Virus record (IMG/VR): IMGVR_UViG_3300023199_000204
Location: 62,001 to 126,000 of that record
Reading direction: 5' to 3' (one strand)
Length of the DNA stretch: 64,000 nucleotides
Part shown: positions 1-64,000 of the stretch, piece by piece
How the letters are laid out: every line of letters begins with the position of its first letter
Position numbering within the stretch: the first letter of the stretch is position 1
Notes under the pieces: generated by a model
What the model was told of the DNA's origin: nothing
The model's input: the letters and a program-made list of their open reading frames with translations, nothing else
Database searches by the model: none
Position numbers and translations under genes: made by a program

Positions 1-2
1 CT

Positions 3-1745
3 CCTGTAGATTATAAAGTAGACCAAACTGGCTTAAGTGCTTCTGGATTGGTAAGAAGAGATGTGCGAATAGAATCTTCGGAGAGAGACTTTGTTGATTT
101 TCTTACTGAGATTAGTTCCGAACAAAGCCTCGAAGAAATTGGATGGGATCCAAGCAAAAAAGTAAGTTTTATAACAAGGTCCTCGTCTGCTGAGGTAAAG
201 GGCAAGGCGCAAAATAGAAAGTTTAGAAATCCTGGTTTAATTGAAAAAAGAAATATTATACTTGAATATGGCAGAGATTGGGATTTTGGAACTTATCAGG
301 AAGAACTTGATAGGCTTACAACTTCTCAAGTTACTCTAAACGAACTTGATGATAGAAGGGAAAGAAGAAGCAATTCGTTAAGTTTATCTTTGGCATTTCC
401 TAATGAATTAATGGAAGTAATTAGTGGAACGGTAGTTGATATTTTTGGAAACCCAATTGATATTAATAGAGTTGCTATCGAAGCTCCAAGAGGCAAAGAT
501 AGGGAATTTCTTAATGATATTTTGGAAAAAATGCGTCATACAATGGCATATCATATGGAAATTAATGCTAGAAAGGGGTGGGATTATAGGGCGAGAAATA
601 CATTTGCTGACCGACCAGACCCTCCTATATTTACTGTTCCTGATATATTTAGCTCTGCGAACAATGCTAGAGACAGAAGTAAATTTTCTTTAGATATTGA
701 TAAAGAAGGGCAGCTTAAAATAAATGTTCCGGCATCGTCAGAAACTGGAAATATATCATTTTTAACCAGAAATGAAAACTCTAGTACTATTGAAGTTGAT
801 GATAATGGAAATCCTAAAAAGAATGTTAGAGATGATTTTAGAGGATTGCATAGAAATATAAAAAATCAAGATATATTTTTGGACCAAGTTGGTCCTGGTG
901 GAATTAAAGTTTTAGGGACCTCTGTCAAAAATAGATTAAGTGGGAATAAATCAAGTTGGATAGATCCAGATCCAACAGACAGTTCCTCTTCTACGGGAGA
1001 AAGGAAAGAGTTGCCCGAGTTTATTGAAGCCGGAACTGCTTTTCACAACATAACTCAAACAGCTGCTCTTTTATTAAGAAGCAATTTAAATCAAACAGCA
1101 ACTGGTGAGTTAAATGAGGACGATGCTGCTCCTTCTGAAGGGGCAGTTTTGAAAGAGATTAACTCTAGAACCCCAAGTAACGAAAATCCTTCTCCTAATG
1201 CGGGAGGAAGAAGTTTACAATTAAATTTGGATGGAAGTATAGAAACATCTATAGGTGCGAACACATCAGATAGAATTTCTTGGATGTTAGATACGGCAGG
1301 AGCGCTTATTGCTAGAATAGGAAGGGATAAATCTGGGCGAAGTGCTATAATTCAAACAGATGGCGAAATTGCTTTAGAGATTGGGGGATTTGATTATATA
1401 GGGGAGGATGGAACAGATGAAGTTGATACGAGATTTGTGGGAAGAGGTAAAGATAGGACTATTTCTTTACCTTCTGACCCTAATAGATTTAAAAGTGGAA
1501 AGTTTGTCATAAGGGTTAGAAGATCCAATGGTGAGCAAACTGGACCTGATGTAGATAAAGAAGATCATTTAATTATAATTGAACAAACAGGAATAACTAT
1601 TCACTCTGCCGGAAGGATGAATTTCATAAGTGAAATGGACACTGTAATAAAAAGTGGCAGCAGGGTGGTAATAGATGCTCCAAAAGTTCAAATTTATGAG
1701 CAAAATCCAAGATACTTCTCAAGATCAGGCAGAAGAATATCGTAA
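3..1745 (+). CDS. Baseplate hub/spike-type structural protein, 5'-truncated by window edge
   Basis: Frame is open from nt 3, so the track's TTG at 48 is not the true start. C-terminus (GITIHSAGRMNFISEMDTVIKSGSRVVIDAPKVQI) has the ~8-residue periodicity of gp5/VgrG-type beta-helical spikes. Lies upstream of gp25 and baseplate J genes. Confidence 0.45.
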   Translation, partial: PVDYKVDQTGLSASGLVRRDVRIESSERDFVDFLTEISSEQSLEEIGWDPSKKVSFITRSSSAEVKGKAQNRKFRNPGLIEKRNIILEYGRDWDFGTYQEELDRLTTSQVTLNELDDRRERRSNSLSLSLAFPNELMEVISGTVVDIFGNPIDINRVAIEAPRGKDREFLNDILEKMRHTMAYHMEINARKGWDYRARNTFADRPDPPIFTVPDIFSSANNARDRSKFSLDIDKEGQLKINVPASSETGNISFLTRNENSSTIEVDDNGNPKKNVRDDFRGLHRNIKNQDIFLDQVGPGGIKVLGTSVKNRLSGNKSSWIDPDPTDSSSSTGERKELPEFIEAGTAFHNITQTAALLLRSNLNQTATGELNEDDAAPSEGAVLKEINSRTPSNENPSPNAGGRSLQLNLDGSIETSIGANTSDRISWMLDTAGALIARIGRDKSGRSAIIQTDGEIALEIGGFDYIGEDGTDEVDTRFVGRGKDRTISLPSDPNRFKSGKFVIRVRRSNGEQTGPDVDKEDHLIIIEQTGITIHSAGRMNFISEMDTVIKSGSRVVIDAPKVQIYEQNPRYFSRSGRRIS

Positions 1746-1765
1746 GAATATCGAAAGAATATCGT
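1733..1765. repeat. 11-bp tandem repeat x3 (AAGAATATCG[T/A])
   Basis: aagaatatcgt-aagaatatcga-aagaatatcgt, spanning the stop of the first gene and running into the AAGGAG RBS of the next. Confidence 0.95.
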
Positions 1766-1776
1766 AAGGAGATATA

Positions 1777-3795
1777 ATGGCACAAGATACACTTCCGGTT
1801 CAAATACCATTTCCGGAGGAAGGCGAACAGCCAAAAACATATTCTGAACAATTATCGCAACTTAACTGTGTTTGTTCAGGAGGGGCAATAATTAGTCCAA
1901 TAACACTTCCTAGTGCTACAGTTAATTTAGGAGATATTATTGCTGATCATTCTAGAGTATTATCTAATTTTGCCTCAGCCTACAGTGTAATTACAATAAT
2001 TCTAAGAATGATTGCCTGTATTATAGATGTCTTATGTGCTATTCCCAACCCCTTTGCTATGATTTCGGCAATGATTAAGCTTTTTGGCACTTGTTTGCCG
2101 GAATTAATCCTTATATTTCCCCAATTTGCGATAATTGCCATTATTTTATGTTATATTAAAATAGTTATATCAATTATTGAATATATTCTTGAGGTCATAC
2201 TTCCATTAATTATTGATATTATTGCTAATGTTCAAACTTTAATTGATGCTTTTGAGAGTGGAAATGGAGATGCTCAGGCGGCAGTGGCATTTAAAATAGT
2301 TGCTTTGATAAAAGAAATGTTTAATGTTGTTGGAATTACATCGGCACTGGCAGCTCTTTTTATTATGATTAAAGCGATTATAAATCTTGGCGTAGGAATT
2401 CCTTGTGGAGGCTCTGGCGGCTCTTGTTCAGGTTGTGGTGATGATCAGTGCCCATCAGTAATCCAAGAGGATGATTTATCTGGAATAGATGGATCATTAA
2501 TAGTTTTATATGGAGAAGATATTTTTGATTATGAAATAAGATTTTTTTCGTCTTCCGCACAAAGCAGTTTTCTTCAAATAAGAGAATTTTTTCCAAAAGG
2601 TCTCAATTATAATGAAATGTCCGCTGAAGATATTCCTTATATCTTAACAGTAGATGGTCAAGACTATGCCATAACTTCTGTAGATAGTGGGGGAACGGCT
2701 CAGTTGTTTCAAATACCTAATGAAGAAAGATCTGATGGATATTTATCATCTTTTGTTTTCCCTCCAACAGCTTTGGCATCTGATCAGGTAAGGTTTGGAA
2801 CAGATACGGAATTTTTTGATTCGTCTTTTTCAGGTAGATATTTAGATATTTCAGATAGAAATGAAAGCACTTCTGACGATAATAGTGGAACCTGGTATAT
2901 ATCTTCAGTTATAGATGCTTATAACGTGGTGTTAGATAGCGATCCAAATGCCATTGGTAGTAGTACATTTAGTGGATTTAGTTCATTAAATCCAGAGCGA
3001 CACATTACTTGGAAATTAACTTCGTCAGCCCCATCACCAGGCGGAAGCAAAACTTTTTTAATGGATATTAACCATAACGAACTTATAAGGCACCAGTTAA
3101 TAGGACTAGGCTGTCACCCTTCGGTAAAGGCAACAAGAGATGCCACAGAAAATAGGTTCCCCGACGCAGCTAATGTAGATTTTCCAGAATTTCCTGATTT
3201 AAATGCCGTTGTTTCAGATCTTAATAATTGTGTTACAGCAATAGCTCCAATAACTGTAGATAGCTCTTATGTTTTAGATAATTATCAATCTATAGCTTCT
3301 GGAGCGGCGGAGCTTGAAGATTGTATTCAAGGAGTTTTGGGGCCATTTCAGGCGAATATGTTAAGTTATGCTAATCAGATATATCCTAGGGTTCTTGATA
3401 GAGAAAATAGTTTATTTGTAGCTAAACCCACAACTCAAATTATTGGAAATAATATATTGATTAGTGTTACTCCTTTAGATATTTATGGAGGACTATTATC
3501 GGCAGGGTTGCCTCCGGGAACAATTGTTGTTTCCATAAGTGCCACAGCAGGTAGCCTTTCAGAAGTTACTGAAGAGCTAGATGATGATGGAAATGTTACA
3601 GGAGTTTTTACAGCAGTATTGAGTAGCACTAAGGTATTAAGTTCAACACTAACTGCTCAGGTTGGAGGCCAATCTTTAAGTGATTTTGATGGCTCAACCC
3701 TTGTTGATAAAACTATTGAAGTAGAATTTATTGAGAAGTTTAGAACAGGAGATATAGATGATGGTCCCGAACCTCTTGGCGTTGGAGAGCAATAA
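1777..3795 (+). CDS. Putative virion protein: long hydrophobic helical N-terminus, Cys/Gly hinge, C-terminal Ig-like domain
   Basis: AAGGAG RBS; 672 aa; aa ~65-205 strongly hydrophobic; GGSGGSCSGCGDDQC; C-terminal Big-1-like beta pattern (GVFTAVLSSTKV..STLTAQV); baseplate context. Confidence 0.5.
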   Translation: MAQDTLPVQIPFPEEGEQPKTYSEQLSQLNCVCSGGAIISPITLPSATVNLGDIIADHSRVLSNFASAYSVITIILRMIACIIDVLCAIPNPFAMISAMIKLFGTCLPELILIFPQFAIIAIILCYIKIVISIIEYILEVILPLIIDIIANVQTLIDAFESGNGDAQAAVAFKIVALIKEMFNVVGITSALAALFIMIKAIINLGVGIPCGGSGGSCSGCGDDQCPSVIQEDDLSGIDGSLIVLYGEDIFDYEIRFFSSSAQSSFLQIREFFPKGLNYNEMSAEDIPYILTVDGQDYAITSVDSGGTAQLFQIPNEERSDGYLSSFVFPPTALASDQVRFGTDTEFFDSSFSGRYLDISDRNESTSDDNSGTWYISSVIDAYNVVLDSDPNAIGSSTFSGFSSLNPERHITWKLTSSAPSPGGSKTFLMDINHNELIRHQLIGLGCHPSVKATRDATENRFPDAANVDFPEFPDLNAVVSDLNNCVTAIAPITVDSSYVLDNYQSIASGAAELEDCIQGVLGPFQANMLSYANQIYPRVLDRENSLFVAKPTTQIIGNNILISVTPLDIYGGLLSAGLPPGTIVVSISATAGSLSEVTEELDDDGNVTGVFTAVLSSTKVLSSTLTAQVGGQSLSDFDGSTLVDKTIEVEFIEKFRTGDIDDGPEPLGVGEQ

Positions 3796-5462
3796 TGGTT
3801 GAAAATTCAGCAGTAAATTCTGCTTTTAAATTTGATTTAATTACTTTCGCAAAGAATATAATAAAGGAAATTGAAGGGGCTCGCTCTTATCAAAAAGTTA
3901 CGGACGAGAAAACTAGTCAAGGATTTACATTACCAACAGAGAGTAGAGTTAATGCTTTATTTAGACTAATAGGTTTGCCCTATTTTGTAGTTTTTGAAAA
4001 CAAAGGGGAAGAGGAAAATAATCAAAATGAACCATTATCTTCAGGAAATAGAGTTTTAACTCCAGGATATGATAGTGAGTTTAGCGGCAAGCTTTCAGCA
4101 TATAAGATTAAAAATTTAGATGCTATTGGAGATGTTAAAATTGATGAAACAGTTTCTAGAAGAGAGCTAGAATTATCAAAAATAGAAAACTCTATTGGTA
4201 CAAATGAAACCAATGCCGCTATGTCAAGTTCTTTATTATTTTCTATGGGATTGGAACCTAATATTCCAGAAAAGGGGTTAGGTTCAGGGGAAATTGGTCC
4301 GACAAACAACAGAAGAACTGTTTATAAAAAACTTAAGCCGTTAGTGCCAAATTACAACACTAGTGGAATATTTCCTAAATCTAATTCTCTAGCAAGGCCG
4401 TTTTTGCCTGATTTGAGAAGACAAATTTTAGACAATCAGACTGTTTTGGCAAAGCCATTTATTGAGACGGTTATTAGAATTAGATTAGTGGGTCTGGAAT
4501 CTTCAAAATCGTTTGATCAGACAATAAAGCAAATTGATTATCTTGATTCTGTTCAAAATGATTTAGGAGATGACTTATTTTTTGAACTATTTCCAGATGG
4601 AGTGGGTGTTCTAGCACAAACAAATGCTTTAGAAAGATTTATTTTAGATAAAATGCTGACTTCAATTAACCAGCTAGCAATAAAGTGGGTTGAATTAGAA
4701 AAGAATCAAGAACAGGTTCGTAAAAAAAGAGCATTTAAGATCGTAGTCAGAACAACTTCTGCGAAAACCAATCCTCTCGGTAGAAGGGCACAGGTTGAGA
4801 CAAATTTAACTACACTGTCTAATTATAATGATGGAAAGAAGATTAAAAAGCTTAAAAAACAAATAGCTGTTGATGAGGCACTTTTAAGTCTTTTGCCCAC
4901 AGATGATACTGTTACTGGTAATAAGAAAAATCCTAAATTATCATCAACAAAAAATGTGGTTTCCTCAGGATTAATAAATTCTTTTACTAATATACTTAAT
5001 CAAGATTTAAGTAGATTTCAGAAAGAATTAAAAAAGTTACAAGCGGACATATCACGGTCAGCCAAAAATATTGAAAATTTAAGAGTTGAGCTTGATTTAA
5101 TGACAGGAGAGTTTACTGGCGTATCAATCCCAGACATTGTTGCTATAATAATAGGTTTGTTTCTAATATCAAAAAAAGATTTGCTAAACCTGCTAGATCA
5201 AGAAACAAGAGATAATCTTTCAGCGGACCCAGTATTGAAAACAGCCATAGAGAGTTTGAATTTATCTAGCACTTCAGCGACCCCTTCTTCAGTTATAGAA
5301 TCAGTTAAAAAATTGGAGACACAGGTGGATAGTGTATTTAGTGCTTTAAATGCTCAAATAGAGATAGTTAGGGATAGAATTAAGCCTTCCAAGCTAAATA
5401 AACAGCAAGGTAGAAAGAAAAAAGAAAATATTAACAGAAACTATGATTTAGAGGGAGAATAG
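3795..5462 (+). CDS. Hypothetical helical/coiled-coil protein in baseplate module
   Basis: 555-aa ORF coupled (TAATG) to the upstream gene; no recognisable motif. Confidence 0.6.
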   Translation: MVENSAVNSAFKFDLITFAKNIIKEIEGARSYQKVTDEKTSQGFTLPTESRVNALFRLIGLPYFVVFENKGEEENNQNEPLSSGNRVLTPGYDSEFSGKLSAYKIKNLDAIGDVKIDETVSRRELELSKIENSIGTNETNAAMSSSLLFSMGLEPNIPEKGLGSGEIGPTNNRRTVYKKLKPLVPNYNTSGIFPKSNSLARPFLPDLRRQILDNQTVLAKPFIETVIRIRLVGLESSKSFDQTIKQIDYLDSVQNDLGDDLFFELFPDGVGVLAQTNALERFILDKMLTSINQLAIKWVELEKNQEQVRKKRAFKIVVRTTSAKTNPLGRRAQVETNLTTLSNYNDGKKIKKLKKQIAVDEALLSLLPTDDTVTGNKKNPKLSSTKNVVSSGLINSFTNILNQDLSRFQKELKKLQADISRSAKNIENLRVELDLMTGEFTGVSIPDIVAIIIGLFLISKKDLLNLLDQETRDNLSADPVLKTAIESLNLSSTSATPSSVIESVKKLETQVDSVFSALNAQIEIVRDRIKPSKLNKQQGRKKKENINRNYDLEGE

Positions 5463-5891
5463 ATGTCTTTTGATCTTAAAATAGAAAATAACAATTTGAC
5501 ATTAAATCCTGACGGAACTTTACAAACTGTTAGGGATAATGAAAAATTGGCACAAGACGTTATTAAGATTATTTTAACCCCTGTTGGTTCAAACAGGTTT
5601 CATAAATGGTATGGTAGCACCGTTGGTGCCAGGACAATAGGAGAGATTCTTCCTGCTGCTTTAACACAAGCTGATAGTGAAAGAGCAATACAAAACAGTC
5701 TCAATAATTTAATTGCCTTGCAAAGGGCTCAATCAAGAGCCCAGTATGTTTCTCCAGGAGAAACAATTGATAGTATTAAAGATATATTTGCTTCAAGAAA
5801 TAATTCAGACCCAAGGCAATATCAAATTGTTGTTTCAGTTATAACAAGACAATTAACGATAGTAGAGGAAACATTTACATTAAATGTATGA
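5463..5891 (+). CDS. Baseplate wedge protein, gp25/GPW family
   Basis: 142 aa; DLKI..L..V...EKLAQ...IILTP.GS..FH.WYGS pattern typical of gp25-like proteins; directly before baseplate J. Confidence 0.8.
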   Translation: MSFDLKIENNNLTLNPDGTLQTVRDNEKLAQDVIKIILTPVGSNRFHKWYGSTVGARTIGEILPAALTQADSERAIQNSLNNLIALQRAQSRAQYVSPGETIDSIKDIFASRNNSDPRQYQIVVSVITRQLTIVEETFTLNV

Positions 5892-5901
5892 GGGATTTTA
5901 A

Positions 5902-8900
5902 ATGGTTGATTTTAAAAGTTTTAATAATATAGTGCTTGATATGATACAATCTTTGCGTCTTACGCAACCAGCACTTGACACAAAACCAAATACGGTAGCA
6001 AGAGATTTATTTGTTGACACCCAGGCTCTTCAGCTTGCCAACATATATGAAGCTATGAGAGAAGTTGCGGCTTTACAATCTATCGCCAATCTAACTGGAC
6101 AGGATTTGGTTAACTATGGTGCTAACTTTGGAGTAGAAAAAAGAAGTGGGACTAAATCTATCGGCACAGTTGTTTTTACATTTAGATCTCTTGATAGTGA
6201 TATTACTATAGAAGAAGGAACCGTTGTTAGATCTAGGGGAGGAATTCCATTTTTAACTGTATCTTCGGCAAATGCTTTAGTTTCTCAAAGCAATGCCTTA
6301 AGAGCAACAGCTACAAGACTTAGAAATCAATTAGACACTGCTGGAATTACTGATGAATTTGCTTTAGAAGTTTCTGTAGAGTCACAGAGTTCAGGGTCCT
6401 CAGGGAATATTTCCCAATATTCAATTGTAAGTCATTCTGCGGCAGGGGTAAATTCTGTAACAAATGTTACATCATTTAGCGGAGGAACAGATTCTGAAAC
6501 GGACGCTGCCTTTAGGTCCAGAATACTTTCAGTTTTTGCTGGCGCAAACACAGGAACGGCCTTAGGGTACAGGAGTATTGTTTTGGGCCTGGCAGATGCC
6601 ATTGACGCCCTTGTAATTGAACCAGGAAGCACTTTAATGACCAGAGATGGAACAATAGTTGTCACTGATGACGATGGCAACACAGTTGTTTCTGAGCCCG
6701 GCACGGGCGGAAGGGTTGATATTTATGTTTTAGGAGAAAACCCTCAGTCTGGAACAGATAGTTTTGTATATAATGATCAAAGCGGAGAGACAGATCCTAC
6801 TGATGATTCCAACAACTATATACTTGGACAAAGTTCATTAACTGCCGATGCCAGTTTAACTTTAAATTTAAGACGCGTGACCACCTTGTCTGGAACTTCT
6901 GACATTCCTCTTCAGCCAGTAACGTCAATTGTTTCTGTAAGTGGCAGCTCTTCTGGGCCTAACTTTATTGAAGAGTTTTTAGATACAGACGGAAATCTAA
7001 AAGGAAACTATAGGTTGGAAAAAGATTCCGGCTCTGCCTCTGGGAGCCCATTTGGTCTTGACAAGATGGTCTGGATTTCTGACAGAATAGATTTAGAAAG
7101 TGAATCAAGGACAAAAGGCAGTTTAAACTCAGTTGATGAGTTGGCATTTACGGATGTTTTAGAAATTTATGCTTCATCTCAGGATATTCAAGTAACAAAT
7201 GAAAATTCAACAGTTTCTTCTTCAAGAAACTCCATAACAACTTTACACTCTCCAGTAAGAACTGTATCAAGAGTTTTTAACCTGACAACTGGAGAAAGAT
7301 ATACTATTACAGACCAAAATCCAGATGGAGATGGAAATATAAATGGCACTGGTAGAGTTCTAATAAGTGGCAGAACTTTACCAACAGTAAGTGATATTTT
7401 ACAGGTTGATTATACCTGGGTTTATGATTTTGATTCAGGTATAGATTTTGATCATTTAAATCCACAGGATTCTTTAAATTCTTCACAGGATTCTATAGAC
7501 TGGGGCTATTCAAATTATATCAGAGACGAGCCCTCAACTGCTGTTTTAGATGCTTATAGTAATTTACACGTTCAAACAAATTATTTTATAAGCAAGGTAA
7601 TTTCCGTAAATACTTTCGTTTCTGAAACATCAGTTATTACTGGAACTACCACAGGTAAAACAATTGTAACAAATAACCCTGTATCTAATATACATAGTAT
7701 AATTGACACATCTATATCTGGTTCGCCAGAAATATATAACACAAAAGAATCAGATGGAGTATTTTCAAATCTTTTAATATCACTTCCTTCCGATACAGTG
7801 GCACAGGTAGGAGATACAGTAACTATTACATATAACCTTAATGATATTTTTAACATAGATGGTTATGATTCTGGAACTTACGCAAATAAATTAATTACTT
7901 TAAATCCAAACACAGCAACATCAACTGGCACAAGTGTATTAGTTAATTATGTTACTGAGTTAGAAAATTTAATTCCACAAACAGATATTTCATCATTATC
8001 TATTTCATCAAACGGTCTTAACGGTTTTGTTGAAGTTGACGGTTATCAGCCAGTATTGAATAGATTTTCAGGGCCCAGTAACACTATAATAGATAATCAA
8101 AGGCGCTCTCCATCAAAACTTAGGGTTAATGTATCTAATATTCCAAACAATGGTGTTATTAGAGTGGTAGGAACTACTATAAATAAAATTGATTCAACAT
8201 ACATTTCTACTTCATCCTCTTCTATAAATTTTGCTTCTCTTATACGTGAAGCGGAGGGTTTAAGTGAAATAGCAACAGTTCCTAATACAATATACATAGC
8301 TAAAGTTGTTAAATTACAACAGGTAACTTTATCCGACAACGGAGAAATTCAGTCAGTTGATTTAGAATATGATTTAACAAATTATAAAATCGGCGACTCT
8401 TCCTGGGATATTGCTAATTCCTTAGAAGACATTAGTATTAATAACACCTCTATGGTGTTAAGTGGTGTTTCAGCAAACACTTCATCTCTAATTTTAACAG
8501 GAACTGTAGTTAGGGTCATATTTTACTACGCAAAACTCAATGATTATGAAGATTTGTTTTTCTCTAGAAATGGAATAATGACAACAAATAAAACATTTGG
8601 GCACATTGATTCTTTAAATAGATTTTCTGGGTTCCAAGATTCTGGCGGAACAATTTCTGGAAAAGTTTTGGTAGATTCTTTTAATCAGCCGGCAGAAAAT
8701 TCATCTTATTTTGTAGATTATTCATATACTGCTCCAAAAGAAAATGAAAGAATTACGGTTAATTTTGAATATAATAAACTTATAGTTGATGCGACAGAGG
8801 CCATAGAGGATAATCGCCCAATAACAGCTGATGTTCTGGTGAAATCTGCGGTAGAAGTAGAATTAGATGTTGATGCCTATATAGTTGTTGAAGAAGAGTT

Positions 8901-9153
8901 CGCAGACAGAGAGGCTACAGTAAAACAAGATGTTGCTGATAATATTACCGCCACCCTTAACTCTTCAGCACTTGGAACAACATTAGATCAGTCAGATATT
9001 GTGGCTAATGTATATAATGTTGAAGGTTTAGATAGAATAAGAATAACAAGGTTTAATTTAGCAAATATTTCCGGAACAAAAACTAGTATAACGGCAGAGG
9101 ATAATGAGTATCTGAGCCCAGGATCAGTCACTGTAGAGGTGGAGAGTAGGTAA
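5902..9153 (+). CDS. Baseplate J/gp47 (T4 gp6-like) wedge protein with large insertion
   Basis: LTGQDLVNYGANFGVEKR, GTVVFT, GGTDSETDAAFRSRI and GRVDIYV motifs, plus C-terminal LGTTLDQSDIVANVYNVEGLD, all typical of baseplate J. Confidence 0.85.
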   Translation: MVDFKSFNNIVLDMIQSLRLTQPALDTKPNTVARDLFVDTQALQLANIYEAMREVAALQSIANLTGQDLVNYGANFGVEKRSGTKSIGTVVFTFRSLDSDITIEEGTVVRSRGGIPFLTVSSANALVSQSNALRATATRLRNQLDTAGITDEFALEVSVESQSSGSSGNISQYSIVSHSAAGVNSVTNVTSFSGGTDSETDAAFRSRILSVFAGANTGTALGYRSIVLGLADAIDALVIEPGSTLMTRDGTIVVTDDDGNTVVSEPGTGGRVDIYVLGENPQSGTDSFVYNDQSGETDPTDDSNNYILGQSSLTADASLTLNLRRVTTLSGTSDIPLQPVTSIVSVSGSSSGPNFIEEFLDTDGNLKGNYRLEKDSGSASGSPFGLDKMVWISDRIDLESESRTKGSLNSVDELAFTDVLEIYASSQDIQVTNENSTVSSSRNSITTLHSPVRTVSRVFNLTTGERYTITDQNPDGDGNINGTGRVLISGRTLPTVSDILQVDYTWVYDFDSGIDFDHLNPQDSLNSSQDSIDWGYSNYIRDEPSTAVLDAYSNLHVQTNYFISKVISVNTFVSETSVITGTTTGKTIVTNNPVSNIHSIIDTSISGSPEIYNTKESDGVFSNLLISLPSDTVAQVGDTVTITYNLNDIFNIDGYDSGTYANKLITLNPNTATSTGTSVLVNYVTELENLIPQTDISSLSISSNGLNGFVEVDGYQPVLNRFSGPSNTIIDNQRRSPSKLRVNVSNIPNNGVIRVVGTTINKIDSTYISTSSSSINFASLIREAEGLSEIATVPNTIYIAKVVKLQQVTLSDNGEIQSVDLEYDLTNYKIGDSSWDIANSLEDISINNTSMVLSGVSANTSSLILTGTVVRVIFYYAKLNDYEDLFFSRNGIMTTNKTFGHIDSLNRFSGFQDSGGTISGKVLVDSFNQPAENSSYFVDYSYTAPKENERITVNFEYNKLIVDATEAIEDNRPITADVLVKSAVEVELDVDAYIVVEEEFADREATVKQDVADNITATLNSSALGTTLDQSDIVANVYNVEGLDRIRITRFNLANISGTKTSITAEDNEYLSPGSVTVEVESR

Positions 9154-12100
9154 TGGCAAATAATATTAGAATCAATGGTGTAAATGTAAAAAGTTCTGTA
9201 AAAATAGAGGTTACTTTTACACACGGAATTGGTTCAATTTCAATTGAAAATATTTCAATAGAAGGCATAGGCGGCGATCCTAACGCCACCATTTTGTCTA
9301 TAGAAATTAATAGTAACGCATTAACTATAAATACTAGACCAATATTGCCAAGAGGTTATTATAAATTAACATTAAGCTCAACTTCCTCTTCAATGATTGA
9401 AGGTGCTAGGGGCGAGTCATTTTTGGTTGATGGGGCGACAAATGTATATTATTTTACTGGTCCGGAAGATGACAATCCGATCAGAGATAATATACTAAGT
9501 GATGTTCCTGGGGTTTATGATACGGACCCAGGGGGATTGCTTTTTGATTCTATAGATGCTAGTGCTAGTGAGATACAAACTTCAAATAATAGAACTGGTG
9601 AAGTTCGCTCCGCTAATTATGTTTCTGTTACTGTTGAGGATGAATTAAAAACAAGAGGAGCAGGTCCTTTTGATAGATTCGCTAATGAAGGAGTTTATGA
9701 AATAATACGAGTTGGTTCAGTGGAAACTGGAACAACTGATTCCGCAGAAATTTCATTTTTAGAGTTTCCTTCAGATCCGGTAAGCTTACAGCAAGCTTCT
9801 ATCACTGATGAAGAGGTTTCAAATGTTTCTAATGATTCCAATAGTTTTGTAGGTTTGTTAATTACATTGGCAAATAAACCAATAATAAAAGTTTCTTCTA
9901 TAGTATTAACAAGGGGAAACACTGACTATGAATATAATATTTCTCAATATAAATATGGAATTCTTGAAAATAAATATGATTCAAATAACTCATATCCTGC
10001 CCTAGATATTGAAGAAAATCAAATTAGATTAAGCACTTCCGCAGTGGGTTCGTCTTTTCCATTGCCACAAGGGAGTGATGTTATAACTGTTAGCTATTTA
10101 TATAAAAAGGTAGGTAGAGATGTTGGAGATGACTCAGTTTCTGTAACAACTCTAACTAATATTGTAAGAGAATCTGTTCCAGCCGTATCTACTTCCTTCT
10201 TTTTACAAAACGCACCAATAGTTGATGAAAGCAATTCAATTCCTACAACTGGAGGGGTGTTATTTTTAGACCCACTTGTTAATTTTGACCCAGATGAAAA
10301 TCACCCTTCATTTGTAAATGAGATTCCTTTTAGCATATCTAGTTTCCCCAGTAGTGTTGGCGAATATACTGTAAATTATAAAACTGGACAAGTTATTGTG
10401 TTTGGCTCAAATGGCAGTGGCTTTGATGGAACAACAACAATTCCACCTGTAGCAACATATACCTATAGACAAACTTATCAGTCGGGCCTTGATTATACTT
10501 TTTCTGCCAGTCTAAATGAAGTTGCTTCTCTTCCGGGCAGAGATTTAAGAGGAGGCCCGGGAACAATATCTTTTGAATATGAAGATGCTTTTACCGAGGG
10601 AACAGATTTTAGCTTCCTGTCTCACGTAGAAGTAATAGATGAAAGAGTAGAAAATAGATTAATTGAAACAATCGGAGTAAAAACTGAAAACAACTTTGTA
10701 AACGAAGTTTTCAGAATTTATAATGAAACTACTGGAGAGATATATTTTCCTAGTAGGGTTAGTGGAAACGAAGTTTACTTCTCTGCTTCAAATCCTCCTA
10801 GATTGAATAATATAACTATGGAGGCGGCAGTTTTTACAACATCAATTCAATCTCAAATTATTGTTACAGACACCTTATCCGTTACTGGGAAATCATTTGT
10901 TGTTTTTAGAATTGAGTTAGAGAATACTAAGATAGCATCAGCAACTAGTGATTTTATAGGTGCTAGTTTTAATAGCTCATTAATTCTTTCAGATGCTGAT
11001 ACTTTTGTATCTGAAAGATATTATGATTCAGGTGATTCACTAGATGATAATTTAATTCGGCTACAGTCTGTCGGAGATTATATGGTTGATTACTCATCTG
11101 GCCTAGTATATGTAGCAGTCAATTCTGGATCGGGGACAGATATTGGCGATGCCACATATAAATATGGAGAAGTATCTACTAGAAATAACCATATAGTTAG
11201 AGTCAATGACCTATATAGAAGTGCTGGAGTTAATACAGACCATAGTAAAATATTTACCATTGGAGCGATTTCTGATTCATCTATAGGAATATCTAATTTA
11301 AACGAAATTGGAGAAAGAACTTATGATGGCTCTGTTTTAATTGTAGATAATAATGGAACAAATGATACTATCACCGTAGATAATGATATATTTAAACTTC
11401 GTTCAATATTCCAAGTAACAGATTTACAAACAGAGTTAATACCTATAAACTTTGCTACTAGGGCAGTAGTATCTTCTTCAAACCCAAATGTAATTACATT
11501 AAGTTCCTTAGGAGTTCCTGTAGAGGATACTTATTTAACAGTTGCCTTGTCTGGTACTAGAAAATATATCACCTGCGATAGAATACAGAGCCTGTTTGAT
11601 TCTGGTTTAGCCCAGGTAGTTTCGGCAACTTCAGTTATAGATTCATACAGTATGGTAAATTATTTTTCTCAAGGAAGCGATGGATATATATCTGCTGTAG
11701 AGAATAGGGTTTATCTTCCCTCTTCTACTGGGGCATTACCAGGGGATATTGTTAATGTAATTTATAATGCTAAGCTAAATGCTGGAGCGGCAGTTTTGGT
11801 TGATTATAGTATAGGTGATATATTTGTAGATTACACGTATACTCCTGATGAGATACTTATAAGCTATGAATATGGAGATAATGTTCTTGACTGGAGTATT
11901 TCAAATTCTGTTGCGGAAGGAGAAGAATATTTTGTTAGTTACAAATATGGAGCTTTGAGAAATTCTTTAAGAGATAATTTTGGTATATTAAGCAGTGTTT
12001 CTGAGATATTAACTATTCCAGAAGAACTTGACAGAGAAACATATAGAAATGCCATTACTGGAACTCTTCAATCTTTTCCTAAAGGTCCTACGATCCCTTC

Positions 12101-15100
12101 TATTGAGCAATTAGCAGAAGCTTTTACTCAAATAATTCCTAACATTACTGAAGAATTTTATCAAGAGCTGATATTAGGAAGAGATAAGCTATATCTGTCT
12201 GAAATGAAGTTAGAGGCAAATAGTGATGATGAGCTACCTACATTCTCTCCAGGGAAATTTGGTAATGGATTATTGCTTGACAAATCTGGACAAACAGCTT
12301 CACTTCCAGCCAACTCGAATATAAGCTTAAGAGAAGGTACTTGGGAGGCATTTGTAACAAATAATTGGGATGGTATTGAAAATGATGCTACATTGACATT
12401 TAATCCACTATTTGAAGGTTATGGAGATACTAGCAAAGTATTTATTGGATCTAATAGTTTAAACCCTACCGAAATACCTTTTACATTAAATAAAGACGAC
12501 GTAAGTTCTTTAGGTAGGCCAAATCTTCTACATCAAGAAATAGGCCATTTTATTTGGTATGATACTAGTTCAAAAAAATGGAGAGTTAGGGTAAGGGCTC
12601 CAATTTCAGAGGAGAGATTATTTTCTGGAACAATTGGGACTAGTGGTGAGTTTAACAATGTTAAGATAGCAACAACTGCTGATGGATATGATGGGTATGA
12701 GGGATATGAGGTAAATGAAATAAATGATGTAATTAGATCAACAGATGCGTCAGTCAAATATGCTTTTATTGTTGATTCATATGATTCCATAAATATGGCA
12801 TTTGACAGCTATGATTCATATTCTGGCGGTGGCCTTGCTGGATTTGATGGCATCGATTTTACGTCAGATAATTTACATTACTTGCTTGATGTTGCTGACA
12901 ATCCAACTAAAAATAGATTGAGCTTGTATAAGGATGGAAGGGGATTTTTAAGATTTAGAGTATATGATAACAATAGCAGAATAAAACAAGTAAGTTATAA
13001 TGTAAATTCTTGGGAAAAATCAGATACTCATCACGTTGGAATTTCTTGGAAAATGAACACTTCGGAAATGCAGGATGAAATTCATCTTTTTGTTGATGGA
13101 GAAGAGGCTCCAAATACATATAAGTATGGAGGATATTTAACTCCAGACGACGGCACAAATTTTATGGACCCTGCTTCTGAAATTTTAGCTTCTTCTACTA
13201 CTGTCCCTACAATAGGTGGATTTGATTTACAAACAACTCTGGGCTCAAGTGTTGTTTCATCTAATAGTTCAATATTTACTTCTGAATTAATAGGAGCTAG
13301 ATTCTTAATTTTAGATGATACGGATGATGGAGACGCTACCCAGGAATCTCCTTATGTATTCATTAAAAATGTTTTATCTCCAACTGAATTATCATTAGAG
13401 ATTGGACCAGTGGGGTCTGCTATTGACTATAATGCTCAAGCAACTCTATCTAATGTTAAATTTTCAGCAAATCCTCTTGATGTTGAAATGAGATTAGACC
13501 CATCAGTTGAGTTAATAAAACTTTTTTCAATAGATTCGTATGGGGAAGAGACAGAGCTATATTCACAAAACACAAATACTCCAGATTATGAATTTTATGA
13601 AGACGGGTATAAAGAAAAAGTTAATGTTTATGATGGCGTGGGAATTAATGACCAATTAATATTGAGATCTTACGGTTTATCTTCAGCTAGAGTTAGGCAG
13701 CAAGCATATATATGGGCAGACAAAACAACAAATATTTTAAGAACTATAGTTCCTAGCCCTACTTCAGTTGATAAGGTTTTCATAACTTCTATAATTTCAC
13801 AACCTACTCAAATTAGTGTAGGAGATTTTGCCCTAGTGGCAATGGTTGTTGGTGTAGATATAGTTCCAGTTTTAGTGGGCAGTGTAGATTTTTGCCAACC
13901 ATCTAACGAAACAACTGGAAGAACTTTAAAGGCAATGATATCAGGAAGTAATTTTGATTTTAATGGAGTAAATCAGGTTTCGATTATTGGAAATACAACT
14001 GATGGGTATGGGTCAGAGACTTTAGTTTTTAATGAAGTTGGTTCTTTAGTTACTTCTAGATTCTTTACAACAATAACTGATATAATTGTAAGCCTGACCC
14101 CTTCAGACCCAACTGAATCTGTTGGTTCTGTAGAGATAAGGGAGGCTCTTCCATTAACAATTTCTGAAAATGGGGGCGATGCCGCAGAAGTTCATTTGTC
14201 AGTACAACAGCAATACGGATTAGATGGATATACTACAATAGGAACAGGAAGATTAACTGACGGATATTCTAGATTTGGAGAAGAAGATATTGGGAAAACA
14301 ATTAATATTGTTTCTCCGGCGAGCATTGCTGGTCCATACTATATAGATGATGTTTTATTAGATCCATCTGGTGTTGTCAAAGATTCAAATACAGTTGTCT
14401 TAGACACTACTTGGTCAGACGCTTATACTAGTGTTGAATGGAATATGATTTCAACAAGCTATGGAGACAGTGGCTTTGCTAATGGATTAATAACTTTGGA
14501 AACAGCTGACAGTGGAGGAGATCCATTTTTGTTACGAAGTTGCTGGTATGAAGTTGATTTCCCTACATATTTAACTATTCCGTGGAATACTACACCAGAC
14601 AGGTTGTATGTTGGTTCAGATTATTTAGGAGAAAATCAAGCTAAAGCTGTTATTGATGAAATGAGAATTTTAAATGAGCTATCTTTAAGTACTGGTAGAG
14701 GAGAATCTGCTCCAAGCTCTGGAAGGTCTATTACAACTGATGCTCAAGTTGTTCAAGAATATACAGAGTCTATTAACACTCTAGGCTTATTTCACTTCAA
14801 TGATTCTGTTGAAAATTCTGCTAATTTTTATTCCAAATATGATCGCTCATTTAGACAAAGTGAAAATAGTGTTAATTTAAACTTTGGGCAGTCAATTGTA
14901 TTTAATATTAATAAACCACTAATAGTTGATAATGCTTCAATTTTTCAAAATAACGAGGGCACTATTGAATTTTGGATTAGCCCAATATTAGATACATATA
15001 ATGATCCAACTAGAAGATATTATATAGATTTAAGTCCAGAAGTTACGGCGACAGCCACTGTTATATCAAATCTTACAATTTCTTTACCAGTTAGGGCAAG

Positions 15101-15989
15101 AAGTATTAGTTCTGTAACAATTCCAAACAGTAATACTAATTATTTTATAGGAGGTGGCCTGTCAAATAATGGTCAAGCAATAACTTTAGGTCAGGCTTTG
15201 CCCTCTACATTAGTAACTGCTACAGTAACATATGTTCCTATTGCTAATCAAGGAGATAGATTTAGTATATATAAAGATGAAGTTGGTAATTTAGTATTAT
15301 ATGTTAGTGCTTCTGGAACAGATTATCAAATTAGAACTCCGATCCATTGGAAGAAAAATACTTGGCACAGAGTTTTTGCTGGTTGGAACTTAAACAATTC
15401 TGATAATCAAGACACTCTTCATTTTCTCGTTGATGGTGATGAAGGTGGAATTATTAGATATGGAACTGGACTTTTATATGGAGCGGGAAATCTATATGGT
15501 CAGCCAACTGTATGGGGTTCCGCTACTTTAGGAACAATAGCTTCGAGAAACATCCTATCTGATATTAATTTAACTGATACTTTTAACAAAATTAATATAG
15601 GGGCAGATTTTTCTGGGGACCTAACTGCTTTGGCACGAATGGATAATTTAAGAATATCGAGTGCCTTAAGAGATATAACATATCTTGGAGGGACTGGTCC
15701 TGGACAATTAATAGGTAAAGATTTACTTTATACTAGCAATGTAAATGCTGCTCTTCCAGTAGTTGAGGATGCTTTTACTAGATTATTATTAAACTTTGAT
15801 ACTACAGAGGAAGAAGTTGAATATTTAGCAAAAATTAGAAATTCTTCTAGTGGGATTTTTGATTTTTATGTAGAGGTAATAGATACTTTTGACTTAGCAG
15901 ATACTGATTTAATCCATAGCATAATAACTGCTTTATATAATAGAATAAAACCAGCTCATACAAGGGCATTTGTGAGCTTTACTGAATAG
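9153..15989 (+). CDS. Giant (2278 aa) baseplate wedge protein, P2 gpI/T4 gp7-like, with LamG/ConA-like domains
   Basis: Internal LRDNFG...LDRETYR...GPTIPSIEQL segment and C-terminal IKPAHT are typical of gpI-like wedge proteins. LamG-like motifs: EGTIEFWISP, WKKNTWHRVFAGW, HHVGISW, IDEMRI. Confidence 0.7.
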   Translation: MANNIRINGVNVKSSVKIEVTFTHGIGSISIENISIEGIGGDPNATILSIEINSNALTINTRPILPRGYYKLTLSSTSSSMIEGARGESFLVDGATNVYYFTGPEDDNPIRDNILSDVPGVYDTDPGGLLFDSIDASASEIQTSNNRTGEVRSANYVSVTVEDELKTRGAGPFDRFANEGVYEIIRVGSVETGTTDSAEISFLEFPSDPVSLQQASITDEEVSNVSNDSNSFVGLLITLANKPIIKVSSIVLTRGNTDYEYNISQYKYGILENKYDSNNSYPALDIEENQIRLSTSAVGSSFPLPQGSDVITVSYLYKKVGRDVGDDSVSVTTLTNIVRESVPAVSTSFFLQNAPIVDESNSIPTTGGVLFLDPLVNFDPDENHPSFVNEIPFSISSFPSSVGEYTVNYKTGQVIVFGSNGSGFDGTTTIPPVATYTYRQTYQSGLDYTFSASLNEVASLPGRDLRGGPGTISFEYEDAFTEGTDFSFLSHVEVIDERVENRLIETIGVKTENNFVNEVFRIYNETTGEIYFPSRVSGNEVYFSASNPPRLNNITMEAAVFTTSIQSQIIVTDTLSVTGKSFVVFRIELENTKIASATSDFIGASFNSSLILSDADTFVSERYYDSGDSLDDNLIRLQSVGDYMVDYSSGLVYVAVNSGSGTDIGDATYKYGEVSTRNNHIVRVNDLYRSAGVNTDHSKIFTIGAISDSSIGISNLNEIGERTYDGSVLIVDNNGTNDTITVDNDIFKLRSIFQVTDLQTELIPINFATRAVVSSSNPNVITLSSLGVPVEDTYLTVALSGTRKYITCDRIQSLFDSGLAQVVSATSVIDSYSMVNYFSQGSDGYISAVENRVYLPSSTGALPGDIVNVIYNAKLNAGAAVLVDYSIGDIFVDYTYTPDEILISYEYGDNVLDWSISNSVAEGEEYFVSYKYGALRNSLRDNFGILSSVSEILTIPEELDRETYRNAITGTLQSFPKGPTIPSIEQLAEAFTQIIPNITEEFYQELILGRDKLYLSEMKLEANSDDELPTFSPGKFGNGLLLDKSGQTASLPANSNISLREGTWEAFVTNNWDGIENDATLTFNPLFEGYGDTSKVFIGSNSLNPTEIPFTLNKDDVSSLGRPNLLHQEIGHFIWYDTSSKKWRVRVRAPISEERLFSGTIGTSGEFNNVKIATTADGYDGYEGYEVNEINDVIRSTDASVKYAFIVDSYDSINMAFDSYDSYSGGGLAGFDGIDFTSDNLHYLLDVADNPTKNRLSLYKDGRGFLRFRVYDNNSRIKQVSYNVNSWEKSDTHHVGISWKMNTSEMQDEIHLFVDGEEAPNTYKYGGYLTPDDGTNFMDPASEILASSTTVPTIGGFDLQTTLGSSVVSSNSSIFTSELIGARFLILDDTDDGDATQESPYVFIKNVLSPTELSLEIGPVGSAIDYNAQATLSNVKFSANPLDVEMRLDPSVELIKLFSIDSYGEETELYSQNTNTPDYEFYEDGYKEKVNVYDGVGINDQLILRSYGLSSARVRQQAYIWADKTTNILRTIVPSPTSVDKVFITSIISQPTQISVGDFALVAMVVGVDIVPVLVGSVDFCQPSNETTGRTLKAMISGSNFDFNGVNQVSIIGNTTDGYGSETLVFNEVGSLVTSRFFTTITDIIVSLTPSDPTESVGSVEIREALPLTISENGGDAAEVHLSVQQQYGLDGYTTIGTGRLTDGYSRFGEEDIGKTINIVSPASIAGPYYIDDVLLDPSGVVKDSNTVVLDTTWSDAYTSVEWNMISTSYGDSGFANGLITLETADSGGDPFLLRSCWYEVDFPTYLTIPWNTTPDRLYVGSDYLGENQAKAVIDEMRILNELSLSTGRGESAPSSGRSITTDAQVVQEYTESINTLGLFHFNDSVENSANFYSKYDRSFRQSENSVNLNFGQSIVFNINKPLIVDNASIFQNNEGTIEFWISPILDTYNDPTRRYYIDLSPEVTATATVISNLTISLPVRARSISSVTIPNSNTNYFIGGGLSNNGQAITLGQALPSTLVTATVTYVPIANQGDRFSIYKDEVGNLVLYVSASGTDYQIRTPIHWKKNTWHRVFAGWNLNNSDNQDTLHFLVDGDEGGIIRYGTGLLYGAGNLYGQPTVWGSATLGTIASRNILSDINLTDTFNKINIGADFSGDLTALARMDNLRISSALRDITYLGGTGPGQLIGKDLLYTSNVNAALPVVEDAFTRLLLNFDTTEEEVEYLAKIRNSSSGIFDFYVEVIDTFDLADTDLIHSIITALYNRIKPAHTRAFVSFTE

Positions 15990-16002
15990 GAGGAGATAGA
16001 TT

Positions 16003-18816
16003 ATGGCTACTACTAAAAGGTTGCCGGTAGGAATAGGATTCGTTAATTGGCACGATGGGCAGCGTATAATAGAAGAAGATGTTGAAGCTGATCAAAATAG
16101 AAACACCAGCATAGACGCCGCCAATGTTGCCAATTTTATGGGAAGTGGAATTTTACGTTCTGATAGTGAACCTATCGTCATATTAGATACAAATTCTTTA
16201 AACGACACTCAAGAAGCACTATTTGATAGCTATGCTTTTGATGGACAAGATGTATATATAGGCAGTGTTAATGATGTTAGTGATTCTATCAAAGGAGTTC
16301 AACTTTCTGTAACACTATCTGATGTTGATTTATCTGGTTCTGAAACCACTAGAGTTTGTATAATAGGTGATACATTTGGGGATAGTTTGATATTTGATGC
16401 TCTTACATTTGAAGAAAATGGAACTCAGGTAACTAGGGGTAGGTACAAATCTATTCGTGGAATATTGTTTCAAGACTTTTTTGGAAATTTAAGAGGAAGT
16501 AGAAGTCCTGCGGCAGACGACGGGTATAATAAAACTGGCAGGTGTATAATAAGGGAGGTTGAAGCATTAGAGTGCTCAATTGATCCAATTATTGCTTCTC
16601 AAACCAATCAACCAAATAAGTTTTTTGAAGATTTTAATCCTGCTTTAAATTCTGATACAATTACCACTATGCTAGAAACAGCTATAGGCGCAGATAAATC
16701 TATTTCTGATATGGAAATAGGAATAGAAACATTTGCTCAAAGAGAGTTGGCAGTAAATGATGTTACTAAAAAAATTGGTCAGAAATTTTTAGCTAACGGA
16801 ACAAATATTCAGAAAATTTCTGTTCTCTTATCTGTTCAGCAAGATACTGCCGCCCTGCCGGCTGATGCTTATAATTGGTCTGGAAGTATTGCTTTGACTT
16901 TACATGCCCTTCAGACAGATGTTGATTGCCCAACAGACCCTATCCCAGACAACACTGTAGCTTTTGATCCAGAGCCCGCAATAATTGGTCAAATAACACT
17001 AGATTCAGATGATATGGAAAAGCAAGGAATTGTTCTAGACGGCTACTCAAGAAAAGTAGATTTTGTATTTACTGGAACAAATCTTTCTGACCCATCTCGC
17101 ACTCCTATTGAACTAAACAGATATTATGTACTAACAATAAGTAGAACTGGAGACGCAAGTGTGGGAACTTTGCTAGTTGAAGAAGCACCACATCGTGCTG
17201 ATAATGGATATATGACTATATTTGACGGCACTAGCTGGATTAATGTAAAAACTAGTGACCTGTGGTTTAGTGTAGAGGGCGACTATATTAAAATTTCTGA
17301 TGGTGTTGCTTACGAAGATGGAGTAGGAGTTGAGGTGTTAAAAATTGCTCCTGATGCTACAAACACAGAAGCACCGTATATAGAAGGTCTTATTGAATTC
17401 TCAACTGTAACAAAAGATGCTTATAATTATACTCTATTAGAGTCTAGCACAGCATTTTCAGATCAGGTTGAAGATGAGAGAACTGGCGTTCCTGTTTATA
17501 CAAGAGCAACACCTTCTCCAGAATTTTCAATATTAACTCAATCAAATCTTAATACATTGCTTGAAACAGATTTAACTCCAGTTTTATTATGTAGGGTAAA
17601 AGACCAAAATCCTAGAGGAAATCCATTGTCATTGACTGGGACAACAAACTCCATAGGTTTGGCTTTGGACAATGAATTTAATATTCTAGAGCCCAATGCC
17701 GATTTACAACAGCATAATTTAGTTGGCTCTTTACTTTACCCTAATTCGTCTCTTTCAGCCAACTATAGAATAATAAAAACAACCTTGATAAGCGATGCTT
17801 ATGGAGACGTTAATGGAGATGGAGAAATTGATAGTGATGATTTAGCATTAGCTCTAGCTCTTGACGGATATGATATTACAGCTACGGCAACTCAACAGTT
17901 AATTGCTGGAGGATATATTGATTTATTAGAATTTTTGCGTGCCGATGTTAATGGAGATGGGGCTGTAAATAGCACGGATGTTGGACTAATTTCTGGATAT
18001 ATTGATGGAAGTGTGGCTTCGTTTCCAGCAGGCTCCACATTCTCTAGGTTAAAAATTGATATAGAAAATACTACGGACCCGTTAGTTTCAGGAGCAGATA
18101 TTGATGGATCAGATGCGTCCTTTATAACTGCTCCATTTTCTCCGGTAGACTGGTCAATTCAATATTGTGCTTCTTGGTTGCCTGATAGAGTAGTATTTGA
18201 AGATTTAAGGAGATTTTTACCAACAACGTTTACTGAAACTTTATCTACAGAGCATCCAGGAGGACAAAATAATTTCTATGTTCCAGGAGATTTAATTATA
18301 GATGGTTATCAATTAAATAGAGATGGAACATATTATTCTGTTGATTTGGAAGTTAATCACTTATCATTAGATGTTCCTGTAATGGACTCATATGGAAATC
18401 CAACTTTCATAGATGGTTATACCGGAATACTTCTTTTTGATACCTTTGTGGCTGAATCTTCAGGGGGGAAAACAGCCTCTGGATTTAATGCTATGAAATA
18501 TGCTGATGGAACTTATGTTCAAATTGCGGACTATACTTCAGAAAAAGTAAAAATAGCACCAGCTATTCAATCTACTGCTCATACATTTCCAGTAACTGCT
18601 GGTGGAAATATCGAAGACATTGTAGGTATGCATTATGATGTTTCCTCTTCACTAGTAACTCTTTATTTGAACAATTTATATGACGACGGATATGGAAATA
18701 TACTTCCTCCAGTAAATACAAAACTTTTAGTTACTGTATATTTGAAAAAGGCAGGATTTAGAAATGAGACGCAATTTATTACAAAAGATCAAATGAAAAC
18801 ACTTTTGAACATTTAA
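16003..18816 (+). CDS. Tail/baseplate-associated protein with internal dockerin-like (double EF-hand-type) domain
   Basis: AGGAGGAG RBS; 937 aa; YGDVNGDGEIDSDDL...RADVNGDGAVNSTDVGLISGYI at ~17800-18009. Confidence 0.65.
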   Translation: MATTKRLPVGIGFVNWHDGQRIIEEDVEADQNRNTSIDAANVANFMGSGILRSDSEPIVILDTNSLNDTQEALFDSYAFDGQDVYIGSVNDVSDSIKGVQLSVTLSDVDLSGSETTRVCIIGDTFGDSLIFDALTFEENGTQVTRGRYKSIRGILFQDFFGNLRGSRSPAADDGYNKTGRCIIREVEALECSIDPIIASQTNQPNKFFEDFNPALNSDTITTMLETAIGADKSISDMEIGIETFAQRELAVNDVTKKIGQKFLANGTNIQKISVLLSVQQDTAALPADAYNWSGSIALTLHALQTDVDCPTDPIPDNTVAFDPEPAIIGQITLDSDDMEKQGIVLDGYSRKVDFVFTGTNLSDPSRTPIELNRYYVLTISRTGDASVGTLLVEEAPHRADNGYMTIFDGTSWINVKTSDLWFSVEGDYIKISDGVAYEDGVGVEVLKIAPDATNTEAPYIEGLIEFSTVTKDAYNYTLLESSTAFSDQVEDERTGVPVYTRATPSPEFSILTQSNLNTLLETDLTPVLLCRVKDQNPRGNPLSLTGTTNSIGLALDNEFNILEPNADLQQHNLVGSLLYPNSSLSANYRIIKTTLISDAYGDVNGDGEIDSDDLALALALDGYDITATATQQLIAGGYIDLLEFLRADVNGDGAVNSTDVGLISGYIDGSVASFPAGSTFSRLKIDIENTTDPLVSGADIDGSDASFITAPFSPVDWSIQYCASWLPDRVVFEDLRRFLPTTFTETLSTEHPGGQNNFYVPGDLIIDGYQLNRDGTYYSVDLEVNHLSLDVPVMDSYGNPTFIDGYTGILLFDTFVAESSGGKTASGFNAMKYADGTYVQIADYTSEKVKIAPAIQSTAHTFPVTAGGNIEDIVGMHYDVSSSLVTLYLNNLYDDGYGNILPPVNTKLLVTVYLKKAGFRNETQFITKDQMKTLLNI

Positions 18817-18828
18817 TGGAGTTTAACA

Positions 18829-20184
18829 ATGCCTAACGCACAAATTAAAATTAACGGAGGGTCAGCTGGTGTTAGTGTTGATACCATTGCTCTTGGAGCA
18901 ACTGTTAATTTATCAAATGATGATAATGATGGAGCGACATCTTGGAGATGGGAATTTATTTACAAACCTCCAACATCTTCTACAACGCTAACCACACCCA
19001 CTTCATCTACTTCAACATTTGTTGCTGACGTGGAAGGTTCTTATTTAATTCAACTTAAAGTAAATACTGTGATAAGAAGCAGAGTAATTGCGGCAGTTAA
19101 AACCATTGATAATTTAAGATTTATTGCCTCAAGTGAATCAAATGAACTGGGAGGCTGGGAAGAAACAATAAATGATAATTTTAAAAATCTTGTCTTAAAA
19201 GTAGAGGCAGGAGGAATTGGTGACGCTTATGGAAAAATTCAAGTAAGCTCAAATGATACAACTTTAGGATATTTAGAAGAAAAAGTTTTAGCAGGGCTAA
19301 ATACTTCATTTGTTGAAAATAATAACGGAAGCAATGAGAACTTAACAGTATCTACTACTGAAACTATAGGATTGCCAGAACAAGTTTCTACACCAGATAA
19401 TCTAGATAACTATGGTAATCTATATAGTTTTGATGTTGATGGATATACTGAATTATATTACTTAGACAATTATGGTAATTCTATTCAATTAACAAGTAAA
19501 GGACTAGATGCTTCTTCACAAGGCTATACTTTTATCGATGATTTTTCTGATTTTTCTATTGATTCTATGTGGAATCAAGACCCCCAATCAGGAACTATAA
19601 CTGAATATGATGGATATATTAGAATAACACACCCTGCCGCTTCATCTGAATGGACAGATGTTATACAAGAGGCTCCGAATATAAATTTCGCCATCCCTTT
19701 TCCTTCAGATTACAGTACAGTTGTTTATGTTACAGTAAATAATGCTGTAAATAACCAAGGTGCTCAGATTACAAGTTATTTAGGAGGGCAAAAAGACACT
19801 TTTACTCATCTCCAGCTTAAATATGAGTCAAGTTCTTGGCAAGTTCATGCATTAGATACTCCTGCCCATGTATTTCAAACTGTTCCAGTTGGAACTGGTG
19901 GAGCCGCAACCAACCCGATTGTTGTTGGACAAAGTTCGTGTTGGCTTCTTTTTGAAAGATACGGCAATGCCTCTATGTACGCTTATTCTTTAAATAGTTT
20001 AAATAATCCTCCTGATGTAAATAGCTGGATACAATTGGCAGCGAGAGGGAGTTTTCCTTTCCAACATTATAATAACTATATATCATTAAATGTTTTTAAC
20101 TTTAGCACTCATCCTGCCTGTAGTGCTGATTTTAGAGTTTTTAGATTTCATAATATTCGTGGACAAATTCATAAGTTTAGTTAA
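18829..20184 (+). CDS. Tail fibre/receptor-binding-like protein (N-terminal PKD/Ig-like, C-terminal ConA-like beta-sandwich)
   Basis: N-terminal PKD-like pattern (WRWEFIYKPP..S......TFVADVEGSYLIQLKV); lectin-like C-terminus; paralogous to the next gene. Confidence 0.55.
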   Translation: MPNAQIKINGGSAGVSVDTIALGATVNLSNDDNDGATSWRWEFIYKPPTSSTTLTTPTSSTSTFVADVEGSYLIQLKVNTVIRSRVIAAVKTIDNLRFIASSESNELGGWEETINDNFKNLVLKVEAGGIGDAYGKIQVSSNDTTLGYLEEKVLAGLNTSFVENNNGSNENLTVSTTETIGLPEQVSTPDNLDNYGNLYSFDVDGYTELYYLDNYGNSIQLTSKGLDASSQGYTFIDDFSDFSIDSMWNQDPQSGTITEYDGYIRITHPAASSEWTDVIQEAPNINFAIPFPSDYSTVVYVTVNNAVNNQGAQITSYLGGQKDTFTHLQLKYESSSWQVHALDTPAHVFQTVPVGTGGAATNPIVVGQSSCWLLFERYGNASMYAYSLNSLNNPPDVNSWIQLAARGSFPFQHYNNYISLNVFNFSTHPACSADFRVFRFHNIRGQIHKFS

Positions 20185-20208
20185 AAATAAATATCATAGG
20201 AGAATTAA

Positions 20209-20754
20209 ATGCCATTTTCAGTAATTAAAATTAATGGAGGTGCTGATGGACAAAGTGATGACACCATTACTTTAGGCTCAACAGTTACTTTAACAAGTGG
20301 AAATGATAGTGGTGCCACTTCTTGGAAATGGGAGCTTATTTATAAGCCACCCACATCATCTGCTGTTTTAAGTGGAGCCTCTACAAATACTGCTACATTT
20401 ACAGCCGATGCAGAAGGTTCATATTTAATTCAATTAACTATAAATTCATATATAAGAAGCAGAGCAATTACTGCCGTTAAAACTATTGATGGGATAAGAT
20501 ATATTGCTTCTCAAGAAGCAGCAGAACTTGGTGGCTGGGAAGAAACAATAAATGATAATATTGATCTTTTAATTAATAAAATAGATGATGGGTATTTGGA
20601 TAATATAAAGCTAGCTGAACAGGTAAGTGCGCCAGATGCTATAGATGATTATGGGATATTATATAGTTTTGATATTGATGGTTATTCTGAACTACATTAT
20701 GTTGATAATTTTGGAAATTTAATCCAGTTGACAAGTAAAGGCTCAGCGGCTTAA
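20209..20754 (+). CDS. Short paralogue of the preceding fibre protein lacking the C-terminal domain
   Basis: Shares the N-terminal ~120 aa and the EQVS.PD..D.YG.LYSFD.DGY.EL.Y.DN.GN.IQLTSKG block with 18829..20184, then stops. Confidence 0.7.
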   Translation: MPFSVIKINGGADGQSDDTITLGSTVTLTSGNDSGATSWKWELIYKPPTSSAVLSGASTNTATFTADAEGSYLIQLTINSYIRSRAITAVKTIDGIRYIASQEAAELGGWEETINDNIDLLINKIDDGYLDNIKLAEQVSAPDAIDDYGILYSFDIDGYSELHYVDNFGNLIQLTSKGSAA

Positions 20755-20774
20755 AATAATAGATTTTATTTTAT

Positions 20775-20810
20775 AAAGGGAAGTATAGAAATATGCTTCC
20801 CTTTTTCTTT
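20775..20810 (+). terminator. Intrinsic terminator closing the structural operon
   Basis: AAAGGGAAGTATA-GAAA-TATGCTTCCCTTT: 13-bp stem with one G-U pair and a GNRA loop, followed by TTCTTT. Confidence 0.85.
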
Positions 20811-20854
20811 CGAAAATCTATCAATATTAAATTAGTCTCTGAATTTTTATATCA

Positions 20855-20877
20855 TTTTCTATCAATATTCGTATATT
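20855..20877 (+). promoter_or_regulatory. Putative phage-specific promoter motif, copy 1 (TTTTCTATCAATATTCGTATATT)
   Basis: 19/23 identical to intergenic 41252..41274; partial copy TCTATCAATATT at 20817..20828. Confidence 0.5.
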
Positions 20878-20908
20878 TATACGTATATGTATATACATGT
20901 ACATACAT
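20878..20908. repeat. 31-nt strictly alternating pyrimidine/purine tract made of nested palindromes
   Basis: TATACGTATATGTATATACATGTACATACAT contains TATACGTATA, TGTATATACA and ATGTACAT. Confidence 0.8.
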
Positions 20909-20961
20909 CTTGCCGATATAATTCAAGTATTGAAGTCGGTTAAAAACTGAAAGGAGTAATA

Positions 20962-21742
20962 CTGAAATATATAACCACACCAGTTGACGAAATTATATAT
21001 TTATATAAAGATGGATTATCTTTAAGAGATATTCAAGCTAAATTGGGAATACATCATCTATTTGTTCGTAAAATTTTAATAAAAAATAATATTCCGCGTA
21101 GAACTAAATCACAATCTATTCATTTAAGTAAAAAAAACAATTTTAAAATAAATAAATATCTAAATTCAGTTATAGAGGGAGACATTAGGAGATGGTCATT
21201 TAAAACGCGGTAATCATCAATCTTGTTTTGTATACGGAACAAGTAAAGAAGAGTATGCTAATTGGCTAGGAAATATATTTTTAAAAAATGGCATTCCATT
21301 AAGTGGAGGAAGTGTTTATTCCTCAAATAGCATGGATAACCGATATAATAAAAGATATTTAAAATTCCACTTTTCTACTTTACATTCTATTGAAATGAAA
21401 GTTATTAGAGATAAGTGGTATAAAAATAATATTAAAATTATTCCAAATGATTTTGCTATCAATAAAACTAATCTTTTACATTTGTGGATTGGGGATGGGT
21501 CATGAAATAAAAGAAACAAATATGGTTGGATTGCTACAGATTGTTTTTCTCATAATGAAGTAGTATTATTATCAAATAGTATAAACAATCTAGTTGGTAT
21601 AAAAACTAAAGTTAATTTATGTAAAACAAATAATAAAATTGTTCCCAGAATTTATATACCCAGGATTTCATTAAATAAAATGCTTTTATTTATTGGACCT
21701 TCGCCAGTTAAATGTTATAAATACAAATGGGGAAATTTTTAA
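20962..21742 (+). pseudogene. Degraded LAGLIDADG homing endonuclease with N-terminal HTH
   Basis: AAGGAG RBS then CTG. Frameshift at ~21185 within motif 1 (IEG..LGDGHL). In-frame TGA at 21503 just after motif 2 (LWIGDGS*). RDKWYKNNIKIIPNDF nearly matches RSKWYKNNIKIIPDDF in 21912..22814. Not in the ORF track. Confidence 0.85.
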
Positions 21743-21756
21743 AAAGGAGAAAAAAA

Positions 21757-21912
21757 ATGAGCAATAACAATTCTAATCGTCGTCAAATAAACATACGCCT
21801 GGAGCGGGAACTATATGATTTTCTTGTAAAATATTCTAAAAAAGAATATAAAACAATCACAGCAGTTGTAAGAGAAATGATAGCTAATTTGTATAAAAAT
21901 TCTCAAAGATAA
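21757..21912 (+). CDS. Ribbon-helix-helix (Arc/CopG-like) DNA-binding protein, 51 aa
   Basis: AAAGGAG RBS before ATG 21757; RQINIRLERELYDFLVKYSKKEYKTITAVVREMI fits the beta-alpha-alpha RHH pattern. Confidence 0.75.
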   Translation: MSNNNSNRRQINIRLERELYDFLVKYSKKEYKTITAVVREMIANLYKNSQR

Positions 21913-22814
21913 TGGATGTTAAGGAAATCATAAGATTATATAAAGGTGGTAAGTCTATTAGACAGATTGCTAAGATAAAACTCTGCTCTGCGACAAAAAT
22001 AAGAAATTTTATGATTAAAAATGAAATTGCTTTGAGAACAAAGGGAGAGGGGCTATCAAAATATTATGAAAACAATATTAAAATGAGTAAGTACTCTAAT
22101 GAAGTTATAACTGGCGAACTTATTGGAGATGCTTATATAAAACCAAACGTTAGACAGTCTTGTTTATCATTTTGTAGTAAACATAAATCATACTGCGATT
22201 ATCTATTTAATATATTTGATAAAGAAAATTTATGCAAATCTTATGTTAAAAAAGTAATTTATTATCATAAATATCATAATAAATATTACACAATATTTAA
22301 GTTAAGAACTGTTTCTACTATACAAATACATCATCTTAGATCCAAATGGTATAAAAATAATATTAAAATTATACCTGATGATTTCAAACTAACTCCAACT
22401 GTAATGCTACACTGGTATATGGGAGATGGAACCTTGCCGAAAGGACAATATGGAGTTTTATGTGTTGATTGTTTTACGAATCAAGAAAATAAATTTTTAT
22501 CTAACCTTATTAACAAAGAAATAGGAATTAAAAGCTCGATAATAAAGTCATTAAATAGAATATTTATTCCAAAAACGTCTATGTCTACATTATTAGATTA
22601 TATGGGAGCCTGCCCAATAAAAGAATTTAATTATAAATGGGATTTAAAACCTATAGGTAGAATTATAGACCCTATCCATATAGATAAAAATAAATTAGAA
22701 AGTTTATATATTAAACAAGATATGACGCAAACACAATTAGCAAAATATTTTAACTGTTCAAAATCTTTAATTAATAAGAAATTACGAAAATATAATATAA
22801 GGAAAAGAAAATGA
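21912..22814 (+). CDS. Free-standing LAGLIDADG homing endonuclease flanked by HTH domains
   Basis: Motifs ITGELIGDAYI and HWYMGDGTL; HTH-like termini (LYKGGKSIRQIAK; MTQTQLAKYFNCSKSLI). Confidence 0.85.
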   Translation: MDVKEIIRLYKGGKSIRQIAKIKLCSATKIRNFMIKNEIALRTKGEGLSKYYENNIKMSKYSNEVITGELIGDAYIKPNVRQSCLSFCSKHKSYCDYLFNIFDKENLCKSYVKKVIYYHKYHNKYYTIFKLRTVSTIQIHHLRSKWYKNNIKIIPDDFKLTPTVMLHWYMGDGTLPKGQYGVLCVDCFTNQENKFLSNLINKEIGIKSSIIKSLNRIFIPKTSMSTLLDYMGACPIKEFNYKWDLKPIGRIIDPIHIDKNKLESLYIKQDMTQTQLAKYFNCSKSLINKKLRKYNIRKRK

Positions 22815-25072
22815 AAATACGATGGAGAGGATTAATTTCAACTCAACATAGTTGGGCGTTTGTTAGTCAATCATTAATAAGAGCCATCAATAACATTGGT
22901 GGGCACGAATTATATATTAAATCAACAAATGGTCTTAAGCATTTTCCAGAAGATTTAAAGCCACAATTGCTTCCTGGCTATCACAATAATTTATTAAAGG
23001 GAGATGCTGAATATTTAAATGAAAAAGGTGAGTTTATCACTGTTAATAAAAATAATCCCTTACCAGAGATTGCTTATAATAATAGACCTTACGATTTAGA
23101 GCTAAGCTATACAATTTTTTATCAAAGCCCTCGTAGATTTTTTGCCGATTCCAAGGCAAGAGCAATTATTTGGAATTTTGAAAGCTCAATTATGCCGCCT
23201 GGATGGCATTTGTATCATAAAGCAATAGATTACTATTTACCTTCTAGTCAATATTCTTTTGATATATTTGCTGATAATGGAGTTCCAAAAGATAAAATGT
23301 TGGTAGTTCCTCACGGAGTAGATACAAATATATTTAATCCTAACATTCCCCCATTTGAATTAAAAACTCAAAAGAAAATAAAGTTTCTTCATAACGCTAT
23401 ACCTCATCATAGAAAACTTCACGAAAAAGTAATTAAAGGGTATTTTAATACTTTTACTGATAAAGATGATGTTTGTTTAATTTTAAAAACTAAATTTCTT
23501 GATCCAAAAAAGCTTAACGAGCACGAAGTTGATGTTCAAGCAATATTAAAAAAGTGTGCCGGAAGAAGAAAAGATTTGCCTGAAATTGAAATTATTCAGT
23601 CTTTTATTCCAGATATTGGCTCTTTATATACGGCCTGCGATGCTGTAATTAGTATGAGTTCCTGTGAGGGGTTCTGGCTGCCTGGGCTAGAGGCTTTGGC
23701 CTGTGGGAGTTTAGTTATAGCCCCAAGGCACGGAGGACAACTTGAGTTTTTAAATGATGATAATTCTATTTTAATAGATACGAAAGAAATGAAGGCTCCA
23801 AGTTCAATGCAGTATTGGACAAATCACCCTGATGCTGTTGTTGGAGATCCGGACATAAAGCATTTTTCTAAGATGCTTTGGAAAGTTTATAAAAATCTAG
23901 AAAAAGAGAAACAAAGAATAAAGGAACCAGCTAAAAAAACTGTTGAAAAATTCACTTGGGAAGCAGCAGCCCAAATGATTTTGGATCTTCCAATTCCCAA
24001 GAAAAGCAAAAGAATTTTTGATAAGGACAGGGTGTTGTTTATAGTTCCATACCTAATGGCAGGTGGTGCTGAAGTTTGGGTCCGTGATGCCATTAACTCT
24101 TTGGATAAAAATATCTATGAAATAGATATTGCTTTTGTAAATGGATTAAATGATGAACTTGTTTCTACCTTTAAAGATGTTGATGCCGAGATTATAGATT
24201 TATCAAATCAAGGCAGGGGGGCAGCCCTAAAGTGTTTAATGGAGTCAGGAAGCTACTCTGTAGTTCATTTTTACAACAGTTTTGCCATATATAATATTAT
24301 TGGAGGAACACATAAACAAGGTTTAAGAGCAAAAATTGTTGAAACCGTTCATAGTGAGCTTAAATGGAGAGACTCTATGAGTAGGGTAGCAACAAGATTA
24401 CCATTTGTTTCTGAAATAATTGGTGTATCAAAGACTATTTGTGAAAAACTTAAAAATATGGGCAATAAAAATGTTTCTTTTGTTCCACAACCAATAAATT
24501 GGGAGCGATTTAAAAAAGAAAAAAATAAAGAAGTTTTAAAAGCAGATAATATACCAAGTGATTTTGTGGTAGGTTTTGTTGGTAGATTATCCACTGAAAA
24601 GAATTTGCCAGTTTTACTTCAAGTTGCGGCGGAACTTCCAGAAGTATCATTTGTAATTATTGGTTCCGGAGCCCAGCGTAAAATATTGGAGAACTTGGCA
24701 AAAAATATAAATAATATATTCTTTTTAGGAAGAAAAGAAAATGTTGAAGACTATTATTGTGCCTTTGACGCCTTAATTCTTCCATCAACTATGGAAGGAA
24801 TGCCCTTAGTTATTCTTGAGGCTATGGCAAGTGGAACTCCTATATTAGCTTCAAGAGTTGGTGCTATTCCAGAAGTGGTTATGGATAATATAAATGGAAA
24901 TCTAATTTCTAATTCTGATTATAAAGGATATATTGAAGCTATCAAGAACTTATTAAATAAAGATTTATGGAACAGGTATTCTCAAGGTAGTTTAACTATA
25001 GCAAGCTCAATAGAAGAGGAAAGTAAAGAAAAGCAAGTAGAAAAAATATACAATAAACTTTTAGGAAAATAA
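22811..25072 (+). CDS. Double GT-B (GT4-like x2) glycosyltransferase
   Basis: Two GT4-type signatures: SSCEGFWLPGLEALACG and STMEGMPLVILEAMASG; VGRLSTEKN. Confidence 0.9.
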   Translation: MKIRWRGLISTQHSWAFVSQSLIRAINNIGGHELYIKSTNGLKHFPEDLKPQLLPGYHNNLLKGDAEYLNEKGEFITVNKNNPLPEIAYNNRPYDLELSYTIFYQSPRRFFADSKARAIIWNFESSIMPPGWHLYHKAIDYYLPSSQYSFDIFADNGVPKDKMLVVPHGVDTNIFNPNIPPFELKTQKKIKFLHNAIPHHRKLHEKVIKGYFNTFTDKDDVCLILKTKFLDPKKLNEHEVDVQAILKKCAGRRKDLPEIEIIQSFIPDIGSLYTACDAVISMSSCEGFWLPGLEALACGSLVIAPRHGGQLEFLNDDNSILIDTKEMKAPSSMQYWTNHPDAVVGDPDIKHFSKMLWKVYKNLEKEKQRIKEPAKKTVEKFTWEAAAQMILDLPIPKKSKRIFDKDRVLFIVPYLMAGGAEVWVRDAINSLDKNIYEIDIAFVNGLNDELVSTFKDVDAEIIDLSNQGRGAALKCLMESGSYSVVHFYNSFAIYNIIGGTHKQGLRAKIVETVHSELKWRDSMSRVATRLPFVSEIIGVSKTICEKLKNMGNKNVSFVPQPINWERFKKEKNKEVLKADNIPSDFVVGFVGRLSTEKNLPVLLQVAAELPEVSFVIIGSGAQRKILENLAKNINNIFFLGRKENVEDYYCAFDALILPSTMEGMPLVILEAMASGTPILASRVGAIPEVVMDNINGNLISNSDYKGYIEAIKNLLNKDLWNRYSQGSLTIASSIEEESKEKQVEKIYNKLLGK

Positions 25073-25073
25073 T

Positions 25074-26615
25074 ATGCCCGAACTTCCAATTTCCTCTTGG
25101 AGAGGTAAATTAATAAGCACGAGAAAGGATTCTAGTGGTAAAAAATATATGGTAATGTCTGGAACAAAGTCTATCCTATATATATCTCTTAAATCAGTGG
25201 AGCCGAATAAAACATATCGTGTAACAATAGATTTAAAATCTGACGGGGGAAATGGGGAAGGCTATTGTAATATTTATGGAAACAGAAAATTTGACTTTCC
25301 TCACGTTAGATTTAAGTGCGAAAAGGGTGGTTGGCAAACCTATGATATAAATATAAAAACTGGTAATTTCCCTAATACAGTGCCACTAGTTTTTCGTATA
25401 TGGAGGCCAGAAAATTCAAGTGGAAAGTTACTGGTAAGAAGAATAATATTTACTTCTATTGGAGATCCTAAAAAAGAACAAAAGGGTCCAGAACTAATAT
25501 CACAACAAACTAGAAATAATGCTTTAAATATAAATGATTCGTCTCAAAATAACCCTATTCCTCCAAAAGTTTTACCGGGAAGGGTGCCAAATGTTTTTAA
25601 ATCAAAACCTATAAAGCCTATTTCTACAGAGGAAAGGCGGTCTCGTAGAAGAAGAATGGCAATTGAAAGAGCGCAAAGAAGAGGGGATTTTTCCGTTGAA
25701 TCAACTCATAAGTTATTCCCCCAGCCCCCTCCAAGAATTTTGCCACAAATTATAGAGCCTCACGGAATAAAAGTTTCAGTAATAATATCTATATTTAATA
25801 GAATAGAGTTTTTTGAAAGGGCTTTATATACCTATGCTAAGCAAACAATAGGAGTGGATAATTTTGAAATAGTTGTAGTTGATGATAAAAGTTCTGATGA
25901 CATAAATGGGTTATGTAAAAGATTTGCCAAAGAGTATGGAGTAAAATTTCAATATATCCTTATAAACAAATATAAAGGGGCCATTGAGCCACGAGGTTTC
26001 ACTCCAGCTTTAAGCAACAATATTGGGTTAAAACACGCAAGGGGCTCTGTTATAGTCATCACTGGTCCCGAAACATTACAAAAAGAAACCAATTTAGAAC
26101 GATCCTGGGAGACTGCTAATAATGGTGCTTGCGTATATGGTAATGTTTATCGCTCCAATTTAAAGTTTGTAAATGTAATTAAAAAAACTGGTGTGGCTGA
26201 GAAATCTTTTTCTGAAATTATAAAAATACGAGGGTCCAAGGCTGATGTTTCAGTGACAAAGGGATTTTGGTGGTATTATATAGCTGTAAGAAAAGAGCAT
26301 TTAATGAGCATAAATGGAGTTGATGAAAGGTTTATGAGAGGAATAAGTGGGGAAGATGATGATCTTGCTAGAAGGATGAAGCGTTCTGGTGTTCCACTGG
26401 TTAGAGAACCAAGTATAGAGGGAATTCATCAAGATCACTCCGCAGAAGATAAAAAAGACCTCCACGCTTTTAGATTTAACTCAAAACAATGGAATAAATT
26501 AAGAAGAATTAATGAGAAGTTATTAAATAGCTGGAATAGAACAAAAAATACTGTTGCGAACACGAATATCGATTGGGGAAGCTCAGAAGCAATAATTAAA
26601 AAGGAGAATTTTTAA
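25074..26615 (+). CDS. GT2 glycosyltransferase with N-terminal jelly-roll/CBM-like domain
   Basis: C-terminal VSVIISIFNR, EIVVVDDKS, GVDERF, GEDDD; N-terminal ~130 aa beta-rich domain and Pro/Arg-rich linker. Confidence 0.85.
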   Translation: MPELPISSWRGKLISTRKDSSGKKYMVMSGTKSILYISLKSVEPNKTYRVTIDLKSDGGNGEGYCNIYGNRKFDFPHVRFKCEKGGWQTYDINIKTGNFPNTVPLVFRIWRPENSSGKLLVRRIIFTSIGDPKKEQKGPELISQQTRNNALNINDSSQNNPIPPKVLPGRVPNVFKSKPIKPISTEERRSRRRRMAIERAQRRGDFSVESTHKLFPQPPPRILPQIIEPHGIKVSVIISIFNRIEFFERALYTYAKQTIGVDNFEIVVVDDKSSDDINGLCKRFAKEYGVKFQYILINKYKGAIEPRGFTPALSNNIGLKHARGSVIVITGPETLQKETNLERSWETANNGACVYGNVYRSNLKFVNVIKKTGVAEKSFSEIIKIRGSKADVSVTKGFWWYYIAVRKEHLMSINGVDERFMRGISGEDDDLARRMKRSGVPLVREPSIEGIHQDHSAEDKKDLHAFRFNSKQWNKLRRINEKLLNSWNRTKNTVANTNIDWGSSEAIIKKENF

Positions 26616-27445
26616 TGAATTTTATGACATATTTTGATGTTAATTATGCTGATAAGGGGTGGGCTTGTCATCACACCTTATATAAATTCCTTGGAGAAGA
26701 ATTAAAGTTATATGTGTTTGCTTTAGATGAAAAAGTATATGAACAGGCAAAAGAAAAGAAGGGAGTGGTTCCTATTAGATTGAGAGAGGTTGAGGAAAAA
26801 TATCCAGAGCTAAAAGATATTAAAAACACGAGATTAGCGAAAGAATATTATGCCACAATGACTCCAATATTTCCTCTATACTTATTTGAAAAATATAATG
26901 ATGATTTATTATTTTATACTGATGCGGACATAGCGTTTTATAGTAATCCAAAAGAGATGCTTGGTGTTTTAGGCAATAAGTCTTTAATGGTTGTGGATCA
27001 CGGAATTGAACCTCCAAGAGCAAAGGTAAGATTTAATGTTGGAATTTTGGCTTACAGGAATGATGAAAATTGTAAAGAGTTTTTGAATTGGTGGAAAGAA
27101 AAATGTATAGAATGGTGTGAATGGAAAACTATGCCTGACGGAAGATGTGCGGACCAGGGATACTTAAACATTATTCATAACGAGCCTGAGAGATTTAAAA
27201 ATACCTTAGCAATACAGCCTCTAAATACTGGTATTAATGTAAGTCCTTGGTGTGCCGAAAATTGTAATGTTATTAAAACAGGAGACGATATTATTATTAA
27301 TAATAAAACGCCTCTTATTTGCTATCATTTTCACGAATTTAAATTAACTCAAAATGGATATTATCCTACTGGATGGAAATTAGGAAATGGTTTAATTCAA
27401 AATGTTTATGAGCCATATTATAAACTTATCAAGAGTGTTAAATGA
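26615..27445 (+). CDS. GT-A fold glycosyltransferase (GT8/GT77-like)
   Basis: YTDADIAF (DxD), FNVGILAY, DQGYLN, CYHFH. Confidence 0.7.
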   Translation: MNFMTYFDVNYADKGWACHHTLYKFLGEELKLYVFALDEKVYEQAKEKKGVVPIRLREVEEKYPELKDIKNTRLAKEYYATMTPIFPLYLFEKYNDDLLFYTDADIAFYSNPKEMLGVLGNKSLMVVDHGIEPPRAKVRFNVGILAYRNDENCKEFLNWWKEKCIEWCEWKTMPDGRCADQGYLNIIHNEPERFKNTLAIQPLNTGINVSPWCAENCNVIKTGDDIIINNKTPLICYHFHEFKLTQNGYYPTGWKLGNGLIQNVYEPYYKLIKSVK

Positions 27446-28389
27446 GCAAAAGAGTTATACCAAAGGGAAAATGTAGTATGTGTGACTCTTTTGCCAAACT
27501 TCCTAAAAATCCAAAAGAAATAGGTAGAATTTGTGAAAAATGTTATAGGCTAAATATTCAGCCAAAAATAAAATGTTCCATTTGTGGTAAATTGAAAATA
27601 ATTCACAAGGACACTTTTTGTCTAAAATGTTATAAAATTACATATGAACCTCCAAAGCACATCTGCTTTATATGTAAAAATAAATGTATATCTAATAAAA
27701 AAACTAGTTCAGGTCCAGTTTGTTTAAAATGCTATGATAAGAACTTTAAACCCAAAAAAAATTGTGAAAATTGTAAAAGAATAAAAGTAGTTAAAAAATA
27801 CATTAATTTTAAGCCGTTATGTGGGGGATGTGCCTCTAATTTTATAAAAAAACAAAAATGTGTAGAATGTAATAATATTAGGAAGATAAATAAAATAACA
27901 GTTAAGGGGACAGTTTGCGGAAAGTGTTATAATAAAAATCATAAACCAAAGCATAGATGTACTAGGTGTAAAAATATAAAATATTTAGCATCTGCCTCGC
28001 CCAATCTTTGTTTTAATTGTTATTACATTAAAAAAAGGAAAGAAGATTATAAATTTTATATTTTAACCAATTTAAGAAATAGTGTGAGAAGTGCTTTTAA
28101 CAAATATTCAAAGACGGGCAAGATAATAAATAGTTCATCTTATGGAATAAATTATAAAAAAATAATAGAACATCTTGGTAATTGTCCAGGGGAAAGTAAA
28201 GAATATCATATTGATCATATAATACCTTTGTCTGCTTTTGATTTAAATGATCAAATACATATTAAAGCAGCATTTTCTCCTGAAAACCATCAGTGGCTTA
28301 AAATAGAGGATAATTTAAAAAAGAGCAATAAATATGATAAAAATAAATTTGATAAACTAATTATGAAATATAAGGAAGGAAAGTTATGA
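27442..28389 (+). CDS. HNH homing-type endonuclease with six N-terminal CxxC..CxxC units
   Basis: YHIDHIIPLSAFDL...ENHQWLKIEDNLKKSNKY; 12 CxxC motifs; ATGA overlaps at both ends. Confidence 0.85.
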   Translation: MSKRVIPKGKCSMCDSFAKLPKNPKEIGRICEKCYRLNIQPKIKCSICGKLKIIHKDTFCLKCYKITYEPPKHICFICKNKCISNKKTSSGPVCLKCYDKNFKPKKNCENCKRIKVVKKYINFKPLCGGCASNFIKKQKCVECNNIRKINKITVKGTVCGKCYNKNHKPKHRCTRCKNIKYLASASPNLCFNCYYIKKRKEDYKFYILTNLRNSVRSAFNKYSKTGKIINSSSYGINYKKIIEHLGNCPGESKEYHIDHIIPLSAFDLNDQIHIKAAFSPENHQWLKIEDNLKKSNKYDKNKFDKLIMKYKEGKL

Positions 28390-29051
28390 GCAAGCTGATT
28401 AACGCTGACTGGACAGATGAAAGGTTAGCACAAGAAAATAATAAGATAAATGAAGAATATTTTAAAAAAGGAATTCATAAAGACTATCCTGCCTATTTTA
28501 AATTAAAAGAGGCGGTTGAGTGGATTTTACAGAGGGATAATAAGAGGCCTCTTAAGTTTCTTGATTATGGTTGCGGAACTGCTTGGTATGGAGTATATTT
28601 AAAAGATGAAGGTTTATTTGAACATATAGAGTATAATGGGGCAGATTTGTCAAAATCAATGTGCGACAAAGCAAAAACAAACCTACCACAATCAAACTTT
28701 ATTGTTGCTGACGCCAGTGAAGAGCATTTTGATAAAGAATATGATGTTGTTACTGAAATGGCTGTTTTGGAATTGGTTCCAAAATGGGAAGAAGCAATGA
28801 AAAATATATTAAAATCTAGTGGGAAATGGTGTGTTTTTCATAGGATGTATTTCAAAAGTCACGGCGAAGAAACGGTAAAGGAACAGGTTAATACTTATTT
28901 AAAAATTCCAGATATTAGAATACATATAAGTTTGGATGATTTTGATTATATATTATCAAAAAACAACTTCGATTTGGTTAGAGCAGACCGCTGGGAGAAA
29001 AATAATTTGTATAAGCAAGGAACTTTTATAGCAAGGAGAAAAGATGCCTAA
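28386..29051 (+). CDS. Class I SAM-dependent methyltransferase
   Basis: FLDYGCGTA, YNGADLSKSM, FIVADA. Confidence 0.85.
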   Translation: MSKLINADWTDERLAQENNKINEEYFKKGIHKDYPAYFKLKEAVEWILQRDNKRPLKFLDYGCGTAWYGVYLKDEGLFEHIEYNGADLSKSMCDKAKTNLPQSNFIVADASEEHFDKEYDVVTEMAVLELVPKWEEAMKNILKSSGKWCVFHRMYFKSHGEETVKEQVNTYLKIPDIRIHISLDDFDYILSKNNFDLVRADRWEKNNLYKQGTFIARRKDA

Positions 29052-29931
29052 GTTTACTTTTTCCATGATAGTATTTAATGGGGCTTATTTATTAAAAGAA
29101 AATTTAGAGAATATTTATCCTTATGCTAAAAAGATAGTGATTACAGAGGGTCCGGTAAGACATTATCAAAACAAAGGTTATACTCAATCAACTGACGGCA
29201 CTCTTGAAATTATAAAGAATTTTCCTGACCCAGACAATAAGATTGTATTGCTTTCAGGAACTTGGCTTGATAAGGATACGATGGTCAGGGTTCAGGAGAA
29301 ACATTATGAAACTGGTTATATTTGGTGTGTCGATTCTGACGAATTTTATAAAAAAGAAGACATAGAAAAGGTTTCAAGTTATTTGGATAAAAACCCTAAT
29401 TGTCATTCTATGTCATTTAGATTAATGTCTTTTTATGGAGGATTTGATCATTATATAACTGGATATGAACAAATTTTTGAAACTCAAAGAATAAAAAAGT
29501 TTATGAAAGGTAAAAGCCGATGGAAGACGCATCGCCCTCCAACAATGTTATATGGCAATAAAACTTGTAAAGAGCTGGGACATATTAATCACGACACCAC
29601 AACTAGTTGGGGTATATATATTTATCATTATTCTCACGTTTTCCCAAAATTGGTTAAAGCAAAGATGGATTATTATAAATCACGAGACAAAAATGGAATT
29701 ATTGGAGATTATTTTAACAAGTTATATGTTCCTTGGATGAGAGCAGTAAATCATATTGATAAATTAAAAGTTGAGGCGGCAACAAGAGGCGTTCAGGAAA
29801 ATGTTCCAGGAGTAAGAGGAGATGCTTATACCGCAGAGTTTAAAGGAGAGCATCCAGAAGTCATAAAAAAGTCTATGCCTGAATTAAAAAAGGTTATAGA
29901 GCAAGAATTAAAGGAGCTTGGTGTTAAATGA
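29044..29931 (+). CDS. GT2-like glycosyltransferase
   Basis: MIVFNG...LENIYP..KIVITEG; WCVDSDEF (DxD); IYHYSH. Confidence 0.75.
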   Translation: MPKFTFSMIVFNGAYLLKENLENIYPYAKKIVITEGPVRHYQNKGYTQSTDGTLEIIKNFPDPDNKIVLLSGTWLDKDTMVRVQEKHYETGYIWCVDSDEFYKKEDIEKVSSYLDKNPNCHSMSFRLMSFYGGFDHYITGYEQIFETQRIKKFMKGKSRWKTHRPPTMLYGNKTCKELGHINHDTTTSWGIYIYHYSHVFPKLVKAKMDYYKSRDKNGIIGDYFNKLYVPWMRAVNHIDKLKVEAATRGVQENVPGVRGDAYTAEFKGEHPEVIKKSMPELKKVIEQELKELGVK

Positions 29932-30845
29932 AAATATATACATACAAAGATAATGAAATAAATCAATTTCCTCCTTTTACTGAGCGTCCTTGGATGCCAA
30001 AAGGAGAAAATGTTATTGAGGTAGATAATCCCGCTGACGCTGATTATATTATTTGTCCAGCAGCTTTACATAGAATTAAATCAAAGGACCAGACATTAAG
30101 GGTGGATAAAAAACTAAAAGCAGGGGTTGAAACTTTAAAGTATTGGAAAGACTATGAAAGCAAACACGTTTTTTTTGATTGTTCGGATTTCACTGTATAT
30201 CTTGGAGGAACGTCAGCCACTCTAATTCGCTGTAATGTTAGAGATTTTATGTTAAAAGATCCCAATACAATTCCTTGGTTTTGGCCAGTTGATGATTTGA
30301 AAGATTATACTGCCGTTCCAGAAGGTGGATTTAAATATGATGCTGCTTTTCAAGGATGGCTTTCCACAGAGACTAGAAAGCAGGCAGGGAACTCTTGTAA
30401 GGCTGTAATGGGAAATAGATTTCATCACAAAACCTTCAAAGACTTTTATGGTTTGATGAGCAATAAAGAAGAGCAGGAGAGAAGGAGAAAGAGTTTCCTT
30501 GAAACGCAAAGAGACTCAAAAATATTGCTTGCCCCTCAAAGCATTTCCGGCGTATTTCCTTATAGGTTTTTTGAGTCTATGTCTTCAGCCCGAATACCCG
30601 CTTTATTCTGTACGGGCTATCATTTGCCTTTTGAGGATAAAATTGATTGGGATAAATGTACTTTAAGATTTGATGCGGAACAAGCACCACAAGCAGGCAA
30701 ACTTATTCAGGATTTCTTAGATAAGACATCAATAGAAGAAATTATAGAACGTGGAAAATATGGTAGACAAATGTGGGACAAATGGCTTAACCGCGATAAG
30801 CAGCCTGAATTAGTTGCTTACGCATTAAAGGAAAGATTAAAGTAA
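29928..30845 (+). CDS. Exostosin-like (GT47) glycosyltransferase
   Basis: SKILLAP......YRFFESMSSARIPALF....LPFEDKIDW matches the exostosin C-terminal pattern. Confidence 0.75.
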   Translation: MKIYTYKDNEINQFPPFTERPWMPKGENVIEVDNPADADYIICPAALHRIKSKDQTLRVDKKLKAGVETLKYWKDYESKHVFFDCSDFTVYLGGTSATLIRCNVRDFMLKDPNTIPWFWPVDDLKDYTAVPEGGFKYDAAFQGWLSTETRKQAGNSCKAVMGNRFHHKTFKDFYGLMSNKEEQERRRKSFLETQRDSKILLAPQSISGVFPYRFFESMSSARIPALFCTGYHLPFEDKIDWDKCTLRFDAEQAPQAGKLIQDFLDKTSIEEIIERGKYGRQMWDKWLNRDKQPELVAYALKERLK

Positions 30846-30847
30846 AT

Positions 30848-32182
30848 ATGAAATTATTAGATCACAGCCCTCATTTAATTAAAGAATGGAATTTTAAAAA
30901 AAATATTAACATTAATATTGAAAATATATCTTATGGAAGTGGTAAAAAAGTTTGGTGGAAATGTAAATATGAGCACGAATGGCTTGCTGTTATAGGTCAT
31001 AGGACCTCTAGAAAGCAAGGTTGCCCTTACTGCTCTAATAAAAAAGTGTGTAAAGGCAACTGTTTGGAAACAAAATTTCCAGAAATAGCAGTAGAGTGGA
31101 ACAGTAAAAATAATTTTGGACCAAGTGATATAGTTTTTGGTAGTACAAAAAAAGTATGGTGGAAATGTAAAAAAGGGCATGAATGGAAAGCCATAATATG
31201 TAGTAGGGTTAAAGGGAATGGATGCCCATATTGCTCTGGATTAAAAACATGTAAAGCCAACTGTCTTGCTATTAAAAACCCCAAATTAGCAAAAGAATGG
31301 AACTATAGTAAAAATAAAAATTTAACTCCATATAAAATAGCCCCAAATAGTCATAAAAAAGTTTGGTGGAAGTGTGAAAATTCCCACGAATGGAAATATA
31401 TGGTAAAAGATAGGCACCGAGCAAAACATGGTTGCCCATATTGTTCTGGAAAAAAAGCAACTATTCAAACCTGCTTAGCTACATTGCGTCCAGATTTATT
31501 AGAAGAGTGGGATTATAATGAAAATACATTATCTCCATACGAAATTACTCTTGGTAGTGATAAAAAAGTTTGGTGGAAATGTAAAAAAAATCATAAATGG
31601 GCCGCCACGGTGAGTAATAAAGTTAATGGAAGCGGATGCCCATATTGTTCTGGGGCAAAAGTGTGTATAGATAATTGTTTGGCTACTAAAAACCCTACAC
31701 TTTCAAAAGAATGGAATTATGATAAAAATACCTCAACTCCTTTTGATTTTACATTTTGTAGTGGAGAAAAAGTTTGGTGGAAATGTAGAAATTGTAGTTA
31801 TGAATGGAATGCTCAAATAAGCAACAGAACTAATGGCTCTTCTTGTCCCATTTGCTCAAAAGGAAATGTTTCAAAAATATCTCAAGTTTGGCTTGATAGT
31901 TTAATCATTCCTAAAAAATATAGGGAGAAAAGGATATGTATTTTAGATAAGTATTTTACTGTTGATGCCTATAATCCAAGGACAAAAACAATATACGAGT
32001 TTTATGGTGATTTTTGGCACGGGAATCCAAAAATATTTAGGCATAATGATATAAATCCCGTAACCAAAACAACTTATAAAGAACTATATAATAATACAAT
32101 TGAAAAAGAAAATATTTTTATAAAATTTGGTTATAAAGTAATTTCAATTTGGGAAAATGATTTTAAGGAGATGTCTAAGTGA
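30848..32182 (+). CDS. Zinc-ribbon-repeat (x5) protein with C-terminal Vsr-like PD-(D/E)XK nuclease; putative homing endonuclease
   Basis: 5 x [P.L.KEW...KN...GS.KKVWWKC..HEW......R....CPYC]; then VDAY...IYEFYGDFWHG. Confidence 0.8.
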   Translation: MKLLDHSPHLIKEWNFKKNININIENISYGSGKKVWWKCKYEHEWLAVIGHRTSRKQGCPYCSNKKVCKGNCLETKFPEIAVEWNSKNNFGPSDIVFGSTKKVWWKCKKGHEWKAIICSRVKGNGCPYCSGLKTCKANCLAIKNPKLAKEWNYSKNKNLTPYKIAPNSHKKVWWKCENSHEWKYMVKDRHRAKHGCPYCSGKKATIQTCLATLRPDLLEEWDYNENTLSPYEITLGSDKKVWWKCKKNHKWAATVSNKVNGSGCPYCSGAKVCIDNCLATKNPTLSKEWNYDKNTSTPFDFTFCSGEKVWWKCRNCSYEWNAQISNRTNGSSCPICSKGNVSKISQVWLDSLIIPKKYREKRICILDKYFTVDAYNPRTKTIYEFYGDFWHGNPKIFRHNDINPVTKTTYKELYNNTIEKENIFIKFGYKVISIWENDFKEMSK

Positions 32183-33279
32183 AAATACCTTTTTTAAATT
32201 TAAAACCAGAGTCAGAAAGATTGAAGGATATGGGTTTAATGAAAGATATAGAAGAAATAATAGACTCTAATAGATTTTTATTTGGTCCAAAACTTGATCA
32301 ATTAGAAGATAAGTTAGGACATTATTTTCAAGCAAACGTCGCAGTAGTTGGAAGTGGAACTGACGCTATAGTTTTATCTTTAATGTCCCTTGGCATAAAC
32401 CGAGGAGACAGGGTTGGTTTGCCAGCTTTTAGTGCCATTCCTACGGCAACAGCAATTAAAATGGTTGGAGCAGAGCCAGTATATTTTGACGTTGATGCTG
32501 ACACTGGAGTTGTGGGAGATGCTGTTTATAAAAAAATAAAAGACTGCTATCTCAATGCTTTTATTCCAGTTCATCTTTTTGGAAAAACTGTTAATATTGA
32601 GGTAATAAATTTACTTAAAAAGTGTGGAATTCCAGTTGTTGAAGATTGTGCTCAAAGCTTTGGGTCTAAAATTATGACTTCTAATAATCAATTAATACAT
32701 ACTGGTTTGGCGGGAGACATAGGTGCTTTTAGTTTCTATATTACTAAAAACTTGGGTACATTTGGAGATGGGGGTCTTGTAGTATCTAAAAACAAAAGTT
32801 TAATAGAAGAAATAAAAGAATTGCGATTTTATGGACAAAAATCTAAATATGTTATGGGAAACTTGTGCGGCATAAATAGCAGGTTAGATGAAATACAGTG
32901 TAGTATAGTATTAAAAAAACTACAATATTTTCCTGAACAAATTACTTTAAGAAAAAACTTGAGACAACTTTATGTTTCGAAATTTAAAAATTACGGCTCA
33001 ACTTGCTATCTGAAATGGGATAGGGGTGATGCTCCCCACTTATTTCCAATAAAAATTACTCGTAGGAAAGATTTTATAAAAACATTAAAATATTATGGAA
33101 TTGAAACTGCTATACATTATCCTTTTACTCTTCCAGAAGTAATAGATAAAAATTTTAGAGACTTCCCTAATGCTCAATTTTTTAGAGATCATATTGTTTC
33201 TCTTCCATTTCATCCATATTTATCTAACGAGGAAGTTGAGTATATTGTTGAAAAGGCTGTTAATTTAGGAGCACGGTAA
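32179..33279 (+). CDS. DegT/DnrJ/EryC1/StrS PLP sugar aminotransferase
   Basis: SGTDAI, PVHLFG, EDCAQSFG, FSFYITKNLGTFGDGG (PLP lysine), NSRLDEIQ. Confidence 0.93.
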   Translation: MKIPFLNLKPESERLKDMGLMKDIEEIIDSNRFLFGPKLDQLEDKLGHYFQANVAVVGSGTDAIVLSLMSLGINRGDRVGLPAFSAIPTATAIKMVGAEPVYFDVDADTGVVGDAVYKKIKDCYLNAFIPVHLFGKTVNIEVINLLKKCGIPVVEDCAQSFGSKIMTSNNQLIHTGLAGDIGAFSFYITKNLGTFGDGGLVVSKNKSLIEEIKELRFYGQKSKYVMGNLCGINSRLDEIQCSIVLKKLQYFPEQITLRKNLRQLYVSKFKNYGSTCYLKWDRGDAPHLFPIKITRRKDFIKTLKYYGIETAIHYPFTLPEVIDKNFRDFPNAQFFRDHIVSLPFHPYLSNEEVEYIVEKAVNLGAR

Positions 33280-33281
33280 TA

Positions 33282-34223
33282 ATGAAAATATTAGTGACGG
33301 GACACTGCGGATTTATAGGACAAAATTTTGTTAGATTGTTTAAAGACAAATATGAAATAATTGGCTTTGATAAACTAGGGTATGCTTCAGATCCAAACGC
33401 ATTTGATTTATGCGAAGGGATGGTTGGTGATTTAGCGAAAGCAGATTGTGTTGATGATTTCTTTAAAAAATATGGACCGTTTTCATATATTTATCATTTT
33501 GCTGCCGAGTCGCACGTTGATAATTCAATTAACTCGCCTGAACCTTTTATTCAAAGTAATATAATTGGAACATTTAATTTATTAGAGGCGGTAAGAAAAT
33601 ATAACAAAGATGCTACTGTTGTTATTATTGGAACAGATGAAGAGTATGGAAGTTTAAACTATACCGAACCTCCCTTTACAACAGTTTCGCCTTTATTTCC
33701 AAGCTCTCCATATTCCGCAAGCAAAGCTTCTGCATCTTTATTAGGAAAATCTTACAATACAACATACGGTTTATGGGTAGTCTTTACAAAATCTGTAAAT
33801 AATTACGGACCGTATCAGTATTATGAAAAACTTATTCCTGTAGTAATTAACTGTGCTCTTAACGATAAACCAATTCCTGTTTATGGAAACGGTAAAAATG
33901 TTAGAGAGTGGATATTCGTTGAAGATAATTGCAAAGGAATATTAGAAGCAGGAACCAAAAGTATGCCTGGAATGATTAGTTTTATAGGTACTGGTAATGA
34001 ATTTTCTAATATAGATTTAATTAAGATGATTTTAAAATTAATGAATAAGCCAGAATCATTAATCTCATTTATTGAGGATAGAAAAGGGCACGACAAAAGA
34101 TATGCTCTTGATTCAAAACATTATCCTACTCCTTGGGAGCCTAAAATAGATATATATACAGGTCTTGAAAAAACCATTGAATGGTATATGAATAATAAAA
34201 ACTATTGGAGAACTAATGACTAA
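33282..34223 (+). CDS. rfbB: dTDP-glucose 4,6-dehydratase
   Basis: GHCGFIG, FAAESHVDNSI, TDEEYG, YSASK, NNYGPYQ..EKLIP, DRKGHDKRY. Confidence 0.93.
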   Translation: MKILVTGHCGFIGQNFVRLFKDKYEIIGFDKLGYASDPNAFDLCEGMVGDLAKADCVDDFFKKYGPFSYIYHFAAESHVDNSINSPEPFIQSNIIGTFNLLEAVRKYNKDATVVIIGTDEEYGSLNYTEPPFTTVSPLFPSSPYSASKASASLLGKSYNTTYGLWVVFTKSVNNYGPYQYYEKLIPVVINCALNDKPIPVYGNGKNVREWIFVEDNCKGILEAGTKSMPGMISFIGTGNEFSNIDLIKMILKLMNKPESLISFIEDRKGHDKRYALDSKHYPTPWEPKIDIYTGLEKTIEWYMNNKNYWRTND

Positions 34224-34818
34224 ACCAACAGATATGTGGGAAGGATTTTTAGAAGAAATTAGAAAAAATCTTCAAGAGGGTAAGATAAATACTTGGGCAA
34301 ATTGGGGAGTGGTAAGGAATACTATGGCGACTGATACAAAGGTTCTTGTAAAATATGCCGAGGCATTTGAGAAAAACATCAAGCCTTTAAAAGATTTTGA
34401 TTGTATCTTTGAATTCGGTGCTGGAAGCGGACAATTTTGTAAGCTTATTTATCAAAGAGGTTTTAAAGGACATTATACTATATTTGACTTTCCTGAATTA
34501 AATGAGATTTAAAAATATGTATTATCTCATTTAAATACTGTAAGATTTATTTCAGATCGAAAGGATGTAAAAGATCCTAAAAAAGAAAATAATTTATTTA
34601 TAACTATGAGTGCTTTGGAAGAAGCTCCAAAAGAAATTATTGAATTCTTTTTAACCCACGGGAAAAAGTTTAATCACTTTCTATTAAAATTTAGTGGTGG
34701 TAAAGGAGAATTTGAGAAGTTTATGAATTCTATTGAAGGAAAATGGGTTTATGAAGATGACTATGACAGAAAAGGAGTCTATGTGGCTTATGGAAGGAGA
34801 GTGAAATGCGTGGAATAA
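34216..34818 (+). pseudogene. Putative sugar O-methyltransferase interrupted by one in-frame TAA (34510-34512)
   Basis: The track's ORFs 34216..34512 and 34606..34818 share a frame; it reads FEFGAGSG...IFDFPELNEI*KYVLS...FITMSALEEAP. Confidence 0.8.
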
Positions 34819-35546
34819 TCTTAGCAGGAGGTACAGGCTCAAGACTTGGTCCCCTTTCCAAAGTAACAAATAAGCACTTACTTCCTGTTGGACCGGCCCC
34901 AATGATTTATTATCCTATATCTCAGATGCTTTTAAATGACATTGAGGACATTTGTATTGTTTCTGGACTAAGTCATCTTGGCTCTGTTGTTGAGCTTCTT
35001 GGCAGCGGAAGTAGATTTGGGTGTAGATTTACATATAAACTTCAAGACGAGCCAGGTGGAATATGTGAAGCATTAGCGTTATGTAGGGATTTTTCTAGAA
35101 CTGATTATATTGCTGTAATTCTTGGTGATAATATATTTGGCGATGTAATAGATTTAAATTATAAAGGCGAAGCAAGATTATTTTTAAAACAAGTTGAACA
35201 TCCCGAAAGGTTTGGAATTGCTGATGTTGATCATATGAAAAGATTGGTAGATATTAAGGAAAAACCAAGTGATCCGAAAAGTAATTTGGCTGTGATTGGA
35301 GCCTATTGCTATGGTCCAGTTATATGGCAACATATTGAATCTCTTACAAGATCTGAAAGAGGCGAGCTTGAAATTACTGATTTAAATAAAAAATTAATTG
35401 ATAATTACTATGTAGATTTAAAAGAACTTGATTTTTATTGGCACGATGCGGGAGAAATAAAATCATATAAAGAAGTTAATTATGAGATATGGGACAATAT
35501 GTCTAAAGAAGTGAAAGATAAAATAGACTGGATGATTAAAAGATGA
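34806..35546 (+). CDS. rfbA: Glucose-1-phosphate thymidylyltransferase (short form)
   Basis: GIILAGGTGSRLGPL..VTNKHLLPV, QDEPGG, ILGDNIF, EKP..PKSN, RGELEITD, WHDAG. Confidence 0.92.
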   Translation: MRGIILAGGTGSRLGPLSKVTNKHLLPVGPAPMIYYPISQMLLNDIEDICIVSGLSHLGSVVELLGSGSRFGCRFTYKLQDEPGGICEALALCRDFSRTDYIAVILGDNIFGDVIDLNYKGEARLFLKQVEHPERFGIADVDHMKRLVDIKEKPSDPKSNLAVIGAYCYGPVIWQHIESLTRSERGELEITDLNKKLIDNYYVDLKELDFYWHDAGEIKSYKEVNYEIWDNMSKEVKDKIDWMIKR

Positions 35547-36214
35547 ATAACAAAACAGCTATAGTAGTAATCTCTTGCCAAAAATTCAATCAAGCCTGGG
35601 CTCCGTTTTTCATTTTAATGAAAAAATATTGGAATGATTGCCCATTCAAATCATATCTGGTTACAGATTATGGAAACTATAAAGAAACCAATACAATTTG
35701 TTTAAATGAAGATTTAGGATTTTCATCCAATCTTAAAAAAGCATTGGAGATGATAAAAGAAGATTATGTGATCTATTTCCAAGAAGATTATTTCATTTAT
35801 TCAAAAGTTGATACAACAAGAATTGAAAACTATATTGAACATATGAAGGAACATAATATTGCTTGTTTGAGGCTTGCTCCGTGTCCTGGACCAACTGCCC
35901 CTTGGAGGCACGAAAAATCACTTGGAGTTTTAGAACCTGGGGAGCCATATAGAATTTCTACTCAAACAGCAATATGGAGAAAAGATTTTCTTATATCTTT
36001 GCTTCACGACGGTGAAACTGGAAGAGATTTTGAAATTAAGGGCAGTCAAAGAGTTAATGGTATGAAAGAAACTCTTTTGAGTGTATGGAGAGATGAAACT
36101 CCTATTCCTTATATAATTACGGGAATTGTTAGGGGAAAGTGGCTTGATGAAAGTATAGAGTTATTAGAAAGAGAAGGCATTCCTACTGAACATATAAATA
36201 AGGTGATAGAATGA
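35543..36214 (+). CDS. GT-A-like hypothetical glycosyltransferase
   Basis: YVIYFQEDYF, SKALEMIKEDY, QTAIWRKDFL; island context. Confidence 0.55.
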   Translation: MNNKTAIVVISCQKFNQAWAPFFILMKKYWNDCPFKSYLVTDYGNYKETNTICLNEDLGFSSNLKKALEMIKEDYVIYFQEDYFIYSKVDTTRIENYIEHMKEHNIACLRLAPCPGPTAPWRHEKSLGVLEPGEPYRISTQTAIWRKDFLISLLHDGETGRDFEIKGSQRVNGMKETLLSVWRDETPIPYIITGIVRGKWLDESIELLEREGIPTEHINKVIE

Positions 36215-37569
36215 TTAAATTAATAATATTCGATTTAGACGGAGTTCTTGTTGATGCTAGACCTCTCCACGAAAAAGCATTAAATATGGCTCTTTCCAAA
36301 GTTGATCCAAAATTTGTAATAGAAAAAGAAGAACATTTATCTACATACGATGGACTGCCCACAAGAGAAAAACTTAAAACTTTAAGTAAATTAAAAGGGC
36401 TTTCTGTTGAATTACATAATCAGGTGTGGAGAGATAAACAGTCAGCTACATTAGAGATTATAAAAACTATGACACCTGATGAAAAAATGATTTCTATTCT
36501 TTCAGAATTAAGAAAAAATTATACAGTTGTTGTTGCTTCAAATTCTATTAGAGAGACGTTAAAAATGATGCTTGTAAGAAAAGGCTTAATAGAACATATT
36601 GATTATTATTACAGTAATCAAGATGTAATAATGCCTAAACCAAATAGTGAAATGTATTTAAGGTGTATGTTAAAAGCGAATGTTAATCCAAAAGAAACTT
36701 TAATAGTTGAAGATTCACATATAGGAAGGCAAGCAGCAATTAACTCTGGTGCTCATTTATGTGCGGTGAGAGATCCAGATGATTTAACATTGGAGAAAAT
36801 CAAATCTCATCTTGATGGTGTTAATGAGGTTAAAAGACCTAAATGGCAGGGTGGTAAAATGAATGTATTAATTCCTATGGCTGGAGCGGGCAGTCGCTTT
36901 CAACAAGCAGGCTACACATTTCCCAAACCTTTAATTGAGGTGGAAGGAAAGCCTATGATACAATTAGTTATTGAAAATCTTAATATAGAAGGAAGGCATA
37001 TATTTGTTGTTCAAAAGGAACATTATGAGAAATTTAACTTAAAATATATGTTAAACTTAATTGCTCCTAATTGTGAAATTGTTCAAGTAGATGGGATAAC
37101 TGAAGGAGCTTGTTGTACGACGCTTTTGGCGAAGGAATTTATTAATAATGATGAGCCTTTATTAATCGCGAACAGCGACCAGTTTATTGAGTGGGATAGC
37201 AATGAGTTTATGTATTCTATGATTGGCGATACAGTAGATGGTGGCATCTTAACATTTAAAAATACACATAGTAAATGGAGTTATGCTAAACTAGGAGAGG
37301 ATGGATTTGTATGTGAAGTGGCGGAAAAAAAACCTATAAGTAGGAATGCGACCTGTGGCGTTTATTTTTATAATAAAGGTAGTGATTATGTTAAATACGC
37401 GGAACAGATGATTGAGGCAAATGATAGAGTAAATAATGAATTTTATGTTGCTCCTGTTTTTGAATATTTTATAAAAGATAATAAAAAAATCAAACTATAT
37501 GAGATTAAAAAGATGTGGGGTTTAGGAACTCCTGAAGATTTAGAGACCTACTTAAGGAGAAATAAATGA
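36211..37569 (+). CDS. HAD phosphatase fused to sugar-phosphate nucleotidyltransferase
   Basis: N-terminal FDLDGVLVD, ASNS, KPN, IVEDSHIG; C-terminal IPMAGAGSRF..AGY..PKPLI, ANSDQ, EVAEKK, GLGTPEDL. Confidence 0.9.
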   Translation: MIKLIIFDLDGVLVDARPLHEKALNMALSKVDPKFVIEKEEHLSTYDGLPTREKLKTLSKLKGLSVELHNQVWRDKQSATLEIIKTMTPDEKMISILSELRKNYTVVVASNSIRETLKMMLVRKGLIEHIDYYYSNQDVIMPKPNSEMYLRCMLKANVNPKETLIVEDSHIGRQAAINSGAHLCAVRDPDDLTLEKIKSHLDGVNEVKRPKWQGGKMNVLIPMAGAGSRFQQAGYTFPKPLIEVEGKPMIQLVIENLNIEGRHIFVVQKEHYEKFNLKYMLNLIAPNCEIVQVDGITEGACCTTLLAKEFINNDEPLLIANSDQFIEWDSNEFMYSMIGDTVDGGILTFKNTHSKWSYAKLGEDGFVCEVAEKKPISRNATCGVYFYNKGSDYVKYAEQMIEANDRVNNEFYVAPVFEYFIKDNKKIKLYEIKKMWGLGTPEDLETYLRRNK

Positions 37570-37949
37570 AAAATAAAATAGATGAAATGGAAAAGATTGT
37601 CGGTTTTTTAAAGTTAGATTTAAAGAACGGCAAAATAAATATAGTTTCGGATCCATATTTTGAAACGGAAGATTTTAAATCTTTTAAATCTTTTAATCTT
37701 AGTGAAAATAATATTGAATTTTCCAGAATTATTGGTAATGGTTATAAATTAAATTCTTACCCTATACCTTTATTAATGATTGTGAATAATAAAATTATTG
37801 GAACTGTTATTTGTAGTCGTTCTACGTGGAGGTGGCTTTTTTACTTAGATAATATTAAATTAAAACCAAATATTAAGCCTACCCCAGATATATATTCTAC
37901 ATTAGATAAATTTTTTAATTTACCAATAAAAGATATTATTAACATTTAA
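37566..37949 (+). CDS. Hypothetical protein
   Basis: 127-aa ORF, ATGA-coupled to the upstream gene. Confidence 0.55.
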   Translation: MKNKIDEMEKIVGFLKLDLKNGKINIVSDPYFETEDFKSFKSFNLSENNIEFSRIIGNGYKLNSYPIPLLMIVNNKIIGTVICSRSTWRWLFYLDNIKLKPNIKPTPDIYSTLDKFFNLPIKDIINI

Positions 37950-37966
37950 TTAGAGGGATAAATAAA

Positions 37967-38059
37967 ATGAATTTTACATTTGGAATTATAACTGGCGGAA
38001 ATGCTGAGGACAAAATAAAGGAAATAATAAAATCTATATATGAGGAAGTTGTTAGATGA
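37967..38059 (+). pseudogene. 30-aa stub duplicating the N-terminus of the glycosyltransferase at 39178
   Basis: MNFTFGIITGGNAEDKIKEIIKSIYEEVVR* vs MNFTFGVITAGNKTYIENIIKSIENE; own AGAGGGA RBS; its TGA overlaps the ATG of the nuclease. Confidence 0.85.
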
Positions 38060-39177
38060 CTTACATATCTGAAACAATTTTATTGTATGAGTGGGACTAT
38101 AATAAAAACATAGGATTAAATCCTAATAAAATAAAACAAGGTAGCAATAAAAAAGTATGGTGGAAATGTAATATTTGTAGTCAAAATTGGAAAGCAATTG
38201 TTAAAAACAGGTCAAAAGGGTCAAAATGCCCATACTGTATTGGAAGAAAAATTTATGAAAAAAATTGTTTATCAACAACTCATCCAGAACTAATTAAAGA
38301 ATGGGATTTTTCTAAAAACATTATATCTCCTAATGATATAAGTTTTGGAAGCCATAAAAGAGTATGGTGGAAATGTAAAAGCAAACATGAGTGGAGAGTA
38401 TCTATAAATAATAGAACAAGTCATAACTATGGATGCCCATATTGCACAAATAGAAAAGTTTGCGAAGATAATTGTTTAGAGACAAATTTTCCTAAAATAG
38501 CAAAAGAATGGAATTATAACAAAAATGGTGATCTAACTCCAAAAAATGTAATTTTCGGAAGTGGAAAAAAAGTATGGTGGAAATGTAAAAGCGGTCATGA
38601 ATGGAAGACTACTATAGTTAATAGGACAAGACTTAAAAATAATTGTCCTTATTGTTGTAATCAAAAAGTTTGTAATGATAATTGCCTATCAACAACTCAT
38701 CCAGAGTTTTTAAAAGAATGGAATTATATTAAAAATAAATTATCCCCCTATGATGTAGTTGCCGGTAGCAGTAAAAAAATTTGGTGGATATGTAAATGCG
38801 GACATGAATGGCGAGCTACTTTAAAAAATAGGACCAATAAAAATAGAAGCTGTATTAAGTGTTATAATAATAGGGTTTCTAATATTTCTCAAAAATGGTT
38901 AGATTTATTATCTGTCCCAAACAAGTTTAGAGAAATTAAAATTAATGTTAATAATAATAAATATATATTTGCTGATGCTTTTTATAACAACACTATATAT
39001 GAGTTTTACGGATGCTTTTGGCATGGATGTCCAATTTGTTTTCCAGAAGGAATTAATAAAGTTAATAAAAAGCCTTTTAAAACTTTATATTATGAAGTAG
39101 GAGAAAGAAATAATCTAATACTTTCATCTAATTATGAGTTAAAAAGCATTTGGGAATGTGATTTTAAGGAGAGATAA
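38056..39177 (+). CDS. Zinc-ribbon-repeat (x4) Vsr-like nuclease; putative homing endonuclease
   Basis: 4 KEW..KN..GS.KKVWWKC..HEW..R..CPYC units; ADAF...IYEFYGCFWHGCP. Confidence 0.8.
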   Translation: MTYISETILLYEWDYNKNIGLNPNKIKQGSNKKVWWKCNICSQNWKAIVKNRSKGSKCPYCIGRKIYEKNCLSTTHPELIKEWDFSKNIISPNDISFGSHKRVWWKCKSKHEWRVSINNRTSHNYGCPYCTNRKVCEDNCLETNFPKIAKEWNYNKNGDLTPKNVIFGSGKKVWWKCKSGHEWKTTIVNRTRLKNNCPYCCNQKVCNDNCLSTTHPEFLKEWNYIKNKLSPYDVVAGSSKKIWWICKCGHEWRATLKNRTNKNRSCIKCYNNRVSNISQKWLDLLSVPNKFREIKINVNNNKYIFADAFYNNTIYEFYGCFWHGCPICFPEGINKVNKKPFKTLYYEVGERNNLILSSNYELKSIWECDFKER

Positions 39178-39903
39178 ATGAATTTTACCTTTGGAGTTAT
39201 AACGGCGGGAAATAAAACATATATTGAAAATATTATTAAATCTATTGAAAACGAAAATATTCCTAATTATGAAATTATAGTAGTTGGCGGAAATCCAATA
39301 AAAAATATTTGTCATATACCATTTAATGAAAGTAAAAAGAAAATGTGGATTACTAAAAAGAAAAACCTAATAACTGAAAATGCTAAATATGAAAATATAG
39401 TTTATCTTCACGATTATATTAAACTAATGCCTGGTTGGTATAATGGTTTTAAAATATTTGGTAATGATTTTGATGTTTGTATGACCAAAATGGAGACATC
39501 AAGTGGAAAAAGGTATCGAGATTGGAGTTTATGTGCTTGGGCGCCTATTTTAGATTTAATAGGAGAGGAGAATAGATATGAAAGGCTTCTTCCGTATAAT
39601 GAAACCAGATTGACAAAAATACAATACATTTCTGGTGCTTACTGGGTTGCCAAAAGAGATTTTATGGTTAAGTATCCTTTAGATGAAGAGTTGGTTTGGG
39701 GGAGATCAGAAGATATTGAATGGTCTTATAGGGCACGAAAAGCCTGTAATTTTAAAATGAATGCTCACTCCTCTGTAAAGTTGTTAAAAGAAAAGGATCC
39801 GAGTTTTATCCTCGCGTCACAAAGAACAATAGATTTGTGCGTGGAGAATTTGGATTTAATTATGGAAAGAAATGAAAAGAAATATGAGGAAACTTGGAAA
39901 TGA
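39178..39903 (+). CDS. GT2-like glycosyltransferase
   Basis: NYEIIVVG, WITKKKN, VYLHDY, YPLDE.L.WG.SEDIEW. Confidence 0.7.
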   Translation: MNFTFGVITAGNKTYIENIIKSIENENIPNYEIIVVGGNPIKNICHIPFNESKKKMWITKKKNLITENAKYENIVYLHDYIKLMPGWYNGFKIFGNDFDVCMTKMETSSGKRYRDWSLCAWAPILDLIGEENRYERLLPYNETRLTKIQYISGAYWVAKRDFMVKYPLDEELVWGRSEDIEWSYRARKACNFKMNAHSSVKLLKEKDPSFILASQRTIDLCVENLDLIMERNEKKYEETWK

Positions 39904-40376
39904 AATTTATTTCGCATAGAGGAAACATAGATGGTCCAAATCCCGAAAGAGAAAATGATCCAGAATACATACAAGAAGCTCTTGATAAAGGGTTTGAAGT
40001 AGAAGTTGATGTTTGGTTTATTAATGGAGATTTTTATTTGGGACACGATTATGGTCAATATAAAATAACCAATCCAGATTTGCTATATGATAAAAGGGTA
40101 TGGTGCCACGCCAAACATATAAAAGCTTTGAAAGAAATGATTGAAGAAAATATACATTGTTTCTGGCATCAAAATGATAATTATACTTTAACATCTAATA
40201 AATATATTTGGGCATATCCTTTAAAGATATATAATCCACATACAATAGCTGTTTTGCCAGAGAACAATAATGTAATTCCAGAACATCTTGTTAAATGTGT
40301 AGGAATATGTAGTGATAATATAGCTTATTATAAAAAAGAATTTGAGTTGATAAGATTAACCAAGGAGATAAAATGA
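39900..40376 (+). CDS. Small glycerophosphodiester-phosphodiesterase-like (PLC-like) protein
   Basis: ISHRG...EN...IQEAL..GFEVEVDVW..LGHD; ATG at 39900 overlaps the upstream TGA. Confidence 0.75.
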   Translation: MKFISHRGNIDGPNPERENDPEYIQEALDKGFEVEVDVWFINGDFYLGHDYGQYKITNPDLLYDKRVWCHAKHIKALKEMIEENIHCFWHQNDNYTLTSNKYIWAYPLKIYNPHTIAVLPENNNVIPEHLVKCVGICSDNIAYYKKEFELIRLTKEIK

Positions 40377-41239
40377 AAGTATCGGTAGTTATTTCAGTAT
40401 GTGATAATAGGAAAGATATGTTTAAAAGGTCTTTGGACACCTGGTCCAAACAAACTATGGACAAAAAAGATTTTGAATTAGTTGTGGTTGATGATGCGGA
40501 AAGAAGTGATTTAAAGAAACTATGTAAAACTTACAGTAAAGAGCACAGGCTTCAAATACAATATTTAAACATCGACAATTCAAAAGCAGATGTGCCAGTA
40601 ACAACATTTTTACCTATTGTGAGCAATAATGTTGGAATGAGAATCGCAAAAGGAGATGTTGTTGTAATTACTGGTCCTGAGACACTACAGGCAGAAGATA
40701 ATTTAAAAATAGCTCACACAATGGTCGCAAGAAAAGAATGTGCCTATGGGCTTGTATATCGTTCAAATATACAGTTTGTTGATTATATTGATTCGAAATG
40801 GGATGAGCTTAAAGACAAACCTTTTGAAAATTTATTTAACATTGCTGGAGCTAAAGCTGACTGTAGAACAAGACCACCACATCCTCCAAGTTATTGGTAT
40901 TTAATGGCTGTAAAAAAAGAGTATGTAGAGAAAATTGGAGGAGTTGATGAGGCTTTTGCTAAAGGTTTCTGCGCCGAAGACGATGACTTCTCAAACAGGA
41001 TGGAAAGATCAGGAGTTATGCCTGTATTTGAACATAAAATGATTGGCATTCATCAGGATCATAGCAGAGAGGATAGGTTAGATGCTAAACATTCAATACG
41101 AAAAACACCAGAAGGGCAGAGGTTAAGAAGAAAAAACACTATGTTGTGGAAATCAAACACTGTAAAAGGCGTGGTTGAGGTTAATAAAGACCATACTTGG
41201 GGTGATACAAAAGTTATTGTAAAACACGAAACTTGGTAA
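40373..41239 (+). CDS. GT2 glycosyltransferase, paralogue of the 25074 C-terminal domain
   Basis: VSVVISV, ELVVVDD, VVVITGPETLQ, GGVDEAF, AEDDDF, IHQDH shared with 25074..26615. Confidence 0.88.
   Translation: MKVSVVISVCDNRKDMFKRSLDTWSKQTMDKKDFELVVVDDAERSDLKKLCKTYSKEHRLQIQYLNIDNSKADVPVTTFLPIVSNNVGMRIAKGDVVVITGPETLQAEDNLKIAHTMVARKECAYGLVYRSNIQFVDYIDSKWDELKDKPFENLFNIAGAKADCRTRPPHPPSYWYLMAVKKEYVEKIGGVDEAFAKGFCAEDDDFSNRMERSGVMPVFEHKMIGIHQDHSREDRLDAKHSIRKTPEGQRLRRKNTMLWKSNTVKGVVEVNKDHTWGDTKVIVKHETW
41180..41236. repeat. Direct repeat copy 1 (3' end of GT2 gene)
   Basis: 48/57 identical to 48380..48436, exactly 7200 bp downstream. Confidence 0.9.
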
Positions 41240-41251
41240 GAAATGCTAAAA

Positions 41252-41274
41252 TTTTCTACTAATATTGCTATATT
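41252..41274 (+). promoter_or_regulatory. Putative phage-specific promoter motif, copy 2 (TTTTCTACTAATATTGCTATATT)
   Basis: 19/23 identical to 20855..20877; lies in a 72-bp gap 38 nt upstream of ATG 41312. Confidence 0.5.
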
Positions 41275-41311
41275 ATTTTGATATATAAAATATTAGTAAA
41301 AGGTGGATTAA

Positions 41312-41908
41312 ATGGGAAAATTTAGTATAGAATATATGATAAATCAAGCGGTTAGTGGAACAAGTGATATTCATTCTCACTTGTTAACTTTATTTGCATT
41401 GGCCTTAAATATCAAAGCAAAAGTTATAATTGAGTTAGGCGTTAGGGGAGGCGAAAGCACTATTCCATTGTTGTTAGCAGCACAAAAAAATGGTGGAAAA
41501 TTACACTCTGTTGATATAAAAGACCACGGTATAAGTTCAGTCCCTGAAAATTTAAAAAAGTTATGGAAGTTTTATAAAAGTGACGCCATAGAGTTTTTAA
41601 AAAACTGGAAAGTAAAGGCAGATTTGGTTTTTGTTGATGATTGGCACACTTATGATCACGTTAAAAAAGAATTAGAAATAATTGAAACTTTCATAACACC
41701 TTCTAGTTTAGTAATATTACACGATTCAATGTATTACAATTATGAGCCATATTATCATATGGATTTAAACGCAACTGGGCAATGGGCAGATGGAGGCCCT
41801 TATAGGGCTCTATCTGAGCTTGATAAAAATTCTTGGGAATTCTCTACTATACCTTCTTGTCACGGCTTAACCATTTTAAGAAAAAAGCCTAATAAGAAGT
41901 TTAAATAA
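41312..41908 (+). CDS. Class I SAM methyltransferase (Methyltransf_24-like)
   Basis: IELGVRGGEST, LHSVDI, LVFVDDWHTYDHV, ILHD. Confidence 0.85.
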   Translation: MGKFSIEYMINQAVSGTSDIHSHLLTLFALALNIKAKVIIELGVRGGESTIPLLLAAQKNGGKLHSVDIKDHGISSVPENLKKLWKFYKSDAIEFLKNWKVKADLVFVDDWHTYDHVKKELEIIETFITPSSLVILHDSMYYNYEPYYHMDLNATGQWADGGPYRALSELDKNSWEFSTIPSCHGLTILRKKPNKKFK

Positions 41909-42958
41909 ATGTCTTTTAAAAATATTTTAAAAAAACATAATGATTTGCCACAGGCTCAAAAAGTATTGTTTGTTCCTGTTAATACGCGACATAACGGAAT
42001 GCCGCAGGGCTTTGTAAATAATGGATTTCAGACATATTCTATAAACATTGATAATCCTAGGTTAGATAGAAACAAATATAAAGTTGAAGGTGGCATAAAA
42101 GAAATTGGAGAACTTCTTATAGAAACTTGTAAAAATTTACAACCTAATTGGGTACATATTCCTACCTCTAAACCAGGATTAATAGAGTTAAAAGATGTAA
42201 AAGAGGCAAAAAAAGTGTGTGGCGCAATTTTTACAAGCTGGGCAGGAGATGTTAGAGAAGAACCTTTACCATTTTTTATAGAACTTAGCGAAATAATTGA
42301 TTTTACATTTATCTCTAATGTTGGCCAACTTGATTTATATAGGAAAAATGGATGTAAAAACGTAGATTATTGGCAATACGGAGTGGATGTTAATAAGGCT
42401 AAGCCACTATCTACAAAAGAAAAAGATGTTCTTAAATCTAAATATAATCACGATATAGTATTTTGTGCTAACAGCTATGATGGGTTTCCTGGTTACTATA
42501 TAAGAAAAAGTATAGTTTCAGAAGTTTATAAAAAATATGGATCTAGATTTGCTATTTATGGCAACGGGTGGGATACAATAGCGAAAAATTCTTCAAAACC
42601 TAACATAAAATATTTTGAACAAAATAATGTTTATAATTCATCTAAAATTGTTTTAAGTATTAATAATTTCAATGATATTGAAATGTATTTTTCTGGAAGA
42701 CAGTTATTGGCAATGGCCTCAGGTACATTAACATTATCTCACTATATTCCTGGTTTAGAAAGATATTTTGAAAATGGCAAAGATCTTGTTTGGTTTAAAA
42801 CCGAAGATGAATGTATGAAGTTAATAGATTATTATTTAAATAATGAAGGCGAAGCTAAAAGAATAGGATTAAATGGAAGTGCTAAGGTTCTAAAAGAACA
42901 TTCATATGAAGCTAGAATAAAAGAGTTAGGTATAAAACTAGGATTTATAAATGAGTAG
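41909..42958 (+). CDS. CgeB-like GT-B glycosyltransferase
   Basis: SKIVLSIN....YFSGR.LLAMASG...PGLERYFENGKDLVWF...HSYEARI. Confidence 0.85.
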   Translation: MSFKNILKKHNDLPQAQKVLFVPVNTRHNGMPQGFVNNGFQTYSINIDNPRLDRNKYKVEGGIKEIGELLIETCKNLQPNWVHIPTSKPGLIELKDVKEAKKVCGAIFTSWAGDVREEPLPFFIELSEIIDFTFISNVGQLDLYRKNGCKNVDYWQYGVDVNKAKPLSTKEKDVLKSKYNHDIVFCANSYDGFPGYYIRKSIVSEVYKKYGSRFAIYGNGWDTIAKNSSKPNIKYFEQNNVYNSSKIVLSINNFNDIEMYFSGRQLLAMASGTLTLSHYIPGLERYFENGKDLVWFKTEDECMKLIDYYLNNEGEAKRIGLNGSAKVLKEHSYEARIKELGIKLGFINE

Positions 42959-43712
42959 TAAATATAAACTAAATCCAAAAATTGAAGAAATTTTAACTGA
43001 TAAAAGAGTGGCTTTGGTGGGGCCATCCCCATATCTTATTGGAAGTGGAATGTCTAAAATAATAGATAGCTTTGATGTTGTATGTAGGATTAGAGATATA
43101 CTTCCAAAAAAAGATTTTAGAAATGATCTAGGAACACGAACAGATGTAATTTTTTATAACTGTGCGACTATAAGTGTGCCTCATTATAAAAAGCGTCTTA
43201 AAGAAGCCGAATCTGTTCTCAAAGATATTAAGATGATGATATGCCCTGTGGCTAAGGGGCTTGGTTCTGATGATTGGAAATCTTGGCCTGATGATTTTAT
43301 AGCACCAGTGGTTAAAAACTTTGCTAATGTTAATAAATATAACATTCCGTTTCATTGGATAGGTATTCCAAACTATAGAATATTATATAATGAGGTTGGT
43401 GTGGAGCCAAACACTGGAACTTTAGCTATTAAGGTGCTTTTGAAATATAAAGTAAAAGAGCTTTTTATAACAGGATTTAGTTTCTATGCTGAAGGATCTA
43501 CAGTTTCAAAAGTATACTATCCAGGATATTTGTTAAATGGGTTTGAGCCAAATCCAAAGACCTGGAGCCCTCATAAAGGTCATAATCAAGATATACAAAA
43601 AAAGCATTTTATAAACAATATTTTACCAAGCACTTCAACAAAAGTGATAGTTGATTCTTATTTAAACAACCTATTAAGTCTAAATCACAAAGAAGTAATA
43701 AAAATAAAATGA
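42951..43712 (+). CDS. GT29 (eukaryote-type) sialyltransferase-like protein
   Basis: L-motif-like RVALVGPSPYLIGSGMSKIIDSFDVVCRI...DLGTRTD; S-motif-like PNTGTLAIKVLL....ELFITGFSFY; VS-like GHNQ; next to NeuA/NeuB. Confidence 0.7.
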   Translation: MSSKYKLNPKIEEILTDKRVALVGPSPYLIGSGMSKIIDSFDVVCRIRDILPKKDFRNDLGTRTDVIFYNCATISVPHYKKRLKEAESVLKDIKMMICPVAKGLGSDDWKSWPDDFIAPVVKNFANVNKYNIPFHWIGIPNYRILYNEVGVEPNTGTLAIKVLLKYKVKELFITGFSFYAEGSTVSKVYYPGYLLNGFEPNPKTWSPHKGHNQDIQKKHFINNILPSTSTKVIVDSYLNNLLSLNHKEVIKIK

Positions 43713-44398
43713 AGTTATTAGCTATAATCCCTGCTCGTGGGGCAAGTAAAAGTATAAAGAAAAAAAATATAATAGATTTAAATGGAAACCCATTATTATC
43801 ATATACAATACGTTTTTGTCAAAAGTCCAAAGTAATTAAAAATTGTTATGTATCTACAGAAGATGAAGAAATTAAGGCGGTAGCTCAAAAATATAAAGCA
43901 GCCGTAATAGATAGACCACATAAATATTCTATGGATAATTCTACAGATTATGGCTTTTTAAGCCATTTTTTTAGTATAATTCAATGTGATGAAGTTGCTC
44001 TTATGAGACCAACGACTCCAATTAGAAATTTGGAGTTTGTAGAAAAGGCAGTTAAAAAATATTTTGATATTAAAGACGATATAACTGGGTTTAGAAGTGT
44101 TAATGAAATTAATGAAACTCCTTATAAAGTATTTAAAATAAATAAAAGTGGTATATGCGAAGGATTTTTTGATAATTTTAATAACATAAGTGATTATTCA
44201 AATTTACCCAGACAAAGTTTTCCAAAAACATATAAGCCCAACGGACATATAGATATAGTTAAAAAATTAACTCTAGAGTCTGGTAGTATTTTTGGTAATA
44301 GAATTTATGGTTTCATAGGTAGCAGAATTACAGATATAGATAGTATTGAAGACTTAGAATTCGCAAAATATGAAATAAGTCTAAAGGAGAATAAATGA
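43709..44398 (+). CDS. neuA: CMP-nonulosonate (acylneuraminate) cytidylyltransferase
   Basis: IIPARGASKSIKKKNI..LNGNPLLSY, VSTEDEEI, RPTTP, DIDSIEDL. Confidence 0.93.
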   Translation: MKLLAIIPARGASKSIKKKNIIDLNGNPLLSYTIRFCQKSKVIKNCYVSTEDEEIKAVAQKYKAAVIDRPHKYSMDNSTDYGFLSHFFSIIQCDEVALMRPTTPIRNLEFVEKAVKKYFDIKDDITGFRSVNEINETPYKVFKINKSGICEGFFDNFNNISDYSNLPRQSFPKTYKPNGHIDIVKKLTLESGSIFGNRIYGFIGSRITDIDSIEDLEFAKYEISLKENK

Positions 44399-45231
44399 GT
44401 GTTTTTATTATAGGAGAGATAGGTATTAATCATAATGGATGTATAGATACAGCTTTAGATTTAATAAAAAAGGCTTCAGTCGCTGGATGCGATGCGGTTA
44501 AGTTTCAAAAAAGAACGGTAGATGTAGTGTACTCTAAAGAAGATCTGGATCGGCCTAGAGAGTCGCCTTGGGGAACAACAAATCGGGAACAAAAATACGG
44601 GTTAGAGTTCGGAGAGGAAGAGTATAATAAAATTGATAGTTTTTGTAAAAAGATGAAAATAGAATGGTTTGCTTCCTCTTGGGATGTAAAATCTCAATTA
44701 TTTTTACAAAAATATTCTTTAAACTATAATAAAATTGCTTCTGCTATGTTGACAAATAGAGAGTTGTTGAAAATCGTAGCAGCAGAGAAGAAACATACAT
44801 TTATTTCTACTGGAATGTCTAGTATGGAGCAAATAGATAAGGCTCAGCAAATATTTTTGAAAAATGGATGCCCATATGAATTAATGCATACCACTAGTGT
44901 TTATCCAATGGATCCAGAGGACGCAAATCTAAAAATGATAGAGACTTTACAAAAGAAATTTAATGTGCCAGTAGGTTATTCTGGACACGAGGTTGGTATT
45001 GCTATTAGTTGTGCTGCTGCTGCTCTTGGAGCAACCTCTATTGAGAGGCACATAACATTAGATAGATCTATGTATGGTTCTGATCAGAGTGCATCTTTAG
45101 AAATAGCAGGTCTAGAAAAGCTAGTTAAGTACATAAGAGCAATTGAAAAAGCTATGGGTGACGGAGTTAAAAAAACTACAGATAAAGAGCTTGAAGTTGC
45201 TAAAAAGTTACGGCGGGTAAATACTTTATAA
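44395..45231 (+). CDS. neuB: N-acetylneuraminate synthase family (PEP-dependent), lacking the C-terminal SAF domain
   Basis: IIGEIGINHNG, DAVKFQ, KIASA, ISTGMS, MHTTSVYP, VGYSGHE, IERHITLD, DQSASL; ends at 278 aa. Confidence 0.92.
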   Translation: MSVFIIGEIGINHNGCIDTALDLIKKASVAGCDAVKFQKRTVDVVYSKEDLDRPRESPWGTTNREQKYGLEFGEEEYNKIDSFCKKMKIEWFASSWDVKSQLFLQKYSLNYNKIASAMLTNRELLKIVAAEKKHTFISTGMSSMEQIDKAQQIFLKNGCPYELMHTTSVYPMDPEDANLKMIETLQKKFNVPVGYSGHEVGIAISCAAAALGATSIERHITLDRSMYGSDQSASLEIAGLEKLVKYIRAIEKAMGDGVKKTTDKELEVAKKLRRVNTL

Positions 45232-45668
45232 TGGCATCTATAAGACATATAGGAATTACCGTTAGTAATTTATCAAAATCTTTAAATTTTTATGAAAGCT
45301 ACTTTGGTTTTAAAATTCAAAGAAAAATGGAAGAATCTGGTGAAGTTCTTGATAATTTTTCCGCATTAAAAAATGTAGAAGTAATAACAGTAAAGCTTAG
45401 TGATAATAAGGAGCAGCTTTTAGAACTTCTTTGTTATAAATCTCACCCTAATAATAAAGTTGAGTTAAATTTGAAAAGACAAATTTGTTATGTAGGTTGC
45501 TCACATTTTGCTTTAACTGTAGATGATTTAGATGAGATATATAATAAAATGTGCGAAAACGGGATTATATTTAATTACCCTCCTCAAATTTCATCAGATA
45601 ATAAGGTAAAGATTGCTTTTTGTAAGGATCCAGATGGAGTTTTAATAGAATTGGTTGAGGAACTATGA
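45231..45668 (+). CDS. VOC/glyoxalase-fold protein
   Basis: IRHIGITVSNLSKSLNFY, SHFALTVDDL, DPDGVLIELVE. Confidence 0.9.
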   Translation: MASIRHIGITVSNLSKSLNFYESYFGFKIQRKMEESGEVLDNFSALKNVEVITVKLSDNKEQLLELLCYKSHPNNKVELNLKRQICYVGCSHFALTVDDLDEIYNKMCENGIIFNYPPQISSDNKVKIAFCKDPDGVLIELVEEL

Positions 45669-46351
45669 GTATATTAAAAAATAAAAGGGTATTAATAACT
45701 GGAGCATCTAGTGGCCTGGGATATGAATTAGCAAAGGAATTATGTCATAAAAACTGTGATTTGTTTTTAACTGGAAGGAGTTGTTTAAAAAATATTCCAA
45801 AAGACATATATAGTTTATATTTCCCTTGCGATTTAACAGATTCTACTAAACTAGCTGAATTAATCAAAGAATGTAAAAAGAAGCTAGGTGGAATAGATAT
45901 CCTAATTAATTCTGCCGGAACATTCTCTATTTCAGAAAATGAAAATCTAGAAGATTTAGAATATAATCTAGAGCTAAATGTTATTGTTCCATTTAAACTA
46001 TACAAGGCGTTTATAGATGATATGATTGAAAATAAATGGGGAAGAATAGTTAATATAGGGTCATCTTCTTGCTATAAAGGATCAAAAGATACTTTAACAT
46101 ATTGTACATCGAAACACGCCTTGTTAGGTTTTACTAGATCTTTATATGATAGACATAGAAATGATGATATTAAGGTTTTTTGTATTTCTCCAGGATCTAT
46201 GAAAACTAAAATGGCACAAATTGACCACAGGCAAGACTTTAGTACTTTTTTAGATCCTAAAGAAGTTGCTAAATACATATCTTTTGTTTTGGAGTTTAAT
46301 TCAAACTTAATTTCTGAAGAATTAAGATTAAATAGGATGGTAGTTAAATAA
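45665..46351 (+). CDS. SDR oxidoreductase
   Basis: TGASSGLG, DILINSAG, YCTSK. Confidence 0.9.
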   Translation: MSILKNKRVLITGASSGLGYELAKELCHKNCDLFLTGRSCLKNIPKDIYSLYFPCDLTDSTKLAELIKECKKKLGGIDILINSAGTFSISENENLEDLEYNLELNVIVPFKLYKAFIDDMIENKWGRIVNIGSSSCYKGSKDTLTYCTSKHALLGFTRSLYDRHRNDDIKVFCISPGSMKTKMAQIDHRQDFSTFLDPKEVAKYISFVLEFNSNLISEELRLNRMVVK

Positions 46352-46352
46352 T

Positions 46353-47042
46353 ATGACAAAATACACTGAAGTAATATATCCTGAAGACAAAGGTAATACT
46401 TATCCAGATAAATATTTTAAACATATATGTGAAAATTATTTACTTAAAGATTTATATAACAAAAAGATTTTAGATATAGGGTGTGGAAAAGGCACAGCTA
46501 TGAATTATTTTTCAAAATATGGTCTTAATTCATTTGGAATTGATTGCCGAGATGAGGGTTTAGATAATTTTAAACTATGTAATATAGAAAATGAATCAAT
46601 TCCTTACCCAGACAATACTTTTGATATAGTATATAGTAAATCAGTAATAGAGCACGTTATTAATTCTGATAATTTTATTGATCAATCAATAAGAGTTTTA
46701 AAGCCTGGTGGTCTTTTCATATGTTTAACCCCTGACTGGGGATCACAATATAAATATTTTTGGGACGATTACACTCACGTAAAACCATTTACCAGGAAAT
46801 CATTACAAAATTTACTTTTAATTAAGAATTGCGTTGATGTTGAATGTAACTATTTTTATCAACTTCCTTTTTTATGGAAATATCCTAGGCTGGTGTTTAT
46901 ATCAAAAGTCATATCATTTTTATTTCCAGATGATTTGAAATGGAAAACAAAAGCACAAAGAAATACCGAAGATAGAAAGTTAATTAGATTTTCCAAAGAA
47001 AAAATGCTATTGGCTAGGGGATTTAAAGCAAATTATGAATAA
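46353..47042 (+). CDS. Class I SAM methyltransferase
   Basis: ILDIGCGKG, PYPDNTFD, VIEHV, RVLKPGG. Confidence 0.9.
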   Translation: MTKYTEVIYPEDKGNTYPDKYFKHICENYLLKDLYNKKILDIGCGKGTAMNYFSKYGLNSFGIDCRDEGLDNFKLCNIENESIPYPDNTFDIVYSKSVIEHVINSDNFIDQSIRVLKPGGLFICLTPDWGSQYKYFWDDYTHVKPFTRKSLQNLLLIKNCVDVECNYFYQLPFLWKYPRLVFISKVISFLFPDDLKWKTKAQRNTEDRKLIRFSKEKMLLARGFKANYE

Positions 47043-47757
47043 CTTATTTTCTGTAAAAGACAAGGTCGTAATTATTACTGGCGGTGCGAGAGGAAACGGT
47101 TTAGCATTAACAGAAGGTTTTAGGGCTCACGGAGCTATAGTTTACTCCTGTGATATTTTAAATAAAAATAAAAAAGATCCTAATCATTTTATTTTTAATA
47201 TAAAAGACGTATATAGTCTAGCAAAATTTGTTGATCAAGTATATGAAAATGAAAAACACATAGATGTATTAATTAATAATGCTGGCGTTACAAATAGCGG
47301 ATATACCGATAGTGCTTGGGATGAAACTTATCAAATAAACTTAAAATCACTTTTTAATATTACTAGATTGTGCTTAAAATATATGGTTCAAAAAACCCGA
47401 GGCTCTATAATAAATATTACTAGTTTAAACGCAGAGGTTTCTTTTCCAAATAATCCTTCCTATATAGCTACAAAGGGAGCTATTAAGCAGCTTACCAAAG
47501 CAATTGCCAGAGATTATGGCAAATATAATATACGGGCAAATAATTTAGGTCCAGGCTATATCATTACAGATATGACGGCAACCAGTTATAAAAACGAGGA
47601 AATTAGGACTAATAGGGCTAATAGAACAATGCTTGGAAGATGGGGTTGTTCAGAAGATTTGGTTGGTCCGGCAATATTCTTAGCTTCTAGGGCCTCTTCT
47701 TATATTACTGGAGAAGACATATATGTAGATGGCGGATGGCTAGCGAAGGGAGAATAA
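47035..47757 (+). CDS. SDR oxidoreductase
   Basis: TGGARGNG, DVLINNAG, YIATK, NNLGPG, VDGGW. Confidence 0.9.
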   Translation: MNNLFSVKDKVVIITGGARGNGLALTEGFRAHGAIVYSCDILNKNKKDPNHFIFNIKDVYSLAKFVDQVYENEKHIDVLINNAGVTNSGYTDSAWDETYQINLKSLFNITRLCLKYMVQKTRGSIINITSLNAEVSFPNNPSYIATKGAIKQLTKAIARDYGKYNIRANNLGPGYIITDMTATSYKNEEIRTNRANRTMLGRWGCSEDLVGPAIFLASRASSYITGEDIYVDGGWLAKGE

Positions 47758-48374
47758 ATTTGAAAGATTTTAAAAAATATATAAAAGCTCATATTAAAAA
47801 TAGTTTGTCAATACTAAATAAGGTTAAAAAAGAATGTAATAAAGATATATGTAAAGCTATAGATATAATCCTTAATTCATTATTAGCGGGGAACAAATTA
47901 ATGTTATGTGGAAATGGTGGAAGTGCCGCTGATTGTCAACATATGGCTGCTGAATTCATAAGCTCATTCTCTAAAAATATAAATAGAAAGGGTATTCCTG
48001 CAATAGCATTAACAACAGATACTTCAATTTTAACGGCATATTCTAATGATTTTGGATATGATGGTGTTTTTAAAAGACAAGTTGAAACTTTAGGAAAACC
48101 AGGTGATGTTTTGTTAGGAATAAGTACCAGTGGAAACTCAAAAAATATCATTCTAGCTTTGGAGGCTGCGTCTAACATTGGGATTAAAAGAATATCACTT
48201 ACTGGAAAAGATGGAGGCTTGGTTAAAAATGTTTCAGAAGTATGTATAAAAGTCCCTAGTTCGGACACTATGTATATACAAGAATGTCATTTAACAATAG
48301 AACATATAATATGTGCTATGGTTGAAGAGAAAATAGTAAATAATAAAAATTTTCTTATCAAGGGAGTTATATAA
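47736..48374 (+). CDS. gmhA: GmhA-like SIS-domain sugar-phosphate isomerase
   Basis: CGNGGSAADCQHMAAE, TAYSND, STSGNSKN, IQECH; alternative TTG start at 47760. Confidence 0.88.
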   Translation: MASEGRINLKDFKKYIKAHIKNSLSILNKVKKECNKDICKAIDIILNSLLAGNKLMLCGNGGSAADCQHMAAEFISSFSKNINRKGIPAIALTTDTSILTAYSNDFGYDGVFKRQVETLGKPGDVLLGISTSGNSKNIILALEAASNIGIKRISLTGKDGGLVKNVSEVCIKVPSSDTMYIQECHLTIEHIICAMVEEKIVNNKNFLIKGVI

Positions 48375-48442
48375 TGAAAGTTAATAAAGACTATACTTGG
48401 AGAGATCTTAAGGTTATTGTAAAACACGAAATATGGAGTTAA
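48374..48442 (+). pseudogene. 22-aa stub repeating the C-terminus of GT2 40373..41239 (direct repeat copy 2)
   Basis: MKVNKDYTWRDLKVIVKHEIWS* vs ...VNKDHTWGDTKVIVKHETW*; TAATG-coupled to the upstream gene. Confidence 0.88.
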
Positions 48443-48445
48443 ATA

Positions 48446-49675
48446 ATGCACGAGAAAAAATGTTCTAAATGTAAAAATATATTAGATTTTTCTAATTTTA
48501 GTAAAAGTACATCTCGTGGGGGTGATAAATTTAGTCTTAGCTATTATTGTAAATCTTGTGTAAGTGAATATAATAAAGAAAAAAATGTTTATAAAAACTA
48601 TTATATAAAAAATAAAAAGGCATGCTTAGAAAAGTGTAAAAGATGGAGAGAAAAAAATATAGAGTATAGGAGAGAATACGATAGAGAATATAGTAAAAAA
48701 AATATAAAGAAAAAGCTAGCATATAAAAAAAAAAAGTATAGAGAAGATGAAACATATCGGCTCAAAGAAAATCTACGCTCTTCCCTGCAGCGTGCTTTTA
48801 AAACTCAAAATACACAAAAAATGTTTTTATCTAAAACTTATGGAATAAATTATGATGAAATAATTAATTATCTTGGACCAAAACCAGAGAGTAATTATGA
48901 AATAGACCATATATTACCTTGTTCATCTTTTAATCATAATAACCCTATGGAAATATGGATGTGTTGGAATAAAGACAATTTTCAATGGCTTCCATTAACA
49001 GAAAATCGTAGGAAAAATAACTACTATAATGATGAATATTATTTAAAATATTATAAAGAAAAAGCAAATATATATGTAAAAAATAATTTTGAGAACTTAA
49101 CTTCTAAATTACATTTAGGATGCAGCAATGTATATTTAGAAAATTATCTAAATATAGACATCAATCCAACATATTATTCTGGTTTTGTAGAGCAAAATTT
49201 TATTGAAAATGTTAAAACTAATTTTAATAATTATTATAGATATGATTTTTGTAAAGGTCCAGAATATTCAGTGGTAGATGTTGGGGCAGACATTAGCAAA
49301 CATATTCCCATTGATAGTAATACTTGTGATGAAGTTGTGATGCTTCACGTTTTGGAACATTTTCCTAAATATGTTGTAGGAAATGTTTTAGATGAAATAA
49401 ACAGAGTTTTAAAATATGGTGGGGTATTTGTTGTAGGAGTTCCAGATATTATTGAAACTTCAAAATTACTTTTAAAAGCGTCTACTCCCGAGGAAGAAAA
49501 CTGGGCATTAAGGCTAATTGATGGTTCCCAACGTAATGAATGGAGTCATCATTTTATGAGTTTCAGTAAAAAGAGTTTAATTAGATTATTAGAAGAACAC
49601 GGGTTTGGAGAGTTTGAAGATTTACCTAATATAAACTTTTATCCTGCTGTTCATTTGAAAGCAAGGAAGTTATAA
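48446..49675 (+). CDS. In-frame fusion of HNH homing endonuclease and class I methyltransferase
   Basis: N-terminal CSKC..CKSC and YEIDHILP..NFQWL..EN; C-terminal KLHLGCS..NIDI, HVLEH, RVLKYGG; no stop between the domains. Confidence 0.85.
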   Translation: MHEKKCSKCKNILDFSNFSKSTSRGGDKFSLSYYCKSCVSEYNKEKNVYKNYYIKNKKACLEKCKRWREKNIEYRREYDREYSKKNIKKKLAYKKKKYREDETYRLKENLRSSLQRAFKTQNTQKMFLSKTYGINYDEIINYLGPKPESNYEIDHILPCSSFNHNNPMEIWMCWNKDNFQWLPLTENRRKNNYYNDEYYLKYYKEKANIYVKNNFENLTSKLHLGCSNVYLENYLNIDINPTYYSGFVEQNFIENVKTNFNNYYRYDFCKGPEYSVVDVGADISKHIPIDSNTCDEVVMLHVLEHFPKYVVGNVLDEINRVLKYGGVFVVGVPDIIETSKLLLKASTPEEENWALRLIDGSQRNEWSHHFMSFSKKSLIRLLEEHGFGEFEDLPNINFYPAVHLKARKL

Positions 49676-50673
49676 TGAAAATAAATAATACTGATAAAAT
49701 TTTGGTGACTGGCGGACGAGGCTTTCTTGGAAAGCACGTTGTTCAAGAATTGAAAAATAGGGGCTATGAAGATATAACTATTGCGCCTCCAAGTTCTCAA
49801 TTAGATTTAAGAAACAAAGATTTAGTTGAAGGATATTTTCAGGCATTAAAGCCTGATGGAGTAATTCATTTGGCAGCTTTCTGCGGTGGAATTGGAAAAA
49901 ATCAAGAAAACCCGAACAAAATGTTGAGAGATAATATAAGTATTAATATGAATGTTCTTGATTCATTTAGAAATACTGGTGGAAAACTTGTTGCCGTTGG
50001 CTCTGTTTGTTCTTACCCTAAAAACTGTCCTGTGCCTTTTAAAGAAGAAGATTTGTTTTCAGGATTTCCAGAGGAAACTAATTCTCCTTACGGCATAGCG
50101 AAAAGAGTTATGCTTATGGATATGTTGTCTTATGGTAATAAATGGTATAAAGGTAGAGAGGTGTTTTTGATGCCTGCTAATCTTTATGGACCAGGAGATG
50201 GATTTTTTAAGGATGGGGCTCACGTAATTCCTGATATTATATCAAAAATACATACGACTATCGAAGCAAAAAAAGCATATCAGGCAACTCATCCTGGCGA
50301 TAAGTATAAATATAATTATCTTGAATGTTGGGGTGATGGAAGTCCAACTAGAGAATTCCTATATGTCCAGGACGCAAGCAGAGCCATTGTGGCGGCTTTG
50401 GAGAAGGCAGATGATGTTGGACCATATAATATTGGAAACGGCGTTGAGACGAGTATTAAAGAGCTTGTGGAGAAAATTGCTGAAATTATGAAGTTTGATG
50501 GAGAAATAAGGTGGGACGCAAATAAGCCAAATGGTCAGCCAAAAAGATGTTTGAATGTTAATAAAGCAAAAGAAGCATTTGGTTTTAAAGCAGAAGTTGA
50601 TTTAGATTTAGGATTAAATGAAACAATTTTATGGTTCAAAGAATTAGTAAAAGGAAAAATTAAAAAGGATTAA
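49675..50673 (+). CDS. fcl: GDP-L-fucose synthase family
   Basis: GGRGFLG, HLAAFCGGI..N, CSYPK, YGIAKR, NLYGP, WGDGSPTREFLY, KPNGQPKR. Confidence 0.92.
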   Translation: MKINNTDKILVTGGRGFLGKHVVQELKNRGYEDITIAPPSSQLDLRNKDLVEGYFQALKPDGVIHLAAFCGGIGKNQENPNKMLRDNISINMNVLDSFRNTGGKLVAVGSVCSYPKNCPVPFKEEDLFSGFPEETNSPYGIAKRVMLMDMLSYGNKWYKGREVFLMPANLYGPGDGFFKDGAHVIPDIISKIHTTIEAKKAYQATHPGDKYKYNYLECWGDGSPTREFLYVQDASRAIVAALEKADDVGPYNIGNGVETSIKELVEKIAEIMKFDGEIRWDANKPNGQPKRCLNVNKAKEAFGFKAEVDLDLGLNETILWFKELVKGKIKKD

Positions 50674-50676
50674 TTA

Positions 50677-51654
50677 ATGAAAAAAACAGCGTTAATAATT
50701 GGCGTATGCGGTCAAGCGGGTTCATATTTAGCAGAGTTTTTACTAGAAAAAGACTATCGTGTTGTGGGAGTAATGAGACGAAATGCGACCGCTGATCTTG
50801 GAAACGCCACACATTTAGAGAATGATATTGAAATTGTTGAAGGAGACATTACTGATTTTAGCAGTATATTGAAAATTATTCAACTAACCCGTCCTCAAGA
50901 ACTATATTCATTGGCAGCACAGTCTCACGTTAAAACAAGTTTTGATCAGCCAATTGCTTCTGTAAATATTAATTTACTTGGTGTGGTTAACATACTTGAA
51001 TCTGTTAAAACTTTGGGGTATTCTACAAGAATTGCCCAAGCATCGACTTCTGAATTATGGGGAGCAACTGCTCCACCACATAATGAAGATAGTTATATGG
51101 CTCCAAGGAGCCCTTATGCTATTGCCAAACTTGGTGCCCATTGGTTTGTTAAAATGTATCGGGAAGCATATGGGATGTATGCTTGTAATGCTATTATTCA
51201 TAACTATGAAAGCCCTAGGCGTGGTCCGAAGTTTGTAACTCGTAAAATTACATTAGGAGTTGCCGAATGTTTAAAAGACCCAGACTTTAGGCTTAAGCTT
51301 GGTAATATAAAAGCAAAAAGGGATTGGTCACACGCAAAAGATATGGTCCGTGGTTGGTGGACGATGCTTCAACAGCCAGAGCCAGATGATTTTGTATTTG
51401 GTTCTGGTCAAATGAGGAGCGTGGAAGAATTTTTAGAAAAAGCATTTTCAATTGTCGAATTAGATTGGCAAGACAAAGTAGATATAGATAGGTTCCATAT
51501 GCGACCACTTGAAGTGGATGCCCTATGTGCCGATACATCGAAAGCAAAGGAAATATTGAACTGGGAGCCAGAGATAAGTTTTGATGAGCTGGTGGAAGAA
51601 ATGGTTAAATCAGATTGTAAATTATTGGGAGTAGGTAGTGAAAATTATAAATAG
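50677..51654 (+). CDS. gmd: GDP-mannose 4,6-dehydratase
   Basis: GQAGSYLAEFLL, LAAQSHV..SF, QASTSE, SPYAIAK, ESPRRG..FVTRKI, RDWSHAKD. Confidence 0.95.
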   Translation: MKKTALIIGVCGQAGSYLAEFLLEKDYRVVGVMRRNATADLGNATHLENDIEIVEGDITDFSSILKIIQLTRPQELYSLAAQSHVKTSFDQPIASVNINLLGVVNILESVKTLGYSTRIAQASTSELWGATAPPHNEDSYMAPRSPYAIAKLGAHWFVKMYREAYGMYACNAIIHNYESPRRGPKFVTRKITLGVAECLKDPDFRLKLGNIKAKRDWSHAKDMVRGWWTMLQQPEPDDFVFGSGQMRSVEEFLEKAFSIVELDWQDKVDIDRFHMRPLEVDALCADTSKAKEILNWEPEISFDELVEEMVKSDCKLLGVGSENYK

Positions 51655-51919
51655 TGGATTTGAAATTGGAGACAAAATAAAACATACTAAAGAATACATA
51701 GAGTGTTGTACTAATAAAAACTATAATGCTTCAGACATATTTATAGTTTACGATGTCCTTTTTTCCAGAGGTTATGAAAAATTAACAATTTGTTTTCAAG
51801 ATTCGTGGGCAATAAAAAATAATAAACACTATTCAGTTGATATTTCCTATGATAGAAAATTTTATCAGAAAGTAAATTATAAATATTTTCAAGAAAAAGT
51901 ATTTGAAAAGGTGAATTAA
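51638..51919 (+). CDS. Small tandem paralogue 1 (FxIGD-type family)
   Basis: MKIINSGFEIGDKIKH...KVFEKVN. Confidence 0.7.
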   Translation: MKIINSGFEIGDKIKHTKEYIECCTNKNYNASDIFIVYDVLFSRGYEKLTICFQDSWAIKNNKHYSVDISYDRKFYQKVNYKYFQEKVFEKVN

Positions 51920-52255
51920 ATGAAAATACTTAATACTTTTGCTTTTAAAATAGGTGATAGAATTAAATTTACAAAAGAATTTATGGAGTTTTTCTATCCA
52001 GGAATTCACGGACCTGGTAGAGCCATATATTTAATAAATGAGATAAAACAAATGAGGAAGTCTGTAAAAAAGGTTAATCCTAATTGTAAAAAGGGTCATA
52101 TATATTTATATATATATGATATAACTCACGGTAATAACAATAACAGCAAAATAAATGAAATAACATTTTATTTATATCCAAACAACACCCTTGCCTATGG
52201 ATCTGAATTTAAAGGGAAAGTATTTAAAGGGAAAGTATTTGAGAGGGTAAAATGA
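51920..52255 (+). CDS. Small tandem paralogue 2
   Basis: MKILNTFAFKIGDRIKF...KVFERVK; in-frame 15-bp tandem duplication at 52208..52237. Confidence 0.7.
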   Translation: MKILNTFAFKIGDRIKFTKEFMEFFYPGIHGPGRAIYLINEIKQMRKSVKKVNPNCKKGHIYLYIYDITHGNNNNSKINEITFYLYPNNTLAYGSEFKGKVFKGKVFERVK

Positions 52256-52572
52256 AAATATTAAACACAAATTCAAATTTACCATTTAAAATTGGTGATA
52301 AAATTATATATAATCCAAAATTAAAACATTGGGTTAAACATTCTGGAATTGTTAAGTGGAAAGATTTAATTGATAGAATAGACAAATTTAATAAAAACCC
52401 AAGAATTGTGGATGATATTCAAAGAGGCGGCGACTGCTACTATGTTTGTTTAAGAATTAATACCAAATTAGTAATTGGTCATACTATGTATCAGTTGGAT
52501 TTAAATGGAAGATCTTTAGAAACTATATGGAGAGCATTCCCTAATCCATTATTTGTGAGGCTTGAAAAATGA
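52252..52572 (+). CDS. Small tandem paralogue 3
   Basis: MKILNTNSNLPFKIGDKIIY...LFVRLEK. Confidence 0.7.
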   Translation: MKILNTNSNLPFKIGDKIIYNPKLKHWVKHSGIVKWKDLIDRIDKFNKNPRIVDDIQRGGDCYYVCLRINTKLVIGHTMYQLDLNGRSLETIWRAFPNPLFVRLEK

Positions 52573-52865
52573 AAGTATTAAATAGTGATTTTGATGTTGG
52601 TAATATTGTTGTTTATACCAAAGAATATAAAAAATATCTTGTTGAAAATAAATCAACAATACTAAAGCCTTTGGAATTTTATGAACAGGAATTTACTGTT
52701 TATGATGTAATAAAATTTCGCAGAATGAAAATAACTAGATTGTGTTTAAAAGACGAAGATTTTCTTAAAAAAGATTTAGTATATACTGTGGATTTAAATC
52801 CAGCTGGGACTTCAGTTGTAGAAAGGAAAAAATTTTCTGGGCAGGTTTTTGAGAGGTTAAAATGA
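52569..52865 (+). CDS. Small tandem paralogue 4
   Basis: MKVLNSDFDVGNIVVY...QVFERLK. Confidence 0.7.
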   Translation: MKVLNSDFDVGNIVVYTKEYKKYLVENKSTILKPLEFYEQEFTVYDVIKFRRMKITRLCLKDEDFLKKDLVYTVDLNPAGTSVVERKKFSGQVFERLK

Positions 52866-53647
52866 GCAAGGTTGGAATATATTCTCCAAGTTATAATGTC
52901 GATAAATATTTACCAGACCTAATTAGAAGCTTACAGGAACAGACATTTAAAGATTGGAAAGTTGCGATATTAGATGATGGTTCCACTGATAAGTCATATG
53001 AGGTTGTCAAGTCTTTATCTAAAACTGATGATAGGATTATTGTTGAAAAAAGACCAAATCACAATGGAAGAATAGGTTTTATAAAAAATGAAACAATAAA
53101 GCTTTTAGGAGATGTAGAATACTTATGTAGTGTTGATGCTGATGATATGATCACACCAAGAGCTTTAGAAACATTCGTTAATTTCCTTGATAAAAATAAA
53201 AATTATGGAGCAGCTTGCGGCAGCTTTGAATGTTTTAATGATGAAGGAAAAAAGTGGCAATTTAGTCACGTGGCAAATTCAAATGAGTTTAGTTCTGAAG
53301 TTTTATTAAAGTATATGTGTTTCTTTCCTATGAGATTTTATAGAAAAGAATGTTATGATGAAATTGGCGGCTATGATAATAATTTAACTTCAGCAATTGA
53401 TTATGATTTTGCTTTAAAACTAGATGAAAAATTTTTAATTAAAAGAATAAAATCTCCTATAAGTTATTTATATAGGCAACACAGTATTCAAATTTCTCAA
53501 AGAGAAAGGCCAGAGCAAAATAATAATGCTAAATTAGCTCTACAAAATGCTTTAAAGAGAAGGGGTTTAAAAGGAAAAGTTTTAAATGACACCCCTCCTT
53601 TTCAGATAAAATATGAGCAAAATAAGCATTTTATTTGGAGACCATAA
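52862..53647 (+). CDS. GT2 glycosyltransferase
   Basis: PSYNV.KYL, LDDGSTD, VDADD, GGYD...AIDYDF. Confidence 0.92.
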   Translation: MSKVGIYSPSYNVDKYLPDLIRSLQEQTFKDWKVAILDDGSTDKSYEVVKSLSKTDDRIIVEKRPNHNGRIGFIKNETIKLLGDVEYLCSVDADDMITPRALETFVNFLDKNKNYGAACGSFECFNDEGKKWQFSHVANSNEFSSEVLLKYMCFFPMRFYRKECYDEIGGYDNNLTSAIDYDFALKLDEKFLIKRIKSPISYLYRQHSIQISQRERPEQNNNAKLALQNALKRRGLKGKVLNDTPPFQIKYEQNKHFIWRP

Positions 53648-54493
53648 ATGGAAAGAAAAAAAATATTTATTATTGGGTCGGCAGGATTTTTAATGTCGAA
53701 TTTTACAAGATATTTGTTATATAGAACAAAAGATTATGAAATAATAAGCGTTGATGATATAGGAACAATAGGGAAGAAAAAGCGGATATATTTTAATACT
53801 TTACACAAGTATTATCCTTCAGGGTTAAATAGAGAGTCATTAATTAATATTATTAAATTTGAAAATCCTGATATGATCATAAACGGATTATACAGTCCAA
53901 AACAATTGTTTAGCGAAATAATGTCATTTGATGTTAATAAAGTTTTATATTCCTTAGGCTATGGCGAAAAAACAATTCATATTGAAGGGAGAGACCATTA
54001 TGATGAAGCCTCAAATGTACTTGAGAAATCTGCGTCAAAGTTTATACTTAAATCTGGGGGAACTGTAATAAAAATACCAAATATTATAGGAATGCGAGAA
54101 GATAATGTTAGAGGATCAATAAGATTCACTATGTTTGATTTATTAAATAGCAAGCAAGATAGTAAAGCTATTATTAATGATACATATCCCACTGCTTATG
54201 CTGAAGATTTAGCATCATTAATTTGGTATGTAATGGAGAAAGAGATTAAGGGAAGCGTATTAATGCCAAAGTTAGGTGATATTAACACAATTGATATAGC
54301 ACACACTGTTAATGAGGTTTCTTTCAATAATGAAAAAGAAATACTAATGGTTGATGAAGGAGAAATTTTTCATACTGACTATGATGATCTTAAAAGTATA
54401 GATGGCTGGATTCCTGACTCAACTTCTATAGAGGATGTTATTAAAAACACAGTGGCGTGGTATAATAGTAATCCGTGGGCCTTATGGATGTAG
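53648..54493 (+). CDS. Degenerate NAD-dependent epimerase/dehydratase (RmlB-like)
   Basis: IIGSAGFLMSNFTRYLL..YEIISVD resembles the RmlB N-terminus, but TDExYG and YxxSK are not found. Confidence 0.6.
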   Translation: MERKKIFIIGSAGFLMSNFTRYLLYRTKDYEIISVDDIGTIGKKKRIYFNTLHKYYPSGLNRESLINIIKFENPDMIINGLYSPKQLFSEIMSFDVNKVLYSLGYGEKTIHIEGRDHYDEASNVLEKSASKFILKSGGTVIKIPNIIGMREDNVRGSIRFTMFDLLNSKQDSKAIINDTYPTAYAEDLASLIWYVMEKEIKGSVLMPKLGDINTIDIAHTVNEVSFNNEKEILMVDEGEIFHTDYDDLKSIDGWIPDSTSIEDVIKNTVAWYNSNPWALWM

Positions 54494-54570
54494 ATTTTTT
54501 CTTTTTCGATGTCATTAATAACTTAACAAATCGAGAAAAATTTTCAAGAAAAAAAAATAATGGAGAAAAA

Positions 54571-55455
54571 GTGAAAATTTGTTCAAAATGTAATAATAAA
54601 AAAGATTTAGATGAATTTTCAAAAGGAAAGGGAAAATTAGGGCGAGCTTCGTGGTGTAAAGATTGCCACCATAATTATAAATTACTGAGGAAAAAAGAAA
54701 AATGTAGTTTTTGCGGAAATTTTAAAAAAGTAGATAAAAGAATTGATGATAAAATTTTATGTTCCAATTGTAATTCAAAAATAAATATGAAATTATGTGT
54801 TAGGTGTAAAAAAATAAAAATACCATCGAAAAGAGTAGGTGGCGGGCATATCTGTAAAAGCTGTAATAGAAAAAAAGATTTCTGTTAAAAATGTAATAAT
54901 TATGAAAGAATTGAAATAAAAGATCCTAAAATTTGTCATAAATGTTATAATAATAAAGAAGAATGTTATAAATGTAATAAAATTAAAAAAGTTAATAAAA
55001 GGGCTAGTAATAAACCGTATTGCGAATATTGCTCACCTAATGTTGAAAAATGTTATGTATGTTTTAGAGATAAAAGAGTTCATACTAAAATTGATAATAA
55101 GCCTATTTGTAGTAATTGCTATAACAAAATAAGATATAAAAATGATGAGAATTACAATATAAGGCGTAGAATTAGTAGTAATATTAGGTCTCGTATAAAA
55201 AATAAAGGAAAAGTTAAATATAAAGAAATAATAGAACACCTAGGATCGTGTCCAGGTAAAAGATGTTATTATCATATAGATCATATTTTTCCTTTATCGG
55301 CATTTGACCTAACAAAAAGTGAAGAAAGAAAAATTGCTTTTGCCCCAGAAAATCACCAGTGGCTCAAGAAAGAAGAAAATATAAAAAAGGGAAATAAATA
55401 TAATAAAAAAGAATTAATTAAATTTAAAGAAAAAATAAGGAGTGAGAGTAAATGA
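54571..55455 (+). pseudogene. Zn-repeat HNH endonuclease with one in-frame TAA (54886-54888)
   Basis: GGAG + GTG start; six CxxC..CxxC units, one reading FC*KC; downstream YHIDHIFPLSAFDL..ENHQWL in the same frame; TGA overlaps the tubulin ATG. Confidence 0.88.
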
Positions 55456-56885
55456 GTGAAAGCAAACTAAAGAATAGAGTGGTCGTCACGGATGAACAAG
55501 GAAATGTTGAGAGAATTAAATCTGATGCTGAAATTGTAAAAGAAAATGAAACTCTAGAAAAAGAATTAAATAATCCTATTGAGACAAAAGAAGAACAAAA
55601 ACTTGATATGAATGTTTTGAAGAAACTCAAAGAAAAACAGCAAGATAAGGAGAATGATGTGAAGGCTGTAGGAACTAGAGATAGAAGTTTATACTTTGGA
55701 GCGGTTGGGCTTGGACAAGCCGGCAATCGCCTGATTCAAACGATGAATAGTTTTGGGTATGAAGCCTGTGCTTTTAATACAGCAAAACAAGATCTTGAGC
55801 ATATTAAGCTGCCGGAAAACAAAAAAGTTTATCTAGATTTTGCTCTAGGCGGAGCGGGTAAGGAATTGGATAATGGTCGGCAAGCAGTGGAAAATAATGC
55901 TGACAAGATATTAAAAACTTTAAATGATAATTTTAATGACTCTCACGAAATGTTGGTTTTAGCTGTCTCTGGCGGGGGTGGAACTGGCTCTGGTGGTGCT
56001 GAGGCGATGATAGGCTTAATGTCATCATTAGGAAAGCCAATATGTGTAGTTTATATTCTCCCTATGGCGTCAGAAGACGCTCTATCAAAACACAATGCTG
56101 TTACTACGTTAGGAAAGCTAGCTAAAATGGCAACATCTGATGTAATTACAACGCTAATAGTTATTGATAATGCTAAAATAGAATTGATATATCCCGGATT
56201 AAGTAAAGCAGAGTTTTGGCCCACAGCAAATGACGCAATTGTTAAACCATTACATTTGTTTAATCATTTGTCATCAATGCCTACTTCTTATGATGCTCTA
56301 GACCCAATGGATTTTGGTAGATTATTTACAACTGGTGATTGTACCATTTATGGTATGGTTGAGATTGAAGATTATATGGAAACAACAGCAATTGCTGAAG
56401 CTATTATTGAAAATCTTGAGGATAGTTTATTAGCATCAGATTTTGATCTTAAAGAGACAAGATTTGGTGGATTTATTGTTACATCAAGTGCGGAAGTATT
56501 AAGAAATCTTCCTGCTACAAATATTCACTATGCTTCTCATGTAATTAGCGAGGCCTGTGATTCTCCGCAACTTGTAAAGGGTGTCTATGAACTTGAAAAT
56601 CATCCTGATACTGTTAGAGTATATACAATGCTTAGTGGTTTAGGATTACCTGCTCCAAGAATAGATGCTCTTAAAAATGAGGCTACAGAGCAAATGGCTG
56701 TTTTAAGAGAGAAGGAAAAATCCAGAGCAAGTAAGATGACTGTTGATTATGGAAGTGGAAATGCTACACAAGACAAAGCACAAGAGGTTCATAGAATGAT
56801 ACAACATAAAAAATCAGGATTTGGGAAACTTACAGGAAACTCAAATAAGATTATTAATAAGAAAAAAGATAGAAGAAAAAGGTAA
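55452..56885 (+). CDS. Tubulin/FtsZ-family GTPase (PhuZ/TubZ-like)
   Basis: VGLGQAGN, NTAKQD, GAGK, signature SGGGGTGSGG, IDN, synergy-loop-like LDPMDF; charged N- and C-terminal extensions. Confidence 0.93.
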   Translation: MSESKLKNRVVVTDEQGNVERIKSDAEIVKENETLEKELNNPIETKEEQKLDMNVLKKLKEKQQDKENDVKAVGTRDRSLYFGAVGLGQAGNRLIQTMNSFGYEACAFNTAKQDLEHIKLPENKKVYLDFALGGAGKELDNGRQAVENNADKILKTLNDNFNDSHEMLVLAVSGGGGTGSGGAEAMIGLMSSLGKPICVVYILPMASEDALSKHNAVTTLGKLAKMATSDVITTLIVIDNAKIELIYPGLSKAEFWPTANDAIVKPLHLFNHLSSMPTSYDALDPMDFGRLFTTGDCTIYGMVEIEDYMETTAIAEAIIENLEDSLLASDFDLKETRFGGFIVTSSAEVLRNLPATNIHYASHVISEACDSPQLVKGVYELENHPDTVRVYTMLSGLGLPAPRIDALKNEATEQMAVLREKEKSRASKMTVDYGSGNATQDKAQEVHRMIQHKKSGFGKLTGNSNKIINKKKDRRKR

Positions 56886-57586
56886 TGAAAGTAATAGCTA
56901 ATACACATTTAATTAAAGAATGGAATTATTATAAAAATAAAGACTATGATCCAAATAAAATAACTATTGGAAGTGGTAGAAAATTTTGGTGGATTTGTAA
57001 AAAAAAACACGAGTGGAAAGTTAGAGTTCCTGATAGGCTTAAAAAAAATAGTGGTTGCCCATTTTGTGTTGGTCAGAGAGCAACGCCAGATAAAAGTATA
57101 AAAGTTTTATATCCTGAATTATTAGAAGAGTGGAATGATAAAAGAGAGCCAGTAGATTTTTTACCTATGTCTAATAAGAAAGTAAAATGGATTTGTAGAT
57201 ATGGTCATAAATGGAGTGCCGTAATAGCTGATAGAATAAGAAAAAATAGTGGATGTCCGAGATGTTTTAAAAGAATTTCTGACATATCTCAAAAATGGCT
57301 TGATAAAATTAAAATAGATAAGGATAAAAGAGAGATTTTAATTAAAACTGATAAAAATTCTTATGAAGTAGACGGAATAAATTTTAAAAATAAAATTATT
57401 TATGAGTTTTATGGGTGCTTTTGGCACGGATGCCCAAAGTGTTTCAAAGATGGTGTTAATTTAAAAAGCAAAATGACCTATAAAGAATTATATGATAATA
57501 CGAAAAAAAGAGAACAAAGAATTAAAAAAGCAGGATATAAAATAATTAGTATCTGGGAATGCGAATATAAGAAGAAGTATGAATGA
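56885..57586 (+). CDS. Zinc-ribbon-repeat (x2) Vsr-like nuclease; putative homing endonuclease
   Basis: 2 KEW..WWIC..HEW..R..GCP.C units; VDGI...IYEFYGCFWHGCP. Confidence 0.8.
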   Translation: MKVIANTHLIKEWNYYKNKDYDPNKITIGSGRKFWWICKKKHEWKVRVPDRLKKNSGCPFCVGQRATPDKSIKVLYPELLEEWNDKREPVDFLPMSNKKVKWICRYGHKWSAVIADRIRKNSGCPRCFKRISDISQKWLDKIKIDKDKREILIKTDKNSYEVDGINFKNKIIYEFYGCFWHGCPKCFKDGVNLKSKMTYKELYDNTKKREQRIKKAGYKIISIWECEYKKKYE

Positions 57587-57954
57587 AAACCAAGATAGAA
57601 AAATTAAATGATTTATATATATCTTCAAGACAAGTTGGTCATACAACAGCTATGTTAGAGGGTTTAAGAAAAGTTGGCAAAGGTATTGTAGTGTGTATTA
57701 ACGAACATAATAAAAAATATCTTCAAGATAATATCATATCAAATAATTATAGTCGTATAATTAATACAAATATACTAAAAAATATTAGAATATTTACACT
57801 TAATCAACTCGATTCGATGAAAGGTTTATCAGTTCCAATAGTTGTAGATAATGCTTCATTTATAGAATTAGCTCGGGAAGTAAAAGAATTAAGAAATAAA
57901 TTAAATATAGCACAAGAAAAGATACAAAAACTAAAACAAATATTAGAGGAGTAA
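57583..57954 (+). CDS. Hypothetical protein with RQxGxTT-like motif and C-terminal coiled coil
   Basis: SSRQVGHTTAML; IVVDNA. Confidence 0.55.
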   Translation: MKTKIEKLNDLYISSRQVGHTTAMLEGLRKVGKGIVVCINEHNKKYLQDNIISNNYSRIINTNILKNIRIFTLNQLDSMKGLSVPIVVDNASFIELAREVKELRNKLNIAQEKIQKLKQILEE

Positions 57955-59490
57955 ATGTTAATTAAAATTATAGTCAATAATATATCTTCAAAGCTTCAGG
58001 GCATTGACGACATTGATGTTGTTGATACCCTTGATCGTATTATGAGTTATTATGTTGAAGGATATAGATTTACTAAAGCTTTTAGAGAGGGCTGGTATGA
58101 TAAGAAAAAAGGCAAATGGATTACTTGGGACGGAAAAAAACATCTATTAACAAGAAAGCTAGAATTTCCAACGGGATTGCTACAAACTGTATTTGATTAT
58201 TTAGATAAACTAAAAGTTAAATATGAAATAATAGATAATCGCCCAGAAATTAAATTAGGAAAGCCTATAAAAACAAAAAAATATAAACCAAGAGAATATC
58301 AGCAAGAAGCGGTAGACACATTTTTTAAAAAGGGAAGGGGAATAATAAGAATTGGAACCGGAGGAGGCAAGAGCTTTGTATCGGCTATGATTGCCGCCAA
58401 GTATAATATTCCAACTATGATATATGTTATTGGTAAAGATCTGCTTTATCAATTTCATAGAGAGCTGTCTGAATGCTTACCAGTTAAAATAGGTATAATC
58501 GGCGATGGACAATGTGACGTGAGAAAGATTAATATATGTTCTGTTTGGACTGCTATTACTTCATTTAATATAAATAGTAAAGAAATATCAATTGGGGATG
58601 AAGATTGGGCTCCTGAAATATTACCTCCAACCAATGTTCAAAAAATTAAAATTAAAAAAGCAATAGAAAATACTAACTTGGCTATCTATGATGAAGCTCA
58701 GTATTTAGCTACTGAAACTATTCAATCTATATTTAAAGCCAGCAAAAATTGTAGATATATTGCTGGTTTGACCGGCACAGATTGGCGAGACGATGGTGCT
58801 GATTTATTATTAGAAAGTATTTGTGGTCAGCGTATATATAATATGCCTTCATCTGAACTAATTAAAAGAGGATATTTAGTTAAGCCTAAAATTACTATGT
58901 TAGAAGTTCCTCCTTATCCAGAGAATCTACCTCGGCATTATGGGTCCGTTTATAGCAAGTATATTTCAAACAACGATGATAGAAATAATTTAATAATTTC
59001 GGCAGCTTTTAAGTTAATAGAGAAAGGGAGAAAAGTATTAATTCTTGTTAGACACTTATCTCACGGAAAACTTTTAATGAAAAAACTTAAAGACCTTTCA
59101 ACTTATTTTATTAATGGTTTAGTTGAGGGTCAAGAGCGTGAGGAGATTAAGCAAGAATTTATTGATGGTCATATTGAGTGTATTGTTGCATCAAGTGTAT
59201 TTGATCAGGGAGTTGATTTACCTCCATTGGACGCTTTAATTTTGGCCTGCGCTGGCCGGTCATCTGTCCGAACTCTTCAAAGAATAGGACGAGTAATTAG
59301 ATCTTATCCAGGTAAGAAAGACGCAATTGTTGTTGATTTTATAGATAATGCTAGATATTTAGATAAGCATTCTGCTACGAGAGTATCTATCTATGAAACG
59401 GAACCAGAGTTTCACATCAAGTTTCCTAAAGGTTTTGATGATTCAACTTTAAAGAGAGATAAAAAAATCGCAAAAAAAATTAGTAAATAA
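57955..59490 (+). CDS. SF2 DExD/H helicase (UvsW/XPB-like)
   Basis: PREYQ, GTGGGKS, IYDEAQ, LTGT, FDQGVD, QRIGRVIR. Confidence 0.92.
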   Translation: MLIKIIVNNISSKLQGIDDIDVVDTLDRIMSYYVEGYRFTKAFREGWYDKKKGKWITWDGKKHLLTRKLEFPTGLLQTVFDYLDKLKVKYEIIDNRPEIKLGKPIKTKKYKPREYQQEAVDTFFKKGRGIIRIGTGGGKSFVSAMIAAKYNIPTMIYVIGKDLLYQFHRELSECLPVKIGIIGDGQCDVRKINICSVWTAITSFNINSKEISIGDEDWAPEILPPTNVQKIKIKKAIENTNLAIYDEAQYLATETIQSIFKASKNCRYIAGLTGTDWRDDGADLLLESICGQRIYNMPSSELIKRGYLVKPKITMLEVPPYPENLPRHYGSVYSKYISNNDDRNNLIISAAFKLIEKGRKVLILVRHLSHGKLLMKKLKDLSTYFINGLVEGQEREEIKQEFIDGHIECIVASSVFDQGVDLPPLDALILACAGRSSVRTLQRIGRVIRSYPGKKDAIVVDFIDNARYLDKHSATRVSIYETEPEFHIKFPKGFDDSTLKRDKKIAKKISK

Positions 59491-59665
59491 TCCACAAGAT
59501 TTGCGCAATTTCGATTTCCAACAATAAAAATTTTCTTGAAATTTCGGCAGGTTAGGGCGAACTGTCGAAGTGCTGAAAAAATCTGACTGAAATGAAGAAA
59601 ATCGAGTCGCTGCCGCCACCGATCCGCCATTTTAGGGGCAGAGGTGCGTCTATATGAGGTGATAG
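59491..59665. other. GC-richer non-coding gap with hairpin and palindromes (regulatory or origin candidate)
   Basis: TTGCGCAA at 59501; hairpin TTCGGCAG..CTGTCGAA at 59543-59569; CCGCCA twice; one near-DnaA box TAATCCACA at 59488. Confidence 0.35.
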
Positions 59666-59833
59666 ATGAAAAGAGTATATAAATGGGATAAGAAGATTAA
59701 CAAGCTCATAGAGGTTAAAAAAGAATGGAAGGGATGGGAGTGTTATGAAGTAATAGGATTTACTATACTTAATTATAGATTGGAAGAAAATGATGGTTAT
59801 GATAAAGAGGAGATATGGCTAGAAAGAAAGTGA
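59666..59833 (+). CDS. Small hypothetical protein (55 aa), below ORF-track cut-off
   Basis: GAGGTG RBS; MKRVYKWDKK...EIWLERK*. Confidence 0.6.
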   Translation: MKRVYKWDKKINKLIEVKKEWKGWECYEVIGFTILNYRLEENDGYDKEEIWLERK

Positions 59834-60516
59834 TTAAGTGTAAAGTATGTAACATAAACAAAGAAGTTGTTTTTAAAGGGGACGGGGTTCAATACCCCGT
59901 TTTTTCTTGTCCAAAGTGCGGTGATGAAAAAAATGATTGGCAAAAATGGTGGGAGGAATATAAGGATAGGTTTAAAGACCCCGAAAATTGGAAGAAGAAA
60001 AAAGAACTTTTGGCGTGTGTGGTAGGATATTTTTGTTACAAATATAAAGAGTTTTACGGGTTTAACTATACTTTTACATATACAAACCCAGTTCCTTATA
60101 CAAGTAAAGATTTTACTATGGGTAGAAGATTAATAACTATGTTTGAGAATGATGGACCTGCTATTAAAAATTATATTAAATGGATATTCGCAAAGAAAGT
60201 CCGACCTAGTTATAGCATAACAAGCTTGGGATTTTTTACTGTGGCTAATTTGGTGAATGAATATAAGGCGGCACGAGCAAGGGCTAAGATATTGAAAAGG
60301 TCCTCTCCTCTGCCGAAAGAGTTTTTAAATTGGTGCAAGGAAAATCACAATGAGGTGTTTGATTCACATCATTTGGAAAATTGGAATGATTTAAACAGAT
60401 TGGTTAAGTTCGTTAATCAATATGGGATTAACTGCTTGGAAGGAAATATTGTAATGGAGGCGGTTAATAGAAAAATGCTTCCAACAGGACCTAAAATGAG
60501 AGAGTTGGAGAATTAA
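59815..60516 (+). CDS. Hypothetical protein with N-terminal zinc ribbon, replication module
   Basis: GAGGAG RBS; CKVC-x16-CPKC. Confidence 0.65.
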   Translation: MARKKVIKCKVCNINKEVVFKGDGVQYPVFSCPKCGDEKNDWQKWWEEYKDRFKDPENWKKKKELLACVVGYFCYKYKEFYGFNYTFTYTNPVPYTSKDFTMGRRLITMFENDGPAIKNYIKWIFAKKVRPSYSITSLGFFTVANLVNEYKAARARAKILKRSSPLPKEFLNWCKENHNEVFDSHHLENWNDLNRLVKFVNQYGINCLEGNIVMEAVNRKMLPTGPKMRELEN

Positions 60517-60929
60517 TGGATTATAATAGAAAACAAGGTGCCGTAATAACAAAAAATGGTAATATTGCAGAAGGATTTATAGAAGTATCATCTGACGAAT
60601 ATATAACAGTTATAGATAAAAATAATGATTTATATGTTATTCCAATAGATAATATGGATATGATTAAAATTCCAAATGGTGCTATTATAAATAGAAAAGA
60701 AGAAGCTCCTGATTTAAGAGATATTATTGAAAGAAGATCGTATCAACCAGCTTATGATAATAGGTTCGAATATCGCAAAGGATATAAAATCCCCATAAAA
60801 AAAGAGCCTGAGCAACCTATAGAGGAGTTGGACGATAATGGATTTGCTATAAATATGGATGGGAAGGCAATTGATGAAGGAAATGTGGGATATGAGTATC
60901 CAGATTTTAGAAAAATGGGAGAAAAATAA
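60516..60929 (+). CDS. Hypothetical protein, possible Sm/LSm-like N-terminal fold
   Basis: VITKNG..EGFI...DEYITV......YVIPIDNMDMI. Confidence 0.5.
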   Translation: MDYNRKQGAVITKNGNIAEGFIEVSSDEYITVIDKNNDLYVIPIDNMDMIKIPNGAIINRKEEAPDLRDIIERRSYQPAYDNRFEYRKGYKIPIKKEPEQPIEELDDNGFAINMDGKAIDEGNVGYEYPDFRKMGEK

Positions 60930-61395
60930 TTGATAGGCCAACTTGTTATGAAGATTTAAACAATATACAAAAGGCTATTGCCGCATTGGAAAACTTCAAA
61001 TATAAAGTTATAAATTTTTGCGGATGCGGAAATGTTGATGAGGTAATATATGATTATTTAGTTCCAATTTTAAAACAGTTTAAAGGGGAGTCAATCATTC
61101 CCAAAATATGAAGAGTTGGATAAAATGTTTATCCTATATGTTTTAGATTCTTGGGAATTATTAGAGCACGGAACAACAGTTAGGTGTTCCTGGCTTTCTC
61201 CCGAGGGAAAGGCTTTACTTCATTTATTAGACAGATGTAAAGATTTAAATTTTGAAAAGGAAACTGGCTTTAGTGAAGGAAACTGGCTTTAGTGAAGAAA
61301 ACTGGAATTATAAAGGAGAAAGTATTGATATAATGATTGGATTATGTGGAGAATTTAAAAAATACGTTAAAGAGTATTGTAAGGCGAACAAATGA
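60929..61395 (+). pseudogene. Broken gene: ATT at the start position, +1 shift near 61095, 19-bp duplication at 61258-61295
   Basis: Pieces join into IDRPTCYEDL..FCGCGN..LLEHGTTVRCSWLSPEGK..ETGFSEENWNYK..KANK*, whose TGA overlaps ATG 61392. Confidence 0.7.
61258..61295. repeat. 19-bp perfect tandem duplication (AGGAAACTGGCTTTAGTGA x2)
   Basis: Directly visible; followed by a degenerate third start AGAAAACTGG. Confidence 0.95.
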
Positions 61396-62069
61396 TAAGT
61401 GCTAAAAAAACAATTCTTGAAAAAGATAAGATTATCAAAGAATGTAAAAGCTGTGGTGGGATAGGATGCGGCATATGTTATTCTCACTGTGCTTATATAG
61501 ATAAATTAGCAGAGGCGGACATTCCCGTTGATTATTGGTTTAGAAAAATGGATGATTTTTATGGAGACCAAAAGTTTAAAGAATTTGTGCGTTTATATAA
61601 TGAAAATATATTAGATAATTATATGGAAGGAAAGTCTTTAAGATTTGTTGGTCATAGGGGAGCTGGCAAAACAATGGGAGCTTGTGCCATATTAAAACAG
61701 GCAGTAATTTATGATTATACAATACACTATACAACATTGGTTGAAGCAGTTACTAAACTAATGTCTCCAGAATCTTATTATTTTAGAAAGAAGATTAAAC
61801 AGTGCGATTTTATGGTTATTGATGAAGTAGACCAAAGATTTTTTCCTTCACCAGGCTCACAAGAGTTGTATGGAAATCATTATGAAAACATAATTAGAAC
61901 TAGACTTCAGAATAAACTTCCTACTATAATGTGTTCAAACGAAGAAGACGTGGATAAAATATTTGCTGGTGAATTTAGAATATCATCTAAATCTTTAGAT
62001 GCGCAGTTTGTAAAAACTATCACGGTTTTTGGAAAAGATGCGAGAGAGGGGAAAGAGAAACTTAAATGA
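61392..62069 (+). CDS. DnaC/IstB-like AAA+ ATPase (helicase loader)
   Basis: N-terminal Cys cluster CKSCGGIGCGIC; Walker A GHRGAGKT; Walker B FMVIDE; IMCSN; directly upstream of DnaB. Confidence 0.88.
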   Translation: MISAKKTILEKDKIIKECKSCGGIGCGICYSHCAYIDKLAEADIPVDYWFRKMDDFYGDQKFKEFVRLYNENILDNYMEGKSLRFVGHRGAGKTMGACAILKQAVIYDYTIHYTTLVEAVTKLMSPESYYFRKKIKQCDFMVIDEVDQRFFPSPGSQELYGNHYENIIRTRLQNKLPTIMCSNEEDVDKIFAGEFRISSKSLDAQFVKTITVFGKDAREGKEKLK

Positions 62070-63445
62070 ATCTTGATACAAAAATTTTAGCATACTGTCT
62101 TTATGAAAAAAGACTATTGATAAGCGTAGAACAAGAAATTACAGCAGATTTCTTTCATCCGGATTATCAAGTGTTTTATAAGCTTTTAGTAAGTTGTTAT
62201 AAAAACTACCAAGAAATTCCAACACCTAGAGTTATGATGGAGCAGGCGGGAGCAGTGTGGATTCCTGAACATGATAAAATCTATTCAAGCTCCTTGGAAT
62301 TAGAAGTTGATCCAAAGGAACTTCCTCACGATTTAAAAGAATTTAAGAGGAGATTTAACAAAAATCTGCTTCTTAAAACTGGATCTAAAGTATTTAAAGA
62401 AAACTGGGACGGCAATGAATTTTCCTCTCTTGAAGAGGCAAACAAAATATTAAAAAATCTAATTGTTGAAATAGATAATATTTATAAAAGTAAAATATAT
62501 AAAGAAGGAACTTTATCAGAAACAGTAGATGATGCTTGGGATTCTTTTAGAAAAGTTAGAGATGATCCAGATTCAGCTAAAGGCTTACATGTTGGGTTTG
62601 AAACGTTTGATAGAATTTCTAATGGGATAAGACCAGCAGAGCTTGTATTGATTGGTGGAGAGTCTGGTTCGGGAAAGTCTGCGTTGTCAATGAATATGGC
62701 AGTTAATGCTTGGAAAGGAAATAATATAATTCCTCACGATCCAGAACTTGTGGGAGAGTTTATAGAGGGCGGCGCCAATATTATTTACTTTACAATTGAG
62801 ATGCCGTTTAAAGTTTTGAGAAGGCGGCTAGATGCTTGTATTTCTGGAGTCCCTTTATATGGAATAAGAGATGGAAGTCTAGATGAGAATGAAATTCAAA
62901 GATTCAAAGCAGGTCTTAAATTTCAGGAAGAGTATGGAAAACAATTTCACATTGTAGATGTTCCTAGGGGCTGTACTGTTCATCAAATAGAGAGCAAATA
63001 TCTAGAAAAATGTCATGAATTTCAGCCTGATCTTATTGTTGTTGATTATATAAGTCTTATGACTTCTGACAAGGATGAAGGGTCGGATTGGCTTAGTCTG
63101 GGAAGATTAGCGGAGCAAATGCACGAGTTTTGTAGAACTTATAATGTTCCAGTAATATCACCAGTTCAGCTTAATAGACCTCCTAGAAACGGTCACACAA
63201 AACCCGACCAGCACAGGGTTGGAAGAAGTAGTATGTTGCCTCAGAATGCCAATATGTTATTGGCAATAGAAACAAGGCCAGAGGAGGAAACAAGAAGAGA
63301 TATGCTTGTAAGATGGGTAAAGAACAGAGATGGAGAACAAACTTCTTTTATATTACACAAACAACTTAATGTAATGAGAATATTTGATAGTGTTCCTGGA
63401 TGGGAACCGAATATACACGATGGGTATGAAGAAATAAATGTATGA
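62066..63445 (+). CDS. dnaB: Replicative DNA helicase
   Basis: GFETFD..GI.P.ELVLIGGESGSGKS, FTIEM, IVVDYISLM, QLNR, KNRDG. Confidence 0.93.
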   Translation: MNLDTKILAYCLYEKRLLISVEQEITADFFHPDYQVFYKLLVSCYKNYQEIPTPRVMMEQAGAVWIPEHDKIYSSSLELEVDPKELPHDLKEFKRRFNKNLLLKTGSKVFKENWDGNEFSSLEEANKILKNLIVEIDNIYKSKIYKEGTLSETVDDAWDSFRKVRDDPDSAKGLHVGFETFDRISNGIRPAELVLIGGESGSGKSALSMNMAVNAWKGNNIIPHDPELVGEFIEGGANIIYFTIEMPFKVLRRRLDACISGVPLYGIRDGSLDENEIQRFKAGLKFQEEYGKQFHIVDVPRGCTVHQIESKYLEKCHEFQPDLIVVDYISLMTSDKDEGSDWLSLGRLAEQMHEFCRTYNVPVISPVQLNRPPRNGHTKPDQHRVGRSSMLPQNANMLLAIETRPEEETRRDMLVRWVKNRDGEQTSFILHKQLNVMRIFDSVPGWEPNIHDGYEEINV

Positions 63446-63617
63446 TATAGAAATAGCATATTTAAAGAATGTAATATATGATGATAAAACAGGGCAATTA
63501 TATTTGAAAATGGAAGTAACTGATCCCGTTTGGAAACAAAAAATACTACATAAATGGCAAGAGTTAGATATTAAAATTGTCATTGAGAATAAGGAGAAAA
63601 GTGATGCCGATATATGA
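63438..63617 (+). CDS. Small hypothetical protein (59 aa), below ORF-track cut-off
   Basis: MYDIEIAYLKNVIYDD...SDADI*; fills the gap between dnaB and the FmdB-like gene. Confidence 0.55.
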   Translation: MYDIEIAYLKNVIYDDKTGQLYLKMEVTDPVWKQKILHKWQELDIKIVIENKEKSDADI

Positions 63618-63894
63618 TTATATTTGCCTCAATTGTAAATATGAATTTTCAGTTATAAAAAAAGTTGATAAAGATGGAAATTCTATAAGTAGAACAAGTT
63701 GTAGCAAATGTGATGGGTTTGATTTAAAAAAAAAGCTTACCAGTTGCGGAGTTAGAGTAGATTATAAAGATTCTAAAGAAATGTATGAAAGGGTTATAAA
63801 GCCAGATGCTAAAAAAATAGCAGATAAAATTCGTGCTGGAGACGAGGACGCCGCTGCCGATGTTTTTGGAGAAGATAAAGTATTTGGAAGTTGA
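63604..63894 (+). CDS. FmdB-family zinc-ribbon protein
   Basis: AAGGAG RBS; MPIYDYICLNCKYEF...CSKC. Confidence 0.85.
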   Translation: MPIYDYICLNCKYEFSVIKKVDKDGNSISRTSCSKCDGFDLKKKLTSCGVRVDYKDSKEMYERVIKPDAKKIADKIRAGDEDAAADVFGEDKVFGS

Positions 63895-63924
63895 TTAGTA
63901 AGTAAAAATTAGGAGAAAGAAAGT

Positions 63925-64000
63925 ATGACTAAAATCAAAAATTCTGGGTCAAAAGGGGTGAATGAAGTGAAAGAAAGTGAAGTAGAAAAAAGCATTTTCG
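63925..64000 (+). CDS. Partial ORF running off the window
   Basis: AGGAG RBS; MTKIKNSGSKG... open to the window end. Confidence 0.5.
   Translation, partial: MTKIKNSGSKGVNEVKESEVEKSIF

What the first reader, a model, noticed from the sequence alone, without database searches (positions are those of the whole stretch)
42951..45231. Complete synthase-activator-transferase sialylation triad with a eukaryote-type GT29
Seen: adjacent GT29-like gene (recognisable L-, S- and VS-like sialylmotifs), CMP-transferase NeuA and PEP-dependent synthase NeuB. Established: GT29 is the animal/plant sialyltransferase family, and bacterial sialyltransferases usually belong to other families (GT38/42/52/80). Inference: the phage makes, activates and transfers a sialic-acid-like sugar itself, possibly to shield the virion.
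Basis: partly seen in the sequence, partly recalled or inferred. Interest (0 to 1): 0.62.

Follow-up and report, generated by a model that had tools for sequence, protein, structure and literature searches.

The report
Jumbo-phage sialic-acid-like sugar transfer module
An uncultured 316-kb phage carries three coupled genes that should make, activate and transfer a sialic-acid-like sugar; the transferase belongs to a soluble, largely viral branch of the mostly eukaryotic GT29 family, for which I found no published description.

Summary
Three translationally coupled + strand ORFs lie exactly at 42951-45231.

- **GT29-like transferase (253 aa).** It scores 32.1 bits against PF00777 (cut-off 23). 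The AF2 model has pLDDT 93. Its four best solved-structure matches are the four vertebrate GT29 types (Z 13-14), ahead of GT42 Cst-I (Z 10.5).
- **CMP-sugar synthetase (229 aa).**
- **NeuB-family synthase (278 aa)**, lacking the usual SAF domain.

The genes lie in a ~32-kb island of soluble sugar enzymes in a tailed jumbo phage. The three genes lie together, usually in this order, in phages only 37-46% identical, and are under purifying selection.

"Eukaryote-type" is overstated:
- The protein has no membrane anchor and no L-motif cysteine, and it carries H-x4-Q instead of H-x4-E.
- Its family has at least 272 relatives in IMG/VR, on phage and giant-virus contigs.
- The family is rare in bacteria (4 of 401 Bacteroidota genomes) and absent from deposited phage genomes, apart from one weak match.

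"Complete" applies only to the last three steps. No NeuC-type epimerase is present in the record. The sugar's identity and its acceptor (virion or host surface) remain open.

I rate this a new variant of a known kind, of moderate to high interest.

The parts
42951..43712 (+). Soluble GT29-like glycosyltransferase (253 aa, P0001); predicted CMP-ulosonic-acid transferase with candidate catalytic His211
   Evidence: PF00777 32.1 bits, above cut-off 23. Family profile against PDB: ST6Gal1 E 2.5e-9, Cst-II 3e-6. AF2 pLDDT 93. GT29 folds Z 13.1-14.0. H211 invariant. No TM segment. pN 0.156 against pS 0.68 relative to L089.
43709..44398 (+). CMP-nonulosonic-acid synthetase (NeuA/PseF-like cytidylyltransferase, 229 aa)
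   Evidence: PF02348 63.4 bits. NCBIfam PseF 99 bits, below cut-off 205.7. Best solved relative 6ifd, a CMP-Neu5Ac synthetase, E 5e-26 over the full length.
44395..45231 (+). NeuB-family PEP-dependent ulosonic acid synthase (278 aa), TIM-barrel only, no SAF domain
   Evidence: PF03102 234.6 bits, profile 1-241 of 241. NeuB_NnaB 243 bits and PseI 180 bits, both below cut-offs. Best solved relative 6ncs (290 aa) E 2e-39. Only NeuB copy in the record. SAF-less clusters in Uroviricota and Actinomycetota.
45231..47757 (+). Four genes that travel with the triad: VOC/glyoxalase-fold (45231-45668), SDR (45665-46351), SAM methyltransferase (46353-47042), SDR adh_short_C2 (47035-47757). Probably tailoring or precursor enzymes of the same sugar.
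   Evidence: Pfam. Same set after NeuB in L089, L008, L018 and L021. Precedent for an adh_short_C2 enzyme epimerising a nonulosonic acid: EpaB/AciE (PMC12053666).
47736..48374 (+). GmhA-like phosphoheptose isomerase (SIS), last gene of the block shared with L089; role in this sugar or in a separate heptose route is unresolved
   Evidence: NF010546 203.5 bits and TIGR00441 199.4 bits, just below cut-offs. Conserved in L089.
41909..42958 (+). GT4-like glycosyltransferase (Glyco_trans_1_2) overlapping the GT29-like start by 8 nt; candidate maker of the acceptor glycan
   Evidence: PF13524 99.2 bits. Conserved upstream of the GT29-like gene in L089.
22811..54493 (+). About 32-kb glycan-assembly island holding the triad. 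It has about 10 glycosyltransferase genes (a double GT4, several GT2, GT47-like, PF03407/GT77-like, GT4-like, GT29-like). It also has a dTDP-hexose route (RmlA/RmlB-like plus aminotransferase), GMD plus fcl-like, a beta-PGM-like/nucleotidyltransferase fusion and methyltransferases. All are predicted soluble.
   Evidence: Pfam and NCBIfam. No convincing hydrophobic segment in any island protein; four single 19-residue windows barely pass the threshold. Flanked by baseplate/tail genes at 5463-20184 and replication genes at 57955-63445.

Best explanation
The three genes are the core of a conserved phage module that caps a phage-built glycan with a negatively charged 3-deoxy-2-ulosonic (most likely nine-carbon, nonulosonic) acid.

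Proposed steps:
1. The SAF-less NeuB-type synthase condenses PEP with a manno-configured aldose. That aldose comes from the host or from enzymes not yet recognised.
2. The cytidylyltransferase converts the acid to its CMP-sugar.
3. The soluble GT29-like enzyme binds the CMP-sugar through its L/S-motif Rossmann core. It transfers the sugar with inversion, with His211 as general base, onto a glycan assembled by the other roughly nine glycosyltransferases of the island.
4. The neighbouring VOC, two SDRs and a methyltransferase probably tailor the sugar (epimerisation, methylation).

Everything happens in the infected cell's cytoplasm. The most likely acceptors are virion proteins, as in glycosylated mycobacteriophages and giant viruses. 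The result would be a charged coat on the particle.

Shown here: family and fold of the three proteins, their coupling, conservation and selection, and their solubility.
Inferred: the donor sugar, the catalytic residue and the acceptor.

My odds: module makes, activates and transfers a CMP-ulosonic acid, about 0.8. The sugar is a nonulosonic acid rather than something else, about 0.7. The acceptor is the virion, about 0.4. The overall confidence given (0.6) is for the biochemical module as described, with the acceptor left as the weakest step.
For: - Family and fold.
- Translational coupling (4-nt overlaps).
- The triad is found in L002/L003, L005/L006, L007, L008, L011, L012, L016, L018, L021 and L089 at 37-74% identity. 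The genes are contiguous and in the window's order in L005-L008, L011 and L089. In L012, L016, L018 and L021 the order differs or other genes intervene.
- In the family tree the window lies in a 13-row clade (SH-aLRT 89). Twelve of these loci hold a NeuB-like gene. The 13th (L017) is cut off 2 bases after the GT29-like match.
- Family-wide link to a cytidylyltransferase. Of 70 distinct viral GT29-like genes, 37 have a CTP_transf_3 gene within 6 kb, 20 have it immediately downstream, and 4 have it in the same ORF (L058 confirmed by Pfam).
- Purifying selection on all nine genes of the block (pN 0.13-0.24, pS 0.68-0.90).
- H211 is invariant and aligns with the VS-motif His of a bacterial GT29.
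- No island protein has a convincing membrane-spanning segment, and no flippase, polymerase or polyprenyl-phosphate transferase was recognised.
- The island abuts the baseplate/tail-fibre genes.
- Precedents: virion glycosylation in mycobacteriophages (Freeman 2023, as cited in PMC12619734) and giant viruses (PMC9614988).
Against: - No biochemical data.
- Sequence similarity to GT29 is significant only over the L motif and the start of S.
- The VS-motif Glu is Gln, and the L-motif Cys is absent.
- No equivalog-level match identifies the sugar.
- No phage-encoded source of the aldose substrate was identified.
- GT29 members can use other CMP-sugars, for example the putative plant CMP-Kdo transferase (PMC11288761).
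- Nothing in the sequence identifies the acceptor.
- The one experimentally documented case of phage-encoded nonulosonic-acid enzymes acts on the host capsule (PMC12053666).
- The record is an uncultured, linear contig with no terminal repeat and a CheckV completeness estimate of 18%, so genes elsewhere may be missing.
Confidence: 0.6

Rival explanations
1. Host-surface remodelling. The module and the island's soluble glycosyltransferases act at the cytoplasmic face on the host's own lipid-linked LPS, capsule, S-layer or flagellin glycans. The host's flippases export the product. This changes the cell surface during infection (superinfection exclusion, or avoidance of progeny loss on debris) rather than coating the virion.
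For: Prophage-encoded EpaA (cytidylyltransferase-like) and EpaB (adh_short_C2 SDR) remodel a capsule nonulosonic acid in Acinetobacter (PMC12053666). The window has the same two enzyme types next to NeuB. Serotype-converting phage glycosyltransferases are classical (noted in PMC12619734). Cytoplasmic-face enzymes of LPS pathways are also soluble or peripheral, so one search does not exclude this reading.
Against: No integrase or lysogeny genes were seen in the window. A roughly 32-kb island with about 10 glycosyltransferases and several complete nucleotide-sugar routes is far more than known serotype-conversion cassettes. No initiating transferase, flippase or ligase was recognised. The island sits beside virion genes.
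Confidence: 0.3
2. Same architecture but a different chemistry. The GT29-like enzyme transfers something other than a sialic-acid-like nonulosonic acid. Candidates are an eight-carbon Kdo-type acid, or a longer acid made from a heptose phosphate supplied by the adjacent GmhA-like isomerase. On this reading 'sialylation' is a misnomer.
For: A plant GT29 is a putative CMP-Kdo transferase (PMC11288761). The sister clade of phage GT29-like genes pairs with a cytidylyltransferase-cupin fusion and has no NeuB within 6 kb. The window and L089 carry a GmhA-like gene in the block where relatives carry a NeuC-like epimerase. The SAF domain is missing; from my own knowledge it helps bind the N-acetyl group in N. 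meningitidis NeuB.
Against: The synthase is a full-length NeuB-family barrel (234.6 bits). To my knowledge all characterised members of that family make nine-carbon acids. The cytidylyltransferase is closer to PseF/NeuA than to KdsB (99 against 46 bits). GmhA may simply serve a separate NDP-heptose route with the beta-PGM-like/nucleotidyltransferase fusion.
Confidence: 0.15
3. The GT29-like protein is not a glycosyltransferase. It is another enzyme of the same fold superfamily (MptE-like pyrophosphokinase, Maf-like protein) or an inactive relic.
For: MptE-like HPPK and Maf score Z about 10. The canonical VS Glu and the L-motif Cys are missing. Sequence similarity is limited to the N-terminal half.
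Against: GT29 folds rank clearly first (Z 13-14 against 10). All 21 members hit PF00777 and none hits MptE-like. There is strong purifying selection, invariant H211, D235, G156 and G175, and linkage or fusion to a cytidylyltransferase.
Confidence: 0.04
4. The island glycosylates phage DNA (hypermodified bases) rather than proteins or lipids.
For: Virus-encoded glycosyltransferases that hypermodify DNA are known (Pyle 2024, as cited in PMC12619734).
Against: To my knowledge no such system uses CMP-ulosonic acids or about 10 glycosyltransferases with several nucleotide-sugar routes. I did not look for base-hydroxymethylating enzymes.
Confidence: 0.02

Closest known systems
Eukaryotic GT29 sialyltransferases (ST3Gal, ST6Gal, ST6GalNAc, ST8Sia; Pfam PF00777)
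   Same: Best HMM and best fold match. L-motif and start of S-motif conserved. A histidine lies at the VS position. Predicted CMP-sugar donor.
   Different: No N-terminal membrane anchor or stem, so cytoplasmic rather than Golgi-luminal. The L-motif Cys is Val. H-x4-Q instead of H-x4-E. Only 253 aa. 14-20% identity in structural alignments.
Bacterial GT29-like sequences (Petit et al. 2018, PMC5811610) and the Bacteroidota MAG protein in L087
   Same: Prokaryote-world GT29 relatives. L087 also sits beside NeuA- and NeuB-like genes. It shares 38% identity over the L motif and the invariant His.
   Different: L087 keeps H-x4-E, and Pfam recognises its S-VS region. The family is rare in cells (4 of 401 Bacteroidota) but abundant on viral contigs. 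The 2018 survey does not mention viruses or phages.
GT42 sialyltransferases Cst-I/Cst-II of Campylobacter
   Same: Same GT-A variant fold, similar size, soluble, with the N-terminal G-x-G-P-S type nucleotide loop. The family profile aligns to Cst-II over positions 15-211 (E 3e-6).
   Different: Weaker by sequence and fold than GT29 (Z 10.5 against 14). No member of the family hits a GT42 model at E<=1.
Viral GT29 genes: poxvirus and herpesvirus sialyltransferases, and automatically annotated GT29 proteins of ChoanoV1, Fadolivirus and 'uncultured Caudovirales phage' in UniProt/BFVD
   Same: Same fold. BFVD hits have E 1e-9 to 1e-5 and include a phage entry already labelled 'Glycosyl transferase family 29'. 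GVMAG contigs carry relatives.
   Different: The animal-virus enzymes are captured host Golgi enzymes. The phage entries carry only automatic labels. I found no paper analysing them or their link to NeuA/NeuB.
Bacterial nonulosonic-acid (nab/neu/pse/leg) clusters
   Same: NeuB-type synthase plus CMP-synthetase plus transferase in one operon, with SDR and methyltransferase tailoring genes.
   Different: No hydrolysing 2-epimerase and no recognisable dehydratase, aminotransferase, acetyltransferase and hydrolase set for Pse/Leg. The synthase lacks SAF. The transferase is GT29-like rather than GT38, GT42, GT52, GT80 or Maf.
Phage and giant-virus virion glycosylation (mycobacteriophages; Mimivirus/CroV glycan clusters, PMC9614988)
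   Same: A large virus-encoded, cytoplasmic glycan-building island next to structural genes. CroV also has a NeuA-like cytidylyltransferase fused to a methyltransferase in a predicted ulosonic-acid (Kdo) route.
   Different: No nonulosonic acid or GT29-like transferase has been reported for those systems in the papers read.

Membership tests
CAZy GT29 / Pfam PF00777 | HMM match above the curated threshold | tested here: met
   32.1 bits against cut-off 23, E 1e-7, but profile 55-133 of 272 only. 21 of 21 family members match.
CAZy GT29 / Pfam PF00777 | Sialylmotif L (nucleotide-binding start of the Rossmann core) | tested here: met
   Family profile aligns to the L motif of ST6Gal1, ST3Gal1, ST8SiaIII and ST6GalNAc2, E 2.5e-9 to 4.6e-5.
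CAZy GT29 / Pfam PF00777 | Sialylmotif S | tested here: inconclusive
   Only its start (PNTG against PSSG) is aligned by HMMER. The C-terminal half alone finds no solved glycosyltransferase. Structural alignments span it.
CAZy GT29 / Pfam PF00777 | Motif VS, H-x4-E, with catalytic His | tested here: inconclusive
   H211 is invariant and aligns with the H of H-x4-E in bacterial L087, whose S-VS region Pfam recognises. The window has H-x4-Q. No residue-level superposition on a solved GT29 was possible.
CAZy GT29 / Pfam PF00777 | GT-A variant 2 sialyltransferase fold | tested here: met
   Z 14.0, 13.9, 13.6 and 13.1 to the four vertebrate GT29 types, with 184-205 residues aligned. Foldseek E 6e-8 to 1e-5.
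CAZy GT29 / Pfam PF00777 | Conserved L-S disulfide cysteines and type II membrane topology (eukaryotic members) | tested here: not met
   Val20 aligns to the L-motif Cys. No hydrophobic segment (max KD19 1.12).
CAZy GT29 / Pfam PF00777 | Inverting transfer from a CMP-ulosonic acid | not testable with these tools
   Only contextual support: adjacency or fusion to CTP_transf_3.
CAZy GT42 (Cst-I/II) | Family HMM match; best fold match | tested here: not met
   No GT42 model hit at E<=1 for any of 21 members. Cst-II E 3e-6 and Z 10.5, both weaker than GT29.
NeuB family nonulosonic acid synthase (PF03102; TIGR03569/TIGR03586) | Full TIM-barrel NeuB domain | tested here: met
   234.6 bits, profile 1-241 of 241.
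NeuB family nonulosonic acid synthase (PF03102; TIGR03569/TIGR03586) | C-terminal SAF/antifreeze-like domain and equivalog-level score (assigns Neu/Leg or Pse) | tested here: not met
   The protein ends at 278 aa with no SAF hit. NeuB_NnaB 243 bits against 399.65; PseI 180 bits against 340.25.
CMP-nonulosonic acid synthetase (PF02348; TIGR03584 PseF) | Cytidylyltransferase domain; equivalog-level score | tested here: inconclusive
   Pfam met (63.4 bits). PseF 99.4 bits against 205.7, so not met. Full-length alignment to 6ifd, E 5e-26.
Self-sufficient nonulosonic acid pathway (nab/neu/leg/pse cluster) | Hydrolysing UDP/GDP-HexNAc 2-epimerase (NeuC/LegG, PF02350) or a PseB/C/H/G set that supplies the aldose | tested here: not met
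   No PF02350 in the 316-kb record, while 11 of 14 control genomes ring. The neighbouring dehydratase and nucleotidyltransferase score as RmlB/RmlA-like. The record may be incomplete.
Phage virion glycosylation system | Glycan covalently attached to capsid or tail proteins | not testable with these tools
   Only indirect support: soluble enzymes and an island next to the baseplate/tail genes.

The most novel reading that the evidence does not exclude
Uncultured aquatic jumbo phages, and some giant viruses, share a large soluble clade of GT29-like transferases that I did not find described. These enzymes are hard-wired, sometimes fused, to CMP-sugar synthetases. In this lineage they would cap the virion's own cytoplasmically built glycan with a new, tailored (epimerised or methylated) nonulosonic acid made by a SAF-less NeuB. 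This would make 'sialylated' phage particles a widespread feature of aquatic viromes. It would also make viruses a major reservoir, and a possible conduit, in the evolution of the GT29 family.
Probability: 0.3. Interest if true: 0.8.

Novelty: new variant of a known kind. Interest (0 to 1): 0.6.

Why it matters
- **Evolution of GT29.** GT29 is the family behind animal sialylation. Its deep origin is debated, with a proteobacterial source proposed in 2018. A populous, mostly viral, anchor-less branch linked to NeuA and NeuB changes the sampling on which that debate rests.
- **Enzymology.** These are small soluble enzymes of about 250 aa that could be practical glyco-engineering catalysts.
- **Phage biology.** A charged, sialic-acid-like cap on virions (or on infected cells) would affect adsorption, aggregation, grazing and recognition. 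It would extend virion glycosylation from mycobacteriophages and giant viruses to aquatic jumbo phages.
- **Testability.** The questions can be addressed with three recombinant proteins.

Tried and rejected
- DNA similarity of 42000-46000 to GenBank phages: none.
- tblastn of P0001 and of an L036-type relative against 50,697 phage records: none. An L079-type relative gave one weak hit to an uncultured 484-kb phage. So no cultured relative is available for comparison.
- PHROGs has no family for P0001.
- A profile of the C-terminal half alone against PDB sequences gave only a chance ribosomal hit. S/VS similarity cannot be claimed from sequence.
- The promoter/terminator scan equals the shuffled expectation and was not used.
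- PF07068 (gp23) search of the record: nothing, but the control also rang nowhere, so it is uninformative.
I therefore have no habitat or expression data, and read laying was not used.
I replaced it with a profile search of 401 Bacteroidota genomes.
The direction of transfer is left open.
- The large representative-protein search was not run, because of cost and because the claim does not rest on absence of relatives.
- Considered and set aside: GT42 membership; Maf/MptE-like identity; DNA glycosylation; a cellular contaminant contig. The last is argued against by the baseplate and replication genes, the near single-strand gene order, the 32 tRNAs, and recurrence of the block on many viral contigs.

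Full report
**Setting.** The window is bases 62001-126000 of a 316,473-bp linear IMG/VR virus record. The record has 32% GC and 32 tRNA genes. Of its 230 ORFs of 150 aa or more, 214 are on one strand. Within the window, PHROGs finds baseplate wedge proteins at 5463-9153. It also finds a DNA helicase, a DnaC-like loader and a DnaB-like helicase at 57955-63445. This is therefore a tailed jumbo phage, not a cellular or giant-virus fragment.

**The island.** Between the tail and replication modules lies a block of sugar genes about 32 kb long (22811-54493). It contains:
- a double GT4, several GT2, a PF03407 (GT77-like) protein and a GT47 exostosin-like protein;
- an RmlA-like and RmlB-like pair with a DegT aminotransferase;
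- a beta-phosphoglucomutase-like HAD fused to a nucleotidyltransferase;
- GMD plus a fucose-synthase-like reductase, a GmhA-like isomerase, SDRs and methyltransferases.

No protein in this block has a convincing hydrophobic segment. No flippase, polymerase or polyprenyl-phosphate transferase was recognised.

**The observation.** They overlap by four bases at each junction. The first overlaps the upstream GT4-like gene by eight bases.
- The first protein (P0001, 253 aa) scores 32.1 bits on PF00777, above the 23-bit cut-off. The match covers only profile positions 55-133, the sialylmotif L region.
- The second matches CTP_transf_3. It is nearest to PseF (99 bits, below the cut-off) and to the solved CMP-Neu5Ac synthetase 6ifd (E 5e-26, full length).
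- The third is a full-length NeuB barrel (234.6 bits). It stops at 278 aa without the SAF domain. It stays below the NeuB/NnaB and PseI equivalog thresholds. Its nearest solved relative is the 290-aa 6ncs.

**Is the first protein really GT29-like?** A word-index search found 20 relatives of 213-393 aa. All are metagenomic and nearly all carry PF00777. All 21 members hit PF00777 and no other glycosyltransferase family at E<=1.

A profile of the family finds ST6Gal1 (E 2.5e-9), ST3Gal1, ST8SiaIII and ST6GalNAc2 among solved structures. It finds the GT42 enzyme Cst-II more weakly (3e-6), although over more of its length.

An AlphaFold2 model built on the family alignment is confident (pLDDT 93, pTM 0.92).
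- Foldseek ranks the vertebrate GT29 structures first (E 6e-8 to 1e-5), then Cst-II and Cst-I.
- An exhaustive structural comparison gives Z 14.0, 13.9, 13.6 and 13.1 for the four GT29 types.
- Cst-I scores 10.5, an MptE-like kinase 10.3 and a Maf glycosyltransferase 10.2.

The motif claim needs trimming:
- L is solid.
- Only the start of S (PNTG against PSSG) is aligned by sequence.
- The C-terminal half alone finds no glycosyltransferase by sequence.
- His211 is invariant across distant members. It aligns with the His of an H-x4-E motif in a bacterial homologue (L087), in which Pfam does recognise the S-VS region.
- The phage protein reads H-x4-Q.
- The L-motif cysteine of animal enzymes is Val20 here, and there is no membrane anchor.

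It is thus a soluble, cysteine-less GT29-like enzyme, not a Golgi-type one.

**Is the triad a unit?** Yes, on four lines of evidence.
- **Conserved linkage.** Relatives only 37-46% identical keep a NeuA-like and a NeuB-like gene within a few kb of the GT29-like gene: L002/L003 (a 204-kb contig with PhoH and a PD-(D/E)XK nuclease), L005/L006, L007, L008, L011, L012, L016, L018 and L021. The three genes are contiguous and in the window's order in L005-L008 and L011. In L012, L016, L018 and L021 the order differs or other genes intervene.
- **A nine-gene block.** A 74%-identical relative (L089) keeps a nine-gene block: GT4-like, GT29-like, NeuA, NeuB, VOC, SDR, methyltransferase, SDR, SIS. Between the window and L089, synonymous sites are saturated (pS 0.68-0.90) while pN is 0.13-0.24. 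All nine genes are therefore under purifying selection. The VOC, SDR and methyltransferase genes also lie near NeuB in L008, L018 and L021.
- **Phylogeny.** In a tree of 73 family members the window falls in a 13-row clade (SH-aLRT 89). Twelve of these loci hold a NeuB-like gene. The 13th (L017) is cut off 2 bases after the GT29-like match. The neighbouring 17-row clade always has a cytidylyltransferase, there fused to a cupin, but no NeuB within 6 kb.
- **Link to a cytidylyltransferase across the family.** Among 70 distinct viral GT29-like genes, 37 have a CTP_transf_3 gene within 6 kb. In 20 it is immediately downstream. In four it is in the same ORF, and Pfam confirms the GT29 plus CTP_transf_3 fusion in L058.

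This linkage is the best available evidence that the family uses CMP-activated sugars.

**What 'complete' and 'sialic' can mean.**
- The 316-kb record has a single NeuB and no NeuC/LegG-type 2-epimerase. Relatives L002 and L005 do carry one.
- The dehydratase and nucleotidyltransferase upstream score as RmlB-like (344 bits against 365) and RmlA-like. The aminotransferase is generic. They look like a dTDP-aminodeoxyhexose route, not a Pse/Leg route.
- The aldose condensed by NeuB is therefore supplied by the host or by unrecognised genes. The record may also be incomplete.
- The sugar cannot be named. The synthase scores higher on the Neu/Leg model than on the Pse model. The cytidylyltransferase scores best on PseF. 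The SAF domain is absent. Conserved SDRs and a methyltransferase suggest tailoring, as with the adh_short_C2 enzymes EpaB/AciE that epimerise C8 of nonulosonic acids (PMC12053666).
- GT29 is not restricted to sialic acids, since a plant member is a putative CMP-Kdo transferase (PMC11288761).

**Distribution and 'eukaryote-type'.**
- A scan of IMG/VR found 272 loci encoding relatives. They include contigs binned as giant-virus MAGs at 28-31% identity.
- The nearest ESM Atlas clusters (71, 147 and 510 members) are mostly Uroviricota.
- BFVD holds similar folds from ChoanoV1, Fadolivirus, Homavirus, animal pox- and herpesviruses, and an 'uncultured Caudovirales phage' entry already auto-labelled GT29.
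- Among cells, a pattern scan of GTDB species representatives found one Bacteroidota MAG. That MAG also has NeuA- and NeuB-like neighbours. A profile search found matches in 4 of 401 Bacteroidota genomes.
- Deposited phage genomes contain essentially none.
- Bacterial GT29-like sequences were reported in 2018 and proposed as the source of the eukaryotic family. That paper does not mention viruses (PMC5811610; PMC10225777).
- In my unrooted tree the giant-virus sequences nest among phage sequences.

Nothing here shows a eukaryotic origin. I could not build a rooted tree with eukaryotic members.

**Mechanism and acceptor.** The most economical reading has three steps. A cytoplasmic NeuB-type condensation is followed by CMP activation. 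The GT29-like enzyme then performs an inverting transfer onto a glycan built by the island's other glycosyltransferases. The translationally coupled upstream GT4-like enzyme is the best candidate maker of the immediate acceptor.

Three things favour protein, most likely virion, glycosylation: all enzymes are soluble, no export machinery was recognised, and the island abuts the tail genes. Mycobacteriophages (cited in PMC12619734) and giant viruses (PMC9614988) are precedents. This remains inference. The only experimentally documented phage-encoded nonulosonic-acid enzymes remodel the host capsule (PMC12053666). I therefore keep host-surface modification as a strong rival (about 0.3).

**Novelty.** Searches of the held literature found no description of phage GT29-like transferases or of their linkage to NeuA/NeuB. 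A recent paper on aquatic jumbo 'moraphages' of Bacteroidota notes core glycosyltransferases but no sialic-acid genes. All the components are known kinds: GT29, NeuA, NeuB and virus-encoded glycan islands. Databases already auto-label some phage proteins as GT29. New here are:
- the soluble, largely viral clade;
- its hard-wiring to the activation enzyme;
- its placement in a jumbo-phage glycan island;
- a SAF-less synthase with a conserved tailoring set.

I rate it a new variant of a known kind, interest 0.6.

**Limits.**
- There was no residue-level superposition on solved GT29 structures.
- The host is unknown.
- The record's completeness is uncertain.
- No alternative genetic code was needed.

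Noticed in passing
window 30848-32182 and 38056-39177; also 21912-22814 and 48446-49675: Two multi-repeat DUF4379 treble-clef zinc-finger proteins (5 and 4 repeats) sit inside the glycan island. A LAGLIDADG+HNH homing endonuclease lies at its upstream edge. A methyltransferase carries an N-terminal HNH_4 motif. The island is peppered with mobile-endonuclease-like genes.
   Followed up: no
window 29928-30845 and 26615-27445: Further glycosyltransferase families best known from eukaryotes occur in the same island: a GT47 exostosin-like protein (43.6 bits) and PF03407 Nucleotid_trans (GT77-like, 28.5 bits).
   Followed up: no
window 36211-37569 and 47736-48374: A beta-phosphoglucomutase-like HAD domain is fused to a sugar-1-phosphate nucleotidyltransferase. 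A near-threshold GmhA phosphoheptose isomerase lies further along. Together they could form a kinase-free NDP-heptose route. This is an untested idea.
   Followed up: partly
L028:3442-6696 (IMGVR_UViG_3300027668_001981): A single 1085-aa ORF combines GT2, GT11, GT10 (the latter two are fucosyltransferase families) and a GT29-like domain. It is followed by a cytidylyltransferase gene. This looks like a one-protein assembly line for a fucosylated, ulosonic-acid-capped glycan.
   Followed up: partly
L090:4015-15128 and L091 (TARA ocean contigs with gp32 and DnaB): A phage contig carrying gp32 and DnaB genes carries GT4, GT11, GT6, GT29-like, CTP_transf_3, methyltransferase and sulfotransferase genes in a row. 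This protein is found on at least 24 contigs.
   Followed up: no
L058:2906-4327, L060, L072, L074: GT29-like and CTP_transf_3 domains lie in one open reading frame. Pfam confirms both domains in L058. These loci form their own well-supported clade.
   Followed up: partly
L036:6693-7853, L037:6712-7836: In the sister clade, the gene after the GT29-like gene is a cytidylyltransferase fused to a cupin (mannose-6-phosphate-isomerase-like) domain. No NeuB lies within 6 kb.
   Followed up: partly
window 1777-3795: A 672-aa protein beside the baseplate genes has about five hydrophobic segments at residues 64-194 and no PHROG match.
   Followed up: no
G000:C1:163249-315306 (outside the window): 32 tRNA genes, most of them clustered at 261-302 kb of the record. 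No terminal repeat was found at the contig ends.
   Followed up: no
L002:11391-13794: The 204-kb relative carries two NeuB-family genes (248 and 274 aa) separated by an SDR. Further downstream it has a NeuC-like Epimerase_2, which the window's phage lacks.
   Followed up: partly
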